NCBI GenBank assembly: GCA_965649765.1 | Contig: OZ287752.1 | Coordinates: forward strand, 17,422,001-17,486,000 | DNA: 64,000 nt | Direction of reading: 5' to 3' | Origin: Bispira polyomma | Taxonomy: Eukaryota | Shown here: positions 1 through 64,000 of the stretch, one piece after another | Layout: each line of letters starts with the position of its first letter | How positions within the stretch are numbered: position 1 is the first letter of the stretch | Notes under the pieces: model-generated | Database searches by the model: none | What the model saw: only the letters and a program-made list of their open reading frames with translations | Told to the model about the DNA's origin: nothing | Program-made: the position numbers and the translations under genes

Positions 1-574
1 GCAATTGGTGATTAGTATCTGTAGAACTATGTTTACTACAGAAATATCAACCTAAGTACATGAAATACACATACACGTGATTTTTTGTGCATATAAAGTT
101 TTATCAAATATAAGTGTTTATATCTGTGTGCAACAGTTTCCAAATTAATCCCTTATGTGTGACACAAATTCAACACTCTTTTAGAATCAGGTACTACAAA
201 CTGTGTGTGTCAACTGCTGTAAAATATTATGGATCTCTTAGGTGGGAATTTTTGCTCTTTTTGCTGATGAACTAGAATAGTAAAAAGGTTTGGTTAAGAT
301 TTAAATTTGAAAAAAATGTACATTATTATTTTAAGTAAATTTGATAAAGAGTGAAAATGAATTCTAGGAAAAGTCCTAAAATGGTAAAGTTGTGAAAATG
401 CAGTAGCGCTAACATATCAAGTTTTACAGTATCTGTACCAGATCTGTCAGAAACCTAGCACACCAGGCATCCTAATACACTGTTTCAATTATGTCAATTC
501 TTAACTTTTTACCCATGATACAAAGAATACAACAGGGTATAATATAATACACCGCTTATTAAGACAAATGTATT

Positions 575-781
575 AGGAAAGGTCCCCATCAGGACAAGCT
601 CTCTCCAGGAAAAAGTCCCCATCAGGACAAGCCCCCATCAATAGGTTTCCCACCAGGAAAAGTCCCGACCAGGATAAGCCCCCATCAGGACAAGCTCCCA
701 TCAGGACAAGCCCCATCAGTAAGTTCCCTACCAGGACAAGCCCCCACTAGTAAATTCCCCACCAGGAAAAGTCCCCATCAG
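575..781. repeat. Minisatellite, ~17-18 bp unit (AGGACAAGCCCCCATC-like), ~12 copies
   Basis: Visible tandem reiteration of aggacaagcccccatc / aggaaaagtccccatc. Confidence 0.85.
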
Positions 782-924
782 CCTAATTGTGTGTGTGTGT
801 GTCATTAAATGACAATTATTAGTATTTTATTTTTTTAATCCATTAATATCTGAATGTAATAACCATAGATCTAAATTCTGTATATTTATCCCCCCCCCCC
901 CCCCCACACACACAGTAATCTACC

Positions 925-1126
925 CACCTTGAAGACCCTGGTTCAAATCTGGGAAGGGGGTATTAAGTGGGAAAGTTACTTGCTGATGGTCACTGGTTTC
1001 TTAGGGTAGAATCTTGATGAACTAGTATAAATACACTAGTTTTCCTCCAGCACTGAAACAGCCGGTCATGATATGACCTATTTACAATGTATTGAAAGTG
1101 ACGCTTAAATCAAAATCAAATCAAAT
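925..1126 (+). mobile_element. 5'-truncated tRNA-derived SINE (related to copies at 35454 and 43804)
   Basis: B-box ggttcaaatc at ~940, body gtgggaaagt..ctggtttc..agaatcttga..ttcctccagc..atatgaccta shared with the other copies, (AAATC)n tail. Confidence 0.65.
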
Positions 1127-1133
1127 ATGAGGG

Positions 1134-1345
1134 AAAGTTTGTCAGGGTACTTGCTGTAGAAGTTTGTCAGAGTACTTGCTGTAGAAGTTTGTCAGGGTAC
1201 TTGCTGTAGAAGTTTGTTAGGGTAGTTGTTGTAGAAGTTTGTCAGGGTACTTGTTGTAGAAGTTTGTCAGGGTACTTGCTCTAGAAATTTGTCAGGGTAC
1301 TTGTTGTAGAAGTTTGTCAGGGTATTTGCTGTAGAAGTTTGTCAT
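1134..1345. repeat. Minisatellite, 25 bp unit AAGTTTGTCAGGGTACTTGCTGTAG, ~8.5 copies
   Basis: Direct inspection. Confidence 0.95.
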
Positions 1346-2019
1346 GCCAAATGACTTGCTTTCTTTTTCAGGGATAAATGTTTGTCAACAACAACCAATA
1401 AAAGATTATAAAATAATTCTTCTCTTGATATTTATTGTAAATATAACACAGATGTTTTTTGTCAAATTGCCCTTCACTGAAGTTCACAATACACTTGGCT
1501 AAGATTGTAACATAGACGAGAATATCTGTCATTTTATGTGTTAAATGTGTTCAAATAACAACTATAGTACAACAATATTTGACCATTTTTACATTAACAC
1601 CTAGCCTGTACTGTAGAGGCTTAATGAGACACAGATAATGAAATAAAAACATTGAAAAACAATCAGGACTTCTGTCATTAATAACAATACAAAACATGTC
1701 AGCAAATATATTAGCAATAAAAAAAAGCAAACTATGACAAGTGATATTTATAATTAGAATTAGAATTATGTCTCCCAACACAAATGTCCCCGGTGATAGT
1801 TAAAACTAATAACACAATCCTCAGTAAACGTTGTTCATCCACAGCCTTCACTGTCTTTGTAAGACAAATGGGGGTTAATAAGCATGTCTGATATCAAAAC
1901 ATGCCATATATTAGAAGGTCATACATGGAAACAAGGATCACTTAAAACTTTTTCTTTCAACTTTGATCTGACCTCAATCCTTTAATGTGTATACTGCCTT
2001 AAGGTTCTGTACCTCCTAG

Positions 2020-2620
2020 ATATCTGATCAATTTTAGAGTGACCTCCCAGATCCCTGAACGATTTTATAGTGACCTCCCAGATCCCTGGTCAATTTTACA
2101 TATATCTCAATACCTGGTCAATTTTACATCCACCTTTCAGATAGGTGGTCAGTTTACAGTGACCTGTCAGATACCTGATCAATTTTACAGCAACTTCTCC
2201 AATACCAGGTTAATTTACAGTGACCTTCATGTCCCCTGGTCCATTTTACAATGACCTCCCAGATCACTGAGTGATTTTAAAGTCACATCTCAGATCCCTG
2301 ATCTGATACCTGAACCATTTTACAGTGACCTCCCAGATACCTGGTCAATTTTACAGTGACTTCTCACATACCTGGTCAATTTTACAGTCACCTCCCAGAT
2401 ACCTGGTTAATTTTAGAGTCACCTCCCAGATACCTGGTCAATTTTATAGTGACCTCCCAGATAACCGGATACATTTATAGTGACCTCCGAGATCCCTGGT
2501 CAATTTTATAGTGACCTTCCAGATCCATGGTCAATTTTACAATGACCTCCTAGATCCCTGAGCTATTTTACAGACACATCCCAGATCCAATTTACAGTCG
2601 ATGTTATAGTCACCTCCCAC
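2020..2620. repeat. Minisatellite, 31 bp unit TTTACAGTGACCTCCCAGATACCTGGTCAAT, ~19 degenerate copies
   Basis: Direct inspection. Confidence 0.9.
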
Positions 2621-3204
2621 TGGTTGATAGGAGATGTTTGAAGGAAGAAGTATACCAAAAAACAGATACATAAAAAGAGCTTTCTAGTGATACCAAAATG
2701 GACATTTAAGGTGAAGTATTCAAACATACATTTTTCAAAAAATTTGCATTTCCAGGTGGATACATTTTTCAAAAAATTTGCATTTCCGGGGGAGGCCAAG
2801 GAGCTCCTAGGATTAGTAGGTAATGCCACAAATTTGTATGCCATTTTGGAAAGTGAGGCATTTTGATTGACAGATGAGTGAGACACGACCAGAAGCAGCA
2901 ATATTCGCGGATTTGTTTTTGGAATCGATCCCCAAAAACACCTTGGAGCACAAGAGCCCAATCTCTATACCCGATGCAAATTTCTGACCATAGCTCCTTA
3001 CCAGTTCCGAGAGGTACTTGTTAACACATCAAAAATGTAACAGCACAGGTTAAATTTTCAGAATGTATTGTATCTGTTTATATAACTTGAGGTTTTGCGG
3101 CCATTTTATGTACATGTTATCAAAACACCAGTAGCAATATTACTTTTGATCGGCAATTATTTTTGTCTCGATACTGGGATACCGGTAGTACCAACCCACC
3201 CCAT

Positions 3205-4170
3205 AGTGGTATTGCAAATGTGTGGGAGCAATAATAAGTGTGAGATGGGCACTTTAAGTTTATACAACTTGCATTTGACTTTAAAGATGAAGTTTGACTT
3301 TTTTAAGGTGAAGTCTGACTAGATCCAAATATTTGCAGCCATTGGTTTCCTACAGGTTGGAATCTAAAATTGCAAACCTTTCAGAGCAATAAAAGTAAGA
3401 TATGGTCAGTTTTAAGTTTGGTATGACCAAAAATAAGTGAGATATAGGCACCATATATAGCCATCCATGCTTGACTTTGAAGGAGAGGCCCAAGATCAAA
3501 TGTGAGCACATCAAAAGATTCCCTGCCACATCAAATGATTCCCAGTCCATGATTTCCTATATGTTAGTTTTACATCCAAAACCTGTTTGACCAAAACTGA
3601 ATAAGATATAGGCACTTTTAAGTTTGACCATACCTGTTTGACCTTGAAAGAGAAGCCCAAGGTCAAATTTGAAAACAGCAAAAGATTCCCAGCCCATGAT
3701 TTTCTATAGCTTACTTTCACACCCTAAACCTGTTTGACCAATAATAAGCAAGATATATGCACTTTTAAGTTTGGCCATCCCTGTTTGACCTTGAAGGAGA
3801 GGTCTAAGGTCAAATGTGAGCACATCAAAAGATTCCCTGCCATATCAAAAGATTCTTAGTCCATGATTTCCTATAGGTTGGTTTTATATGCAAAACCTAT
3901 TTGACCAAAAATGAACGAGATATAGGCACTTTTAAGTTTCGCCATTCCTGTTTGACATTGAAGGAGAGGCCCGAGGTCAAATTTGAACACAGCAAAAGAT
4001 TCACACCCTATGATTTCCTATAGCTTGCTTTCACACCCTAAACATGTTTGACTAATAATAAGCAATATTAGGAGAGGGCCCAGTTCATGGTTTCCTATAG
4101 TTTGGTTCACATGCACAAGCTGTTTCACCAATAATAAGCAAGTTATAGACACTTTTAAGTTTAGCCAAAA
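3205..4170. repeat. Dispersed satellite-like array, ~145-165 bp unit containing inverted repeat TTTGACCTTG-N11-CAAGGTCAAA
   Basis: Reiterated atagGCACTTTTAAGTTT..TTTGACCTTG..AAGGTCAAA..AAAAGATTCCC..CCATGATTTCCTATAG; same family at 23255-23870. Confidence 0.85.
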
Positions 4171-4621
4171 TAGATCACTTCGGGTACTTTTGCACTTTTG
4201 CAGGCATTATAAACGCATACATATGCAGTAAACATATCACCCTTAAAGAGCTTCACCCTTCTACAGCAGAGAAACAGACACAGTTTGTCAGTACAAAAAG
4301 CCTGATTATTTTTAAAGAAACGCCCGTAACACCCATCTTGTTTTAGACAATGAGGCCAAAATTAAAGCCTCCCAGGCAAGCTTTTGTAATAAAAACATTC
4401 CCTGTAAATTGCAGGAGCCTAGGTGTAAATTTTTTTTCAGGAGAGCAGTAATGGTAAAATCTCTACACACACTGACATGGCATAACAAAGCATAATCCAA
4501 TATAACAACAGGAGTTTTCTGGTGGATACAATAAAAACAAATAAATATAAAAAGTACAAACTACATATTTTTGAAAAACTTGCACTCGTGCATCAATTGG
4601 GATCTCAGTGCTTCTATAAGT

Positions 4622-4623
<2 letters not shown>

Positions 4624-4668
<45 letters not shown>
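4624..4668. repeat. (TA)n microsatellite
   Basis: Pure TA run. Confidence 0.98.
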
Positions 4669-4670
<2 letters not shown>

Positions 4671-4715
4671 AAGCTGTATCTACTGTACATACAGATTAAA
4701 TGGCCTTACAGACAG

Positions 4716-4905
4716 CCGACTACACAACACTACAACAAAAAGCAATCTCAGTCTGCTGCCGGCATAACACTCGACTACTCTACACGACACTACAACAAAA
4801 AGCAATCTCAGACTGCTGCTGGCACAACACTCGACTACTCCACACGATACTACAACAAAAAGCAATCTCAGACTGCTGCCGGCATAACACTCGACTACAC
4901 GACAC
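4716..4905. repeat. 60 bp tandem repeat, ~3 copies
   Basis: tacaacaaaaagcaatctcag at 4731, 4791, 4851. Confidence 0.95.
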
Positions 4906-5479
4906 CGCACATCAATTGGATTTGGTAATATCTCTAAAATGACGGTGTGTCGTTAGGTTACCCAACAGGTAATATGTAGCACAATTTTAAAATGGACATC
5001 ATAGTGATGTAGTACCGCCATTTTCTTTACTCCCTATTCTGTTTGCTTATGCTTTCATCTCAGCAACATCATTATGACGTGGTCTTGGTTACCCCAAACG
5101 ACCAGTTAAAAACCAGGAAGTAAAGAGGGGTACTCATATTTAAACTCAAGTATCTTAGCCGTTGCTTAAGGGTTTTGATGCACAAGACACAGTCTTACAA
5201 AAAGGCACAGTAATTGAAATAAAACAATTCAACCTTTTTCATCATGTTGTCATGAAATATTTATCTTCAGTAATTCCTTTGTTATATCGTATTGAATATG
5301 AACAGTACTATCGTGCCGTGTTGTTCCCTATGGTTTCGTGTAGACAGCAGTGTACACAGGCTTTTACACACAACTATAATAACACACACTAGACCCTCTG
5401 GTATCTGTACCTTGTGAGGGAGACAAACATTTCAATGTGCATAACATACACACGTTTTACTGCTGTACCAACAAAGGAA

Positions 5480-6050
5480 CCAGTCACTTTGGACAGAAGA
5501 AACTCAGTTCTAAAATCAAATATTTCAAATAGTCATAGTTTCGTTAATACACATATGCCTAGTTTCTACAGGCGTGTACACGTTGATTCTAAAGCAAACA
5601 AGTCCTTAAATATTAAATATAGAGATACAGCTTTTACAACACCAAATTCTATAAATAGAAATCAATGATCCATCTATATTCAAACAACAACAAATAAACC
5701 ATTCTTATTAGTATGTAACATGACATTTTCTTTACAATAGAGCCTCTGATATTAAAATATCCTGGCATAAAAACTTTGGTTCACATAATATAAAATTCAT
5801 CGAAAAAATAAGAGGACATTTAACCAATCACTTTGTACAGAAGAAAGTCGGTTCTAAAATCAATTATTTTAAATAGTCATTGTTTGGTTAATACAGATTT
5901 GTCTACCTTCTAGAGTTGTGTACAAAAAATATTATACATAAAGATGTAGTTTTCACTACACCCAATTCTATGAATAGAAATCAATTTTACAATTACCATT
6001 CTAATTAGTATGTATGATGACATTTTGTTACAGTAGAACCTCTCATATTC
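5480..6050. repeat. Diverged local tandem duplication (~345 bp period)
   Basis: tcacttt..cagaagaaa..gttctaaaatcaa..aatagtcat at ~5485 and ~5829; aatagaaatcaat and tagtatgta..tgacatttt in both copies. Confidence 0.7.
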
Positions 6051-6099
6051 ACTGTGCATAAACTTCTAATCTTTCTACAGTTCTTTAACCTGACTACTG

Positions 6100-6239
6100 G
6101 GCCCATATTCACGAAGAGACTTAGCCAAGTCTTAGGCTTAAATCAGTATACTTTTGGGCTAGATTTAGGCCTAAGACTTGGCTAAAGTATGCAAGATTAA
6201 GGCCTAAGACTTGGCTATATCCCTTGGTGAATACGGGCC
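6100..6239. mobile_element. Fold-back MITE, PIF/Harbinger-like (GGCCC..TATTCAC TIR), with internal ~33 bp duplication
   Basis: Ends ggcccatattcacgaag / cttggtgaatacgggcc, flanks CTG and CAG; second copy at 51280-51386. Confidence 0.8.
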
Positions 6240-6410
6240 CAGGGGGGATAGCACTCAATGATAGGGGACCGCTATTTGTGGTGTGGGGGTATTGCAATGC
6301 ATTGACCAACTGTTCATATTTTGACAGCTGCCTTAAAATATAACGGAGCCCGAGCGATTTGCAGTTTTGGAAAAGCAGAACTCGACACACAGACTCATGT
6401 AAGTGGACAC

Positions 6411-6972
6411 AACAAAACCCTGGCACTATGTCAGTGCAAAGATGGCAGCTGATGAAACGATAGACAAAACCCATGGCAATATGTCAGTAGTGTTAATATG
6501 GTGCCTGATGAAACGACAGACAAAACCCACAACAATATGTCAGTGTAAAGATGGCGGATGATGAAACGATAGACAAAACCCATGGCAATATGTCAGTAGT
6601 ATAAAGGTGGCGGCTGATGAAATGACAGACAAAACCATGACAATATTTCAGTTTTAGGATGTGCAACTGATTAAACGATAGATAAAACCCATGGCAATAT
6701 GTCAGTTTTAGGATAGTGGCTGATTAAACGATAGACAAAACCCATGACAATATGTCAGTTTTAGGATGGCAGCTGATTAAACGATAGACAAAATCCATGG
6801 CAATATGTCAGTTTTAGGATGGCAGCTTATTAAACAATAGACAAAACCGATGACAATATGTCAGTGTTTGGATGGCGGCTGATTAAATGACACAGAAAAC
6901 CCTAACAATATGTCAGTGTTTGGATGGCGGCTGATAAAACGACAGACAAAACCCATGACAATATACCAGTGT
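6411..6972. repeat. Minisatellite, ~53 bp unit (ACAAAACCCATGGCAATATGTCAGT...GATGGCAGCTGATTAAACGATAG), ~10 copies
   Basis: Direct inspection. Confidence 0.92.
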
Positions 6973-8174
6973 CTTAAACAAGATCAGAATGGTGATTGCT
7001 GTATGGATGTACGTATACGTGGACTCTTTATCACAAAAATATGAACCACCTAGCTATATAAGGTCAATGTCTTCTATTTTCACTCATCAGCGAATATCTT
7101 ATAAAATGTTACATAAATTTATTTTTATATAATCCTAATAGAGTTAGTTAGCTGACATATTTTACTGCATATTCTGAGGGACCTTCAAAATATATAAGCA
7201 ATCATTTCCAAATCCACTATTAATATGTTTGTTCTATTGTCAGCTGTTATAGCTCACGAAACAACCTTCACTCAAAACGAGACTGGGTAAGCAAGGAAGA
7301 AACGGCCCATTTCAAAATATGTGCACTGTTCACGTTTAGAGATGTATGTATAATTTATTTTATGCTAAAGCGTTTATTTGACGAAAGTTATTTGTCCATC
7401 CAATTTATTGATTACTCAGTAATTTTTTTTAAACCTTAAAGTTCATAAAGCGAACCGTAAAAAATATTTGCATAATAGACAGATCTTGAACACCTAAAAG
7501 TGACGTCATACTTCAAAACGAGGCTGTGTAGAAAAACATGTGTAATCTATTAAAGGGAAAATGCATCAATAATTATTGTATGAATCGTTTTATAAAATGT
7601 TTTTTTTTAACCTACGAGATACCTATTTGAATAAGATATCCGCGAGCAAAAGAAAATTCTACACAAATTCTTCAGCGCCAAAGTGCCAATCTTACCATTA
7701 CACTAGCAAGCCTACATTAGAAGTATAACCAGAATATAAATAGATATGTACACATTCATGATATTCCGACAAGGGTTAAAGCTATCTCGTAAAATTTTGT
7801 TATACTATCTCGTTTTTCTGATTGGCCAGTGTATATAGATATGGACGTTCATGTTTTTTTCAAAAATATATAGGAAATTAAAATTGTTTTGTTTTTTTTC
7901 AAGCTTGCTATAAACACACCCACAGACTATTGTGGAAAGTAAAACAACATGACTTTTAAATTTAAAAACTATGTTTGATATGAACTGCAATATCTGTGTA
8001 CAGCAAAAAAAATCGTTCTGAATTTGAATATGATTCATCCGCAATAGTTACAACACACTGTACTACAATTACTAAATACTGGCTCTAGTACTTCCTGAGA
8101 TTAGCTTGTAGACACACAAACTTTACATAAATCCCAAGAACCCATAATATTTCCAAAAGTACTACAGGTATTGT

Positions 8175-8455
8175 ATGCTGTAACCTTAAAGTCATCATAA
8201 AATTTTAACTCTTGGGAGTTTAAGGTCACCATACAATAGGGTTCCTCTTCTGGTCCATATACATCTGTGTACCAAATATGAATGAAATCTATCAAGCATT
8301 TTTGGAGTTAGCGTCCGGAATGACTGAAACATGCTGTAACCTTAAAGTCGTCATAAAATTTTGACTCTTAGGAGTTTAAGGTCACCATAAAATAGGGTTC
8401 CTCCTCAGGTCCATATACATCTGTGTACTAAAGCGATTTTGGAGTTAAAGTCCAG
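8175..8455. repeat. ~155 bp tandem duplication (2 copies, second internally deleted)
   Basis: tgctgtaaccttaaagtc..tcataaaatttt..aaggtcaccata..aatagggttcctc..ggtccatatacatctgtgtac twice. Confidence 0.85.
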
Positions 8456-8749
8456 AAACTCCATAACAGTATCTACCGGTCTAAAATTAATAACATGTTG
8501 ACTCATTGGCAAAACACCAAAGAACACATTTTTTCTATATTGTCCGATTGACAATCAGTCAAGTAGCACCTGATTGATCTACAAAGTTAAAGACGTTCAT
8601 GCATTTCTTTTTTACAATTTGTATGTAAAATTTTATTGAACTGCGATAAGTAATTCAAATAAAAGTTAATAAAACGGAAAGATAGAGCCAAATAGATCTA
8701 CCTACTAATTTCTGACATAGTTAGAAATTACCCATTTTTGGTATTTACA

Positions 8750-9090
8750 TAAAAAATCAATCGGCTGTTAATCAGTCAGTTACCATCCAATTAAACATTA
8801 CAGTGCCTCCCAACCAGATATTTGTCTTACCAATGTTCATGCCAAATTTTGTTAAGCCATTGCATATTCTTTCTGAGATAACGCAGTGACTAGCACTTTT
8901 AGAACCCCAGGATAATCCTTGATCATGTGACCTTGATGTAGGTCAAAGTTTAAATCAAAGTAAAAACATGTCCCACAACTGGTTAAGATAACTGCCAAAA
9001 TAATTTTCATAATATTAAAGGAGAGTTTTAAGGAAAACCATGTGACGTCAGTGTGAAAACCAGATATAAAACAAATAAGCACCCTTTTCA
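8750..9090 (+). repeat. Interspersed repeat, unclassified; homologous to ~23980-24275
   Basis: Shared collinear blocks aaaatcaatcgg, catccaattaa, cttaccaa, catgccaaatttt, ctggttaagataactg, attaaaggaga. Confidence 0.65.
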
Positions 9091-9294
9091 AGGGATGTTT
9101 AACAACATACAGGGAATGTACTAAAATACATAGTATTAAAGGAGATATTAAAGTGAGACCGTATGACGTTAGTGTGAAAACCGGATATAAAATTTTTCAA
9201 GAGACGCTTAACAAGATTCAGGGAATGTACTGAAATACATTGCAAATATCCATGCCAGTAAAAGGCGGGAGTTAATTGCATGTTAATATAAAAC

Positions 9295-9645
9295 AGTGTA
9301 CCAAATCTGTACAGCACACTGACAGCAGTACTGAAGTTGGTGGTCGTGGGGGGTCAAACTAAAAGGTTGATAAGTAACCAATACTGTACTAAAACTGTAC
9401 AGCACACAGACATCAGTACATTTGAGGTGGTGGTTGTAGATATCAAACTAAAATGTTGACAAGTAACCAATGATGTACTAAAACTGTACAGCACACTGGC
9501 AGCAGTACATTGGAAGTGATGGTTTTAGAGGAGGTCAAACTAAAAGGTTGACTAGTAACCAATGATGTACTAAAACTGTACAGCACACAGATACCAGCAG
9601 TAGACAGCAGTGGTGGTTGTGGAAGAGGTCAAACTAAAAGGGTTG
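9295..9645. repeat. ~89 bp tandem repeat, 4 copies
   Basis: tgtactaaaactgtacagcacac..ggtcaaactaaaag reiterated. Confidence 0.85.
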
Positions 9646-10372
9646 TAACAATGTACAGAAGATAAGCCACATATAGTGTCTGATATTTAGGACAACTAAA
9701 GATTTGTAACAATGTACAGGAGATAAGCCACACATAGTGTCTGATATTTAGGTCACATGTGTAAAGGCGTATGAGCAAAAATGTATCATCAGCTTCACTA
9801 ATTCAGTGAAATGTGGATAAATGACAGGAAACAACTAGTAGTAAGACAGAATACACACACACTATAGAGTAGGACTCAGTGTATCATCTATCAGTGGTGA
9901 GACAGAATACACACACACTATAGAGTAGGACTCAGTGTATTATCTACTCAGGTCACCAGTTTCTCTGTCAAACACTAGCTGTATAAGATGTCACATTGTA
10001 TTGAGACAACCATAAACAGAAGAGTAACTAGATGAAAAACTAACTATTCACGTTTTTGTGGGGTATGTTGTGAAGAAATCAACACAATGTCATACCTCAA
10101 TAAAGGAGCAGGTTTAGAACCCCCAAAAAACATTGCTCTAAGAAAAACAGTTTGAAGCAATACCAAAGGCATGTGAATCCATTAGGGAAATATTTAATAA
10201 TAGTGGGGGATTGACTTCAGAGAAAAATATAAATAAATGGCAATGGGTGCGGATGTGTCCAGGTGGGTGTGTGTGTGTATGTCTGTGTAGGTGTGGCTTG
10301 GTGTGTGTGTGTGAGTGTAATGGTCAGATGTAATTAACTATTTGGTTTGCCTCCCTGTATGACAGTTTACAC

Positions 10373-13180
10373 TCAGCCATATAAAACTTCCACCACACTG
10401 TCTTTTAGTTTTACTTTCAAGTGTTCTGGGAGTTTATCATCCCCTCTATCCACCACCAGAGTGCTGAGTTTGCCATGTGTACACACCGCATCCACAAATT
10501 CCTCTTGTGACTGGTGTATTTGTTCATACCCCACCTTCAGTGTACGGAGTTGTGAGAGATGTTTTAATGTGTGAATTACCACTCTGTCTGTACAGTCTGA
10601 CTGGCCTGTATAACCTGTTCCCAGTGTCAGTGTGCGTAGGTGTTCCATTGCCCCCAGTAACACACACACAGGTTCTACCTGGTCCTGGTGTACATACAAG
10701 TAATACACATCCAGTGAGTAGAGGTTTGTTAATCCACCCACACACTCCACCAGTACTGCCCCTGTACAGTCTGACTTATCGACATAGTTCATACTAAGAC
10801 TCAATGTTTTAAGCTGTGTGAGAGCCTTCAGTCTTTTTCCTATCTGAGGGGTATGTCCTGGTGTACACAGACTTCACGTAGTCTACACTTCTGTAGTGTG
10901 GGAGAGCAGTCCTCTAACACATCACACAGAGCTACACCAGGACGTGCTCCACTGGAAAGGTAGCTCAAGTCATCCTCCAAATATAGATACTCTAAGTGTA
11001 GTATCCCCCTCAGTACGTTTGGGGGTGTACACAGTATACTGACATGGTGTAATTCTAAACTTTTTAGACTGGACTGTTCTAACAGTCTCTCTACATGACT
11101 TTCTGGTAAAATAGTGTGTTGCGTGTAGGTTGTGCGTAGTGTAACACTGGTAAGTGCAGTGCTGTATTCACGGTTTAACTTAAGATTACTGGTGTAAGGA
11201 GTGTAGGGCAAACCTCTTACATCTAACTCCTGGATGTCAGGGAATGTCCCCAGTTGGCCAGGGATGTCCACATACACAGAAGTACCATGGGAACCACCCG
11301 CACTGATAGAATGTATACCTGGTATACACACACCACTCAGTAACTCGGCCTGGAGCTGATTCAGACAGAGTTTGATGCCATCAGACCCTGGAGAGGACAC
11401 GCCCCCCTCTGTCTGTTGTTTGTACTCGTGACCCTGTACACTGGACACTGGGATAAGGTGTATATTATAAAGGCTGGACAAAAGTTTAACTGAATAGTCT
11501 ACTTTAAACAGTACCGTGAGTTTACGGAGACATTTCTGGTAAAAAACTCAAGTTTCCTGATTTTGCAAGTAAAAAATTAAACTCACCACCTTTTTTAGGT
11601 GAACACTGGATCAAGTAATCTGTCAGTTGCTGGTAGCCTGTCTGCGAGTTTCCTGGGTTTTGTTCACTAAACAGAGCCGCCTCATAGTACACATCAATCT
11701 GTCTATTTTCACCCTTCATCAAAGAGAAGTGAGTGGCAGCTGTAGTGAGAAGAGATGTAAAGAATGTGGCTGACAAACCACAGGCAAACCGTATCACTTT
11801 TATGAGGTTTACATGACTGATGACGTCAGCCAAACACTTACCTTTGTTCTCTTCACTACAGAGCCACCTTTGCATAGAATTATCTTTAGTGTACCTTTGA
11901 ATAGAATTATCTTCAGTCCCTGTGTATGCCAAGTAAATGGCCGCCAAGTATTCCTGGAGCTGTTTGTGCCTAAAGAAAAAGATAATATTTGAGGCAGAAG
12001 TACCCAGAGTGAACAGTCCACTGTCCGCGATGTCTTTCTTGTCCAACAGAAACTCTTTAGCTTGAGTTTCTATGAACTGGTAGTCACTGCTGGGTTTAAT
12101 TAAGTCCATGTAGGACAGTTTACCCATGTAGCTCAGGCTTCTCTTTATAAAACTGGGCACAGAACTATCTGGATCCAGTGGACTGTTAGTAAAGCTGACA
12201 CTGGGCTCTACCTTAGGAGACGTTCTATGCAGCCATCTAGCAATGATAACTTGCATGAAACAATTAAAAATCTGGGTCATGGTTTCGGGAATCCTGAATT
12301 GAGAACATTTGAGGCCTTTGGCTATGTGTGCCTTTAACACGGCACAGAGCAGGGTAAGATAGAGTGGAACAAGAAGGAGTGACTTGTCAGTCAACTTCTC
12401 CTGGTATTTACTTTGGAAGTCTGTCCACTCATCATTAGAGGACACAGCATCCTGCAAGTACTGATCTACTGTGGTCTGATCTGTACCAGACAGAGACACT
12501 TTCACCCTCGGCAAGACAGCCAGTGATTGAAGACATGTGGCCTCAGGCCTGGCTGTCATTAAGACAGTAGAGCCAGAGAATATCTTACCTGTAATCAGGT
12601 CCATCATGCTCTCAGTAATGTCTGCCTCATCGGCGCCATCAAGTATAAAAAGAATATCCTTGGAATACTTGCTTAAGTTTTGAGATTGTTCTTGCTCTAA
12701 AGTGGGTGGTAAGAGTTTTAAATCTGCAAGAACCTCAACAATTGAACCTTGCTTAACATTTCTAATTAAAATAAAGAAGACAAGTTTAGTCAGATAGACT
12801 ACCTTTACCAGTGGCCCAGCACCAAGCCACGTTTTGGGCTGCCGTAGTTTTACCCACACCAGGGTCCCCTATCAGAGTGACAAGATTGGGCTGTAAGTTA
12901 TTTACCTTGACCTTAATATCATCTACAACATGATCAAACACACCTTCTAACTCAGAAACACTAAGGATATCATACAGCACATTTTTATCATCCAGTTCTT
13001 GATTATGACTTATATACTCTCTAACCTCACGGGATTCGAGGTCCACTTTATTTTTAGCTGAGAAATCTGGTGTCATCATCTTAGACTGGTCACTCATGTC
13101 TACAGAGAACTTTTCCCCGGGGACAGGCTGCAGACGGGACAGGGGTTTCTTGTAGTTGTCCTTCAAGTGATCCTGTAAGC
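10373..13180 (-). pseudogene. NLR (NOD-like receptor) NACHT + LRR coding exon, disrupted by three frameshifts (~12788, ~11543, ~10849)
   Basis: Walker A GDPGVGKT, KLVFFILIR, Walker B ILFILDGADE, sensor VLMTARP, VPLYLTLLC, winged-helix FRHKQLQEYLAAIY; C-terminal LxxLxxLxL repeats (LKALTQLKTLSL, LTNLYSLDV, MEHLRTLTL, LSQLRTLKV); acceptor gttccag at 13181-13187; four successive ORFs join by indels of 1-2 nt. Confidence 0.9.
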
Positions 13181-13203
13181 CTGGAACAACACAAATAAAG
13201 CCA

Positions 13204-14980
13204 CAATAGAAAGGGGTCAGTTGGTCACACTACAGACTGACCTCTCTCTATTGTCAGACTGTAGTGACTAGCTGACCCCTCTCTATTGTCAGACTATAGT
13301 AACCAGCTGGCATCTCTATTGTTAGACTGTAGTGACTGGCTGACCCCTCTATGTTGTCAGACTATAATGACGGGCTAACCCCTCTCTATTTTGGGACTAT
13401 AGTGACCGGCTAACCCCTCTCTATTGTTAAACTGTAATAACAGGCTGACTCCTCTCTATGGTCAGACTATAATGACTGGCTGACCCGTCTCTATGGTCAA
13501 ACTATAATGACAGGCTGACCCCTCTCTATTGTCAGACTATAGTGACTGACCGACCTCTATATTGTTAGACTTTAATGACTGGTTGACCTCTCTCTATTGT
13601 CAGACTATAGTGGCCGGCTGACCACTCTATTGTTAGACTGTAATGACCGGCTGACCCCTCTCTATGGTCAGACTATAATGACCAGCTGACCCCTCTCTAT
13701 GGTCCGACTATAATGCCCAGCTGACCCCTCTCTATTGTCAGACTATAATGACCGGCTGACCACTCTCTATTGTTAGACTGTAATGCCAGGCTGACCCCTC
13801 TCTATGGTCAATCTATAACGACCGACTCACCCCTCTCTATTGTCAAACTATAATGACTGGTTGACCCCTCTCTATTGTTAGATCCTAATGACAGGCTGAC
13901 CCTCTCTATTGTCAGACTATAATAACCTGCTGACCCCTCTCTATGGTCAGACTATAATGAGCAGCTCACCCCTCTCTATGGTCCGACTATAATGACTGGC
14001 TGATCCCTCTCTATGGTCAGACTATAATGAGCAGCTCACCCCTCTCTATGGTCCGACTATAATGACCGGCTGACCCCTCTCTATTGTTAGATCGTAATGA
14101 CAGGCTGACCCTCTCTATGGTCAAACTGTAGTGACCAGCTGATTCTTCTCTATTGTCAGACTGTAGCGACCAGCTGACCCCTCTCTATTGTTAAACTGTA
14201 ATGACCGGCTGACCCCTCTCTGTGGTCAGACTATAATGACTGGCTGACCCCTCTCTATGATCAAAATATAATGACCAGCTCACCCCTCTCTATGGTCAGA
14301 CTATAATGACCGGCTGACCCCTCTCTATTGTTAGACTATAATGACTGGCTGACCCCTCTCTATTGTTAGACTATAATGACTGGCTGACCCCTCTCTATGG
14401 TCAGACTATAATGACTGGCTGACCTCTCTCTATTGTCAGATTATAATGACTGGCTGACCCCTCTCTATTGTCAGACTATAATGACTGGCTGACCCCTCTC
14501 TATTGTCAGATTATAATGACTGGCTGACCCCTCTCTATTGTCAGACTATAATGACTGGCTGACCCCTCTCTATTGTCAGACTATAATGACCGGCTGACCC
14601 CTCTCTATGGTCAGACTATAATGACCGGCTGACCCCTCTCTATTGTTAGACTATAATGACCGGCTGACCCCTCTCTATTGTTAGACTGTAGTAACTGGCT
14701 GACCCCTCTCTATTGTCAGACTATAACGGCAGGCTGACCCCTCTCTATTGTTAGACTATAGTGACCGGTTGACCCCTTTCTATTGTCAGACTATAATGAC
14801 AGACTGACCCCTCTCTATTGTTAGACTGTAGTGAATGGCTGACCCCTCTCTATTGTCAGACTATAGTGACAGGCTCACCCTCTCTATTCTCAGACTGTCA
14901 TGACCGGCTGACCTCTCTCTATTGTCAGACGATAATGGCAGACAGACATCTCTATTGTTAGACTGTATTGACCGGCTGAC
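13204..14980. repeat. Intronic satellite, 35 bp unit TGACCGGCTGACCCCTCTCTATTGTCAGACTATAA, ~50 copies, first unit (13204-13241) inverted
   Basis: Direct inspection; most homogeneous at ~14300-14700. Confidence 0.97.
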
Positions 14981-15133
14981 ACCAGAAAACACCAGAAAAC
15001 AATTACTGGTAACACAGAAATGTACTCAATTAAGCCTTTGTACACCAGAAAACAGTCACTGATAACTGACAGAAAAGTACTCAATTAACCCTTTCTACAC
15101 CTACTAGAAAACAATCACTGATAACTGACAGAA
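14981..15133. repeat. ~53 bp tandem array, left half (right half at 22851-23022; split by the DIRS insertion)
   Basis: accagaaaacaatcactgataactgacagaaatgtactc..ttaaccct unit on both sides of the DIRS element. Confidence 0.8.
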
Positions 15134-16129
15134 TAATAAATTTTAATTAGTAAATTTAATTTTTGTTTACGTATTTACTTACCAAGCAGACATTAGCTAT
15201 ATGTAGGCATATGCTGATCCACAACAAACACAGACAAAGTGTCCCGGCTCAAGCACCAGCCGGACCCGTACTGGTTCCCCAACCATCTATCAGGAGGCGG
15301 TAGTGCACGCGCACACTGGTTGTATATTTGTCATTTTATCGCTTTGGTCCACCTACTTAAAATAATCATTTCCCCTAATATATTGAATAAGTGGAGTAGG
15401 TAGGGTAGGACTTCCCTGTCTGCCGGATAAGTATTTTAGTTAATAAAAATTTAATTTACTAATTATTTTTTTTTATTTTATTACATTATATTTACTTACC
15501 CAGCAGACATTAGCTAGATTAACTACCCAATGGTTGGAAGGTGTTATACTAGTTAGGTTGAAAGGTCTTAAAATAGCACAGATTTGGTGATCTTTTTGTT
15601 TCTAAAGGTTAATGTCTAGGTCACCGGTTAAACCGGTAGGACTGCCACAAGCCCACTTGTTTTTTTCTTTCCACTATATGAGGAAGAGGGGATGACCATT
15701 AACAACACAAGCCAAACCACAGGGAGAAAGCCTGATGGGAATTGACTGATTGAGGAGAAAAAAGACTTATTTGTGAATAGACAAAAATAAAAAGCAGCCT
15801 AATAACTGTGGGCTTGCTTTTAGTTGTTTATAGAGGGAGTGACTAATTACCCTGGTCATCTACCCTTGTTTTACTCTTCTTAATTAATAAGAGTAGTACC
15901 TAATTTACAATTGGGTACTCTTGTAATAGATAATTACAGAAACTTGGGATTAATTACTTCATCCATTGTTCCACTTAATTACATAATAATTACTTTGACT
16001 ACCATGCATAAAATTATAAAAGAATCTAGGGATGGATCTGCTGGACAGCTACCACTGGGCCTAAATAAAAATGTTCCTTGTCAGCCGACGCAATGTTTGG
16101 CAGGTAGAACTGGCTACAGGTATGACTAG

Positions 16130-16720
16130 AATCCCAATGACACGCAGAGAAGATTTGTTCTAGGGACATTCCACTCTGGAAAACCTTGGAGACAGCAAAA
16201 GCTCTGACGTCATAGGCTTTTTACTTGATGCAGGTTGAATGCCTCCTCATCTGATAAGTTATAACACATGACAATGGTTTTCCAGAAGGAGATAGTAGCA
16301 GCAGAAATGTCCTTCTTAAAACCCTTTTTAAAAGAGACAAAGACTTCTTATTTGTCCTAAGTTCACTTGTTCTATCCAAGTAATAACGCAATGCTTTAAC
16401 TGGGCTTAGAGAACGGTCCTCTGGAACGGATCTGTCTATAGTCGGTGATAGAGCCAGTATTTCCACAGAGGCTAAACTGCCTGGTCCATCTCTGGCCAAT
16501 TGATTTTTAGCCAGAAAGGACGGAAAGGGGTAAATGGAAACTTTTGACCAGTCCTGCTGGTGTCTCATATTCTCATTTACCCAAGCATGTATTTAACTTC
16601 TCCGTTTTCCAGAGGCTAAAGCCATAAGGAAATCGGTTTTGAAGGTGACATTTTTCAGAGAAGCCTTTAGGTTCAAAGAGGGCTTTTGTGAGTTGTTGAA
16701 GGACAAAGGAGAGGTTTCAA
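16130..16720 (-). pseudogene. DIRS tyrosine recombinase remnant
   Basis: KTDFLMALASGKRRS, PSFLAKNQ, LSPVKALRYYLDRT, KAYDVRAFAVS..QIFSACHW. Confidence 0.85.
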
Positions 16721-16779
16721 GCTGGAGCTCCCCGTTTGCCCTTGGGTTTGTCCCTATGGAATAAGGATAGGTGTAAAAG

Positions 16780-17310
16780 TGTGATTTCATTCGTCCCTCT
16801 TTGTTTATGTAAGACACCACTGTGGTGTTGTCTGTGGCAATGAGAACTGTCTCATTTTCGACACCTTCCTTCGAACTTCTTTAAGGCTAAGAGAACCGCT
16901 TTTAGTTCTAAGAAGTTTATGTGCAGTTTATCTTTTGGACCACATGCCTGACAAACTGAGCTATGGCATGGCTTCAGAAAATCACCTTCCTGATCTTGTC
17001 GGTTACTGATTTCTTTCTTGAGTCGGACGAACTCGCCTGACTGGAGGTCGTATTGATAACCCACAAAGTTAAAGACTTGTTTGAGTATCAATTCTGACTT
17101 CTCTATGTTCACTATCCAACCTAGTTTCTTTACTAATGAGACCAGTTTCTGAGTTTTTTGGTTACAGCTGTTCTTGTCTGAGGAGGCTACTTTTGAAAGG
17201 GAAGAGAGTATCCCGTCTGTATCAAAGCTACAGCGCTGGCGCTGCCTTTCAGTAACCTCCATTGTTCCCAATAGAACTGGAGGCGATCTCCCACAGGGAG
17301 GTGAGGGACA
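16780..17310 (-). pseudogene. DIRS RT/RNase H remnant (large internal deletions)
   Basis: PVGDRL..GYSLPF; KLGWIVNIEKSEL..FVGYQYDL; HINFLELKAVLLAL; DNTTVVSYINKEG. Confidence 0.85.
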
Positions 17311-20103
17311 ACATTTGTGACATTTGAGACAATTGGGGCAAGGCTTGAGTAGGGAACAAAAGAAATGTGCTTCACACTTTGTAATCTGGCTTCTGTTATA
17401 GAAGGTACACGATGAGCAACAATACTGGAGTAAACATTTCTTTGTTAAAACAACCGGTGAACACTGGAAACATCTTTCACAGTATTTACATGTTTCTTTT
17501 TTACAATATTTAAAACCAAAGCCTGAAATTTGTCTACAATACAGGCACTGGGAAGACCTCGGTGAAATTAGGTGTCATTTCCTCTGCTGAGGCCAAGCAC
17601 GTAACAAACACGTAACAAACAGCTTTGTGGAACTCCTGTTCCTTCAAATGCTCGTGGAAATATGCTGACAACATGCCCATGTAACCCGGGGACTCTCAGT
17701 TTGGGTGATACATTCTTTGATTACAGCTCCAGCAACAGAGCAGCTCTCGTTGCAATTTGTGGTACACCTAGTGTAAGCCACACTATGGTTTCGAATTAAA
17801 GTCCCTTCCCGGAGTGAATGTTCCATTTTTCTGACACCTTCCTAAGAAAGAGGCCTGAGAGGAGGAGCAGTAGACGACAGCTTGTGTTTACCATTTCTCT
17901 GGAATATTGTGTTGAGGATAGCTGGTGAAGCCGACCACAACTGTGCACTGGGGAGAGCCGGTGGAGGGGCTCTCATCAGTTGAGGAGGAAAAACCTTTGT
18001 TGCATTCTCCTTTGTAAGCGTGTTTTGGGTACCCGCGTTGCTGCGACTTAGGCGGCCTTGTGAACTGATCAGGGTGAAGAGTACCATTTGCCCCTTTAGT
18101 GCTATATCCATGTGTGGCGACATGGTGGCAAGAATCACACTTTCTGAGCAGCCATGGTTGGTAGGAAGCGACACTTTACCAACCGGCTGGGATCTGTGCC
18201 CCTGGAAGGGGTTTTCAAAGTTTGTTGGGAGGTGTTCCACATCAGTAATATTGGTCCAACCCATGAATTGTCTGATGGATCTAATCGTCTGATGAATCGA
18301 ATCTATGGATCTAATCATCTTCCGGAAGGAGCTTTCCTCAGATACAGCAGTAGGGTCCGGGGACACAGTATCTGCCTCAGAGGCTCCTCCTCTTGACCTA
18401 GTTGAATTTGAGAGCCAGTGTTAATCTTCATGAGTCGAACTCTCTATTTCCACCTCCTGATCTGTGCCTCTAGATATTACTACTGGTGGGGTCTCGGGGC
18501 GAGATATAGTAGCCGTCACAAAGGCACTTGAGGGTACATAACCGGTAGCAAGTTCTCCCGTAAAAGTTGGTGATGTAGGTATGATAATCTTGGCACTGTC
18601 TGCAAATACCGGATTGGGTCTTGGAATTAGTGATCTGGGCACAGTATGAGTTATTAGAGGGGGCGCATGTGACCCTCATAAGTTCTGTTAACATAATATG
18701 GACTGATACTACTAGCCATGCTCTGAACAATCAGGGGGGGTTATAATATGTTGTTGAGCTGATATAGGGAATTCCCCCGAAGCGGCAAGAAGTCGGGTAA
18801 CCAGTAGCCGGTCAGTGCTGGAGCCGGTTGAGCGAACTCAGGCTCCAATAATTGCTGCTCCATGGCAGACATCCTCTGGGACCACCGTGCAAAAAGAGAC
18901 TTCATCTCTAACATTAAATCTGCAGGAGAAATCTGAGTCTTGTCAATCTCTACAGAAGGCCCAATTTCTCTCTGAACCAGAGGCGTAGTGGGAGTAAAAT
19001 CTGTAAGTTCTTTAAATCCTTGAGGGTGAGAAGCTGACGTATCCAATCTCGTGGGATAATTGGTAGAAGGCCCAACATTGGCTCCCAGAAGTGCATCCAA
19101 GTCTTTTTTTAGTTATAACCTGTCCATCAGCAAAGGCTGTCCCCACAGAGTGCATATCTAACTCTGACTTTCTGATTTTATAAGCTGGCTAAAGTAGTGG
19201 TTCCACATTGCCAATTTTGTTTCCAACCTTCCAGATTTAGAGGTCCGTTACGTGTCCATATTGGTCTGGAGTCAAAAACAGGGTGGTTGGGAAGGTCGGC
19301 GAGGATATCTAACCTATTTTTCAAATTTACCCTGACTTGCCTCCTCGACCTTTAAAAAAGGGAAGGTCGATTTTGTCAAATAACTTCGAGCGTATTGTCA
19401 ATATCTGTCTTATCGCACTACATGCCTGTCCTAACACTTGCCCGTTCGATTCTACTCAAATTCGCCCCATTTTTGATCAGACAGAACGAGCCAGCAATAC
19501 GATTGAACTTACTTATATCTCAACCTGATATATTGCGCCCCAATAGAACTTACTGTCACCACGGCAGAACTTGGAGTTTATACATATTTTTACCCTGATC
19601 GAACTGACCAGAGTAGGAGAGAACGTATTGGCTATCAGATCTGCCGGGAGAGGTACAAAATTGAACAGGGTGAGGATACTATTGAACTTACACCCAAAAG
19701 GATCTGGTGTATTCACTCCTGACCAAAAGGATCTAACTTTGAATGCCGGGGCATTTAGGTAAAAAAACAAATTCCATCAGTACTGGACTCCCCATTGTAT
19801 TTGGAGATTGCTGGCTGTTATACTAGTAGTGTTTTTAACTGTGAGGCTTTTTTATTGTTTTTAATATTTTGTGCACTTGAGCTTTTAGAGAAAGTTTTAC
19901 AGTTAGGTTTTTTTATTATATACACAACAGAGAGAGAGAGGGAATTTGATCTTGGAGTTTTATCAGGTGAGATTGAGGGACAGAGAAAGACAAGAGGGAA
20001 AGTTTGGCACCTAGTGACAAGAGCAACACAAAAGAGGGATTGTTGGAATCATCCCAGGAATTGACCGAATTGTCCCAGTATAGAGGTCGGCGAGATGATG
20101 CAT

Positions 20104-20370
20104 GTCATACTGACAGAGGCATATGAGGAGGCCGTAGTGGATTTTGTTAGAGACAACAAAGTCCTCTACAACAAGAGGCACAAACAGTTTAAAGACAAAA
20201 GTTTCAAGTTCAGACATGAAGATGATTTAAGTCAAGATGTAGTTTGAATCACAGCGAACTCGTTTTGGAAAGTTGATGGCAAAGAAGTCAGGGCAAGGAG
20301 CCCCAGAGTTCACTGACAGGGAGAACTGGCTTATGAGCAGATTTTCTTTCCTAGGCTCGCACATAGTGCA
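20104..20370 (+). pseudogene. Harbinger Myb/SANT-MADF-like DNA-binding protein remnant
   Basis: Manual translation: EEAVVDFVRDNKVLYNKRHKQFKDK...FESQRTRFGKLMAKKSGQGAPEFTDRENWLMSRFSFLGSHI. Confidence 0.75.
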
Positions 20371-21699
20371 CCACATCAAGTCTTTTGCATTCAAGCCATC
20401 TGCCACATCCACCCAGTGAGTTTCCACAGCACGTCCAGGAGATTTGCATGATTTGTCAAGGGGCTCTAGTGTCGGGGTATACAGTGCAGCCGAGCCCAGA
20501 TTGAGTACACAGAGGAGTTCTCTACCCTGTCAGGTCGTCGATCTCAACAGTCAGCTAGTTGAGCATCTGGGAAACATGAAGACCATGATGTCGACCTTGA
20601 CGGGAGAAGAAAGTACATAGTAGGAGAGGCCCCAGTCAAACCGCGCCACTTTCTTCAAGTACCTGGCCACAGAAGCAGAGAAACTGGACAAGGGGGAATT
20701 TCAGTCTTTTTGGAAAGTGACAGCACAGCATCCAGTTCTCATGCTGGATACAGCTACTGTGTCTCAGGGTGCTCCGAAACAGGTATGTCAGAGTCAGAAG
20801 CTGTTATCTTATTTTGTTATCTTATTCTTATGGACGAGATATTGGTGGTTCCTACAAAGGTGAAGTTGGCTAGCCCTTCACCGAGTGGACAATTCTCAAA
20901 CCTGCCGTCCAATGCTTTCATCATGGTGAAGATTTGGCACACAACACTTTGACCATTTCATCATTTCTGAGGTAGTGCAACCCAGAAATGCCCCAGATTT
21001 ATGGATACAAACAAAGAGATTAAAATGTTCCCAATTAAAAAAAATCGATACACACATAGAAGTTGTAAGTCACTGGCCCAGAGTTGAAACCTCAAAGTAA
21101 AAATTACATTGTGGTAAACTTCCCAAAAATACAAATGAAGAAAGCCCAAATTATAACTGAATTAAGAGAAAAGGCCCTCATTGCCATATCAAAATGTTTT
21201 CTTTTAAATATTAAGAGAAAAGAAATGATTTAGAAACAATTTTGAAAAAAGAAATAAGCAAGTTTTTCTAACCCCACTACTTTAAAGGTTCAAACCCAAT
21301 TTATTTCAAAAACTAGTGGTCACACAAATGACAAAACTTGAAAAAAGGCGTATAACACTGAATGGGCCATCAGCTATTACTGGGGAATCTTTAGGTTATA
21401 TATTATGGGGACCTACAGTAGCTATTCATAATGTCAGTGTAAGGCTTTGAGTTCGAATCTATTTCAATAAGGGGTTTATTTCATCAGCGTGTGTGTTGGG
21501 GTCTAAAATATTTCTTGTATGGTGGGGATGTTTCTATAGTGGGGCCCAAAATATTAAATGTATGGGTTTGAACTCAATGGTTCATGTGATTTCTATTGGG
21601 TAAGGGGGTGAGAGGTGTAACAAACAGCTTTGTAATTGTTCTTGAAATATGTGGGTGGTCCTGAAAAGGATCTTCTTGGGTTATGGCTGTTTCCACAGC

Positions 21700-21926
21700 A
21701 GGTTCTTAAAATGTTAGGCAATATCACACATGTTAATGTCAGGTTTTAGGCCACTAGAGGATGTTGTTGTATGGTTGTCAGTAGAAGCCGGAACCTGACC
21801 AATATTCCGAAGGCATTCTCAACGTCCCTCCTTCCCCCGGATATTCTGTAGTTACATATCCTTTGGTTGTCAGTCAGTGCCTTCCTTGAATACGGTTTCA
21901 TCAACTAGGACTTTAGGGTGAAGGGT
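21700..21926 (-). pseudogene. Harbinger (DDE_Tnp_4-like) transposase C-terminal remnant
   Basis: Manual translation: [46 protein letters not shown], matching the [27 protein letters not shown] motif. Confidence 0.85.
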
Positions 21927-22850
21927 CTATATATATATATATATATAAAGAGGGTCAGACAGCATTCGTATAGCAGTCCCGATTTTATTTTTATAAAGTT
22001 CAATTCTATAGATCTGTATCAGCAATCAGTCAAATCGTATTGCCAACACGTTCGATCTTAGGGCAATACATCAGATTCTATCACCAAAGGGTTCGATTGT
22101 ACCAAGGTCTGGAAGGTCAGGCCACTTTTTAGTTTAAGTAGTAAAACCTTTAAGTTACATCAGGATCAGTGTCACCTCAAAACGGGACACAATCCATTTG
22201 ATCTTGAAAGTCGCCCGCATTTCTATTTTCCTAGCCAAAAAAATGAATTTTATTGATTGTTTCACCTTGACCATCCCGATCTCAAAGTCGGCCCTATTTT
22301 GCCAATCGAACATGAATGTGGAAGCACCACTTTAACAAGCTGTTTTATTTGAGAGGGTGTGAGGTTCAAACACATATCACATACAAGACCCGAGCAACAT
22401 GGACCCGAACCCATGTGCTTGTCCCTGCACTTGGCACAACGATCAAGAAGATTGCAAGCCGCCATCTTGTGGCCACACGCACCCTTCCCCTGGCCTGAGG
22501 CAGAATTGGTTTTATCTTTGTCCATGTTTACTGGAGCAAAAGCTACGTAAACAAAGCACAATCACAATATATATATCACTAAACCACTTTTCTAAACTTA
22601 AAATTATAACAAAGCTCTTTAGAACTATCAATCATTCGAAAAACACGTCTATCCAAGTCCACGCCAAATGATAACATGAGGAATATAGGACAAGCGTGCA
22701 CATGCGCCACCACCTCCTGGCGGGTGATTGGGAAACCAGTGCTGGTCCAGCCGGTGTTTGGCCTGGGACACTTTTTCTGTGTTTGGCGTGGACCGGCATA
22801 TGCCTACGTATTGCTAATGTCTGCCGAGTAAGTAAATATTAGTGTAATAA

Positions 22851-23022
22851 AAATGTACTCACTTAACGATTTTAACGCCTATTAGTAAACAATCAGTGGT
22901 AACTAACATAAATGTACTCACATAACCCTGTCTACACCAGAAAACAATCATTGATAACTGACGTAAATGTACCCACTTAACCCTTCCTACACCAGAAAAC
23001 AATCAGTAGTAACAGACAGAAA
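22851..23022. repeat. ~53 bp tandem array, right half
   Basis: Continues the unit at 14981-15133 in register (..ctgacagaa | aaatgtactc..). Confidence 0.8.
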
Positions 23023-23254
23023 CAAACACCACAGAATATTTATCTGGCATTCATTAAAACAGACAAGTCTGCTGCATTTAACAGGTTCCCCATGCGAGGA
23101 ACTGAAGGAAAATAAAACTAGACTTAGCGCATCTGAGAACCGATGCATATTTGAAACCACCCTAGGTAGCAAGCACCCTAGCTCGCACCTAAGCTAGAAG
23201 CCTATGATTTCCAATAGGGCATTTAGGCTAAAGCCTTAAAATGGCACAAGTGGC

Positions 23255-23870
23255 TTTCACATTGCAAACATGTGGGACCTATAAAAAGTGTGAGATAGGC
23301 ACTTTAAAGTTTGGCCTACCCATTTGACCTTGCACGAGGGATCCAAGGTCAAATCTGACCACAGCAAAAGATTAGCAGCCCATGATTTCCTATAGGTTGG
23401 TTTTACATCCCAAATCTGTACAACAAATAAAAAGCGAGATATAGGCAATTTTACGTTTAACCAAGACTGACCTTGAACAAGGGTCCAAAGGTTAATTTGG
23501 ACCACATCAAAAGATTATTAGGCCTTGATTTCCTTCAGGTTGGTTTCATATTCCAAACCTCTGGGACCAATAATAAGCGAAAAATATGCACTTTTAAGTT
23601 TGGCCATCTGCATTTGACCTTGAACAAGGGGCCCAAGGTCAAATCTGAGCACATCAAAAGATTCCCAGCCCATGATTTCCTAGAACTTAGTTATATTCTA
23701 AACCTCTACGACAAATAACAAGCGAGATATAGACACTTTTAAGTTTGGCCATCCACATTTGACCTTGAACAAGATGGCCCAAGGTCAAATCGGACCACAT
23801 CAAAAGATTCCCAAGTCTTAATTTCTTACAGGTTGGTTTAATATTCCAAACCTCTAGGACCAAAATAAGA
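23255..23870. repeat. ~145 bp satellite-like array (TGACCTTG/CAAGGTCA family), ~4 copies
   Basis: Unit starts at ~23295, 23441, 23584, 23729; same family as 3205-4170. Confidence 0.88.
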
Positions 23871-24470
23871 TAGGTTGTTATTTCTTTTTAAGTTGACAGA
23901 TAAGCAAAATGAATCCTATTGGTCAAAAATGGGCTCGAAATCGAGATAACAAAAAAGTACCAATTTCACATTTAAATGAAAAATCAATCGGTCGGCAATC
24001 AGTTAACTATCATCCAATTAATCTCAACAGCGTTTCCCATCCATAAAGTCGCCTTACCAAGGTGCATGCCAAATTTTATTGAGCTATGACAAATACTTGC
24101 TGAGAAAACCTAGTGACAAGCTCTTTTACACCCCCTGGGTCACCTGAGATTTAAGTAAGTCAAAGTTCAAAGCCAATAATTTAAAAAAATAAAAACATTT
24201 TCCACCCCTGGTTAAGATAACTGGCAAAAATAATTTTGATGCACATAACATTAAAGGAGATATTCAATGAAGACCGTGGAGCTAGGAAACAAGGAATGCT
24301 TAATTACAACTATGTAGATAAGGTATCCTCGACAGTGCTGATGTGTAGTGTGGGGTCATTTACTCCACAGTGTAGACTGGCAATTGTTTGCGACAGTGCC
24401 AAACCATGCTATGTCTAAAATGACACTTCTGCACTTCCAGTGGGCACGTTAAAGGTTACGAGTATTACCA

Positions 24471-24480
24471 GGGAAATTCC
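24471..24480 (+). promoter_or_regulatory. Candidate NF-kB site GGGAAATTCC in the NLR intron
   Basis: Exact kB consensus ~110 bp into the intron after the CARD exon; motif match only. Confidence 0.3.
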
Positions 24481-24592
24481 AGAAAGTGTGACTGAGTTTG
24501 AAAATAAGGAGACAGTATGGTCTTCAAAGTCAAACCTTTGTATGGCAGAGGTTTGGGGGATAGAGGTTCTGCTATTTTGACAAATCACTTAC

Positions 24593-24950
24593 CTTTCACA
24601 TCAAGTTGTCCAGGGACTACCCACTCCCCTGAATTAAGTTTGGTCTCTCCGTCTTTAATCCCATCATAGATCCAGGACAGTTTGTTCTTAAACACATTCA
24701 TCAACTCATTCACTTGCACCTCACTCTTCACAACTAGGTTTACTAAAGTGCCAACAGCAGAACCGCGGCCCTCTGCTTTCTGGTGAGCTAGCAGCATCTC
24801 ATTTTGGCTCGTACTTATCACTTGCCTCGAATATAGCTCATCTAGGAGATTGTCATCAAGGGGCAGGTTTTCCTTGAGCCATAAAATCATTGTCTGGAAA
24901 GCAGATCGTGTCAGACCTTCATCACTTTCTCTGGGGATGTTTGCAGCCAT
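24593..24950 (-). CDS. NLR first coding exon: CARD/death-fold N-terminal domain (119 aa)
   Basis: GCCATGG Kozak start at 24950; WLKENLPLDDNLLDELYSRQVIS..EML..AVGTLVNLV pattern typical of CARD; acceptor tttcag at 24960; donor AAG|GTAAGT at 24592, phase 1, in frame with exon at 13180 (..DVK-G-LQDHLKDNY). Confidence 0.82.
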
Positions 24951-24994
24951 GGCAGAATCCTGAAACAAGAAATATAATATTACAAATATTCAAT

Positions 24995-25332
24995 AATAAT
25001 AATTATTATTCATTTTATATAACGCATAATCATCACTGTTATCAAATGCGCTTTGACATTATTACTACAGTCTGGGTTCCCCCACTTGTCAACCAATTGT
25101 TCAGCCTCAGCTCCCTCACAAAGCATACTAGCCGTGCTGCCACATACAACACACAAAGACTAACACCCATTAGCAGCCAGGTACCCATATATACACCTGG
25201 ATAGAGAGGGACCACTTTGTGTAAAGCACCTTGTCCAAGTGTACAATATCCAGGCCAGCAAGAGTATCAAACCGAGGCTCTGACATTACTCAGATCCAAA
25301 GTCCAACACTCTCACCACTAGGCCATAGAGCC
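24995..25332 (-). mobile_element. tRNA-derived SINE with CORE/Deu(Nin)-like body
   Basis: Minus-strand head tggcctagtggtgagagtg (A box), degenerate B box, ccaggtacccat..tacacctgg..gagag..gtaaagcaccttgtccaag central motif, (AAT)n tail. Confidence 0.7.
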
Positions 25333-25875
25333 CACAAAATATAATCAAATGTTGTGGCTTTTGTACATGTTGTCCCGACTATAGAAGGCGATTGTCAGCG
25401 TTTTTTCAGGAATGGTTTCCAATACTTAAAATTGACATACAGGGTTTATACATTTGAGGCATCATACCTGGTATGAATTGGTATAGCACTGAAAGAACGG
25501 TTTGTGAATGAAACTGAGATAAAAAATTATGGTGATGGTTTCCCCAAAAGATTAGTAGTTTGCTACCTATAAATGGGCAATAATTTACAGACATGGGAAC
25601 ACATCTTATTAGATGATGCCTCTCATCAAGTAGGCCTGGTAAAAACCCAAAATACAATACAATCAAATGTATTAATATATCACAACATTATACCAATGGA
25701 CAAATTATTGTACAATGAAGGCAACTCAAGAGCATTATACTGTACATCATACTTTGAAACTTTCCCAAACTTTCCCAGTCATAATGACTTTCTTAAAGAC
25801 GGTTCATTTAATGTACCATGTGATTGTGGTGATTGAGATTCACCAAGAACTTCAAAGTTAGAAACAGGTACTTAC

Positions 25876-25979
25876 TTGACAGAAGCAATTGATGGCACTA
25901 AGACCAGCAGGTCTGTATTGCTATACCTTGGTGATAGTAATGGAAGCCGTGATCTGTAATGCCTATCCTTTGTATTCTC
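25876..25979 (-). other. Possible 5'-UTR exon of the NLR gene
   Basis: Minus-strand acceptor gttcttgttgttatag and donor CAA|GTAAGT; the CARD exon has an acceptor 9 nt before its ATG, so an upstream exon is expected. Confidence 0.35.
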
Positions 25980-28900
25980 CTATAACAACAAGAACACAAT
26001 AGATATAACTAATGTATGATGCTCAACAAATGTTATTGCCCTGGTCACACATACAAGGTTCAGACCACAGTAGGGCTAGATTTTAAAATATGTAATCAAT
26101 CCCAGAATGGTCTTGATCAACCTTAAAGTACCAATATGTTCTGCAATTGTCCATGCATAGGTCACGAAGTTTTGGATTGGCCTTCATTTATGTTAATATT
26201 CAAAGGATTTTGCTCATTTAGGGGTTAACAAAATAAAAATGTGACTGTAAGTAAAGAAAACAAACAAACCATCACAAATGTAAATAGAGATACCGCGTGT
26301 AGAAGTCATTTTAACTTTAAGCAAAGTTTGCCAAACCAAAACTACCTTGATAATAATAATAATTTTTAGGCCATTATTATTCAATGGATATAGAAATAGT
26401 TTGGCAATGCAAACCCTGCGGCTGAACCGTGGCCACATCAGAATTATGTGAAAGGGGGCTTAGGCTAAGTGTAACATACTAGTGTGTATGTGCTCATTAA
26501 TACCTTCTGGGCTCTCCTCTTTAGTTCGACTATTAAGCATCCACCTTGTGAGCTGGAGAGCAAAACATCAAATCCCAGCTGTAATTTTATTTCAATCATT
26601 AAAAAAGTCATCTTACATTTTTACAAAAGAACTACAACATAAACAATAGTAAATGCGTATATTGTAGAAGATTTGTATTTCTAAACTGAGTTAGTGATCA
26701 GAACTGGGGTTGAACAGGTGAAAATTTATTACTAACTAAGATTTGAAGTACTTTTCTTGGTTTTCAACTTACTGAGATCAAAGTGGTATCCCAGAAACTA
26801 CAGACTTACTTTTTTTTCAATATTGTATTGAAATCTATTGTATTTACAAAAAAAAAAAAAAAAAAACAAAAAAAAAAAAAACAGAATATATGTAAGAATA
26901 TAAGTTCAAATTCTTTTGTTAGATTCAGGTTTGCTAATGCCTGGACATTTGATTCAATCATGTTGACACCTACGTCCAGTCACTTTATTAAGCTTGAAGC
27001 ATCTAGCTTATCACCATCTATTTCTGTTTTAGATACAATGAACTTGTTGAATACTTTGGTTGCAATACGTCTAAACACAAAGATAAAATATCCTGGACTG
27101 CGTGTTGGTTACACTTGAAATATATGCGTTATTCAGTATTGATTATATCTTAGGTTCAGGTCATTTGGTCAACATCAACACATTTTTACATTTTTACCTG
27201 TTAAAATTGCAATAATGTATTCCCGGAAACACTAACAGCTGTTTATTGAAACTAAAATGTAAATGTAGAATTGAAATAAAAGAAAATGTATTTTAATATC
27301 AATATGAATATTTTTTGCATTAGAAACAAACTAGACATTTAACTAGTTATTTGGATGTAGTGCTTTCAGTGTTGTCCTGGAGCAAGCCATATTTCAAGGT
27401 TATAAAAACTTGTAACTAATTACTAATAACTGCTTTACAATATGCAGTCAACATAATTCTACAGTAAACTCTGTGTAATTAAAACCAGCAAAAGTACTAG
27501 CTTTAAATCAGATCGACGTATGACGTTACAGCCATAAATAGAATCAAATATTGTGGATATGTGATGTTCAATTTACTAAACTATAAATATAGTGTTTGAT
27601 AACATAGATTTTTGTTCCTAGTTCTGAAAAAATTGACGTATTTCTGTATTTGTACTACTGTACCTTGTCTATGACTAAATCAATTTGATACACAAATTTT
27701 ACAAAAAAAAAACACCCACAAGGCGGTAAATAAAAGTCATCCTAAACCAGACTGATATAATCAGACATTTGCTCTTTTGGTCACCATTACTCAATTATAT
27801 AAATATCACAGAGAGTACATGAACTAGTTTATTGTTAAAAGTGATTTCATGCTACTCTTATCAAGGGTTCATATTGATATGTGGGACAGCATGTCACCCC
27901 ATTTGTGTCATTATAAATCACACAATGGAGGATAAGACAACCACTTCAAAGATAAGAAGATAGTTACAGGCCATAACATTATACACTTTAAAGTTAACAA
28001 CGGGTTTCTAGGTAGACCACCTAAAAAATCAGTTCAGAAATATCTCTAAGAACTAATTATGTTCAAACACTGGTATGTTGAGTACAAAAGTAGCAGGGGA
28101 CACCCACTAAATCCAAATCATAATGATCTATGGTTACAAAGCCAAATGTGCCTGTCAATCAGTCTACATGAAAACAGTAAAAGTGGAGAATTGGTTGCTG
28201 TACACCAGGAATGGTCTGTCTAATGTATGGACTTAAAGACACACCAATGTATCCTATTTTAAGTCTTAATTATGCCGTAAAAGCTCAGTTGTGAAACAGC
28301 TATGGCAAGACCTAAGAGCCTGGTGGACCAAACTTACCAGAAGTCCCTTAGACATCAATCCTTGTGTCCTAATATTGTGGAACTTGGAAGGAGATTCACT
28401 ATTATTTACCATCAACAACCTTTAAATTGTACCTAACATTCATACATGCATATTCACATCTTGTACCATACTCAATTTAACATACCAAACAGTTCAGAAA
28501 ACCATCTCAATAAAGAGCATCGCTTAATCCCATCAAAGCTAGCAATTAAGTAAGATACATTTAAAAGACATTGATCTCCAAATTCATATGTTAACTGCAA
28601 ACGCACCGACCATTTTAGTAGAGATCGACGAATACGCCCCATTTGGACTTAAATTTTGTGCAGCACGAAATTATGAGATTAAGGGATCATCTTACTCATG
28701 CATGCTTACGTTTACTATAGCACACTTCGTCCACTATGCAAATGCTTATGTTTCACTTACATGTGCTATTTTTAGTCATTTTTTGTTGTAACAGGCTCAC
28801 CATTTTAATCAGTGTACACTAATGTAAATTGGGAAAAGGATTAAAATGGCAGGTAACATCTATCTACACGAGTGTCATATCTATAACACTTTGTGATGGG

Positions 28901-31900
28901 GGTTTGACAATATACAGTGATACAGTCCTATCTGTACACACTTTGTGATGGGGTTTGACAATATACAGTAATACCTCTAATTTCTGAACTTCTATTCTGT
29001 CAATATTTAAGTTTATGAAGTCATTTCAAGTCTCTCAAACGTTATATAGTCTCTTAATGTTTTATACAGAACTGCTGTTATACATAAATGTTGCTCTCTC
29101 AGATACTAGGCATTCTACTTTTTCTGAATTGTATGGTACTATTGTACTTTTTGGAAGGTTATAAATATACAATATTTTTCAGAAATTAGGACAACAGATG
29201 TTTAACAAGAAGAAAATGGCCTAGCGATGCTGAAGGTCGAAACATCTGGTAATTATATAAGAATTATTGTAGAACCCACATTGGTGATAGACCCGTTATT
29301 GTGAAAATATAAATTAAAGCTCTCATGTTAAATGGCATTGGTATTCTTAAATTTATTTATTTCATTAATGCGAGACATAACATTAAAACAATTATAATTG
29401 AATCATATAACTTTTATGTTAGCCAGCCTCAAGAACTGCTAAAACTTAAATACACGTGGAGAAAATCTTTAAATTCTAGTTTTGCATGACGTTTTGCATC
29501 AAATAATTTACAAGGCCATGCGAGACTTACATATTCTAACGTAAATCCGGTGAGACCAGCCCATAAGTCTGAAGTAGGATCTAATTAACAATGGGGAATT
29601 TGTGAACATTCAGCAGAAAAAAGTGTATCTTTATGGATTGATTTGGAATGTATGATCAAAAACTAAATGACACATGTTTAATGTCATTGAACGAACTTCA
29701 AAATGATAAATCTGCGAAAGACACAACATCATGGTGATAAAAGTTTGGTGACACAGATAAACTTAATACCATGCCATTATATGTATTACTAATGTTTTAA
29801 ATACAGTTACGTCTTGTCCTCAAATGTATTAAGTTATCAGCACAAGCCTTAAATCCACCATATTGAAGAGCAAAACATCATGTCACAATGACACATTCTT
29901 GTTTTAAATATATTAAGAGTCTTCGCAGTTAGGCCATATTGACAAGATGACTGTCTTTACTCAGGTACACAATCTAACGTTTAATTATGTATCAGTGTTC
30001 CCAGTACAGACAAAGCGAATTTGATGCAATAAAAGCAAAGTGTTCACAATAAAAAAAGCTTTCTTACTCTATTTTTGGTAAATTTTTATCTGCAGTAATT
30101 CCTGACTTATTAATAAATCAAACTGCCGCACCCCTCCTAATAAAAACACTTGAAGTCTTCTTGGAGGTCTAGGGTGGGTATATATGGAGTTAGTGTTCCA
30201 CCTCACCCATAGGTCTCTCCACTAGTCACTACTATAATACCCAAGCTTAAGTAAGGATGGGAGTAGCTGGTTTCAAACTTAAATATCTCAGCTTTTTCTC
30301 ATCTGATTTTGATGGAACAAAAAAGTACAGTGTTCACAATATAATAAGCTTTCTTATCATATTTTTGTGAAATTTATAGCTGCAGTAAATGAATCTGTGT
30401 GTTAAACATTTTGATATATAGTACAATTTTATTGATATAAACAATGATATCTTCATAATCATTTTTTAATTGAAATTGTTAAATACATAAAAAGTACATG
30501 ATAAGAGCTTTCTGGTGATACCAAAAGGAATATTTTAGGTGAAGTAGTGAGATAGAGAAAGCAATTCCAATCAAATCCACTGCACCCCTCCATCGCCACC
30601 ACACCCCTCTACTGCCACCGCACCCCTCCACCGTACCCCTCTATAGCCAACACACCCTTCCAGCTTTTAGAAGGTACCAATATTGTGGTGTGTCTTTTAG
30701 TGACTCCAGCTGTCTGTATCCTATAACTCCAGAAATTTCCTTTAGTTCCCAGTGATAGTTTCTGTTAGCATCAAAAGGGTTAAACAGAATTAAAATTAGA
30801 TGGGCTGTTTGGTCACGTTTTACTAGAAAGGTGTCAAAGGATGCATTCTATATAGTCTTTCCATCCACCCTTTGGGCTGTTAAACAAATAAAATGGCACA
30901 TTAACATAAAATAACTTTTCATTATAGAATCAAAGATCCCTTCAACCAAATATACTCGATGACCTTATTGTCTTAAAAAACAGCAGTGAATTGTAGATGT
31001 ACAATGTTTATTTTTGGCATGGGGCAAGTCCTCCCCTCAAACAAGGTCGTTCCCAACCAACATAGGCAAAAATGTACATAGAAAATACATGAGATGTCAC
31101 TGAAGTGTCCTTTAAAGTGACTTACATAACGACAGGCTCATTAAAAACTTATAGAGCATAAATCACCAAATAATTTCTACATGTACATCAAATGCATGAG
31201 AGAAAGACTGATGAAATCACCAAATATTTAATATATATGTATTTACTCAATTTTTTAGGGATGACGTGTATTTAATGACCAAATCATTAAATAGGCGTGC
31301 TTACTTCAGTAAATAGGCATAATTACTATAACATATATTTATATGTTAAGAAAGATGACACTACAAAGTTACATGAAATTGTTATTTATCCACGGATTTT
31401 GATAATTTAAAAACCACTGTAATCATTATAGGTTCATGTGTAGGTTCTATAAGAAATACGCAAACAATTGGGTGAAGATATATTTTTTTTACATCAAACA
31501 ACATACACAAATTATAAGAATGTTTACTTAGAACATGTAATATACATATTTTACTTTGAACATAGAATATATTTTGTTATTTTATGATTTATTTATCACA
31601 TTCATTACATAGCCATGATTTATCATTATTTGGTGAAATCTAATTGAAAATCACCTGAAACAGTTAAGAGTATATCAAATGCAAATACTCTAGCTGTCAC
31701 TGTATATTAAGTCTATTGGGCAAAAATGTGAAAACTATCACTATTCCACAGTATATAAACTGCATGCATGAACTCTGTCACTGTATCAAGTCTATTGGAC
31801 GATGTATATCACATTGATCACATGTGCTGTTCCTAGTAATTTGTTGCACACAGAACAATGATGATTTAGAGGATTTACCACTCATTTTTCTTAATCTGGT

Positions 31901-31954
31901 TAATTCAATGGATTTGTTAACTGTAAAGCTGTTTGTTGTTTTTACTCTTTTGTA

Positions 31955-34900
31955 TAGCACGACCCAATAGGGGTCTGCTAATTCAGTTCACCCAACAGAA
32001 ATATTAACATCTACCTTAACCCCTAGCGAATAGGGGCATTACTATTATTTGGCTAGTATGTGACCATGCAGCCAATCAGAGACATTCCCCCCAAAAAAAG
32101 TTTAACCTTTGGGTATCATTGGGCATCCATATTGGAATAAGGAAGCAACAGATGAACACACGAAAAATTTTGCTAAGTTAATGAAAGCTCTGATTGCTTC
32201 CTTCGATTTTAGTATTTTAGTTTGTTTTTATTATACCATATATTTTATGTGTTCATTATATCAATATGGGGAGAACTCGTACTACTAAAACTCCAGCCAC
32301 AGACGGCAAGGCTAAGAAGTTGACATCAAAGAAAAGCACTACTAAAAGAATGGGTAAGAATAGCCATGTCTATGACAGCTTAGTTACCGACCTCAGTATC
32401 CCGTTCGTGCAGGCTTCACAGTATGCATCCACAGAAATGACTCAGATCCATGTTACCAGCCCTTCCGTGCGTGACAATAGTACATACCTGATGTTGTCCA
32501 TATTGAAACAGTTAGAAGAGTCAAACACGGCCTTGGGTTAAAGATTGGCCTGTGTAGAAGCAAGGGACGCGAGTATCCAGGTGTCGGCTTCAAACGCGCC
32601 TGAGCAGTGTACTGCTTCTCAATTACCCTCAACGAGCAGCATGCCAGTACTACCTATGGTAGCCTCGATGGGTCTTAACACAGGGCAGTCAGCAGCATGG
32701 TTTCACAGCATACTGCTCCTCAGTTTGCGTTGCCAGCAGGGACCAAGGCTCAGCTACCAGCACACACAGCCGGGGTGCACAGTGCTTCAACCTATAACTC
32801 AGACGGGATCATGCCGAAGACCGATATACTGCGGACACTCCCTGACGTTCAAACTATGTTGAATGAGAAACATGCCGAATACAACCTACAAGCTCAGGTG
32901 GCCTTCAGCCAAGGTAAGAACCCCTTACGTCAAAAATCAGGGAAGTTCAACGCCACATTCCCACAAGTAATCCCAAAGTAAGATGGTCGAATGAGGGGTG
33001 GACCGGTGGGTCCTTACGCAAGCGACCAATTTTTGACGATTAAACTCTACCACAGCGGGCGTCTGGCCAGTTGGCCAATGCACTGCAAGTCACGGACACC
33101 ACCATATCGAGAGAAATGATACAACAGGTTATTTTGGCACTTCGAGACGCATCTTCACTCCCCTGGGAGGTCATTAGGACAGCCTGGGCCACCAGTATGA
33201 CGGAGGTGGAAGAAGGAAGATTGGCGTGGGGTGATAGCACAGAGTGGGCTCTCAATCGCCTCAGCGCTTCGCAACTTGCTATGGCAAACTCTAAGGCCAC
33301 TAGCTCGACCCCTAGCACACATGGGGCTACAAAGATCTGCAAATTGTATAATTCGGGAAAGTGTTTACATAAGTCTGATCATGCTGGTTTCAAGTAAGTC
33401 TTTTGGCATTGTGCCACTGTTTTACACAAAGAAGTATACCATCCGAAGTTTAAATGTAACAAAGCTAATTCAGCCAAGCAGGCGGATCCGGCTCAGGTGT
33501 CTAACTGCTAGGACGTAGGACGACTACTAGGACAAGAAACTCAAGTTATTAACAGTAGGCTTAAGTTTAAAAGTAAAGCAGTAAAATTGGTAGATCAATT
33601 ATTAGTAGTTGAAAATGCAAATAAATTATGTAATGAAATGAAATGTGAACTGGCTGATAAATCACCAGTCAAAGCAGTAAATAACATGTTTAAAGCTAGT
33701 ATTGATATGAACTCGTTGGATAATATACCTGAACAGATTGTCAGTCGAATACCTGTTACAGAGATTAATGACAGGCTAGAATCAATATTAACTCGTTAAG
33801 TACAGCTAAGATACATGTAGCAAAAGGTACTAACTTGGAGAATTTAGTTAACACTGTATTTGACACCAAATGTGATTCTGATTGTGGTCATAATGACATC
33901 ACTAATGTAATGGGTACTGAGCTCTGGCAGTATAATGATGGGGTTAGAAAGGAGAACAGGGCTGTCACGCTCTGTAAGCACTAAGTCACTAGTAGTGATC
34001 TGTCTGGGTTTTCCCCAAACACAGAGTGCAGTAATGATACTGACGAGTACTTGGGTTGTTTTCAAAACACTGCTATGGGAAAGGGGAAGAAAGATTCCAG
34101 TGCGGTTGAATATAATTCTAACCATAGTATTTACACAGATAAACTGAACTCGAGTTATGAAAAGCATATCCAAACGGATAATTATACTGCTGGTGCAGGT
34201 AATTGTAACAACATGGAACTGGTTAAAAGTCATTACATAAGTTTAAATAATGTTGATAGTGACAAGCTTGGGTTTGGTAGCCCTGAGGGGCCTAATATAA
34301 AAATTGTTGTCTCTGTGACCAATTGGTTATATCACACACCAGAAAGACACCACAATTTAGTTGTGGCCCACATACAATGTGAACAGACAGAACTGTCTTA
34401 ATTTGATATTTTGGGGGACAATATTATAGGTCAATGTGACCAATATTTCAAATCTGACCATCCACCGGCAGGTTGCATCAACATCATTGAATGCTATACA
34501 ACTTGGGTTTATTCCCACCAACTACTGGTACACAGAGATAGCAATTATAGGGTCGAATTTGTTGACAAGGTTGACAAAAGGTACCAGACATTAATTGTAA
34601 GGATAAATATAATGTCAATTACACAGAACACATAATAGGTATCGACAAATTGTTACTAGATTTGAATGTTAATAAAGTTGATGTAGTCAGTAATGACAGA
34701 CCAGCAATGGTCAAGACAGTTAAACCCTGTCACAAAGATAAGGCAACGTTGTGTGACTTCTTTGAAAACTTTCAGAAAATTGATTTATATGACAACATTA
34801 GGCATGCTTACCCAGTAAGAGACGTCAACTTTCCCCATAAAACTAGAGGTTTCTTGACCACTTCAGAAACTGACTTTGAATTCATAGGCCCTGACAAGGC

Positions 34901-37340
34901 TCCAATACACATCACGTCTATACAATAAATGTCAGATATAGCAAACGTAATTAAGGACATGGAATGTCCTAACTATAGGAGGGCTAGAATTCCTTTGGTT
35001 TCAGGTTTAAACGTTCAAGCCTGGGAAGAGGTTTTAAGTGGTTATCCAGATAAATTACTCATCCAGTACATAAAATTTGGATTTCCTCTATCCCTACAAA
35101 ATCATGATAGTTTACAAGTTAAGGAAACAATTAATCACCATTTGACCCTCCAACATAAGGAAGCTATTGAGAAATATTTACATAAAGAGAAACAATGTGG
35201 AGCTATGTTAGGGCCTAGTCCAACAATAGACAGCAAACTGTTTCACTGCCCCCACTGCTCACCAGACCTAAAGATAAGGACAAAAGGCGTTTTATTTTAA
35301 ACCTTTCACATCCGCAAGACGGCTCGGTGAATGATAACGTCAACAAACTGAAATTTGACAGGTCGAAATTGTCTTGAAATTCCCCACTATAGACGACATT
35401 GTGGATCAAATTTGAATTTCAGACAATCCTAAGATTTTCAAGTTGGACGTGGCTTTGAATTTGAATTTGGATATTTAACGTCCACTCTATTACCTTTTAG
35501 TAGGTTATATTGGGACTGGTAGTTGGAAACGCTGGAAGAAACTCTGCATACAGTTGGTCAAGGTTCTGCAGAGAAACCAGCGGCCCACAGTAAGGAACTA
35601 CCACCTTTCCCACATAGGCATCGACGGAATTCGAACTCACGCCGCCCAGAGGTGAGAGACCAGTGATTATGAAGAGCAATGCTTGCTAACTACTAGGCCA
35701 CCGCGGCCCCAAGTTGGACATGGCACGCACGTTTCGAAACCTGAGGGTGGACCCAGTCGACGCCATGAAATTAGGCATTCATTTTGAGAATAACAAGTAT
35801 ATCGATCCTGCGGTTGCGTTCGGCTGGGTCCATGGCTCGGCGGTGTTTCAGCATTGCTCTGACGTCATAGCTCATACCTTAAACAAGAACAACCATAAGA
35901 TCTTCTGTTATATACACGACTATGTGGGCGTCTCAACTTCCGCCCAAGCAGATAAAGTGTTTGATGAACTAGTATGAATTAGTAACCCGTTTGGGTTTTC
36001 CTCTTAATCCAGAAAAAATTTCAAAACCTAGTTCATAAATTACCTGCCTTGGCATAAATATAGACATTGATGAAGGCACAATAAGTATTACACCAGATAA
36101 GATTAAAGAAACTCGAAAGAAACTAGAAGCAGTCGACAAAAGTTGGATATCACGCACAAAATTCAGTCGATACTCGGTAAGTTGCTTTACATACACAAAT
36201 GTTTTAAGCCTGCCAGTGTTTTCATCAACAGATTGTTAATGGCATTCAGAAACAACAGCGGAGCCAAACGTTATAAGGTTTCAGAAGATATGAAAGCGGA
36301 TTTACTTTGGTTTGTAAAATTTCTCCCGGAATATAACGGTATAACATATATTAAACCTGTAATTCAAAACCACGACAATGAGGTTTTTATAGATGCTTGC
36401 CTCACAGGCTTAGGTGCAATATATGCTAACCAAGTGTATGCCACACCATTTTTTAACATAATAGAAATCTTTCGATAGTGCATATAAAAATGCTTAGTAT
36501 TCTTCTCACGCTTAGGGTCTGGGGTGAGCAATGGAGCCATAAACGCATAGTCTTACACTGTGACATCATGGCTGTAGTCCTAGTAGTTAAGTCCAACAAA
36601 ACTAAGGATGAATTCTTGGCACTCTGTTTGAGAAACACTTGGTTAATTTCAGCAATTTATGACATCACTATTGATATCAGACATATTGAGGGGAAAAGAA
36701 CACTATAGCCGATTTGCTATCAAGGTTATTCTCTGACAACCCACCTCGCAAGGGTCAGATTAACATCATAAGGGACTCATGTACTTGACTGAACATTCCA
36801 TTGCATTATTTTAATCTAAGTCTTATCATATAATTACAGGTGAAAACCACGTCACTCAGAATTTCACAGCATCAGCATGGCAGAGAATTAACAGTGCCCT
36901 TCGTCCTAAGACCACAGCAACTTACAAGAACCAGTTTAGAACTTTCATTGCTTTTAACTGCTATGCTGGAATACAAACCATCACCACTCACTCTTTCATC
37001 TCTTTTCTATAGTATTTGATACAGACAGGTTCATCTGTGAACATGGTGAACAATTACATAGCTTCCATAAAACACATGGCTGCCAAATTCAACTGGGACA
37101 TTAGTATATTTCAGAATAACACTGTGGCTCTATTCACTAGAAGTCTAACACATACCTCCCCTTTCTCTCCCTCCCCAAAGGGGATTTTCCAAATTCACCA
37201 TTTGATACTTATACTTACTTATACTAGTTTTAGTTTGGCTTGGGTGTTTTTAAAAATTGTAAATTTTTAAAACATTTTCCTATTTTATCCCTACTTGTAC
37301 ATACATATCTGATTAACAATGTACAGAAAATAAATACCTC
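31955..37340 (+). mobile_element. Decayed PAT/Ngaro-like YR retrotransposon A (gag 32266-33500, RT/RH to 36833, truncated YR 36840-37200)
   Basis: gag EVEEGRLAWGD and C-terminal CKLYNSGKC..H zinc finger; PNYRRARIP, FGFPL, KLDxARxFRNL, FGWVHGS, CYIHDYVG, FIDACLTGLG, HIEGK; YR N-terminus ALRPKTTATY..FRTFIAF. Confidence 0.9.
35454..35710 (-). mobile_element. Full-length tRNA-derived SINE inserted in RT of element A
   Basis: Head ggggccgcggtggcctagtag (A box), B box gagttcgaattc, (CAAATT)n tail, 14 bp TSD aagttggac(g/a)tggc at 35440-35453 and 35711-35724. Confidence 0.92.
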
Positions 37341-38608
37341 AAACCTAGAATTATTTTATTAACTCAAATCTTATACTACTTAAACTGGAACTTATTATAA
37401 CCTTGACCTTCCCATTTCACCAATCAGAACTGGCTAAAAACAATTATACTCTATGCTCAATTTTCCCTACACTATATTGTATTTTGAATATGTTGTAAAA
37501 TACAATTAAACGAGTGATGACCAATACTTAGTATCATATACTTCCGTGACCTTAACCTAGTGATAAACCACTGGGGAAATTTTGACTTGTCTATCTATCA
37601 GTCTAAATTTTTGCTTGTCTTGTTCATCTCACATGAATAATGTTCAGACTATCCCCTAGATCAGGTGTTTGATGTTCACCAATAAAGTACCATATCAAAT
37701 TTCTTGTTATGTTCTCACTGGTATTTCAGGTCATGTTTCTTAAGATGTCGCCAACCCGGCAGTTGGTCCAATCATTACAAATGAGTTGTCATATAAAAAA
37801 TCTGAATTAGTTAACAAAACATCACTTGAGTCTTACGATGTTGGGGCCATCTTGAATTTGTGCATTTTTACAACACATAAACGAATCTAGACTGACTGAG
37901 GTTTAGTTTACACCAGACAATTTATATGATAAAATGTCAACTTTGTTGTTGTAGGTTAATATTTGACAGGGCATGTTAGGCTAACAGTAAATTAACTAAG
38001 GCTTGTATTTATTTGATTTTTTCAACCTAACCCTAACAAATGCTTCAATTTACAAGACTCTGTACAGAGGATTAAGAGGTTCCACTGCAACACATTTATA
38101 ATATCCTTGTTCTAAAACATATAATATGATATGTGGGCGTTTTGAGGATTTCGAGCCAGAAACAGTCAACATTTTTAATATTTACGATTATGTTGTGCCA
38201 AAATATTGCCAGGTTTTATACTGTAGATCCAAATATCATCTCAAATTTTATCACATCTTAAAATGTAAAGCATCATATCTCATTTAGTTGTATACCTAGT
38301 CTGGTATTCAAAAAGATTGTTACTTTTAAATTTTTGTATAAAAAAAAACCAGTTGACTGGTCCAACTGTCTAAAAAAAAGTAGTTGGTTGACACTAAGAA
38401 TTGCATTCTAATCGTTTGTAAATATGGTCCCAGGTATTTTATTGCACACACATTTTTATCTCAGTTCTGTCTGATTTTAGGGTTTAGTTTCTGCAGAGTC
38501 ACATATGTTGACAGAAATTGTGATACAGACAAATGTAGAATTTGAACAGAATTCAACTTTATATTACCTGTTATTCATATCCAAGTATAAACATAAGTCT
38601 TTCTTTAG

Positions 38609-39420
38609 ATACTACAGGACCACCAGGGGCTCTTAGAGATGTGTCAGCATTAACAGTGGCTGCAGAAAAGTCCAACATATCCCGGATTGTAGAACCCAGT
38701 GGAGGGAGTAGAAACACATTTAGAGTATTGTTCAAAGTCAAGAGTTACAATAAAAATAACTTTGTTGAAACAGACTATGCAAATCTAGACTATGAATCAG
38801 TGCTGTATTTTTAAATCATTCATCTGAATCCTGAAACAGAATATGAGATTGCAGTGTCGAGTATGAATGGTGACGATTCTGCAACAAGTAACTATATTAC
38901 AGTTACAACTATAGGTATGGCAATTGGAATTAATGTGGTACAATTATGTTTTTATTTAAATTGCTATTGGCATTACAAACATCCCTCTAGGAAGGGTATA
39001 GCTATGTCAATATTAATAAAACTAATGCAATTTTACAACAATATCAAATGTTTTAAAAGGCAGGACTAGATTGAGCACAAACCGTTTCTATATTAGTGCC
39101 CATTAGCGGTTTTCTCTAAAACATTGTATGTCAATACTTTTTTAGAAAAACCAGTGGAAAATCCAGATGACTTGGCAGTTGAAGTCAGTGGATCTGATGC
39201 TAAGATTACATGGAAATATCAAGTTTTAGATCCTACTCACATGTAACAATTGAACAGTGTACAATAGACGGAATATGTGTGGCAAACCAGGTGACATACA
39301 ACATAGATCGGACTTTGAAGGTTCCTGTGATAGATGAAGAAATCTTATACTTGATGATCTATCAGGATGGATTAGAATCTTACAGAAGTGAGAGGTTTGA
39401 TGCGATTACTGTACAACCTT
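38609..39420 (+). pseudogene. Two orphan FN3/FN3-like exons (38609-38914, 39146-39420), decayed paralog of the 51803-60464 receptor
   Basis: Phase-1 AG/GT boundaries; GPP..SRIV..TFRVLF..*IIHLNPETEYEIAV..VTT (in-frame TAA, conserved W replaced by R); second exon ITW..C....C..YLMIYQD with a frameshift, compare YLLIYQD at ~59270. Confidence 0.8.
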
Positions 39421-39699
39421 GTAAGTGTGACATTTGATATGAAAATATGCAATACTGTAGCCAAGGAATCTGACTATATTCTGACAAGGTTTTAATAAAT
39501 ACCCAGTTGATAATGTAATTTGTCCACAGAAGCTTGTAAATTTGTATGTCTAGTAAATTATTTTGTGATATTAATTTGTGTATGTTCTCGCTATGTATAA
39601 CTTTACTGTAGGGTTACCTTGGAGCCAGTTTTGTTTTAAATTAATGAATTCATTTCTGGTCAGGTTGAGAAAAACAAATTTATTCTTGATAACAAAAAT

Positions 39700-40660
39700 G
39701 GAAAAGATGGCAGGGACTGGAACACAAGTCCCAAAGTAATGTGGTTTTATGCCAAAAAATATACAACCCTCTGCTGTTGCCTGTAGTCTTCTCCGAAATG
39801 ACTTACGAAAATTTGAACAACAATACTGTCAAAAGGACAAGTACTAACATTAACAACTGTAACAAAAAAGTGGGCTTCATTGCTTTTTCTAGTACAGGTT
39901 TTGAATTTCAAGGCACAGACAGGCTTTCTGTAGATATTACTTCTGTAAGGGACATTCCAAAAATTGCTAAAATAATTAGGGGAACCGAAGTACCCAATTA
40001 TAGGGGAGCTAGGATCCCTATTAAGTCAGGCTTGAACTATAATGCTTTGGAAGAAATGCTGGAAAATTTTTCATAGATAAACTTCTCATACAATATATCA
40101 AATTTGGTTTCCCTCTTTTACTAAGCATTCCGTAACATGAGAGTGGATCCGTTTGACTCGATCAAACTTTGAATTAAATGGAAGGAGGGATTCTATGTGG
40201 ACCCCGCCATTGCGTTCAGGTGGGTACACAGCATTGCAGCCTTTCAAAGATACTCGGACGCAATCATATAAACGACTTAGTACTAAGTATTCGGATACAT
40301 TAACAACTATATTTGCGTTTCGGATAAATATAGGGCGCTGGAAGGTTTTGACAAACTCCACCACTACTTGAAGCTTGTTTGGAAGTGTTGGATAAACAGT
40401 ATATTTCCAAAAATAAATTCTAGTTGTTGCTGGGCAAACTGTTCTATGTCCATAAATGCACACATCCGGCTAGGATTTTTAGTAATAGACTGCTAGTGGA
40501 CTTCAGAGCAAATCATGGCAGTAACCATTTTAAAGTCTGATAGTATGAGAAATGACTTAAAATGGTTTGTAAAATTCATTAAGCAATTTAATGGTGTGAC
40601 ATATATAGACCAAAGTTTTACCCTGTTTGCAGACAAGCTGCACTAAGATGCATGCTTCAC
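39700..40660 (+). mobile_element. PAT/Ngaro-like YR retrotransposon fragment B (RT/RH, heavily deleted)
   Basis: FEFQGTDR..PNYRGARIPIKSGLN..IQYIKFGFPL, homologous to element A pol. Confidence 0.8.
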
Positions 40661-40679
40661 GGGGGGGGGGGTTTCACTG

Positions 40680-41075
40680 AGGTTTTCAGTTTCGCAGGGT
40701 CCAGTTTGACGTGAAGACTTATGTCCATTTTATAAATAAGTGGTTTTCTGCCTAATTTGGTTATTTTGTTTGTGATGTCATCGATTGTTTGCAACGTTAG
40801 TAAAAACTCTGTCCCCTGATATTGGTTCTGACATATAGCTGCATTCACTGATTACGCACCCAGAAAACTTAGATCAATGATGATCCGTCTGTGAGGGACC
40901 CTCGGCTTTTCTCTAGTCATAAAAGTTGCTTTTCCTCCTTCAAATATGTTTTAACGTCATCTGTGAATTCACACACCGAGTGATGATTTTGCTCTTTGTG
41001 GCTTAATTCGCAAGTTATGTCAAACTCTAATGGGAAGCCATATTGGATCAAATATGGCATCTGGGTGTCCAGTGT
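40680..41075 (-). mobile_element. YR-retrotransposon RT fragment (opposite strand)
   Basis: YGFPLEFD, NHHSV, RRIIIDLSF, TIDDIT..IYKMDIS..VKLDP. Confidence 0.75.
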
Positions 41076-43803
41076 TTATATTTAAGTTCTGATTGGACTA
41101 CAAATTGTTTATTCATAACATTACAATTCTTAATATGTTTTTTTATTTTGTTGTCTAATTGAAACGCTAGGCATTAGAAAATGGAGAGGTGGGTGTGGAA
41201 ATTTACAATGTCTATATATGTACCCTTCAACTTCTGGGTGTAAAATGGTGCCAGTGTAGGGGCCAAATTCACTAAATTATGCAGTACTAACTGGTGATTG
41301 GATCATAGGTTATGAGGGATGGACAGAAGGTAGAAACAAGAATAGTTTTTATAAATGGAGGAATGTTTAATTAGGAGCTTAGACAGCAGGCCCCTAACGG
41401 GGTTGTGCTAGTAACAGTTCCCAAAGTGGTGAAAGTTGATAGAACTAATACAATAAGAACTTGTATGACGTTTGAGGTATTTTATTCTATACAAGTTAGT
41501 ATATATATATAGGCGAGGTAAAAGGTATATTAAAATATCATAAAATATATAGGTTTTAAGATAAGCCCAAACCCAACTAAATTGAGGAAGGGACGATGGA
41601 AGAAAAGATGGAGGGAATGATGGAAGCAGCTTGAGAAGTGGACTGAAGGTAGGACCACACTGCAGAACTACACTAAAGACTGTGGGCTAAAGACTGATGT
41701 TTTGAAGAGAAACATTGTTGTTGAAAGCTGCTGTTGCACCAGATCTGCGGAAGGTATGAAACCGTGGAATGAGGGATCAATTCCAAGCTGCTGGAGAATT
41801 TGCCTAAGAACAGATCTGATGTGAAAATCAATTATGGGAAAGTTCGGTTTGTTGGCAAACACAAACAGAGCAGAATTGGGAGGCAAGTCCCTAGAATTTG
41901 AAAGTGCAGAGAGTGCCTGCACTGGACATAAGTGTGGAAAAGAAACCATAGAAGGCCACAAGGACGATGGATCTAAAGAGGAGGGGGTCCTGTAAGGTCT
42001 GACAGGACTGGGAAATGAGGGATAAGTGCTTGATTGTGAACAGGTCTTTTGGAGCAGGTCTGAATTGTGAACTATAGACCACAATCCGAATAAACAGTGA
42101 GATTGCATTGTGATGTAAAATATCTGGTATAATGTTATGTTTTAGAGTTATAAACTTCAACGCTGCCTGATAGTTCTTGATAACTTTTGGAGATAGGCCA
42201 TTCTGGGTCAAGTACTCCAGAAAGGCTAAAATTGCATGTATTGAAATGTCCTGCATGTTCACATACTGGAGAAAGGTTTACATGATTTGAGGGTCAGGAG
42301 GGTGTATGGAATATACACGCGACAACGCGTCAGCATATACATTGTCCTTACCCCTTATGTGATGAATCTTAATGGTGATGCCTTGTATATAACTAATAAG
42401 CCATATGTCGTGAATGCATGATGCAAGAAAAGGATCCTTGGTCTTACCGGTCGTAACGACCAGAACAACTGCCAAATTATCACAATTAAAAGTGACCTCA
42501 CGGTGAGTCCAGTTCTCACCCCAAACCCTAAGGGCAATAACTACATTGAGCATTTCAAGCTGAGTGATAGCAAATTTTTGACCAAAAATGTCAAGGACTG
42601 GTGTAAAATAAACTTCCTGACCCCAAAGGGCTCCCATATCCGTTAAACAGGCATCTAAATGAAGCTCATGTGAAAAATCAATGTTCTTAGGATTATAATA
42701 ATTAATGCCATTGTAGACATGTAAAAATTTAATGAACCAATCAAGGTTGTGTTCCATGTTGTTAGTGACTTTTAATCTCTTTGAGTCGGGAAAAGCTCTA
42801 AGTACAGCTAAAAGCCAATTAATGAAGCACCTTGCAGGTTTCACGCATTTTTGGATATAAAGGAGCGTACCTAACACTGACTGAAACCTAGTGCGAGATA
42901 ACCAGGATTTGCTACTGGCCTGAAGGCATTCTAGGTATATCTTTTCTTTGGCGATACTTATAATAGCTGCACAGATGTCCAAGTCTTTGTCCAGGTAAGA
43001 AACCTTAGTTCAGGGAGGAGAAATCTTACTAGGGTTCATGGGAGTACCCAAATCGTCCAATAATTTACATAATTTTTCAAAACTCTCCTTAGCCTTATAT
43101 TTGGGACATATACATAAATAATCATCTATGTAGCAATGAAGTCTAAAACCTAAACTCAGCATGTGATCGGCAATAAGGTCTGAGCATCTCTGGAAGGCTG
43201 AGCTACCATAAGCCTAGCCAAAACCCACTCCAGGGTCCAGATAGTATTCCCCATCCCATTTTATTCAAAATTTGAGGGCGTCGACAGAGTCAACATGGAG
43301 ATTATGAAAGGCCCTGGCCACATTCACCTTGACTTCCCAGGGATCCGTAGTTTTGTGTATGACGTCAGTGATGTGGTCAATGTTAGGGAATTTGAACCAA
43401 AAACCATCGAATTGGTCAAGAACATTATCATTGACCGACATGCCTCAATATACCCCGCCTATTGATAGCATCCTTGGGATTAGTGAATAGGGGGAACAGT
43501 GGTAATGTGAGCTCGCTATGCTGGAAACAGGGCCTAACATTGCCCCTTTGCTTTTCTCCTTATGAAAATATTTTTACCTGCATTAGTATATTGTGGAGCT
43601 GAGTGGTGATGTTAACTTGTTGTAATTGGTAAGGGTTACTTAAACAGAGGGGGAAGCCAAACTTAGAGATTGGCAAATTAACTGATCAGAGTGATTAAAT
43701 GTAATACGTTCCAATGCCGGAAAAATAAGGCCACAGCTAATGGGAATGCAAGCTTGCATATAATTTGGGAGACCTGTTGAATGTATGGTGTCCGCAATGA
43801 GAC

Positions 43804-44804
43804 TTTGAATTTGAATTTGGATATTTAACGTCCACTCTAGTACCTTTTAGTAGGTTATATTGGGACAGGTAGTTGGAAACGCTGGAGGAAACACTGCATA
43901 CAGTCGGTGTTACGGTCACGGGAGCAAGCACAGTAGCAATTACTGGTTGCTTTGAGGTTGTAACAGGAAAAGACAAAAAGTTTCACTTAACAAATTTATT
44001 TAACAAATAAAATAACAATTACAGAATTACAGTCAACCAAGATACTATTAATGGTTCATACAATAATACAATAATGAAACCAATCTGACCTGACCACAGT
44101 CCTGTCCACATAAATAACAATTAAACAAGTGTGTTCACTGTATCCAGCAATCTGTCTTGAAATCCGCTCGGTGTCCACAAACGCAAAATGTATATATCCA
44201 GAGAGTCTGCACAACTAAGCTATCCAGTCCAGGATGCAAACAATATCCAGTATGCAGTAAATCCAATCTCTGGTAGCTTCACAACTTTTATCTAGTTCAC
44301 TCCAATGAGTTCACCACAAAAACATATATAGTAATCAGTTTATATCCACAGGAAAAGAAATAAAATGTTTCACAGTATAGCAGTTCGTATAGCACACCAA
44401 CTCAATAAAATCTGGTCTGTGGCCAGGCTGTCAACCCTTATATATACAACTGCTAGAAAAGGTTGCTAGAATATGTGAACAATTGCTAGAATGTTCCGGA
44501 TTGAGATGTAAACAAATAAGGACAGCTTCAATAACAACAGAAACAAAATAGCAACAGCTTCTAGAAACATAGGGGTTTCCCCAAATATATAAATAGATAA
44601 CTCTAGCAGAGTGCTTTAACATACCACAATGTCCTTATATGTAACGGTCGGTCAAGGTTCTGCACTGAAACCAGCGGCCCTCAGTAAGGAACTACCACCT
44701 TTCCCACATAGGCATCGACAGGATTGGAACTCACGCCGCCCAGAGGTGAGAGACCAGTGATTGTGAAGTGCAATGCTTGCTAACCACTAGGCCACTGCGG
44801 CCCA
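43804..44804 (-). mobile_element. tRNA-derived SINE (same family as 35454-35710), interrupted by a solo LTR
   Basis: Near-identical to the 35454 copy on both sides of the insertion; TSD core gcaatgagac ending at 43803 and 44817. Confidence 0.92.
43908..44646 (-). mobile_element. Solo LTR (739 bp) of an LTR retrotransposon
   Basis: 5 bp TSD GTCGG (43903-7, 44647-51), inverted termini TGTTAC...GTAACG, minus-strand AATAAA near 43997 (orientation tentative). Confidence 0.8.
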
Positions 44805-47162
44805 CCTGCAATGAGACACATGTCTTTTATTGAATTAATAGCAATAAAGTCCCTATCAGGGCCAATGAACTGAAAACTGGTATCACGCCTCTTAATGAAG
44901 CCCACAACCTTATCTGGGTCAGAAAAGTATATAAAATTAGATTTGGAAGAAGAATCTACATTCAAGTCAGAGCTGTCCAGCTCATCAATGACAGCAGAGA
45001 TAGCAACGGAGCGACGCATGATTCTAGCTTCTGCATGTTCATTTGCAGGCCAAGTTTCTTTAGCTACATTATCAGTAATGACATTATCTGCCTTGATGAT
45101 GCCATCAATGAGATTCTGCATGTGAGCAGTATAATCATAGCCCCTGGAGTACAGGGAAGTAATATCATATGCTAATTTATTTGTCATATTTAGCATCATT
45201 ATTCTGAACAACATTATTTTGACATACGTTTGGAGAACTGTATTCCACATATATTTTACTGTTGAAAATGTGAGATACACAAAATAGAAAACTAGGAATA
45301 TCCGACAACAGAATGTAAGCAATGATTCCATTGATGCAATTTTGATAGAAACCTGAAGCACTAATATATTTAGGCAAATTTACAAACACAACAGGGTATT
45401 TAATCCGGTTGTTAACGTAAGAGAAGTCTAAAACTGAAATACTGCAAGCCATGTTCCAATAGTTACCCTATAAGGGTGCATTGTCAATGTCATTCGAAAT
45501 GACCCCACTATATATATCATAATGATCCCAAATTTCAAGTACATTATGAATCTCATGGTTTTCCGGACAAGCAGCATTAACATTTGAGACGTTCTCAGCT
45601 ATGTTACATACATTACACAATCGATTTTCTACAGTAGAAAACTGGTAATCAATAGGAAATTTATCACAAGTTTGACCGTCTGACAATTTACTTACACAAT
45701 TTGGTTTATTAAACATATTATTATCAGTATCACTGGAACAAAAGTCATCGTTACTTGACTGAAAATTACCATTAATTATTGAACTACTTGAAACAGTGTC
45801 TGTCCTGGGTCGCCGACCATCATCTTAGCTTGCTTTGACACTGTTCGCCTTAAGACATTTGAATTCAGGGTGGTTGTTTTCCCTATTCAAAAGCTTGAAA
45901 CAATGGGCACAATGATGCTTATATTGGTTGTGGTTTCCATTATGGCTGCAAGAGCAAAAGTTGAAGTACTTGCAGATTATCTTGGGTTTCTGCTATACCT
46001 GTTGCCTAGTATGACTGTTAGCCATAGCCAACTGAGATAAACTTAGTCAATTTAACGACCACTGTGTTACATTAGCCCAGTCAAGCCTACCCTCCTCCAC
46101 TTCCTGCATGTTGTGGCCCCATGCAGCTGTAACGGTGGAGAAAGGGAGGGAGTTGGCATCCCGAAATACATATATCATCTGATGTAACATGGATTTAATG
46201 GTGGTTATGTCCGAAACCTGAGCAATATTGGATGATTGCCCAGCAGCCCACTGAGGCATAGTAAGTTCATCGCACTGTAGTCTTTTGTGGGCAGTCCTCC
46301 CACCCAGCCCTCATTGGGCCATCTAGCAAGTGGTTCAGTAAGGCAAATGTCTGCTGAATTAAATCACCAAGATTTCTGTCTGAGGGGGGGGCTTACCTTG
46401 GGAGAGATCCTGTTGGTAACGCTGGTCATATGCTGCTAGGCGGAGGTTAACGGCCGCATTCTTGGAGATTCCTCAAGACATCGATCCGAGGTACACATCC
46501 GTCTCGCATGTAGTTGTTACTGGGCTGCATCTGACGTGTAGGATGTCCCTCGGGCAGTAGCATGTTGGCAAAACCAACCGTGGCCTGGGGTAGAAGACCT
46601 GCAAGATGCAAATCAGCTTTGGTATCATTGTGATAAGGGTTCTGTGGAGAACCTAGCGGTGTGGAGTTACAATAAGTCTCTACCCAGTCTAACCTTCTGC
46701 TTTTCTCGACGTTTGAGGACTCCAGACGTTGGAGAATGGCCATCATAGCACTGTGTTCCGGGGCCAAATTCACTAAATCATGCAGTAATAACTGGTGATT
46801 GGAACATAGGTAATGAGGGATGGACGGAAGGTAGAAACAAGAATAGTTTTTTACAAAGGGAGGAATGTATAATTAGGAACTGAGACAACAGGCCCCCTAA
46901 AGGGGTTGTGCTAGTAAATTCCTCCAAGGGAATATAACCAAGTTTACCATGGCTTTGACTATTCCATAGATTTCATTATTCTGTCTAATTGATGATTCGC
47001 ACCTAGACAAACTATTAACTCTGCACGACTTTTGTGCACTTAGACCAACCTCAGTGTAAGCTTTCGGTACGTCACCCTCACTTGATGTGGCATTTGACAT
47101 TACATTGTTTATATACATTGGTAGTTTATATACATTGGGGTCTCTATTACATTGAACTATGT

Positions 47163-47500
47163 GGTCCCCCGTGGTCTAGTGGTTAGGGTGATGGTTTGAT
47201 GATGAAGGTCCCCGGTTCAAGTCCTGGTACTGACCGCAAGTTTCATTTGGTGGGATAACATCCTTAGGCAAGATGTGAACACAAGTTTGCCTAGTGGCTC
47301 GGATGACCACTTAAAATGGCTGTCCTATGTCACTGAGTAATATCTCCAGTGGCAGATTAAAGATCCTTTTGGCCATCCTCAAGCACCTCGGCGCCCATAG
47401 TGGCTGCCCATGAGGAAGCTCATTTGAAAGGACACTGTGTCCTATAAGTGTGCTGTAACAAATGTACTATTTCATTTCATTTTCACTTCATTTCATTTCA
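47163..47500 (+). mobile_element. tRNA-derived SINE (different family, CORE-like)
   Basis: A box tggtctagtgg, B box ggttcaagtcc, tccttaggcaag motif, (ATTTC)n tail. Confidence 0.8.
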
Positions 47501-47789
47501 ACTAATTGTGTAGTATTATGTACAACATAAACATTTTTGACGTGACAACTGGGGATTTTTGATTCATTTTTTTCTACCCCTTTGTGTGGTTCAGTCCGAT
47601 ATCCAGTTGTCACTCCCATCATTACCAATATGGAAATTAAATACATTCTAGGAAAAGTGTAACTTGTCCAGCTTTCAGAGTCTATTTCTCCATCAGTGTT
47701 ATTTAATGTTAACCCTTTTGGTTACACTGCCGTTTTGCTATATCATGTTTGTTTTTGCAGTGTTCCCCTTTCTCCTTCTGCAATCTTTT

Positions 47790-50700
47790 TCTGGATGGTT
47801 TAGGTTTTTACCCAGAGCAGAGCAAGCAAGTAGGTTAAACACAGTCACCTGATCTATAGGCCAATCCATGAATGCAGCAAAGGCCAAATATACTCTGTAC
47901 ATGGCAGTATAACATGTAGCAGTAGATCTACAAAAAAACAGGTACAGTTTGTAGCAGTATAATAACTGTTGCACTGGTTTCTTATCTGGACAAACAAATC
48001 ACTACCAGGAAGACACTGACATATTGATACATTTTCATCAAGCAAAAAGTGATTTTCAGATACTGGGCACCACTGAGCCTGACCTACAAGAGGGCATTAT
48101 TTTTATTGGAGTTTGTCCGTCATTAGAGCAGGACAGCAGTTGTATTGTCGTAACCTAATATATAAATTACTTTCAGTTCAACATCAAAATGATTTGCCAA
48201 AAATATTATGTGATAACAAAGCCAATGCACTATCCCTTGTTTTGTCATTCGTGAGGACACTGACAACAACCTGGTTATCACATTTTGTGAGTACTTTTTG
48301 GTCCTGCCACTGTTTACCGCACAACTTTAAGAAACAAAAATGTTTAACATCTGCAAAGAAGCAATGTTCTGCTGCTGCATTCCAGCAGGTATTGGTAGTG
48401 AGTAAACTTGTTTTCCATAGATTTCCCCATGCCAGTAAGTCAAGCATCCAGCTCTATCATGACAGGACAATTTATCCTCTGGTATTGAGGTAATGAATTC
48501 AACCGTATCTATGACAATGCCAAGACAAGTCACCAGAGTCGCAGGAGGCTTATGCCATCGGTAATTCGCTGAAAGATAGCCAAGCCATGCTTGTAGCCAA
48601 AGGGCAGGGATACGTCTACGTAATACCCATCCCAATACAATCCGAACAAATTTATCTCTTTAGGATCTATGGTCACATGCCAGAAATCGCAGCCTATATC
48701 TGCCTTAAAAGTAAAAAACCCTGCTCAGCAAGCCCTGCAAGTCTATTATAACTCATCGGTTAATGGAGCTTGATTTGATCCTAACCATAAAAAGAAAGGT
48801 GTGTACAATTTCAATAGGGGGTACAGCAAACGGCCCATAATTACCTCCAATTAGCATTCTTCTTTAAGACATATGAGACACATGCTAAGGATACTTAGCA
48901 GCAGAGAAATGATTGTTAAGTTTAGACTTAAACTCATGTTCCTTATGACAGTCAAGGGGAAACCCAAACTTTATCAGTAGGGGAAGTTCCCAGTCCCAGT
49001 AACCCACTAGATACTTCGCCCACACAGGGGGATTAAGTTGTGTCACCACATGTACCTAGAGACCCCTATAATTAGGGTGACCATGCAGCCTGAGATATTT
49101 GTGCAGAGTGAAAACGTCCATTGGTAGCTTGTCATCAGAGTTGTCAATCACAGGGTCACCCCAATGGCTGAGTGGAATAAACCTGTACTTGCTACTATTC
49201 TGGACATCCCATAATTTTTAAGTTTCACAATTTTCAGCACCAAAAAGGCACCGTCTTTTGAAAGTACATTTGTACATGTCCAAAGCATATTTATCGTCAC
49301 AATTGATTAATTCAGTATTAGTCTGTTTTGGGTTGCGGGGTAAAACCTTTTCAAGGACTTGACCCCCTAAACTATGTCCCGTGTCACTAACACTCACTGC
49401 CTCCCCACAAGGTGTGTCCAAAGGAGCATACCTATTGTACAGAGGTAATTGAAATCCCACCTGTTCATTGTTATGGTTACCACTACCCGAGTTAATTGCT
49501 TTCATAGTTGAGAGCAATGGAGCACCAATCCTGACAAGAAAGGGGTTTTCCAGGGGGGGGGGGGGGGATTTACTGAATTGTGTTTGACACGTCCCCAAAC
49601 AATAGAAGTTCTTTTGTCTCACTTGACATCCCCCTTTCTGCTGGGCTAGTTGAGAGAAATAAAGGCTTGTTTACACTGCCATTTGGGACTTCTTTGTTTT
49701 TATCAAAAACCCTCATCCTTAAGAATATTTTGGTTCTAGCTTTAACAGGGTGCGCTAACATTTCACTCTCGCCCACAGTGGGTTTTATTGTGGAACTTTT
49801 AGAAACACTACCGGCCCCTTGTTTATCCTCGTCCCTGTAGGACCTTTTTACTTTTTTGTTAGTACATATAGAACCATTAAAACACGTTTTTTCACACAAT
49901 TAAAAATCTGTAAACTTAGAATTATATACTCTAGATAAGACTTTATCAGTCTGCATTTTCATAGCACTTTTGCAGTTGCCACTCATTTTTTTCGGGTAAA
50001 ATCTGTCAAATTTGTGGCCAATCTACATTTCTCTTAATAGGGGCTTCGGAGCCACCTCTCTGGGATTTGAATTTACCTCCAGTTAAATTGTTAAGCTACT
50101 GCAGTTGCAGCAGGCGTTGGTCAACCTGAGACTGTCTGCTTTTATTGGAACACAAAAAAATCGAGGGACGGTACAACGTCCTCAATTACTGGTTCAGTTT
50201 AAATGTCTACATGATTTGACTGAGTAGAAGTTCTACATGGTTACTGGCGCTAGGTAAGCACAGCGCCGCATCCTGTACGTGTTGGTCCATGCTATCCATT
50301 TTTTTTACTCATAGCCTGAAGCTGTTGTAGAATTTGTCCGGAGACACAATCCGAAATTTAGCATAGCCAACCGTGGGTACTTCATCGGTGATGCTGTTCG
50401 CCAGGCTAAAACTACACCGTGCTCTACTTGTTCATGTTTGTCCAGACATGCACTACACTGATATTCTTTCTTAGGCATAATTAAATAGACAGAAAATGAG
50501 GTTAAAAACAATATGTAGGGTAGTAAAAACCCCAATTGTGAAACACTCTTGATCTATCAAATGTTTAAAATTAATGATGGCACTTGGTGGGCGCCAAACC
50601 CTATTATACTTGCCATGTGACCTCAGGTGGCCTATTTGCCGTCTTTTTGTTCCCACCAAAAATATTTGCTAAAATGGTTGGTAGCCCCTTTTTTGTAGTG

Positions 50701-50806
50701 GTAGCCACCTCGTAGCCTCACTGATCTCTATAGCATTGACTATTTTGATATAATGTTGTCCCTTGCATTTGCTATACAGATGGTCTAGCCCAGCAGTTGT
50801 GCTCCA
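47790..50806 (-). mobile_element. Decayed PAT/Ngaro-like YR retrotransposon D
   Basis: gag MPKKEYQCSACLDKH, GKFKSQRGG; pol YWDWELPLLIKFGFPLD, VTCLGIVIDT, KCDNQVVVSVL; YR N-terminus STATCYTAMYRVYLAF. Confidence 0.85.
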
Positions 50807-51279
50807 TACAGAACTAAAGTATGTGCAGCTATGAGCAATATAATTTAATACATTACAAAAAATAAGAACGTTAAGAAGAGGGATTACTTTTGTTATGTGT
50901 ATTGATTAACATGCACATGTACCTGTACTTTTAACAGTCCTGGGCAGTATTCACGATCAAGATCAGGATCATATTAAGATTAGATCAAGCTCAGATCAAA
51001 TTTGCGAGAAAAAAACCCTTCAACTGATCCCTTGGATCAAATTACTTGATCGGTACATATTTAATATTTTTTTATTCTTCATCAAACTTCTCTCGCCAGC
51101 AATATTAAATCCATCCTAATCAAAATTTAATCCACGAAGTTTGCTGAATCAAAATTAATCCATAATTTATTAATTAATTATGTAGGTAGGGTATCGAAGG
51201 TAATGCTATGTGTATAAGTACTTATTATTATTGCAATATATTGTGTCATTGCATTGTGGTGTATTATTATGTAACTCTG

Positions 51280-51386
51280 GGGCCGTATTCACGAAGGGAC
51301 TTAGCCAGGTCTTAGGCTTAAATCTAACACAAAAGTATACTGATTTAAGCCTAAGACCTGGCTAAGTTCCTTCGTGAATACGGGCC
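51280..51386. mobile_element. Fold-back MITE, PIF/Harbinger-like, 107 bp, CTG TSD
   Basis: Near-perfect hairpin gggccgtattcacgaagggacttagccaggtcttaggcttaaatc / gatttaagcctaagacctggctaagttccttcgtgaatacgggcc; CTG on both sides. Confidence 0.88.
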
Positions 51387-51802
51387 CTGTATGTTAGTGG
51401 AATTCTAGTGACTCTAATGACTAAAGTTTAATTAACCATGGCTAGGTGTTATGTGGTAATAATTTGAGATAGTACCTAAATGGAGATAATATCCCCCTTG
51501 GCCAATATCGGTTATAACGACATTTTATAGTTTATACCAATTTTTTTTTTAATCACAATTTCAATATATTCACAATAGTACTGACATGTGTGTTTGTGTA
51601 CAGCCTGTTGCATAATAAAGGAGGCCTTATGTAAGTACATTGTAAATATAATGCCCTTATTAGGAACAGAGAAATCACATGGACTCAATCCACAATGATT
51701 TCACTGTCTATAATAAAAACAAGGAAGTATTTGCTATACAAGAAATATACATAGACTTAGTTAAATATAATATGTTATATACTGGTAATGGATTTGTAGA
51801 AA

Positions 51803-54800
51803 ATGTGTGGAAATTATCAGTACACAGTTTCAATAAGTAAATACATATAAATTGATATTTATAATGCAGTTATAAATGTATCAGTTATATAATGAATTTA
51901 TTAATTTACAACTGTTTACTTGCTATACGAAAGGAAACACATTAAAATTGACATGGATGAAATATTTAAAATTTATCACTACTAACAGTATAGAGATATA
52001 TAGCATGTAAACTTTGCACAAAAGTGTCTCAATACATGTAAACAACTTTACTTCTAGAATATTAATTAAACAACCTGTCACAATAAATCAACCCATTTTT
52101 TCATGTAGGTTTATATATAGATAAACACCAAGTGGAACTACATTATGTAAACTTAATGGTGTACGAGGGCCTTTAGTCCCACATACCCATTCAGTTTACT
52201 TAATTCAAGTGCCACGAGGTGTTTATTTATTATAAAACCCAACCCTACTAAAACAATATATTTCATTAAACATTGAAATTAAATTATATATGCTTGTTTT
52301 ACTTTATTAAATGTTAGAAAAACGCTACCACTATATTATTTTCTAATGCTACATGATTAGAAAATAATGTTGGGAGAGTTCAATAGCAATGCATACTGTA
52401 TAGGTTCTATGGGAAATATAGATTTATACCTGCCTTACGTATTTGAAACTTATGTTTGCAGTTTTGTCGCTTCTGTCTGTCATATTGACTGAAATCAGTG
52501 TGACAACTCGTTATGAATCTGACTACAGAGATGGGTCTACCTACTATGTACTGAATGGTGAGAGTATTACACTAGTTTGTGAATATGGACTCAGTGAAGC
52601 TGAAGTGTATGATGTTCGTTGGTATAACACTGAAGAGAGCCCTGAAGTAGTGCTCTTTATCAAAGCAGTTGTACCTGGTACTGAATTGCAAGGAACACCA
52701 TTAAAAAACAGGGGTGTCACTTGGACTTATACAGATACGTCACACAGACTAACTATACCTCAGGTGAACATTCTTACTGATGGATTTAGATACAGATGTC
52801 GCGTGGATGATGGTAAAGGACAAAGAGTGTCAAATAATAACCTGGACCTAAATAACATAATATATGGTAAGATAGTTTTATACCATTCACTATTCTTCCG
52901 TACATTTTATTTTAAAGTAGTTTACATATTGGCATGCGCCACATACTGGTGACTCTTGTAATGACAATGCAAGTGGTTTCATTGATTTTGTACACAAGTG
53001 AGAACTCACACCACTGCAAATGTTTGTTGACTTGAATGCTCCTGTTCTTTTTTTTTACAATATTTAGAACCACTCACATGTGAGGGAGGTAACAAATATA
53101 GTGGACAGACATTAAAAAATTACCTTAAATATATACAAATTCACTGGTTACATGACATACTCAAATTTCCCACAAGGTGGTTTTCACAGATTTATAAAAT
53201 CAGGAGAAACACGACAAGTATGGCTTATAAAAGAGTGAAAATCTACAAACGTTAATAAACAAAGAACAGAGTGTTGCGAAATGTACAACTGATTTTGTGT
53301 TATATATTTACTCATAGATTATATTATTTAATGACAAACTTTATAAATCTTTAAAAATTAATTTTCTAAATATATTTTTGACAGATAGTACGGTCAATAG
53401 TTAGATATGTTGTAATCAGTTTTTAAGCAGACAACTCAACTGTATCAAAGTATCTTTGGGTATTTGCGTAAGTTATTATAAGAAGGTATCAGAGTAGCCT
53501 TGGCACACAGAAAACGAAACATAATATATTTTCTAAAAATATACTACCATCAAAATGTGATAGCTTATTCCCATGTTTAGTTTTTAAAACAATAGTAAAA
53601 ACAGTTGTAAACACCTGATCTATTATTTGCCGTAGTACATTAACATATGAATGTTGTTATCATTCATTTCATCTGTTTGATAAACATATTATTTAATTTT
53701 GTACACGTTTTACTTTTTGCTATATTTCCAGATGCACCAGATTCCGTGACCCTTATCTCAATAGGTATTGTAATTGAGGGTGTAACCAAATCTATCCAGT
53801 GTAGAGTGTCCTCTATCTATCCAGGTAAAGAGGAGACAGACTTCAGAGTAAAAGTAGGGAGTGAGTACCAGAGTGGAGGTGTTGAGACAGGGAGTATGGA
53901 GAGTAATGGACTGACTTATACAGTGACTTACACACAGACACTGAGCTTTAACCATAGTCAGCAAGGTCAAAGAACACAGTGTGAACTGACGTGGGGTGAA
54001 GGACCCATAGAAGTAGTGAAAATATCTAACACTGAAACCTTGGATGTGTACTGTAAGTATAGAATGGGTGGATATATTATATATAAATACGTGACAGAAG
54101 AAGAATGATATCTGCATCGTAGAATAATGTTACTTGCACAAAGAATATGTGCATAAGTGTGTGTCTTTACTATATATATAAAATGCTGTAAGGATATTAT
54201 ATTTATCACAAATCTGTATTTCATGCAATGCCTAAGTATGTTTTCTATGAATATAGGTGACTGATTGTGTGTGATGAACACAAACTTAGTGGTGTAGAAT
54301 GCAGTCTAATTATTGCAGTATAAGATATTTTGAGTAAAAGTCAGTTTTATAGGTTTATCTTTTGGTCAAATATTTCTGCATGTTATGTAACTAATTTAAT
54401 TTTTTTTACTAAATGTAATTTGCTTCTGAATACTATACATTATTCAGATATCCCAACACCAGTAAGTAAACCTACAGCCTCTCTGTCCAATCCAGTGATT
54501 GAGAATTCCCTGTTAACCTTGACCTGTGAAGTAGACAGTAATCCTGCAGGTAGGCTGAGATTGTACAGACAGGGAGTAGGTACACATCTAGAACAGGTCA
54601 CAGCAAAAACACTAGAGTATCAACTCACTGTTGACAAAGATGATAATGGTGCCCAGTTTTACTGCAGAGCTGATGATCATAATATGTACTCAGGGTGGAC
54701 ATTTGATGTGGAGACTGAAAGGCTAAGGATTAGTGTATTGTGTAAGTTTGGTCTGTTCAAAATTTAAATTATACAGTATAACAGGAGTTACATACTGTGA

Positions 54801-57800
54801 AGTATATATGTACATGGTTTTCCTGACTGAAGTAGTCTCTATCTTGTTATAAAAGGTTATTATTAACCAACAGTATAAAATGTTTTGCAACTTAATGTTT
54901 TGTGTTTTGGGTTTGCTCTTCTGTTGATGTTGGAAATTCTATTTGCTCTAATTCTGTGCTGATGTTGCTTCCTCTCCCCACCAAAAACACCATTATATTG
55001 CTTACAAACTTTCAGATACACTAAACAGACTAACAATTTCTGCAAACTCCAGTCCAGTCACCGACAAAGGAGAGACAAGGGAGTTAAGATATACAGCAAA
55101 TGAAAACCCTGAACCTTTGAACAGTTTGTACAAAGTAGATGGTACAAGTGGGGGAGTCTGTTATCATTGTTTGTTTTGATAGGGACTGGCAAGACCAAGA
55201 CAGATTCCTAAAAATATAGATTACATTAAGTGAAAGTTACATATTACTGATCACTTTATATAGGATAAAGATGTTTGTTAGAGATTTATACATTTATAAA
55301 TTACATTAAACGTTCATTCTACAATATGTCTGTGTTTGATAATAGATCCTCCTGATGTACAAGCTCAAAGTGTATCAGACACCGTAGAAGAAGAATCACA
55401 ACTTGTTATTAGCTGTAACATTGAGGCTGGTAATCCTATGGAAATCACAAGTCAGTTCTGGGAGTTTGAACCTAAATATAAAGATGCCACATCTCAGGCT
55501 CTACCAGACCAGAGAGAGAACAGAGAACTGAGTATAGAGAGTACAGTGTACACTGATGTAGGGACTTATAGCTGTACAGCAGAGAATACAGTAGGAAGTG
55601 ATAGAGGAGAGATACAGATTGTTGTACATTGTAAGTAATTATATAGATGTACTATAGGAAATACAGTGGAGAGTCATATAGGGGAGATACAGATTGTTGT
55701 ACAGCGTTAGTAATTATGTAGATGTACTGTAGGTAATACAGTGGGGATAGAGATTGTTATATATTGTAAGTAAGTATGTAGATGTAATGCAGTGAAAACA
55801 GTGATACAGGGTATACACAGGTTGTTGTACATTGAAGTAATTATTTGGATTCCTGGTAGGAATTACTTGGCAATGGATAGTTTACTTTGTGTTTAGTAGT
55901 TACTGTACTAGATTTATATTACTGTACCCTCAGATCCACCATTTCTTCTCAACAGAGATACTGTGTATTTTTATGCTGAACTAAATCAAAAAGTGACTCT
56001 TAATGTCACAGTGAGAGCTTTTCCTGAGTTCAGTGACCTTGAAGCTGCCTTTATCTGGTACAAAGTGGATGGATCACGTATCACTGACGGTGTAAATGTT
56101 AGAAAAATGACTGATGAAGTATTTATTTCTGAACTTGTGATAAATACTGTAAAAGGTGCAGACTACACAGGGTACACTGTTACTGTGACTAATGGTATTC
56201 AAGAGCCTGTTAATTTTTCACTGGAGTTACTGGAAAGAGGTATGTTTCACAGGTGTCAATTTAAAATATTTTTTGCAGAATTCATGATAAGTCAAATTAA
56301 CTCACAGTCTTGTAAGAAATATATTGTTAGCAAGTCTAAAAAATGAGTATCTGGAATTATAATGTAAAAGTCAGATTTGACATATAGCCATGGGTTTAAA
56401 GTCATATTGGGCAGTAGAGGTCATTTTTTGGATATATTCAAAAAATTATTGCCTAGTATGTCAGCCTAAATAATGCAGATTTTACAACTATATCACTGTG
56501 CAAACTGTGCAAACCAATTGTATCACACAGCATAATTTATTTAAAACAACCCTGTCTAAATGACCATGCGATTGAGTCCAAAGGTTAAATTAAATACTAT
56601 TGGCATCATCTACACAAACACTAAGTAGCTAATCACTTCTCTATAATAGCGGACTTTAATGTGCATCATCTACATCACAACCATGTCAACATTTTAAACC
56701 ATACAATTAAGTTGCAACCAAGAAGGCAACTAGTGATAAGTAGCGAAAACAATTAAGTTTTAAGTTGTAAACATTTGTGAGTGTAAAGGTTGAATTGTGT
56801 CATATGGAAGGCCATTCCACAACTTGAAGACATCACATGAGAATCATTTATTAAAGTTGACACTGTAAATGCATAGAAGATACATAATATGAAACGTCCG
56901 AGTAACTTTCTCAGTATTAATGCACTTGATTCTAGCAGCAGGAGTGTTTGAAAACAGAATAAGGACTATAACATGTACAAAAATTTGTAAAAAAAATGTA
57001 GAATCCAAGGTAAAGTGGTTTCGGGTGTATGAATATATATTACATGGAATTTCAGAGATTGATAACCTCTAACTGTGACTTTAATTGTGCTAAAACAACA
57101 TGTGCATTTAACTTGGACATGGAACTAAGGCCAGACACGTCTTATAACTTTATATATTATCTATTGCTGAGGTTGGTTTCTTTATGAGAGGAGTGACTAT
57201 GACCAGGGTCAGGGATGATATAATTTTTAGTGACAGGTTTATTAGTTTGGCTATTGGTATGGCTGACCAGAGGAAATATTTCAAGTCAAAGCAAAGGGGA
57301 TAGACAGACAAATACACGTTCTGTGAATTGAAAAAAAGAGGTGCCACAAGGTTAAACACTCAGATGATTAATGTGCGCTCCAAACCTTGGCCAGACTGAC
57401 ATAGAAAGCACCAAAATGATTTGTAATCACATACAAAGGGGCTAAGGTCATGAACACAGTAAACAAGACAAGAGTTCATGACCTTAACTTCTTAGACTGA
57501 TGAGGTTTGGTACCTGATCTGCCGTAGTGGCATTACAAAAATGCACAGAAATTACATTTTTAGAGGTAAAAAATCTTTAAACTGACTTTTGAAAAATGTC
57601 GCTGATTTACTGATTTTTTTTATTTTTGTTTTCCAATAAAAAAATCTATTTATTAGATACTATAACCGCAATTTAACATCATACCAAAGCTCATAGGTTA
57701 AATCGGATCAGTAGATTTGCTTCATTGAACCTGGTTTCCCATACATTGATAATATATTCCAAGGTTCTCAACCCAAACGTAATAAAACATTGGACTACAT

Positions 57801-60464
57801 ACTTTAATATGTATGGTAACATTACGCAAGATACAAACTGATCCCTTCAGTGGTTCTGGAGAAAAAAATAGTCAAATAAATTACTGTTTGTACACAAATA
57901 TAACACGTTTTGTAGACCCTGGCTAAAGGACTAATAAGTATCAGTTAATATAGTTTGTAGTTGGTATCCTGAACATTTGTTTTTCCTTTGCATCCCAATG
58001 AACAGATTCAAAAGGTAATATAGTTATCATTCCTACGGTCTTTTCCAAAAGACTGGTGTGTATTTTAATTAATTCAGGATCAGTAAATATATTGTATTTA
58101 TAGCAATAATCGATATCATCAAAGAAGAAGTTTATATTTAATCCAAATATTATTGTTTTGTGTTGCATCCAACATGGCTTTTTCCCACTTCTTATTAGTG
58201 CCATTTTCAATGTTAGTTTATCTAGAGATAAATGTATGTCTTTCAGGTGTTCCGGAACCGCCACATTCCATTATATTTGAGTCAATAACTGCCATATCGG
58301 TAACTATGTCATGGATCTTAGGCAGGAGTCCTGCAGAACAAACATTTACAGTGTATTACAGACATCAAGGGGACACTAAAATATTGTATTATGATGGAAT
58401 CCAGACCAGTGAAGATAACCCAAAAACTTTGTACAAAGTATCCAGTTTGTTACCTGATACAGAGTACTTGTTTAGGGTTAATGCACAAAACCAATACGGA
58501 GAGAGTGACCATCAGCCAGAGATATCAGCGACAACTTTAGGTATCTATGACACCATTATTATTTAATAAACATATATTTTTGTTCAATGAGCTTATAAGA
58601 ACGTGTTCTTCATGTTGTTATGTATATGACATATATAGACAGCAATTAAAACTAAAGCGGGTAAAGTTGTCATATTGACGTAAATATAATAGTATTTATG
58701 TATAAATATGCCTTGTGTGTAACACAATCATCTGGGAATGCAGAGGTGGGGCTTGATTAAAAGTCTGGCACTAACAGGTTCAGGCAACTGCATAGTGGCT
58801 CAAATGAAATAAAATGTCATATTTAGATGGGTCCTGTCCCCAGTGGCTAATAAACATTGATAAATTAATGGTTATCCTCAATCTTTTGTCTGCAGTAATC
58901 AAAATGTCAGTTACTTGTGCACGTTGGCTGTACTTGAGCCGTCAAGAAAAGGTTGATTATAAACAAGAAAAATGACAGATCATTGCACTGAGTGTACATA
59001 GAAATGAAATTATATGCCTTTATTCATATCTTTGGAGTGATATTTTTACTTTATCAAAGGTCTACCATCAGTGAGAGGGATGTTGGAGGCAAATATATAT
59101 GAAGAGATTGTAGTTTTGTACTGGGAAAACATAGATGGAAACTACACTAGAGCTGATTTATTAAAGTGTAACAATGGACGACAAAATTGTATTTCAGTAT
59201 ACAACATTACTGATGTCAATGTTAAAATATATACATTAGACACAATATATGATGGAGAGAATTACTACCTTTTAATATATCAGGATACTGATGAAGTAAC
59301 AGCCCGTCAATTTACTATGACTGATAAAAGTAAGTTTTCTTGTAAAATTGTCTGCAATATATGATAACAAAACATCTGCACTAGAAAAGTAAACAATTTA
59401 CATAAAATTTTTGACACAACAGATTTGAATTATTAGCTATATTTTAAGGTTTCTTTTTTCAGCCCTTTCTGCAAATATTATTAATGTGAAAGACACTGGA
59501 CTAATGGCAGGGATAGCAGTCCTCTCTGTCATTGTTGGCTTGCTTACAGTTTCTCAAGTTATACTAATTGTTTTGTTCAGAAGAAGACAGAACCAAAATG
59601 GTGACAATACCAAATGGACTTCAGTGAGTAATAATAAACACAATATTATGTTTAGCTCACATCACAAAATAATGTGTGCAGTATGCAATGTGTGTTCTTT
59701 TTATCAGTAAGCTTTTGTCAGTTACATTAACATCAACATCCCCAAAATCTATAATTCACATCTTTTCTCTTTGTCAATATTAATCTTCTAAACAATAAAA
59801 CATTATCTATTCCAACTCAAGATATTCACATCACTAAAGCATTATTGAATTACAACAAAAAAAAATAAAAATTATCTATGACAAACAAAAGGTACTAAAC
59901 TAGATTTTCAGGATAAATTATTCAATAAAAATTGACATTTGTTAAAAAATCTGTCAAATTAAAACAAAATTACAGGGTAGCTTATTTTTTTGTTCTTTTG
60001 TATGTTTTGTAATAGGCACCTTACAATGTACACATATTGGTAAAGTTGCTGTGAGAGGGTTGCAACCTCTCCGCTCTGCACATTGTGTCAGAAAAAGGTT
60101 TTAATAGGGAGAATAAACAAAAAAAAATTCAGTAAAATGTTTATTTAATTGTGACATGTACATTTTTTAAGAATGAAAGTCCAACAACATATGAAAATGT
60201 ACCATCTACACATGAAATCAGCAACTATGAGATGACAAAACCAGAAGAACCAACACCACAAGCTGAGTATACAGATTTGAAGGTATGGCCACTGCATAAT
60301 TGATACAACTGAAATAATTATAACAAATTTTATAATCCACTTAACAAAATTGTTCAATATTTGTAACTGAATTATTTATATATACTAAGTTTAATCAGAT
60401 ATTTGCTTATAAATTTGTCCTTTATTGTTCATTGTAGCAAGTGACATATGAAGCCATTAACTGA
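51803..60464 (+). CDS. Type I membrane IgSF receptor, 11 exons, ~835 aa: SP, Ig-V, 3 Cys-containing Ig, 1 Cys-less Ig-like, FN3, FN3-like, TM, ITSM/ITIM tail (nephrin/Siglec-like architecture)
   Basis: Exons 51803-51836 (tentative), 52462-52866, 53732-54052, 54448-54741, 55346-55630, 55934-56239, 58247-58540, 59060-59329, 59463-59623, 60172-60282, 60438-60464; all AG/GT, one domain per phase-1 exon, total 2508 nt, no stops; AATAAA at 61052. Confidence 0.88.
52462..52866 (+). CDS. Receptor exon 2: end of signal peptide + V-type Ig domain
   Basis: ITLVC..VRWY..HRLTI..DGFRYRC; tttgcag / G|GTAAG. Confidence 0.9.
53732..54052 (+). CDS. Receptor exon 3: C-type Ig domain
   Basis: IQCRVSSIYP..GQRTQC; ttccag / T|GTAAGT. 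Confidence 0.9.
54448..54741 (+). CDS. Receptor exon 4: Ig domain
   Basis: LTLTCEVDSNP..DNGAQFYC; ttcag / T|GTAAGT. Confidence 0.9.
55016..55150 (+). pseudogene. Relic half Ig exon inside receptor intron 4
   Basis: tttcag acceptor, phase 1, LTISANSSPVTDKGETRELRYTANENPEP..LYK (B-strand Cys replaced by Tyr), then similarity is lost and a stop follows. Confidence 0.6.
55346..55630 (+). CDS. Receptor exon 5: Ig domain
   Basis: LVISC..GNP..FWEF..LSI..DVGTYSCTAENTVG. Confidence 0.92.
55585..55845. repeat. ~65-75 bp tandem reiteration of the exon 5 3' end and splice donor, 4 copies
   Basis: aatacagt..gatacagattgttgtacattgtaagtaatt repeated with decay. Confidence 0.75.
55934..56239 (+). CDS. Receptor exon 6: Cys-less Ig-like domain
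   Basis: VTLNVTVRAFP..FIWYK..SELVI..DYTGYTVTVTNGI. Confidence 0.88.
56600..57400. mobile_element. Highly decayed LINE-like remnants
   Basis: Minus-strand KLWNGLP-like motif at ~56805-56825 and plus-strand degenerate GVPQG-like motif at ~57335-57352; weak. Confidence 0.3.
58247..58540 (+). CDS. Receptor exon 7: fibronectin type III domain
   Basis: VPEPP..SVTMSW..QTFTVYY..LLPDTEYLFRVNAQNQYGES. Confidence 0.93.
59060..59329 (+). CDS. Receptor exon 8: divergent FN3-like membrane-proximal domain
   Basis: VVLYW..C..C..YYLLIYQD; phase-1 AG/GT. Confidence 0.82.
59463..59623 (+). CDS. Receptor exon 9: transmembrane helix
   Basis: GLMAGIAVLSVIVGLLTVSQVILIVLF followed by RRR; donor TCA|GTGAGT phase 0. 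Confidence 0.9.
60172..60282 (+). CDS. Receptor exon 10: cytoplasmic tyrosine motifs (TTYENV, SNYEM, AEYTDL)
   Basis: ttttttaag acceptor, AAG|GTATGG donor, 111 nt phase 0. Confidence 0.82.
60438..60464 (+). CDS. Receptor exon 11: QVTYEAIN-stop (ITIM consensus)
   Basis: ttgtag acceptor, in frame, TGA at 60462-60464. Confidence 0.75.
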   Translation, partial: QVTYEAIN

Positions 60465-61279
60465 AGAATTGGTGCATAAAAGCTACAGATGTACTCAAGC
60501 ATAGAACATAACAAAGACATATATAGCATTGAGTAAAAATTGTGTATCTACTTATAATATAATATGGTATTAAGACCGTACTGGTAGTATTTTATTTAAG
60601 TAGTATTGTAGCAGTCTCAAATACACTCAAGTGTGTAATAGGGGGTCATTAGAGAGACTGTAGAATGGGTGAAATGGTCTTCGATGACATCGGTCAGTGT
60701 GCACATACCACTAGTATATACCAATAAGGTCAGGTGACCATATGTGTTTCAATTAGGAAAGGCTGTAGCATACTATTGTGTAGTTTTGATTTCAAATGTT
60801 TTAATGTACAGATTATTCTCTCCCTTAAAAATAGTAACTTTTAAATAACTGTGAACATGTGTTATGTATAATGTACTGAGGTATGCCATAACAAGTACTC
60901 ACAAGTTAGTTGAATTGGCACACAGATGTCATAATAGACTCATATATGTCATGTCATGTTATATATGTTTTACATTACCTTTATTTTAATGTACATATTA
61001 TAGCCATTAGTAGTTGTTACTCCTATTAGTCTAACCGTGTGACACTTATGAAATAAACATGCGCCATATCTTCTATACCAGTCTTATATCTACCTGCATT
61101 TGGATCTCTTCAAACAGTTATATTTGTTATTTCTCTTACACTGAAGTATGTCCGTCCCAATATAACCTAAACAGGTACTGTAGTGAACGTTATACATCCA
61201 AATAAAAAAAAAAGTAATGTTGTCTTTTTGATATATATATATACACTGGCTTATAGATCGATGAGATAACATAGTCAGA

Positions 61280-64000
61280 GTGTGGGGGCTGTTACCCAAC
61301 GGGTCACTGTGCTTCAGTTCCTGGTCCACCCTAACTAAATATTATTTGTTTAAAGTCCTTTCTTGTGACACGCAAATTACCTCCTGTTTTGGAGATATTG
61401 AACCCCTGTTACAAATACTCGCAAGCCATTGGTCCCCCCCTTCTCTCTTGCTATTACAACTGTGGCAGCCATTATAAAAAAGTATTTGACAAGGGCACAC
61501 ACAAAATTGATGCCTAAACAAAATTATTTATTTCTCTGTGTTTAAAAGCTGGATCTAGCCGCTTTTTATATGCTTGTTTACTATTCTAACTGATTTTAGT
61601 ATTTACAAACTACATTTTAACTGTTTTAGTAAAACAAACAAGCACGTATACAATCTGTTGGACCCTTCTACAATTATAAAGATGGGGAGAAGGAAAGTTA
61701 CCAAAACTGCTGATAGTGTTGGGCAAGTTATGGACGATAGTGCTAGCAGTACAGGGGATGAGATTACTCAGCAACAGGTGAACCTTCGTATACTAGAGGA
61801 GCTGAAGACATTGGGTGAAAGAATTGGTTCTATTGAGCAGAAAGTGGAAGACAAGCAGCCTCAGGGAGCCTGCAGGGGACAGACGTCAGCCTTTGAACCC
61901 ACTGATGAAACCGTCATACTGACTGTACAAACTCTGAAGTTCTCGGCAACATTGCAAGCACAGGTCGATGCCAGATTGACTGAACTGCAGAAACTCAACT
62001 CACAGGACTTAACAGGTAGATTTAAGTCACAAAGGGGGGGTTCCATCGAGGTCCTTTGTAAAAAACAAGTAAAATGGCCAAACCACAAAATATTGGGAGG
62101 GTCTCAGAGAGATAGAGTTTCGTGTAACAATTTGACTGTTTTCCAATGGGTGGCTGGCTTTGTCCAAGCGGCCCAGGAGGAGTCTGATCCTAAGATCAGA
62201 AACATTATGTATGAATATTTAGGCGATCTCATGAAGGACACTCAAGACTTCTCCTGGCTCGCCGCCAAAGCCAGCCATGCTGTTCTACTCTGTAGAATGG
62301 AGGAAGGTCGGGTAACATGGACAGAGTCCAAATAATTAGACAGAAGTAGGAGGGCTAATGCCCAGAGGGTGGGAGTTAAGAAAAGTAGTCAAGATAGTAG
62401 TACCAAAACTAAAGATTTGCCTTGCAAATTCCACCAAAATGTCGGAAGTTCAAGGACCATGAGCACAATGACCAGCTTTATAGATACATCTGTGCCAGCT
62501 TTTATACTCAGAATAAGGAACATAACCACCCTAGTAAAGAATGTAGGTCGAAAAACAATCAATGGCATTCACAAAACGAGTAAGGCACTGCTTGGCAGTG
62601 CCTACACAGTATAAACAGTCCTTCAAAAAGGCAGACACACCTGTGTGGGGGGTAACTTTTGTTAATTCAAAATTTCATACTCAAACCCCAAAATCAGGGC
62701 AATGTAACACTGTCTTTAGTAAAAACACTAAACCCAAGATCTGGGATAAAGTTGGTACCATAAATGGCAGTACACGGTTTGGTAGTGCTAGGTATTGGTC
62801 CCAAGTGAAAAAAGTTGCAACATGTGTATCACATTGTGCACCTACGTTAGAACATAATAAAAACTTTCAAACAAGAGAGGTGGGCAAACATGAAAAATGT
62901 TTAGCTCCATATTATGCAAAAGATACTTCACTGGTTCACAGAACTAACAGGACCCTTTGCCCAATTAACTTTAATCAGGTGAACAGTGCCATTGTTGAAT
63001 CTAGTGAAATCACCCCAAGTATTGATGGCAAAACCCCAGTAGTTTACACAAGTCTCAGCAATACTGAATCACATATTAAATGCTTTGCCAGTGACAGCTG
63101 TGATATTACGCAGCATAAACAGGTGGATAACAACACAGGTATTGGTCATAATAGACAAAACAAGGGGGATTAAAAACAGAAGGTAAGCATTTCTGTCCAA
63201 AATAGCAACAGAAAAACTACAAACCTTACAGATAATACTCCCCTTAAAAACACGTGTTCCTTTGAAAATACAAGTGAATCATCCTGTACCCTTGATTTGG
63301 TCTTACCAAATGTAGAAACACAAATGGGTAAAACAAGAAAAAGATCAGTATGACAATAGTACAGATCCAAACACCATTTGGGATGTGAATTGGCATTCAA
63401 AATACAGTGGAAATTTGTTTCTAAAAAATAAACAAAAACAAAGGCTGGAACGAGCCAAGGGAGTTGTGAATTTGAATTATTCAAAAAACAACAAAATTTC
63501 ATGTTTGGGTTTATACCACTGTAAAATTAAGCACAAACCAAGTGGTGGTGAATCATATACCACCATATGTCATGATCCACTACTGGCTCACAAGATAGTC
63601 AAAGCGTCAGGTAAGCCCAACTTTATGGGGCTCGACTACCTGTGGCAAGTCAGCTGCACGTCACTGAGTGGCAAAAACGTTTAGTGGGTTATTGGGATTG
63701 GCAGCTCCTTGAATTTCTCAAATATGGGTTTCCATTAGATTTTTCAACAAATATTGACTTCGTCAGTGAAAGGGTTAACCACCCCTCTGCAGTACAATAT
63801 AAGGACCATGCAGAAGCATACTTGAAAGAAGAACTTAGTTTTGGTGCCATAATAGGCCCATTTGATGACTGTCCCATGCAAAACCTACAATTTTCACCCT
63901 TCCTTACTAGGACTAAACCTGACTCAGAAAAAATGTCACGTTATTATTGACCTGAGTTGGCCGGAAGGTCATTCAGTAAACGCTGGTGTTAGTAAAGATG
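61280..64000 (+). mobile_element. Decayed PAT/Ngaro-like YR retrotransposon E (gag ~61682-62583, pol start; runs off window)
   Basis: gag GRFKSQRGG..VKWP..QWVAGF..FSWLAAKASHAVLLCRMEEGRVTW, C-terminal Cys/His finger; pol GYWDWQLLEFLKYGFPLDF..NHPSA..FGAIIGPF..SPFLTR. Confidence 0.9.

Follow-up and report, generated by a model that had tools for sequence, protein, structure and literature searches.

The window, a 64,000-nucleotide stretch of the Bispira polyomma genome, contains a decayed Ngaro-type tyrosine recombinase (YR) retrotransposon, element A (31951..37432, plus strand), which was mapped by blastn to natural relatives and by tblastn and is ~93-96% identical to its family relatives L038/L034. 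It is bounded by split direct repeats, A1 at the 5' end (31951..32170), matching A1 and A2 of these relatives, and B at the 3' end (37241..37432), matching their B1/B2. All of its coding features lie on the plus strand. The 5' part of gag (32266..32913), from the Met codon to the first base of a glycine codon, forms predicted coding exon 1 and runs into a phase-1 splice donor, AAG|GTAAGA (32911..32919), assigned from the site itself, its conservation and its ranking. The predicted intron (32914..36839) would comprise the 3' half of gag and the whole of pol; it measures 3926 nt, including a 256-nt foreign insertion, compared with 2.6-3.7 kb in relatives; in L108, a natural young copy, it is predicted at 3151-6812, flanked by the donor's G (3150) and by exon 2, which starts at 6813. 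Within it lie the gag TAG stop (33509..33511), beyond which intact relatives carry pol in the same frame, suggesting read-through, and a broken pol (33512..36833) with a variable N-terminus, RT and RNase H, placed by tblastn and by Pfam RVT_1/RVT_3 matches on intact relatives and ending in TAA at 36831-36833. The insertion in pol (35454..35709, strand unassigned), seen as a gap in blastn to L038/L034, is an unrelated repeat with a second copy at 43803-43908 and 44644-44803. A phase-1 acceptor region (36815..36841), assigned from site and conservation, ends in ttacag|GT 6 nt past the pol TAA, and predicted exon 2, the 5' part of YR (36840..37212; Phage_int_SAM and Phage_integrase on intact relatives), would begin there. 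As the sequence-only reading had noted, this YR frame has no upstream ATG, the first in-frame ATG lying 67 codons past the acceptor, at 37043. Copy A is dead and cannot make a fusion protein itself, as exon 1 carries a stop at 32539-32541 and loses its frame ahead of the donor, and YR has one internal stop and has lost its catalytic C-terminal half after 37212.

Further copies in the window carry one or both kinds of site. Element C and a pol/YR piece, 'B', at 41631-43816 belong to a single interrupted copy (41631..46761, minus strand), both halves matching the L144/L145/L159 family; it comprises gag (45834-46761), pol (42296-44917) and YR (41631-42277), with the pol-YR junction deleted, and its donor, CAAG|GTAAGC (46391..46399, minus), would open an intron at 46396. 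Element D has a donor, GGAG|GTAAAT (50071..50079, minus), and an acceptor, tttgtttgtccag|AT (47985..48000, minus; weak profile match), ahead of a short decayed YR start; because D is badly decayed, with a YR that reaches a profile score of just 13.4 bits, this acceptor is weak evidence alone. Element E has the donor ACAG|GTAGAT (62013..62021, plus), which is shared by its relatives L051 and L052. All six sites claimed from the sequence, four donors and two acceptors, were found in place: the donors at 32914 (plus), 46396 (minus), 50076 (minus) and 62016 (plus) fall in one common gag Gly codon, each split after its first base, and the acceptors at 36840 and 47985 (minus) are both in phase 1 relative to the YR frame.

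ORF maps of intact copies place RT/RNase H and then YR downstream of gag, all on one strand; Pfam finds RVT_1, RVT_3, Phage_integrase and Phage_int_SAM in intact relatives, and an alignment of natural copies retains the YR catalytic residues (invariant R153, H-x-F-R-R and the W-x-Y end). Intact copies have split direct repeats in the arrangement A1 ... B1 A2 ... B2, with the internal repeats 3' of YR, as in L044 (A1 2491-2700, B1 7980-8191, A2 8191-8400, B2 9208-9419; identity 99.5-100%) and likewise in L104 and L106-L110. In a Pfam scan confined to four pol ORFs, none of the methylase families appeared at E<=0.1; the RNase H match is followed by about 35 aa before pol stops, and the A2-B2 spacer holds no ORF of at least 250 aa. 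With gag, RT/RNase H, YR, split direct repeats and no methylase found, the elements are Ngaro-type, sharing with Ngaro (order DIRS) both the ORF order and the repeats; the accessible parts of published descriptions define Ngaro as ORF1 gag, ORF2 RT/RNase H, ORF3 YR and A1-ORFs-B1A2-B2 (PMC8547959, PMC4157794, PMC3266345, PMC13465315). A DIRS1-like class was ruled out by terminal repeats that are direct, not inverted. PAT-like retrotransposons likewise combine split direct repeats with YR but encode a methyltransferase, a domain found after RNase H in none of the four pol ORFs by Pfam; of the earlier label PAT/Ngaro, the second half therefore stands and the first does not. The A2 to B2 spacing of about 700 nt departs from Ngaro descriptions. 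So does the proposed expression of YR, which those same accessible parts treat as a separate ORF, with no splice route or Gag-YR fusion (PMC8547959, PMC4157794, PMC3266345, PMC13465315).

Conservation of the donor was assessed across 32 gag families with a median identity of 30%, of which 30 family representatives with the Gly codon were scored. The codon is GGT in 29/30, the preceding base is A in 28/30, the next base is A in 29/30, and the full A-G|GT-A context occurs in 27/30; among 241 control glycines the corresponding counts are 77, 66, 75 and, for all three together, 9. Free synonymous variation, named beforehand as a sign against splicing, is absent here, whereas all four Gly codons are used at five other conserved Gly columns of gag. 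The donor Gly has varying neighbours (Q/S/T/K/A on its N-terminal side, K/R/N/T/M on the other), yet the bases are kept. Of the GGT-AAR codons put forward earlier as a test, GGT holds and a fixed Lys does not; the case for a donor is the stronger because the residue after Gly varies while A is kept as its first base. Within 600 nt on either side, the donor is the best-scoring GT in 18/28 and among the top three in 25/28. Gly160, at the donor, directly follows a predicted helix (140-159); Foldseek gave no match to the Gag fold at E<=0.001, and the best VIA Z was 5.1.

The acceptor was examined in 45 YR families, with one representative each, and base counts and frame relations were scored in 38. 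The recombinase start carries a T-rich YAG; when the best YAG was chosen blind to phase, it fell in phase 1 in 39/45, compared with 90/192 control windows, which rules against random acceptor phase and matches the phase of the donor. By inspection, the 6/45 with a best YAG in another phase are decayed copies or have a competing AG beside the phase-1 one. The YAG precedes a conserved RP by exactly 62 nt in 31/45, and one representative has AAG instead. Among the 38 representatives, T occurs at -6 in 36 and at -5 in 36, -4 is free, Y occurs at -3 in 37 and a purine at +1 in 37, and a YTRAY motif lies upstream in 25/38, compared with 58/219. The residue after the acceptor varies among G, D, E and A. 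A conserved in-frame ATG for YR, another sign named beforehand against splicing, is absent, since 29/45 families have none and the remainder have one at scattered positions; an in-frame ATG lies upstream of the acceptor in 8/45, among them the youngest family, whose ATG overlaps the pol TGA. Relative to pol, YR is found in each of the three possible frames (0/1/2 in 9/26/3 of 38), and the pol stop lies 3-783 nt from the acceptor, 6 nt ahead of it in 18/38 families, with gaps of 253, 312 and 783 nt among families.

Lineages from other organisms have the phase-1 acceptor in 9/9, both gag-bearing loci from other organisms have the donor, and the signals span the deepest splits of a YR tree built solely from the loci collected here; viral contigs yielded no relative. 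The counts overstate independence because the families are related. On this comparative evidence, donor and acceptor are real signals, conserved far beyond chance.

The two sites have the features of a U2-type intron: a GT donor and a YAG acceptor with a T-rich tract, conserved and in matching phase. We consider it highly probable, judging from sequence, that the mid-gag and YR-start sites are used for a subgenomic mRNA predicted to encode the N-terminal half of Gag with the complete recombinase. The mid-gag donor would be joined to the acceptor at the first recombinase residue, removing about 3-3.9 kb that covers the 3' half of gag and the whole of pol. Such a fusion would explain how YR, which lacks its own start codon, comes to be expressed. 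The earlier inference of a spliced Gag-YR mRNA is thus supported at sequence level, each sequence-based refutation named in advance having failed. Unspliced RNA would act both as the genome and as the message for Gag and Gag-Pol, the latter probably made by TAG read-through in A-like families and by a -1 frameshift at A AAA AAC in E-like families. The fused Gag part (134-321 aa) is predicted to comprise a zinc-finger-like or basic tip, a coil-like helix, a linker and short helices, and may escort the fused recombinase into Gag particles or guide it to its target. A wider reading, which we offer tentatively and rate a little below an even chance, is that this fusion is the ancestral, obligatory recombinase route of animal Ngaro, the enzyme having a Gag-derived N-terminal half that places it in the particle and guides target choice. 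One transcript would then be used in three ways, with Gag translated directly, Pol reached through read-through or frameshift, and YR made after splicing.

The pairing of donor and acceptor is deduced from phase and conservation, since every predicted intron also contains further donor-like GT sites and 7-14 TTNYAG sites, and a crude score puts the YR acceptor first in just 3/8. With several such sites per element, both conserved sites could be real and yet not simply joined, the acceptor being spliced from a different donor or by way of an internal exon, or splicing being mainly regulatory, limiting full-length RNA without a functional Gag-YR. We regard this as improbable, as families have no further donor or acceptor position in common, the two conserved sites agree in phase, and an ATG must be supplied to YR from upstream. 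A second acceptor, conserved for pol, was considered and rejected: upstream of RT no offset is common to more than 4/22, and the Gly of F-x-F-x-GPDR has a TAG-type context before it in only 7/17.

Less probable still, and very unlikely, is a route in which full-length RNA is translated into YR through stop-restart, frameshift or read-through where pol ends, with the AG incidental. The 6-nt spacing in 18/38 families, the ATG overlapping the pol TGA and three single database proteins with pol and YR in one frame all fit such a route, as do fungal Ngaro elements, in which YR is described, in the accessible part of the report, as in frame with or frameshifted to RT-RH (PMC3783388). It is difficult to reconcile with three frame relations, gaps of up to 783 nt and 29/45 families with no in-frame ATG, and it leaves the gag donor unexplained. 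That conserved protein sequence and AT-rich codon usage produce these signals as a side effect hardly merits belief and is largely refuted by the donor codon and acceptor phase tests: the donor does lie inside a conserved Gly and coding frames do favour phase-1 YAG (90/192 control windows), but the fixed donor bases are synonymous positions whose flanking residues vary, the post-acceptor residue varies and the pre-acceptor bases lie past the pol stop.

Spliced products were sought in several collections. No donor-acceptor join occurred among the 15 joints listed of 29, from three runs of unrecorded kind that behave like genomic DNA contigs, a blank that counts neither for nor against splicing. 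The 43 loci that were aligned with full copies included no spliced retrocopy. By eye, the top 40 matches of exon ends and of YR starts included no adjacent pair, and 300 exon-1 matches included no open frame of 450-590 aa; two 595-aa frames among the latter both lie at a tandem gag duplication. No Gag-YR fusion appeared among longer database proteins (2 and 3 retrieved, all pol-YR frame fusions) or among the best 150 of 13,406 protein representatives, and none of 272 database proteins matched the gag profile, the ENA proteins offering a hint at protein level and no more. This blank in protein databases weighs little, as the collections resemble predictions made on unspliced DNA.

Subgenomic spliced RNAs also serve a 3' gene in retroviruses (env mRNA) and foamy viruses (pol mRNA), as proposed here for YR, but most of gag usually lies downstream of their donor, so that no large Gag part is fused, as it would be in the present elements. 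Of the analogies offered earlier, retroviral-type subgenomic splicing holds, with the SD' RNA of MLV as its closest form, and copia gag splicing is less close. In the accessible parts of its description, MLV SD' RNA, encoding P50/P60, joins a gag-internal donor to a downstream acceptor and so fuses an N-terminal part of Gag to integrase sequence, like the proposed Ngaro fusion; P50 is an accessory protein with only the last 116 aa of the DDE integrase (PMC10496198), whereas here a whole tyrosine recombinase would be made, apparently by its sole route. The accessible account of the plant Ty1/Copia short gag RNA likewise describes a retrotransposon that splices its own genomic RNA, a conserved alternative splicing that sets protein ratios, but there splicing with early termination gives Gag alone (PMC5580714), and in Ngaro it would yield the integration enzyme. 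No report of Gag-YR splicing in Ngaro was found in literature other than Repbase and two key reviews, and the accessible Ngaro literature gave no answer to how the third ORF is translated.

If splicing occurs as proposed, these elements would be the second retroelement case, alongside MLV SD', in which a donor within gag serves an integration gene. In Cafeteria, ORF1 governs Ngaro target preference, according to the accessible part of that study (PMC8547959), and a Gag-recombinase fusion may offer a mechanism for this, by extension to a different lineage. It would also explain how an integration enzyme outside Gag-Pol enters the particle. The annotation of a repeat class that is very abundant in these animals would then be corrected, and the protein to study would be one of about 460-650 aa with the N-terminal half of Gag, not a free recombinase of 330 aa.

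The four splice donors and two acceptors that the sequence-only reading had claimed in the window, in copies A, C, D and E of tyrosine recombinase (YR) retrotransposons, were all found in the sequence as described. In copy A (31951..37432, plus strand), the donor cuts a gag Gly codon after its first base, with the intron starting at 32914, and the acceptor lies 6 nt beyond the pol TAA, which leaves two bases before position 36842 of the YR codon grid. From donor to acceptor (GTAAGA ... TTACAG) the distance is 3926 nt. Copy A is dead: gag has a stop (32539-32541) and a frame break ahead of the donor, pol a 256-nt insertion, and YR an internal stop and the loss of everything past 37212. Element C belongs with the pol/YR piece at 41631-43816 to one interrupted element, and element D is heavily decayed. 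The window by itself is thus only suggestive of splicing, and relatives were used to test the idea.

A short repeat inserted in the pol of copy A (35454-35709) recurs in element B/C (43803-43908 and 44644-44803), split there by a further repeat at ~43908-44645. Two more pol fragments, from different Ngaro families, lie head to head at 39693-40706 (plus strand) and 40690-41167 (minus strand) in a region densely nested with Ngaro remains. By eye, plus-strand stretches 38600-39420 and 52422-59364 hold exon-like frames of one or more host genes, with Ig- and FN3-like sequence, and several Ngaro fragments sit between these frames. Tandem arrays occupy 1110-1384 (25-nt unit), 1988-2614 (31-nt), 3460-4155 (~147-nt) and 13205-14760 (35-nt).

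The 1.04-Gb genome holds thousands of candidate relatives, and from the match lists 120 longer natural stretches were picked by hand to favour long open frames and a spread of scores. Intact copies encode gag, pol (Pfam RVT_1 and an RNase H-like RVT_3 match) and YR (Phage_int_SAM and Phage_integrase), and carry split direct repeats in the order A1-ORFs-B1-A2-spacer-B2. Four pol ORFs gave no Pfam methylase match. By gene set, repeats and this lack of a methylase match the elements fit Ngaro, as defined in the available parts of PMC8547959, PMC4157794, PMC3266345 and PMC13465315, rather than PAT. One family is young, with 40/40 scored matches 99-100% identical at the gag probe. The flanks of its copy L108 (G000:C5:12061513-12071512; element at L108:2155-9078) are joined directly in contigs of three runs; this empty site indicates a polymorphic insertion and, therefore, recent activity of the family.

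A gag-core profile was used to place the donor column; 109 copies matched it over 100 columns or more, and clustering at 80% identity grouped them into 32 clusters (median pairwise identity 30%). Gly occupies this column in 30/32 representatives, two single copies carrying TGT or GAT, and its codon is GGT in 29/30, compared with 77/241 other Gly codons of the same sequences. The codon is preceded by A in 28/30 (66/241 elsewhere) and followed by A in 29/30 (75/241), and all three features coincide in 27/30 donors vs 9/241 other Gly codons; clustering at 70% gives 17/20 vs 6/146. Of the three deviating donors among the 30, two (loci L128 and L113) reflect slips in the alignment, AAG|GTAAAA being present at a Gly close by, and the third reads AGG|GTAAGT. 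At five other conserved gag Gly columns all four Gly codons are in use. The flanking bases are constant while the residues they encode vary, both before (Q, S, T, K, A) and after the Gly (K, R, N, T, M), such that the proposed GGT-AAR conservation holds for GGT and the next base but not for a fixed Lys. Lys at this position is AAG in 13/16 (81/226 elsewhere) and Thr is ACG in 6/6 (45/258 elsewhere; the six families with Thr are closely related), both codons placing G at intron position +5. Using a simple, self-devised U1-match score, the donor ranked first among GT sites within 600 nt either side in 18/28 and among the top three in 25/28.

For the acceptor, a YR profile blind to splice signals located the conserved RP motif; 13 of 135 sequences lacking the YR start and one low-scoring sequence were dropped, leaving 121 copies in 45 clusters (median identity 31%). 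In 31/45 clusters the end of a YAG falls exactly 62 nt upstream of RP. Choosing the YAG by the best pyrimidine tract, blind to phase, gives phase 1 in 39/45, bearing out the suggestion that acceptor phase matches the donor. Control windows inside YR yield a phase-1 YAG in 90/192, making 47% the appropriate null; against it the binomial tail is 3e-8, which is overstated because the families are related. In three of the six remaining cases a phase-1 YAG at -62 neighbours the chosen one, and the other three are copies in which the acceptor or following codons seem decayed. In 38 representatives with the position set by hand, T is found at -6 in 36/38 and at -5 in 36/38, any base at -4, C or T at -3 in 37/38 and a purine at +1 in 37/38, as is typical of animal 3' splice sites. 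An upstream YTRAY branch-like motif is present in 25/38 vs 58/219 control windows, and the YR alignment begins at the same column after the acceptor in 13/13 families.

These signals span the deepest splits of a midpoint-rooted YR tree of the collected loci. Ten loci in metagenome contigs, from other organisms and 31-40% identical in YR, form nine clusters, with a phase-1 T-rich YAG in 9/9; both loci reaching gag (2/2) carry the donor. Among database YR proteins from unspliced DNA, an acceptor-compatible residue pair stands at the expected place in 56/61 that are long enough, vs 324/1024 control windows, a weak, protein-level hint of the acceptor.

Translation of YR from full-length RNA is a very unlikely alternative. 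In the youngest family an ATG overlaps the pol TGA, where stop-restart could occur, but across families all three frame relations between pol and YR are found (0/1/2 in 9/26/3 of 38 representatives). The pol stop lies 3-34 nt from the acceptor except in three metagenome loci of other organisms, where non-coding spacers reach 253, 312 and 783 nt (L113:3719-3975, L115:2335-2650 and L114:474-1260). As anticipated, YR has no conserved in-frame ATG: 29/45 clusters lack one in the stretch from the last upstream stop to RP, and elsewhere it is scattered upstream (8/45) or downstream (10/45) of the acceptor. At one locus, L155 (G000:C11:41433552 region), a single open frame of 1121 aa spans pol and YR; other members of its family normally have a stop, and this variant is confined to the one copy.

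Donor and acceptor are a genuine feature of this known class of elements, with deep conservation, and Gag(N)-YR splicing is strongly supported as a predicted expression mechanism. Because further splice-like sites lie inside the predicted intron, it is conservation and phase that support the pairing. No spliced retrocopy was found among 43 loci aligned to full copies, and no Gag-YR fusion protein among the best 150 of 13,406 database representatives. We found no description of spliced Gag-YR in searches of the Ngaro/DIRS literature or in the available parts of PMC7192593, PMC6681497, PMC4157794, PMC3783388, PMC8547959, PMC9341512, PMC12477816, PMC3266345, PMC4495291, PMC13465315 and bioRxiv 10.64898/2026.05.21.726589; Goodwin and Poulter 2004, Poulter and Butler 2015 or Repbase may mention it. 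The nearest precedent is the MLV SD' RNA, which uses a donor inside gag and, according to the portion of PMC10496198 available, joins the Gag N-terminus to 116 aa of integrase; gag splicing is also described for Copia (PMC5580714, in part).

Pol appears to be reached by recoding. Among 71 copies with an intact gag end, 36/71 show one stop, beyond which pol stays open in the same frame, and 14/71 combine A AAA AAC/T with an open -1 frame. A single TAG with pol in frame (L044:4035-4037 in a relative, L108:3756-3758 and window 33509-33511) suggests read-through, and in another relative a strong hairpin of -24.9 kcal/mol after A AAA AAC (L062:2125-2190) suggests -1 frameshifting; the two styles occur in sister clades. 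No second conserved acceptor serving pol was found across families.

One Gag modelled with AlphaFold (alignment of 20 sequences; mean pLDDT 69.6, pTM 0.42) has a long helix (44-73), a disordered linker and helices 133-138 and 140-159, followed by a helical domain (181-281) and a terminal part rich in Cys and His. The donor Gly, residue 160, stands directly at the end of helix 140-159. In copies with open frames 134-321 aa of Gag precede the donor, giving a predicted fusion of ~460-650 aa that would lack the Gag core and the zinc-finger-like region at the Gag C-terminus. One transcript would then yield three products, Gag, Gag-Pol and spliced Gag(N)-YR, and the shared N-terminal half of Gag would probably recruit YR to the particle.
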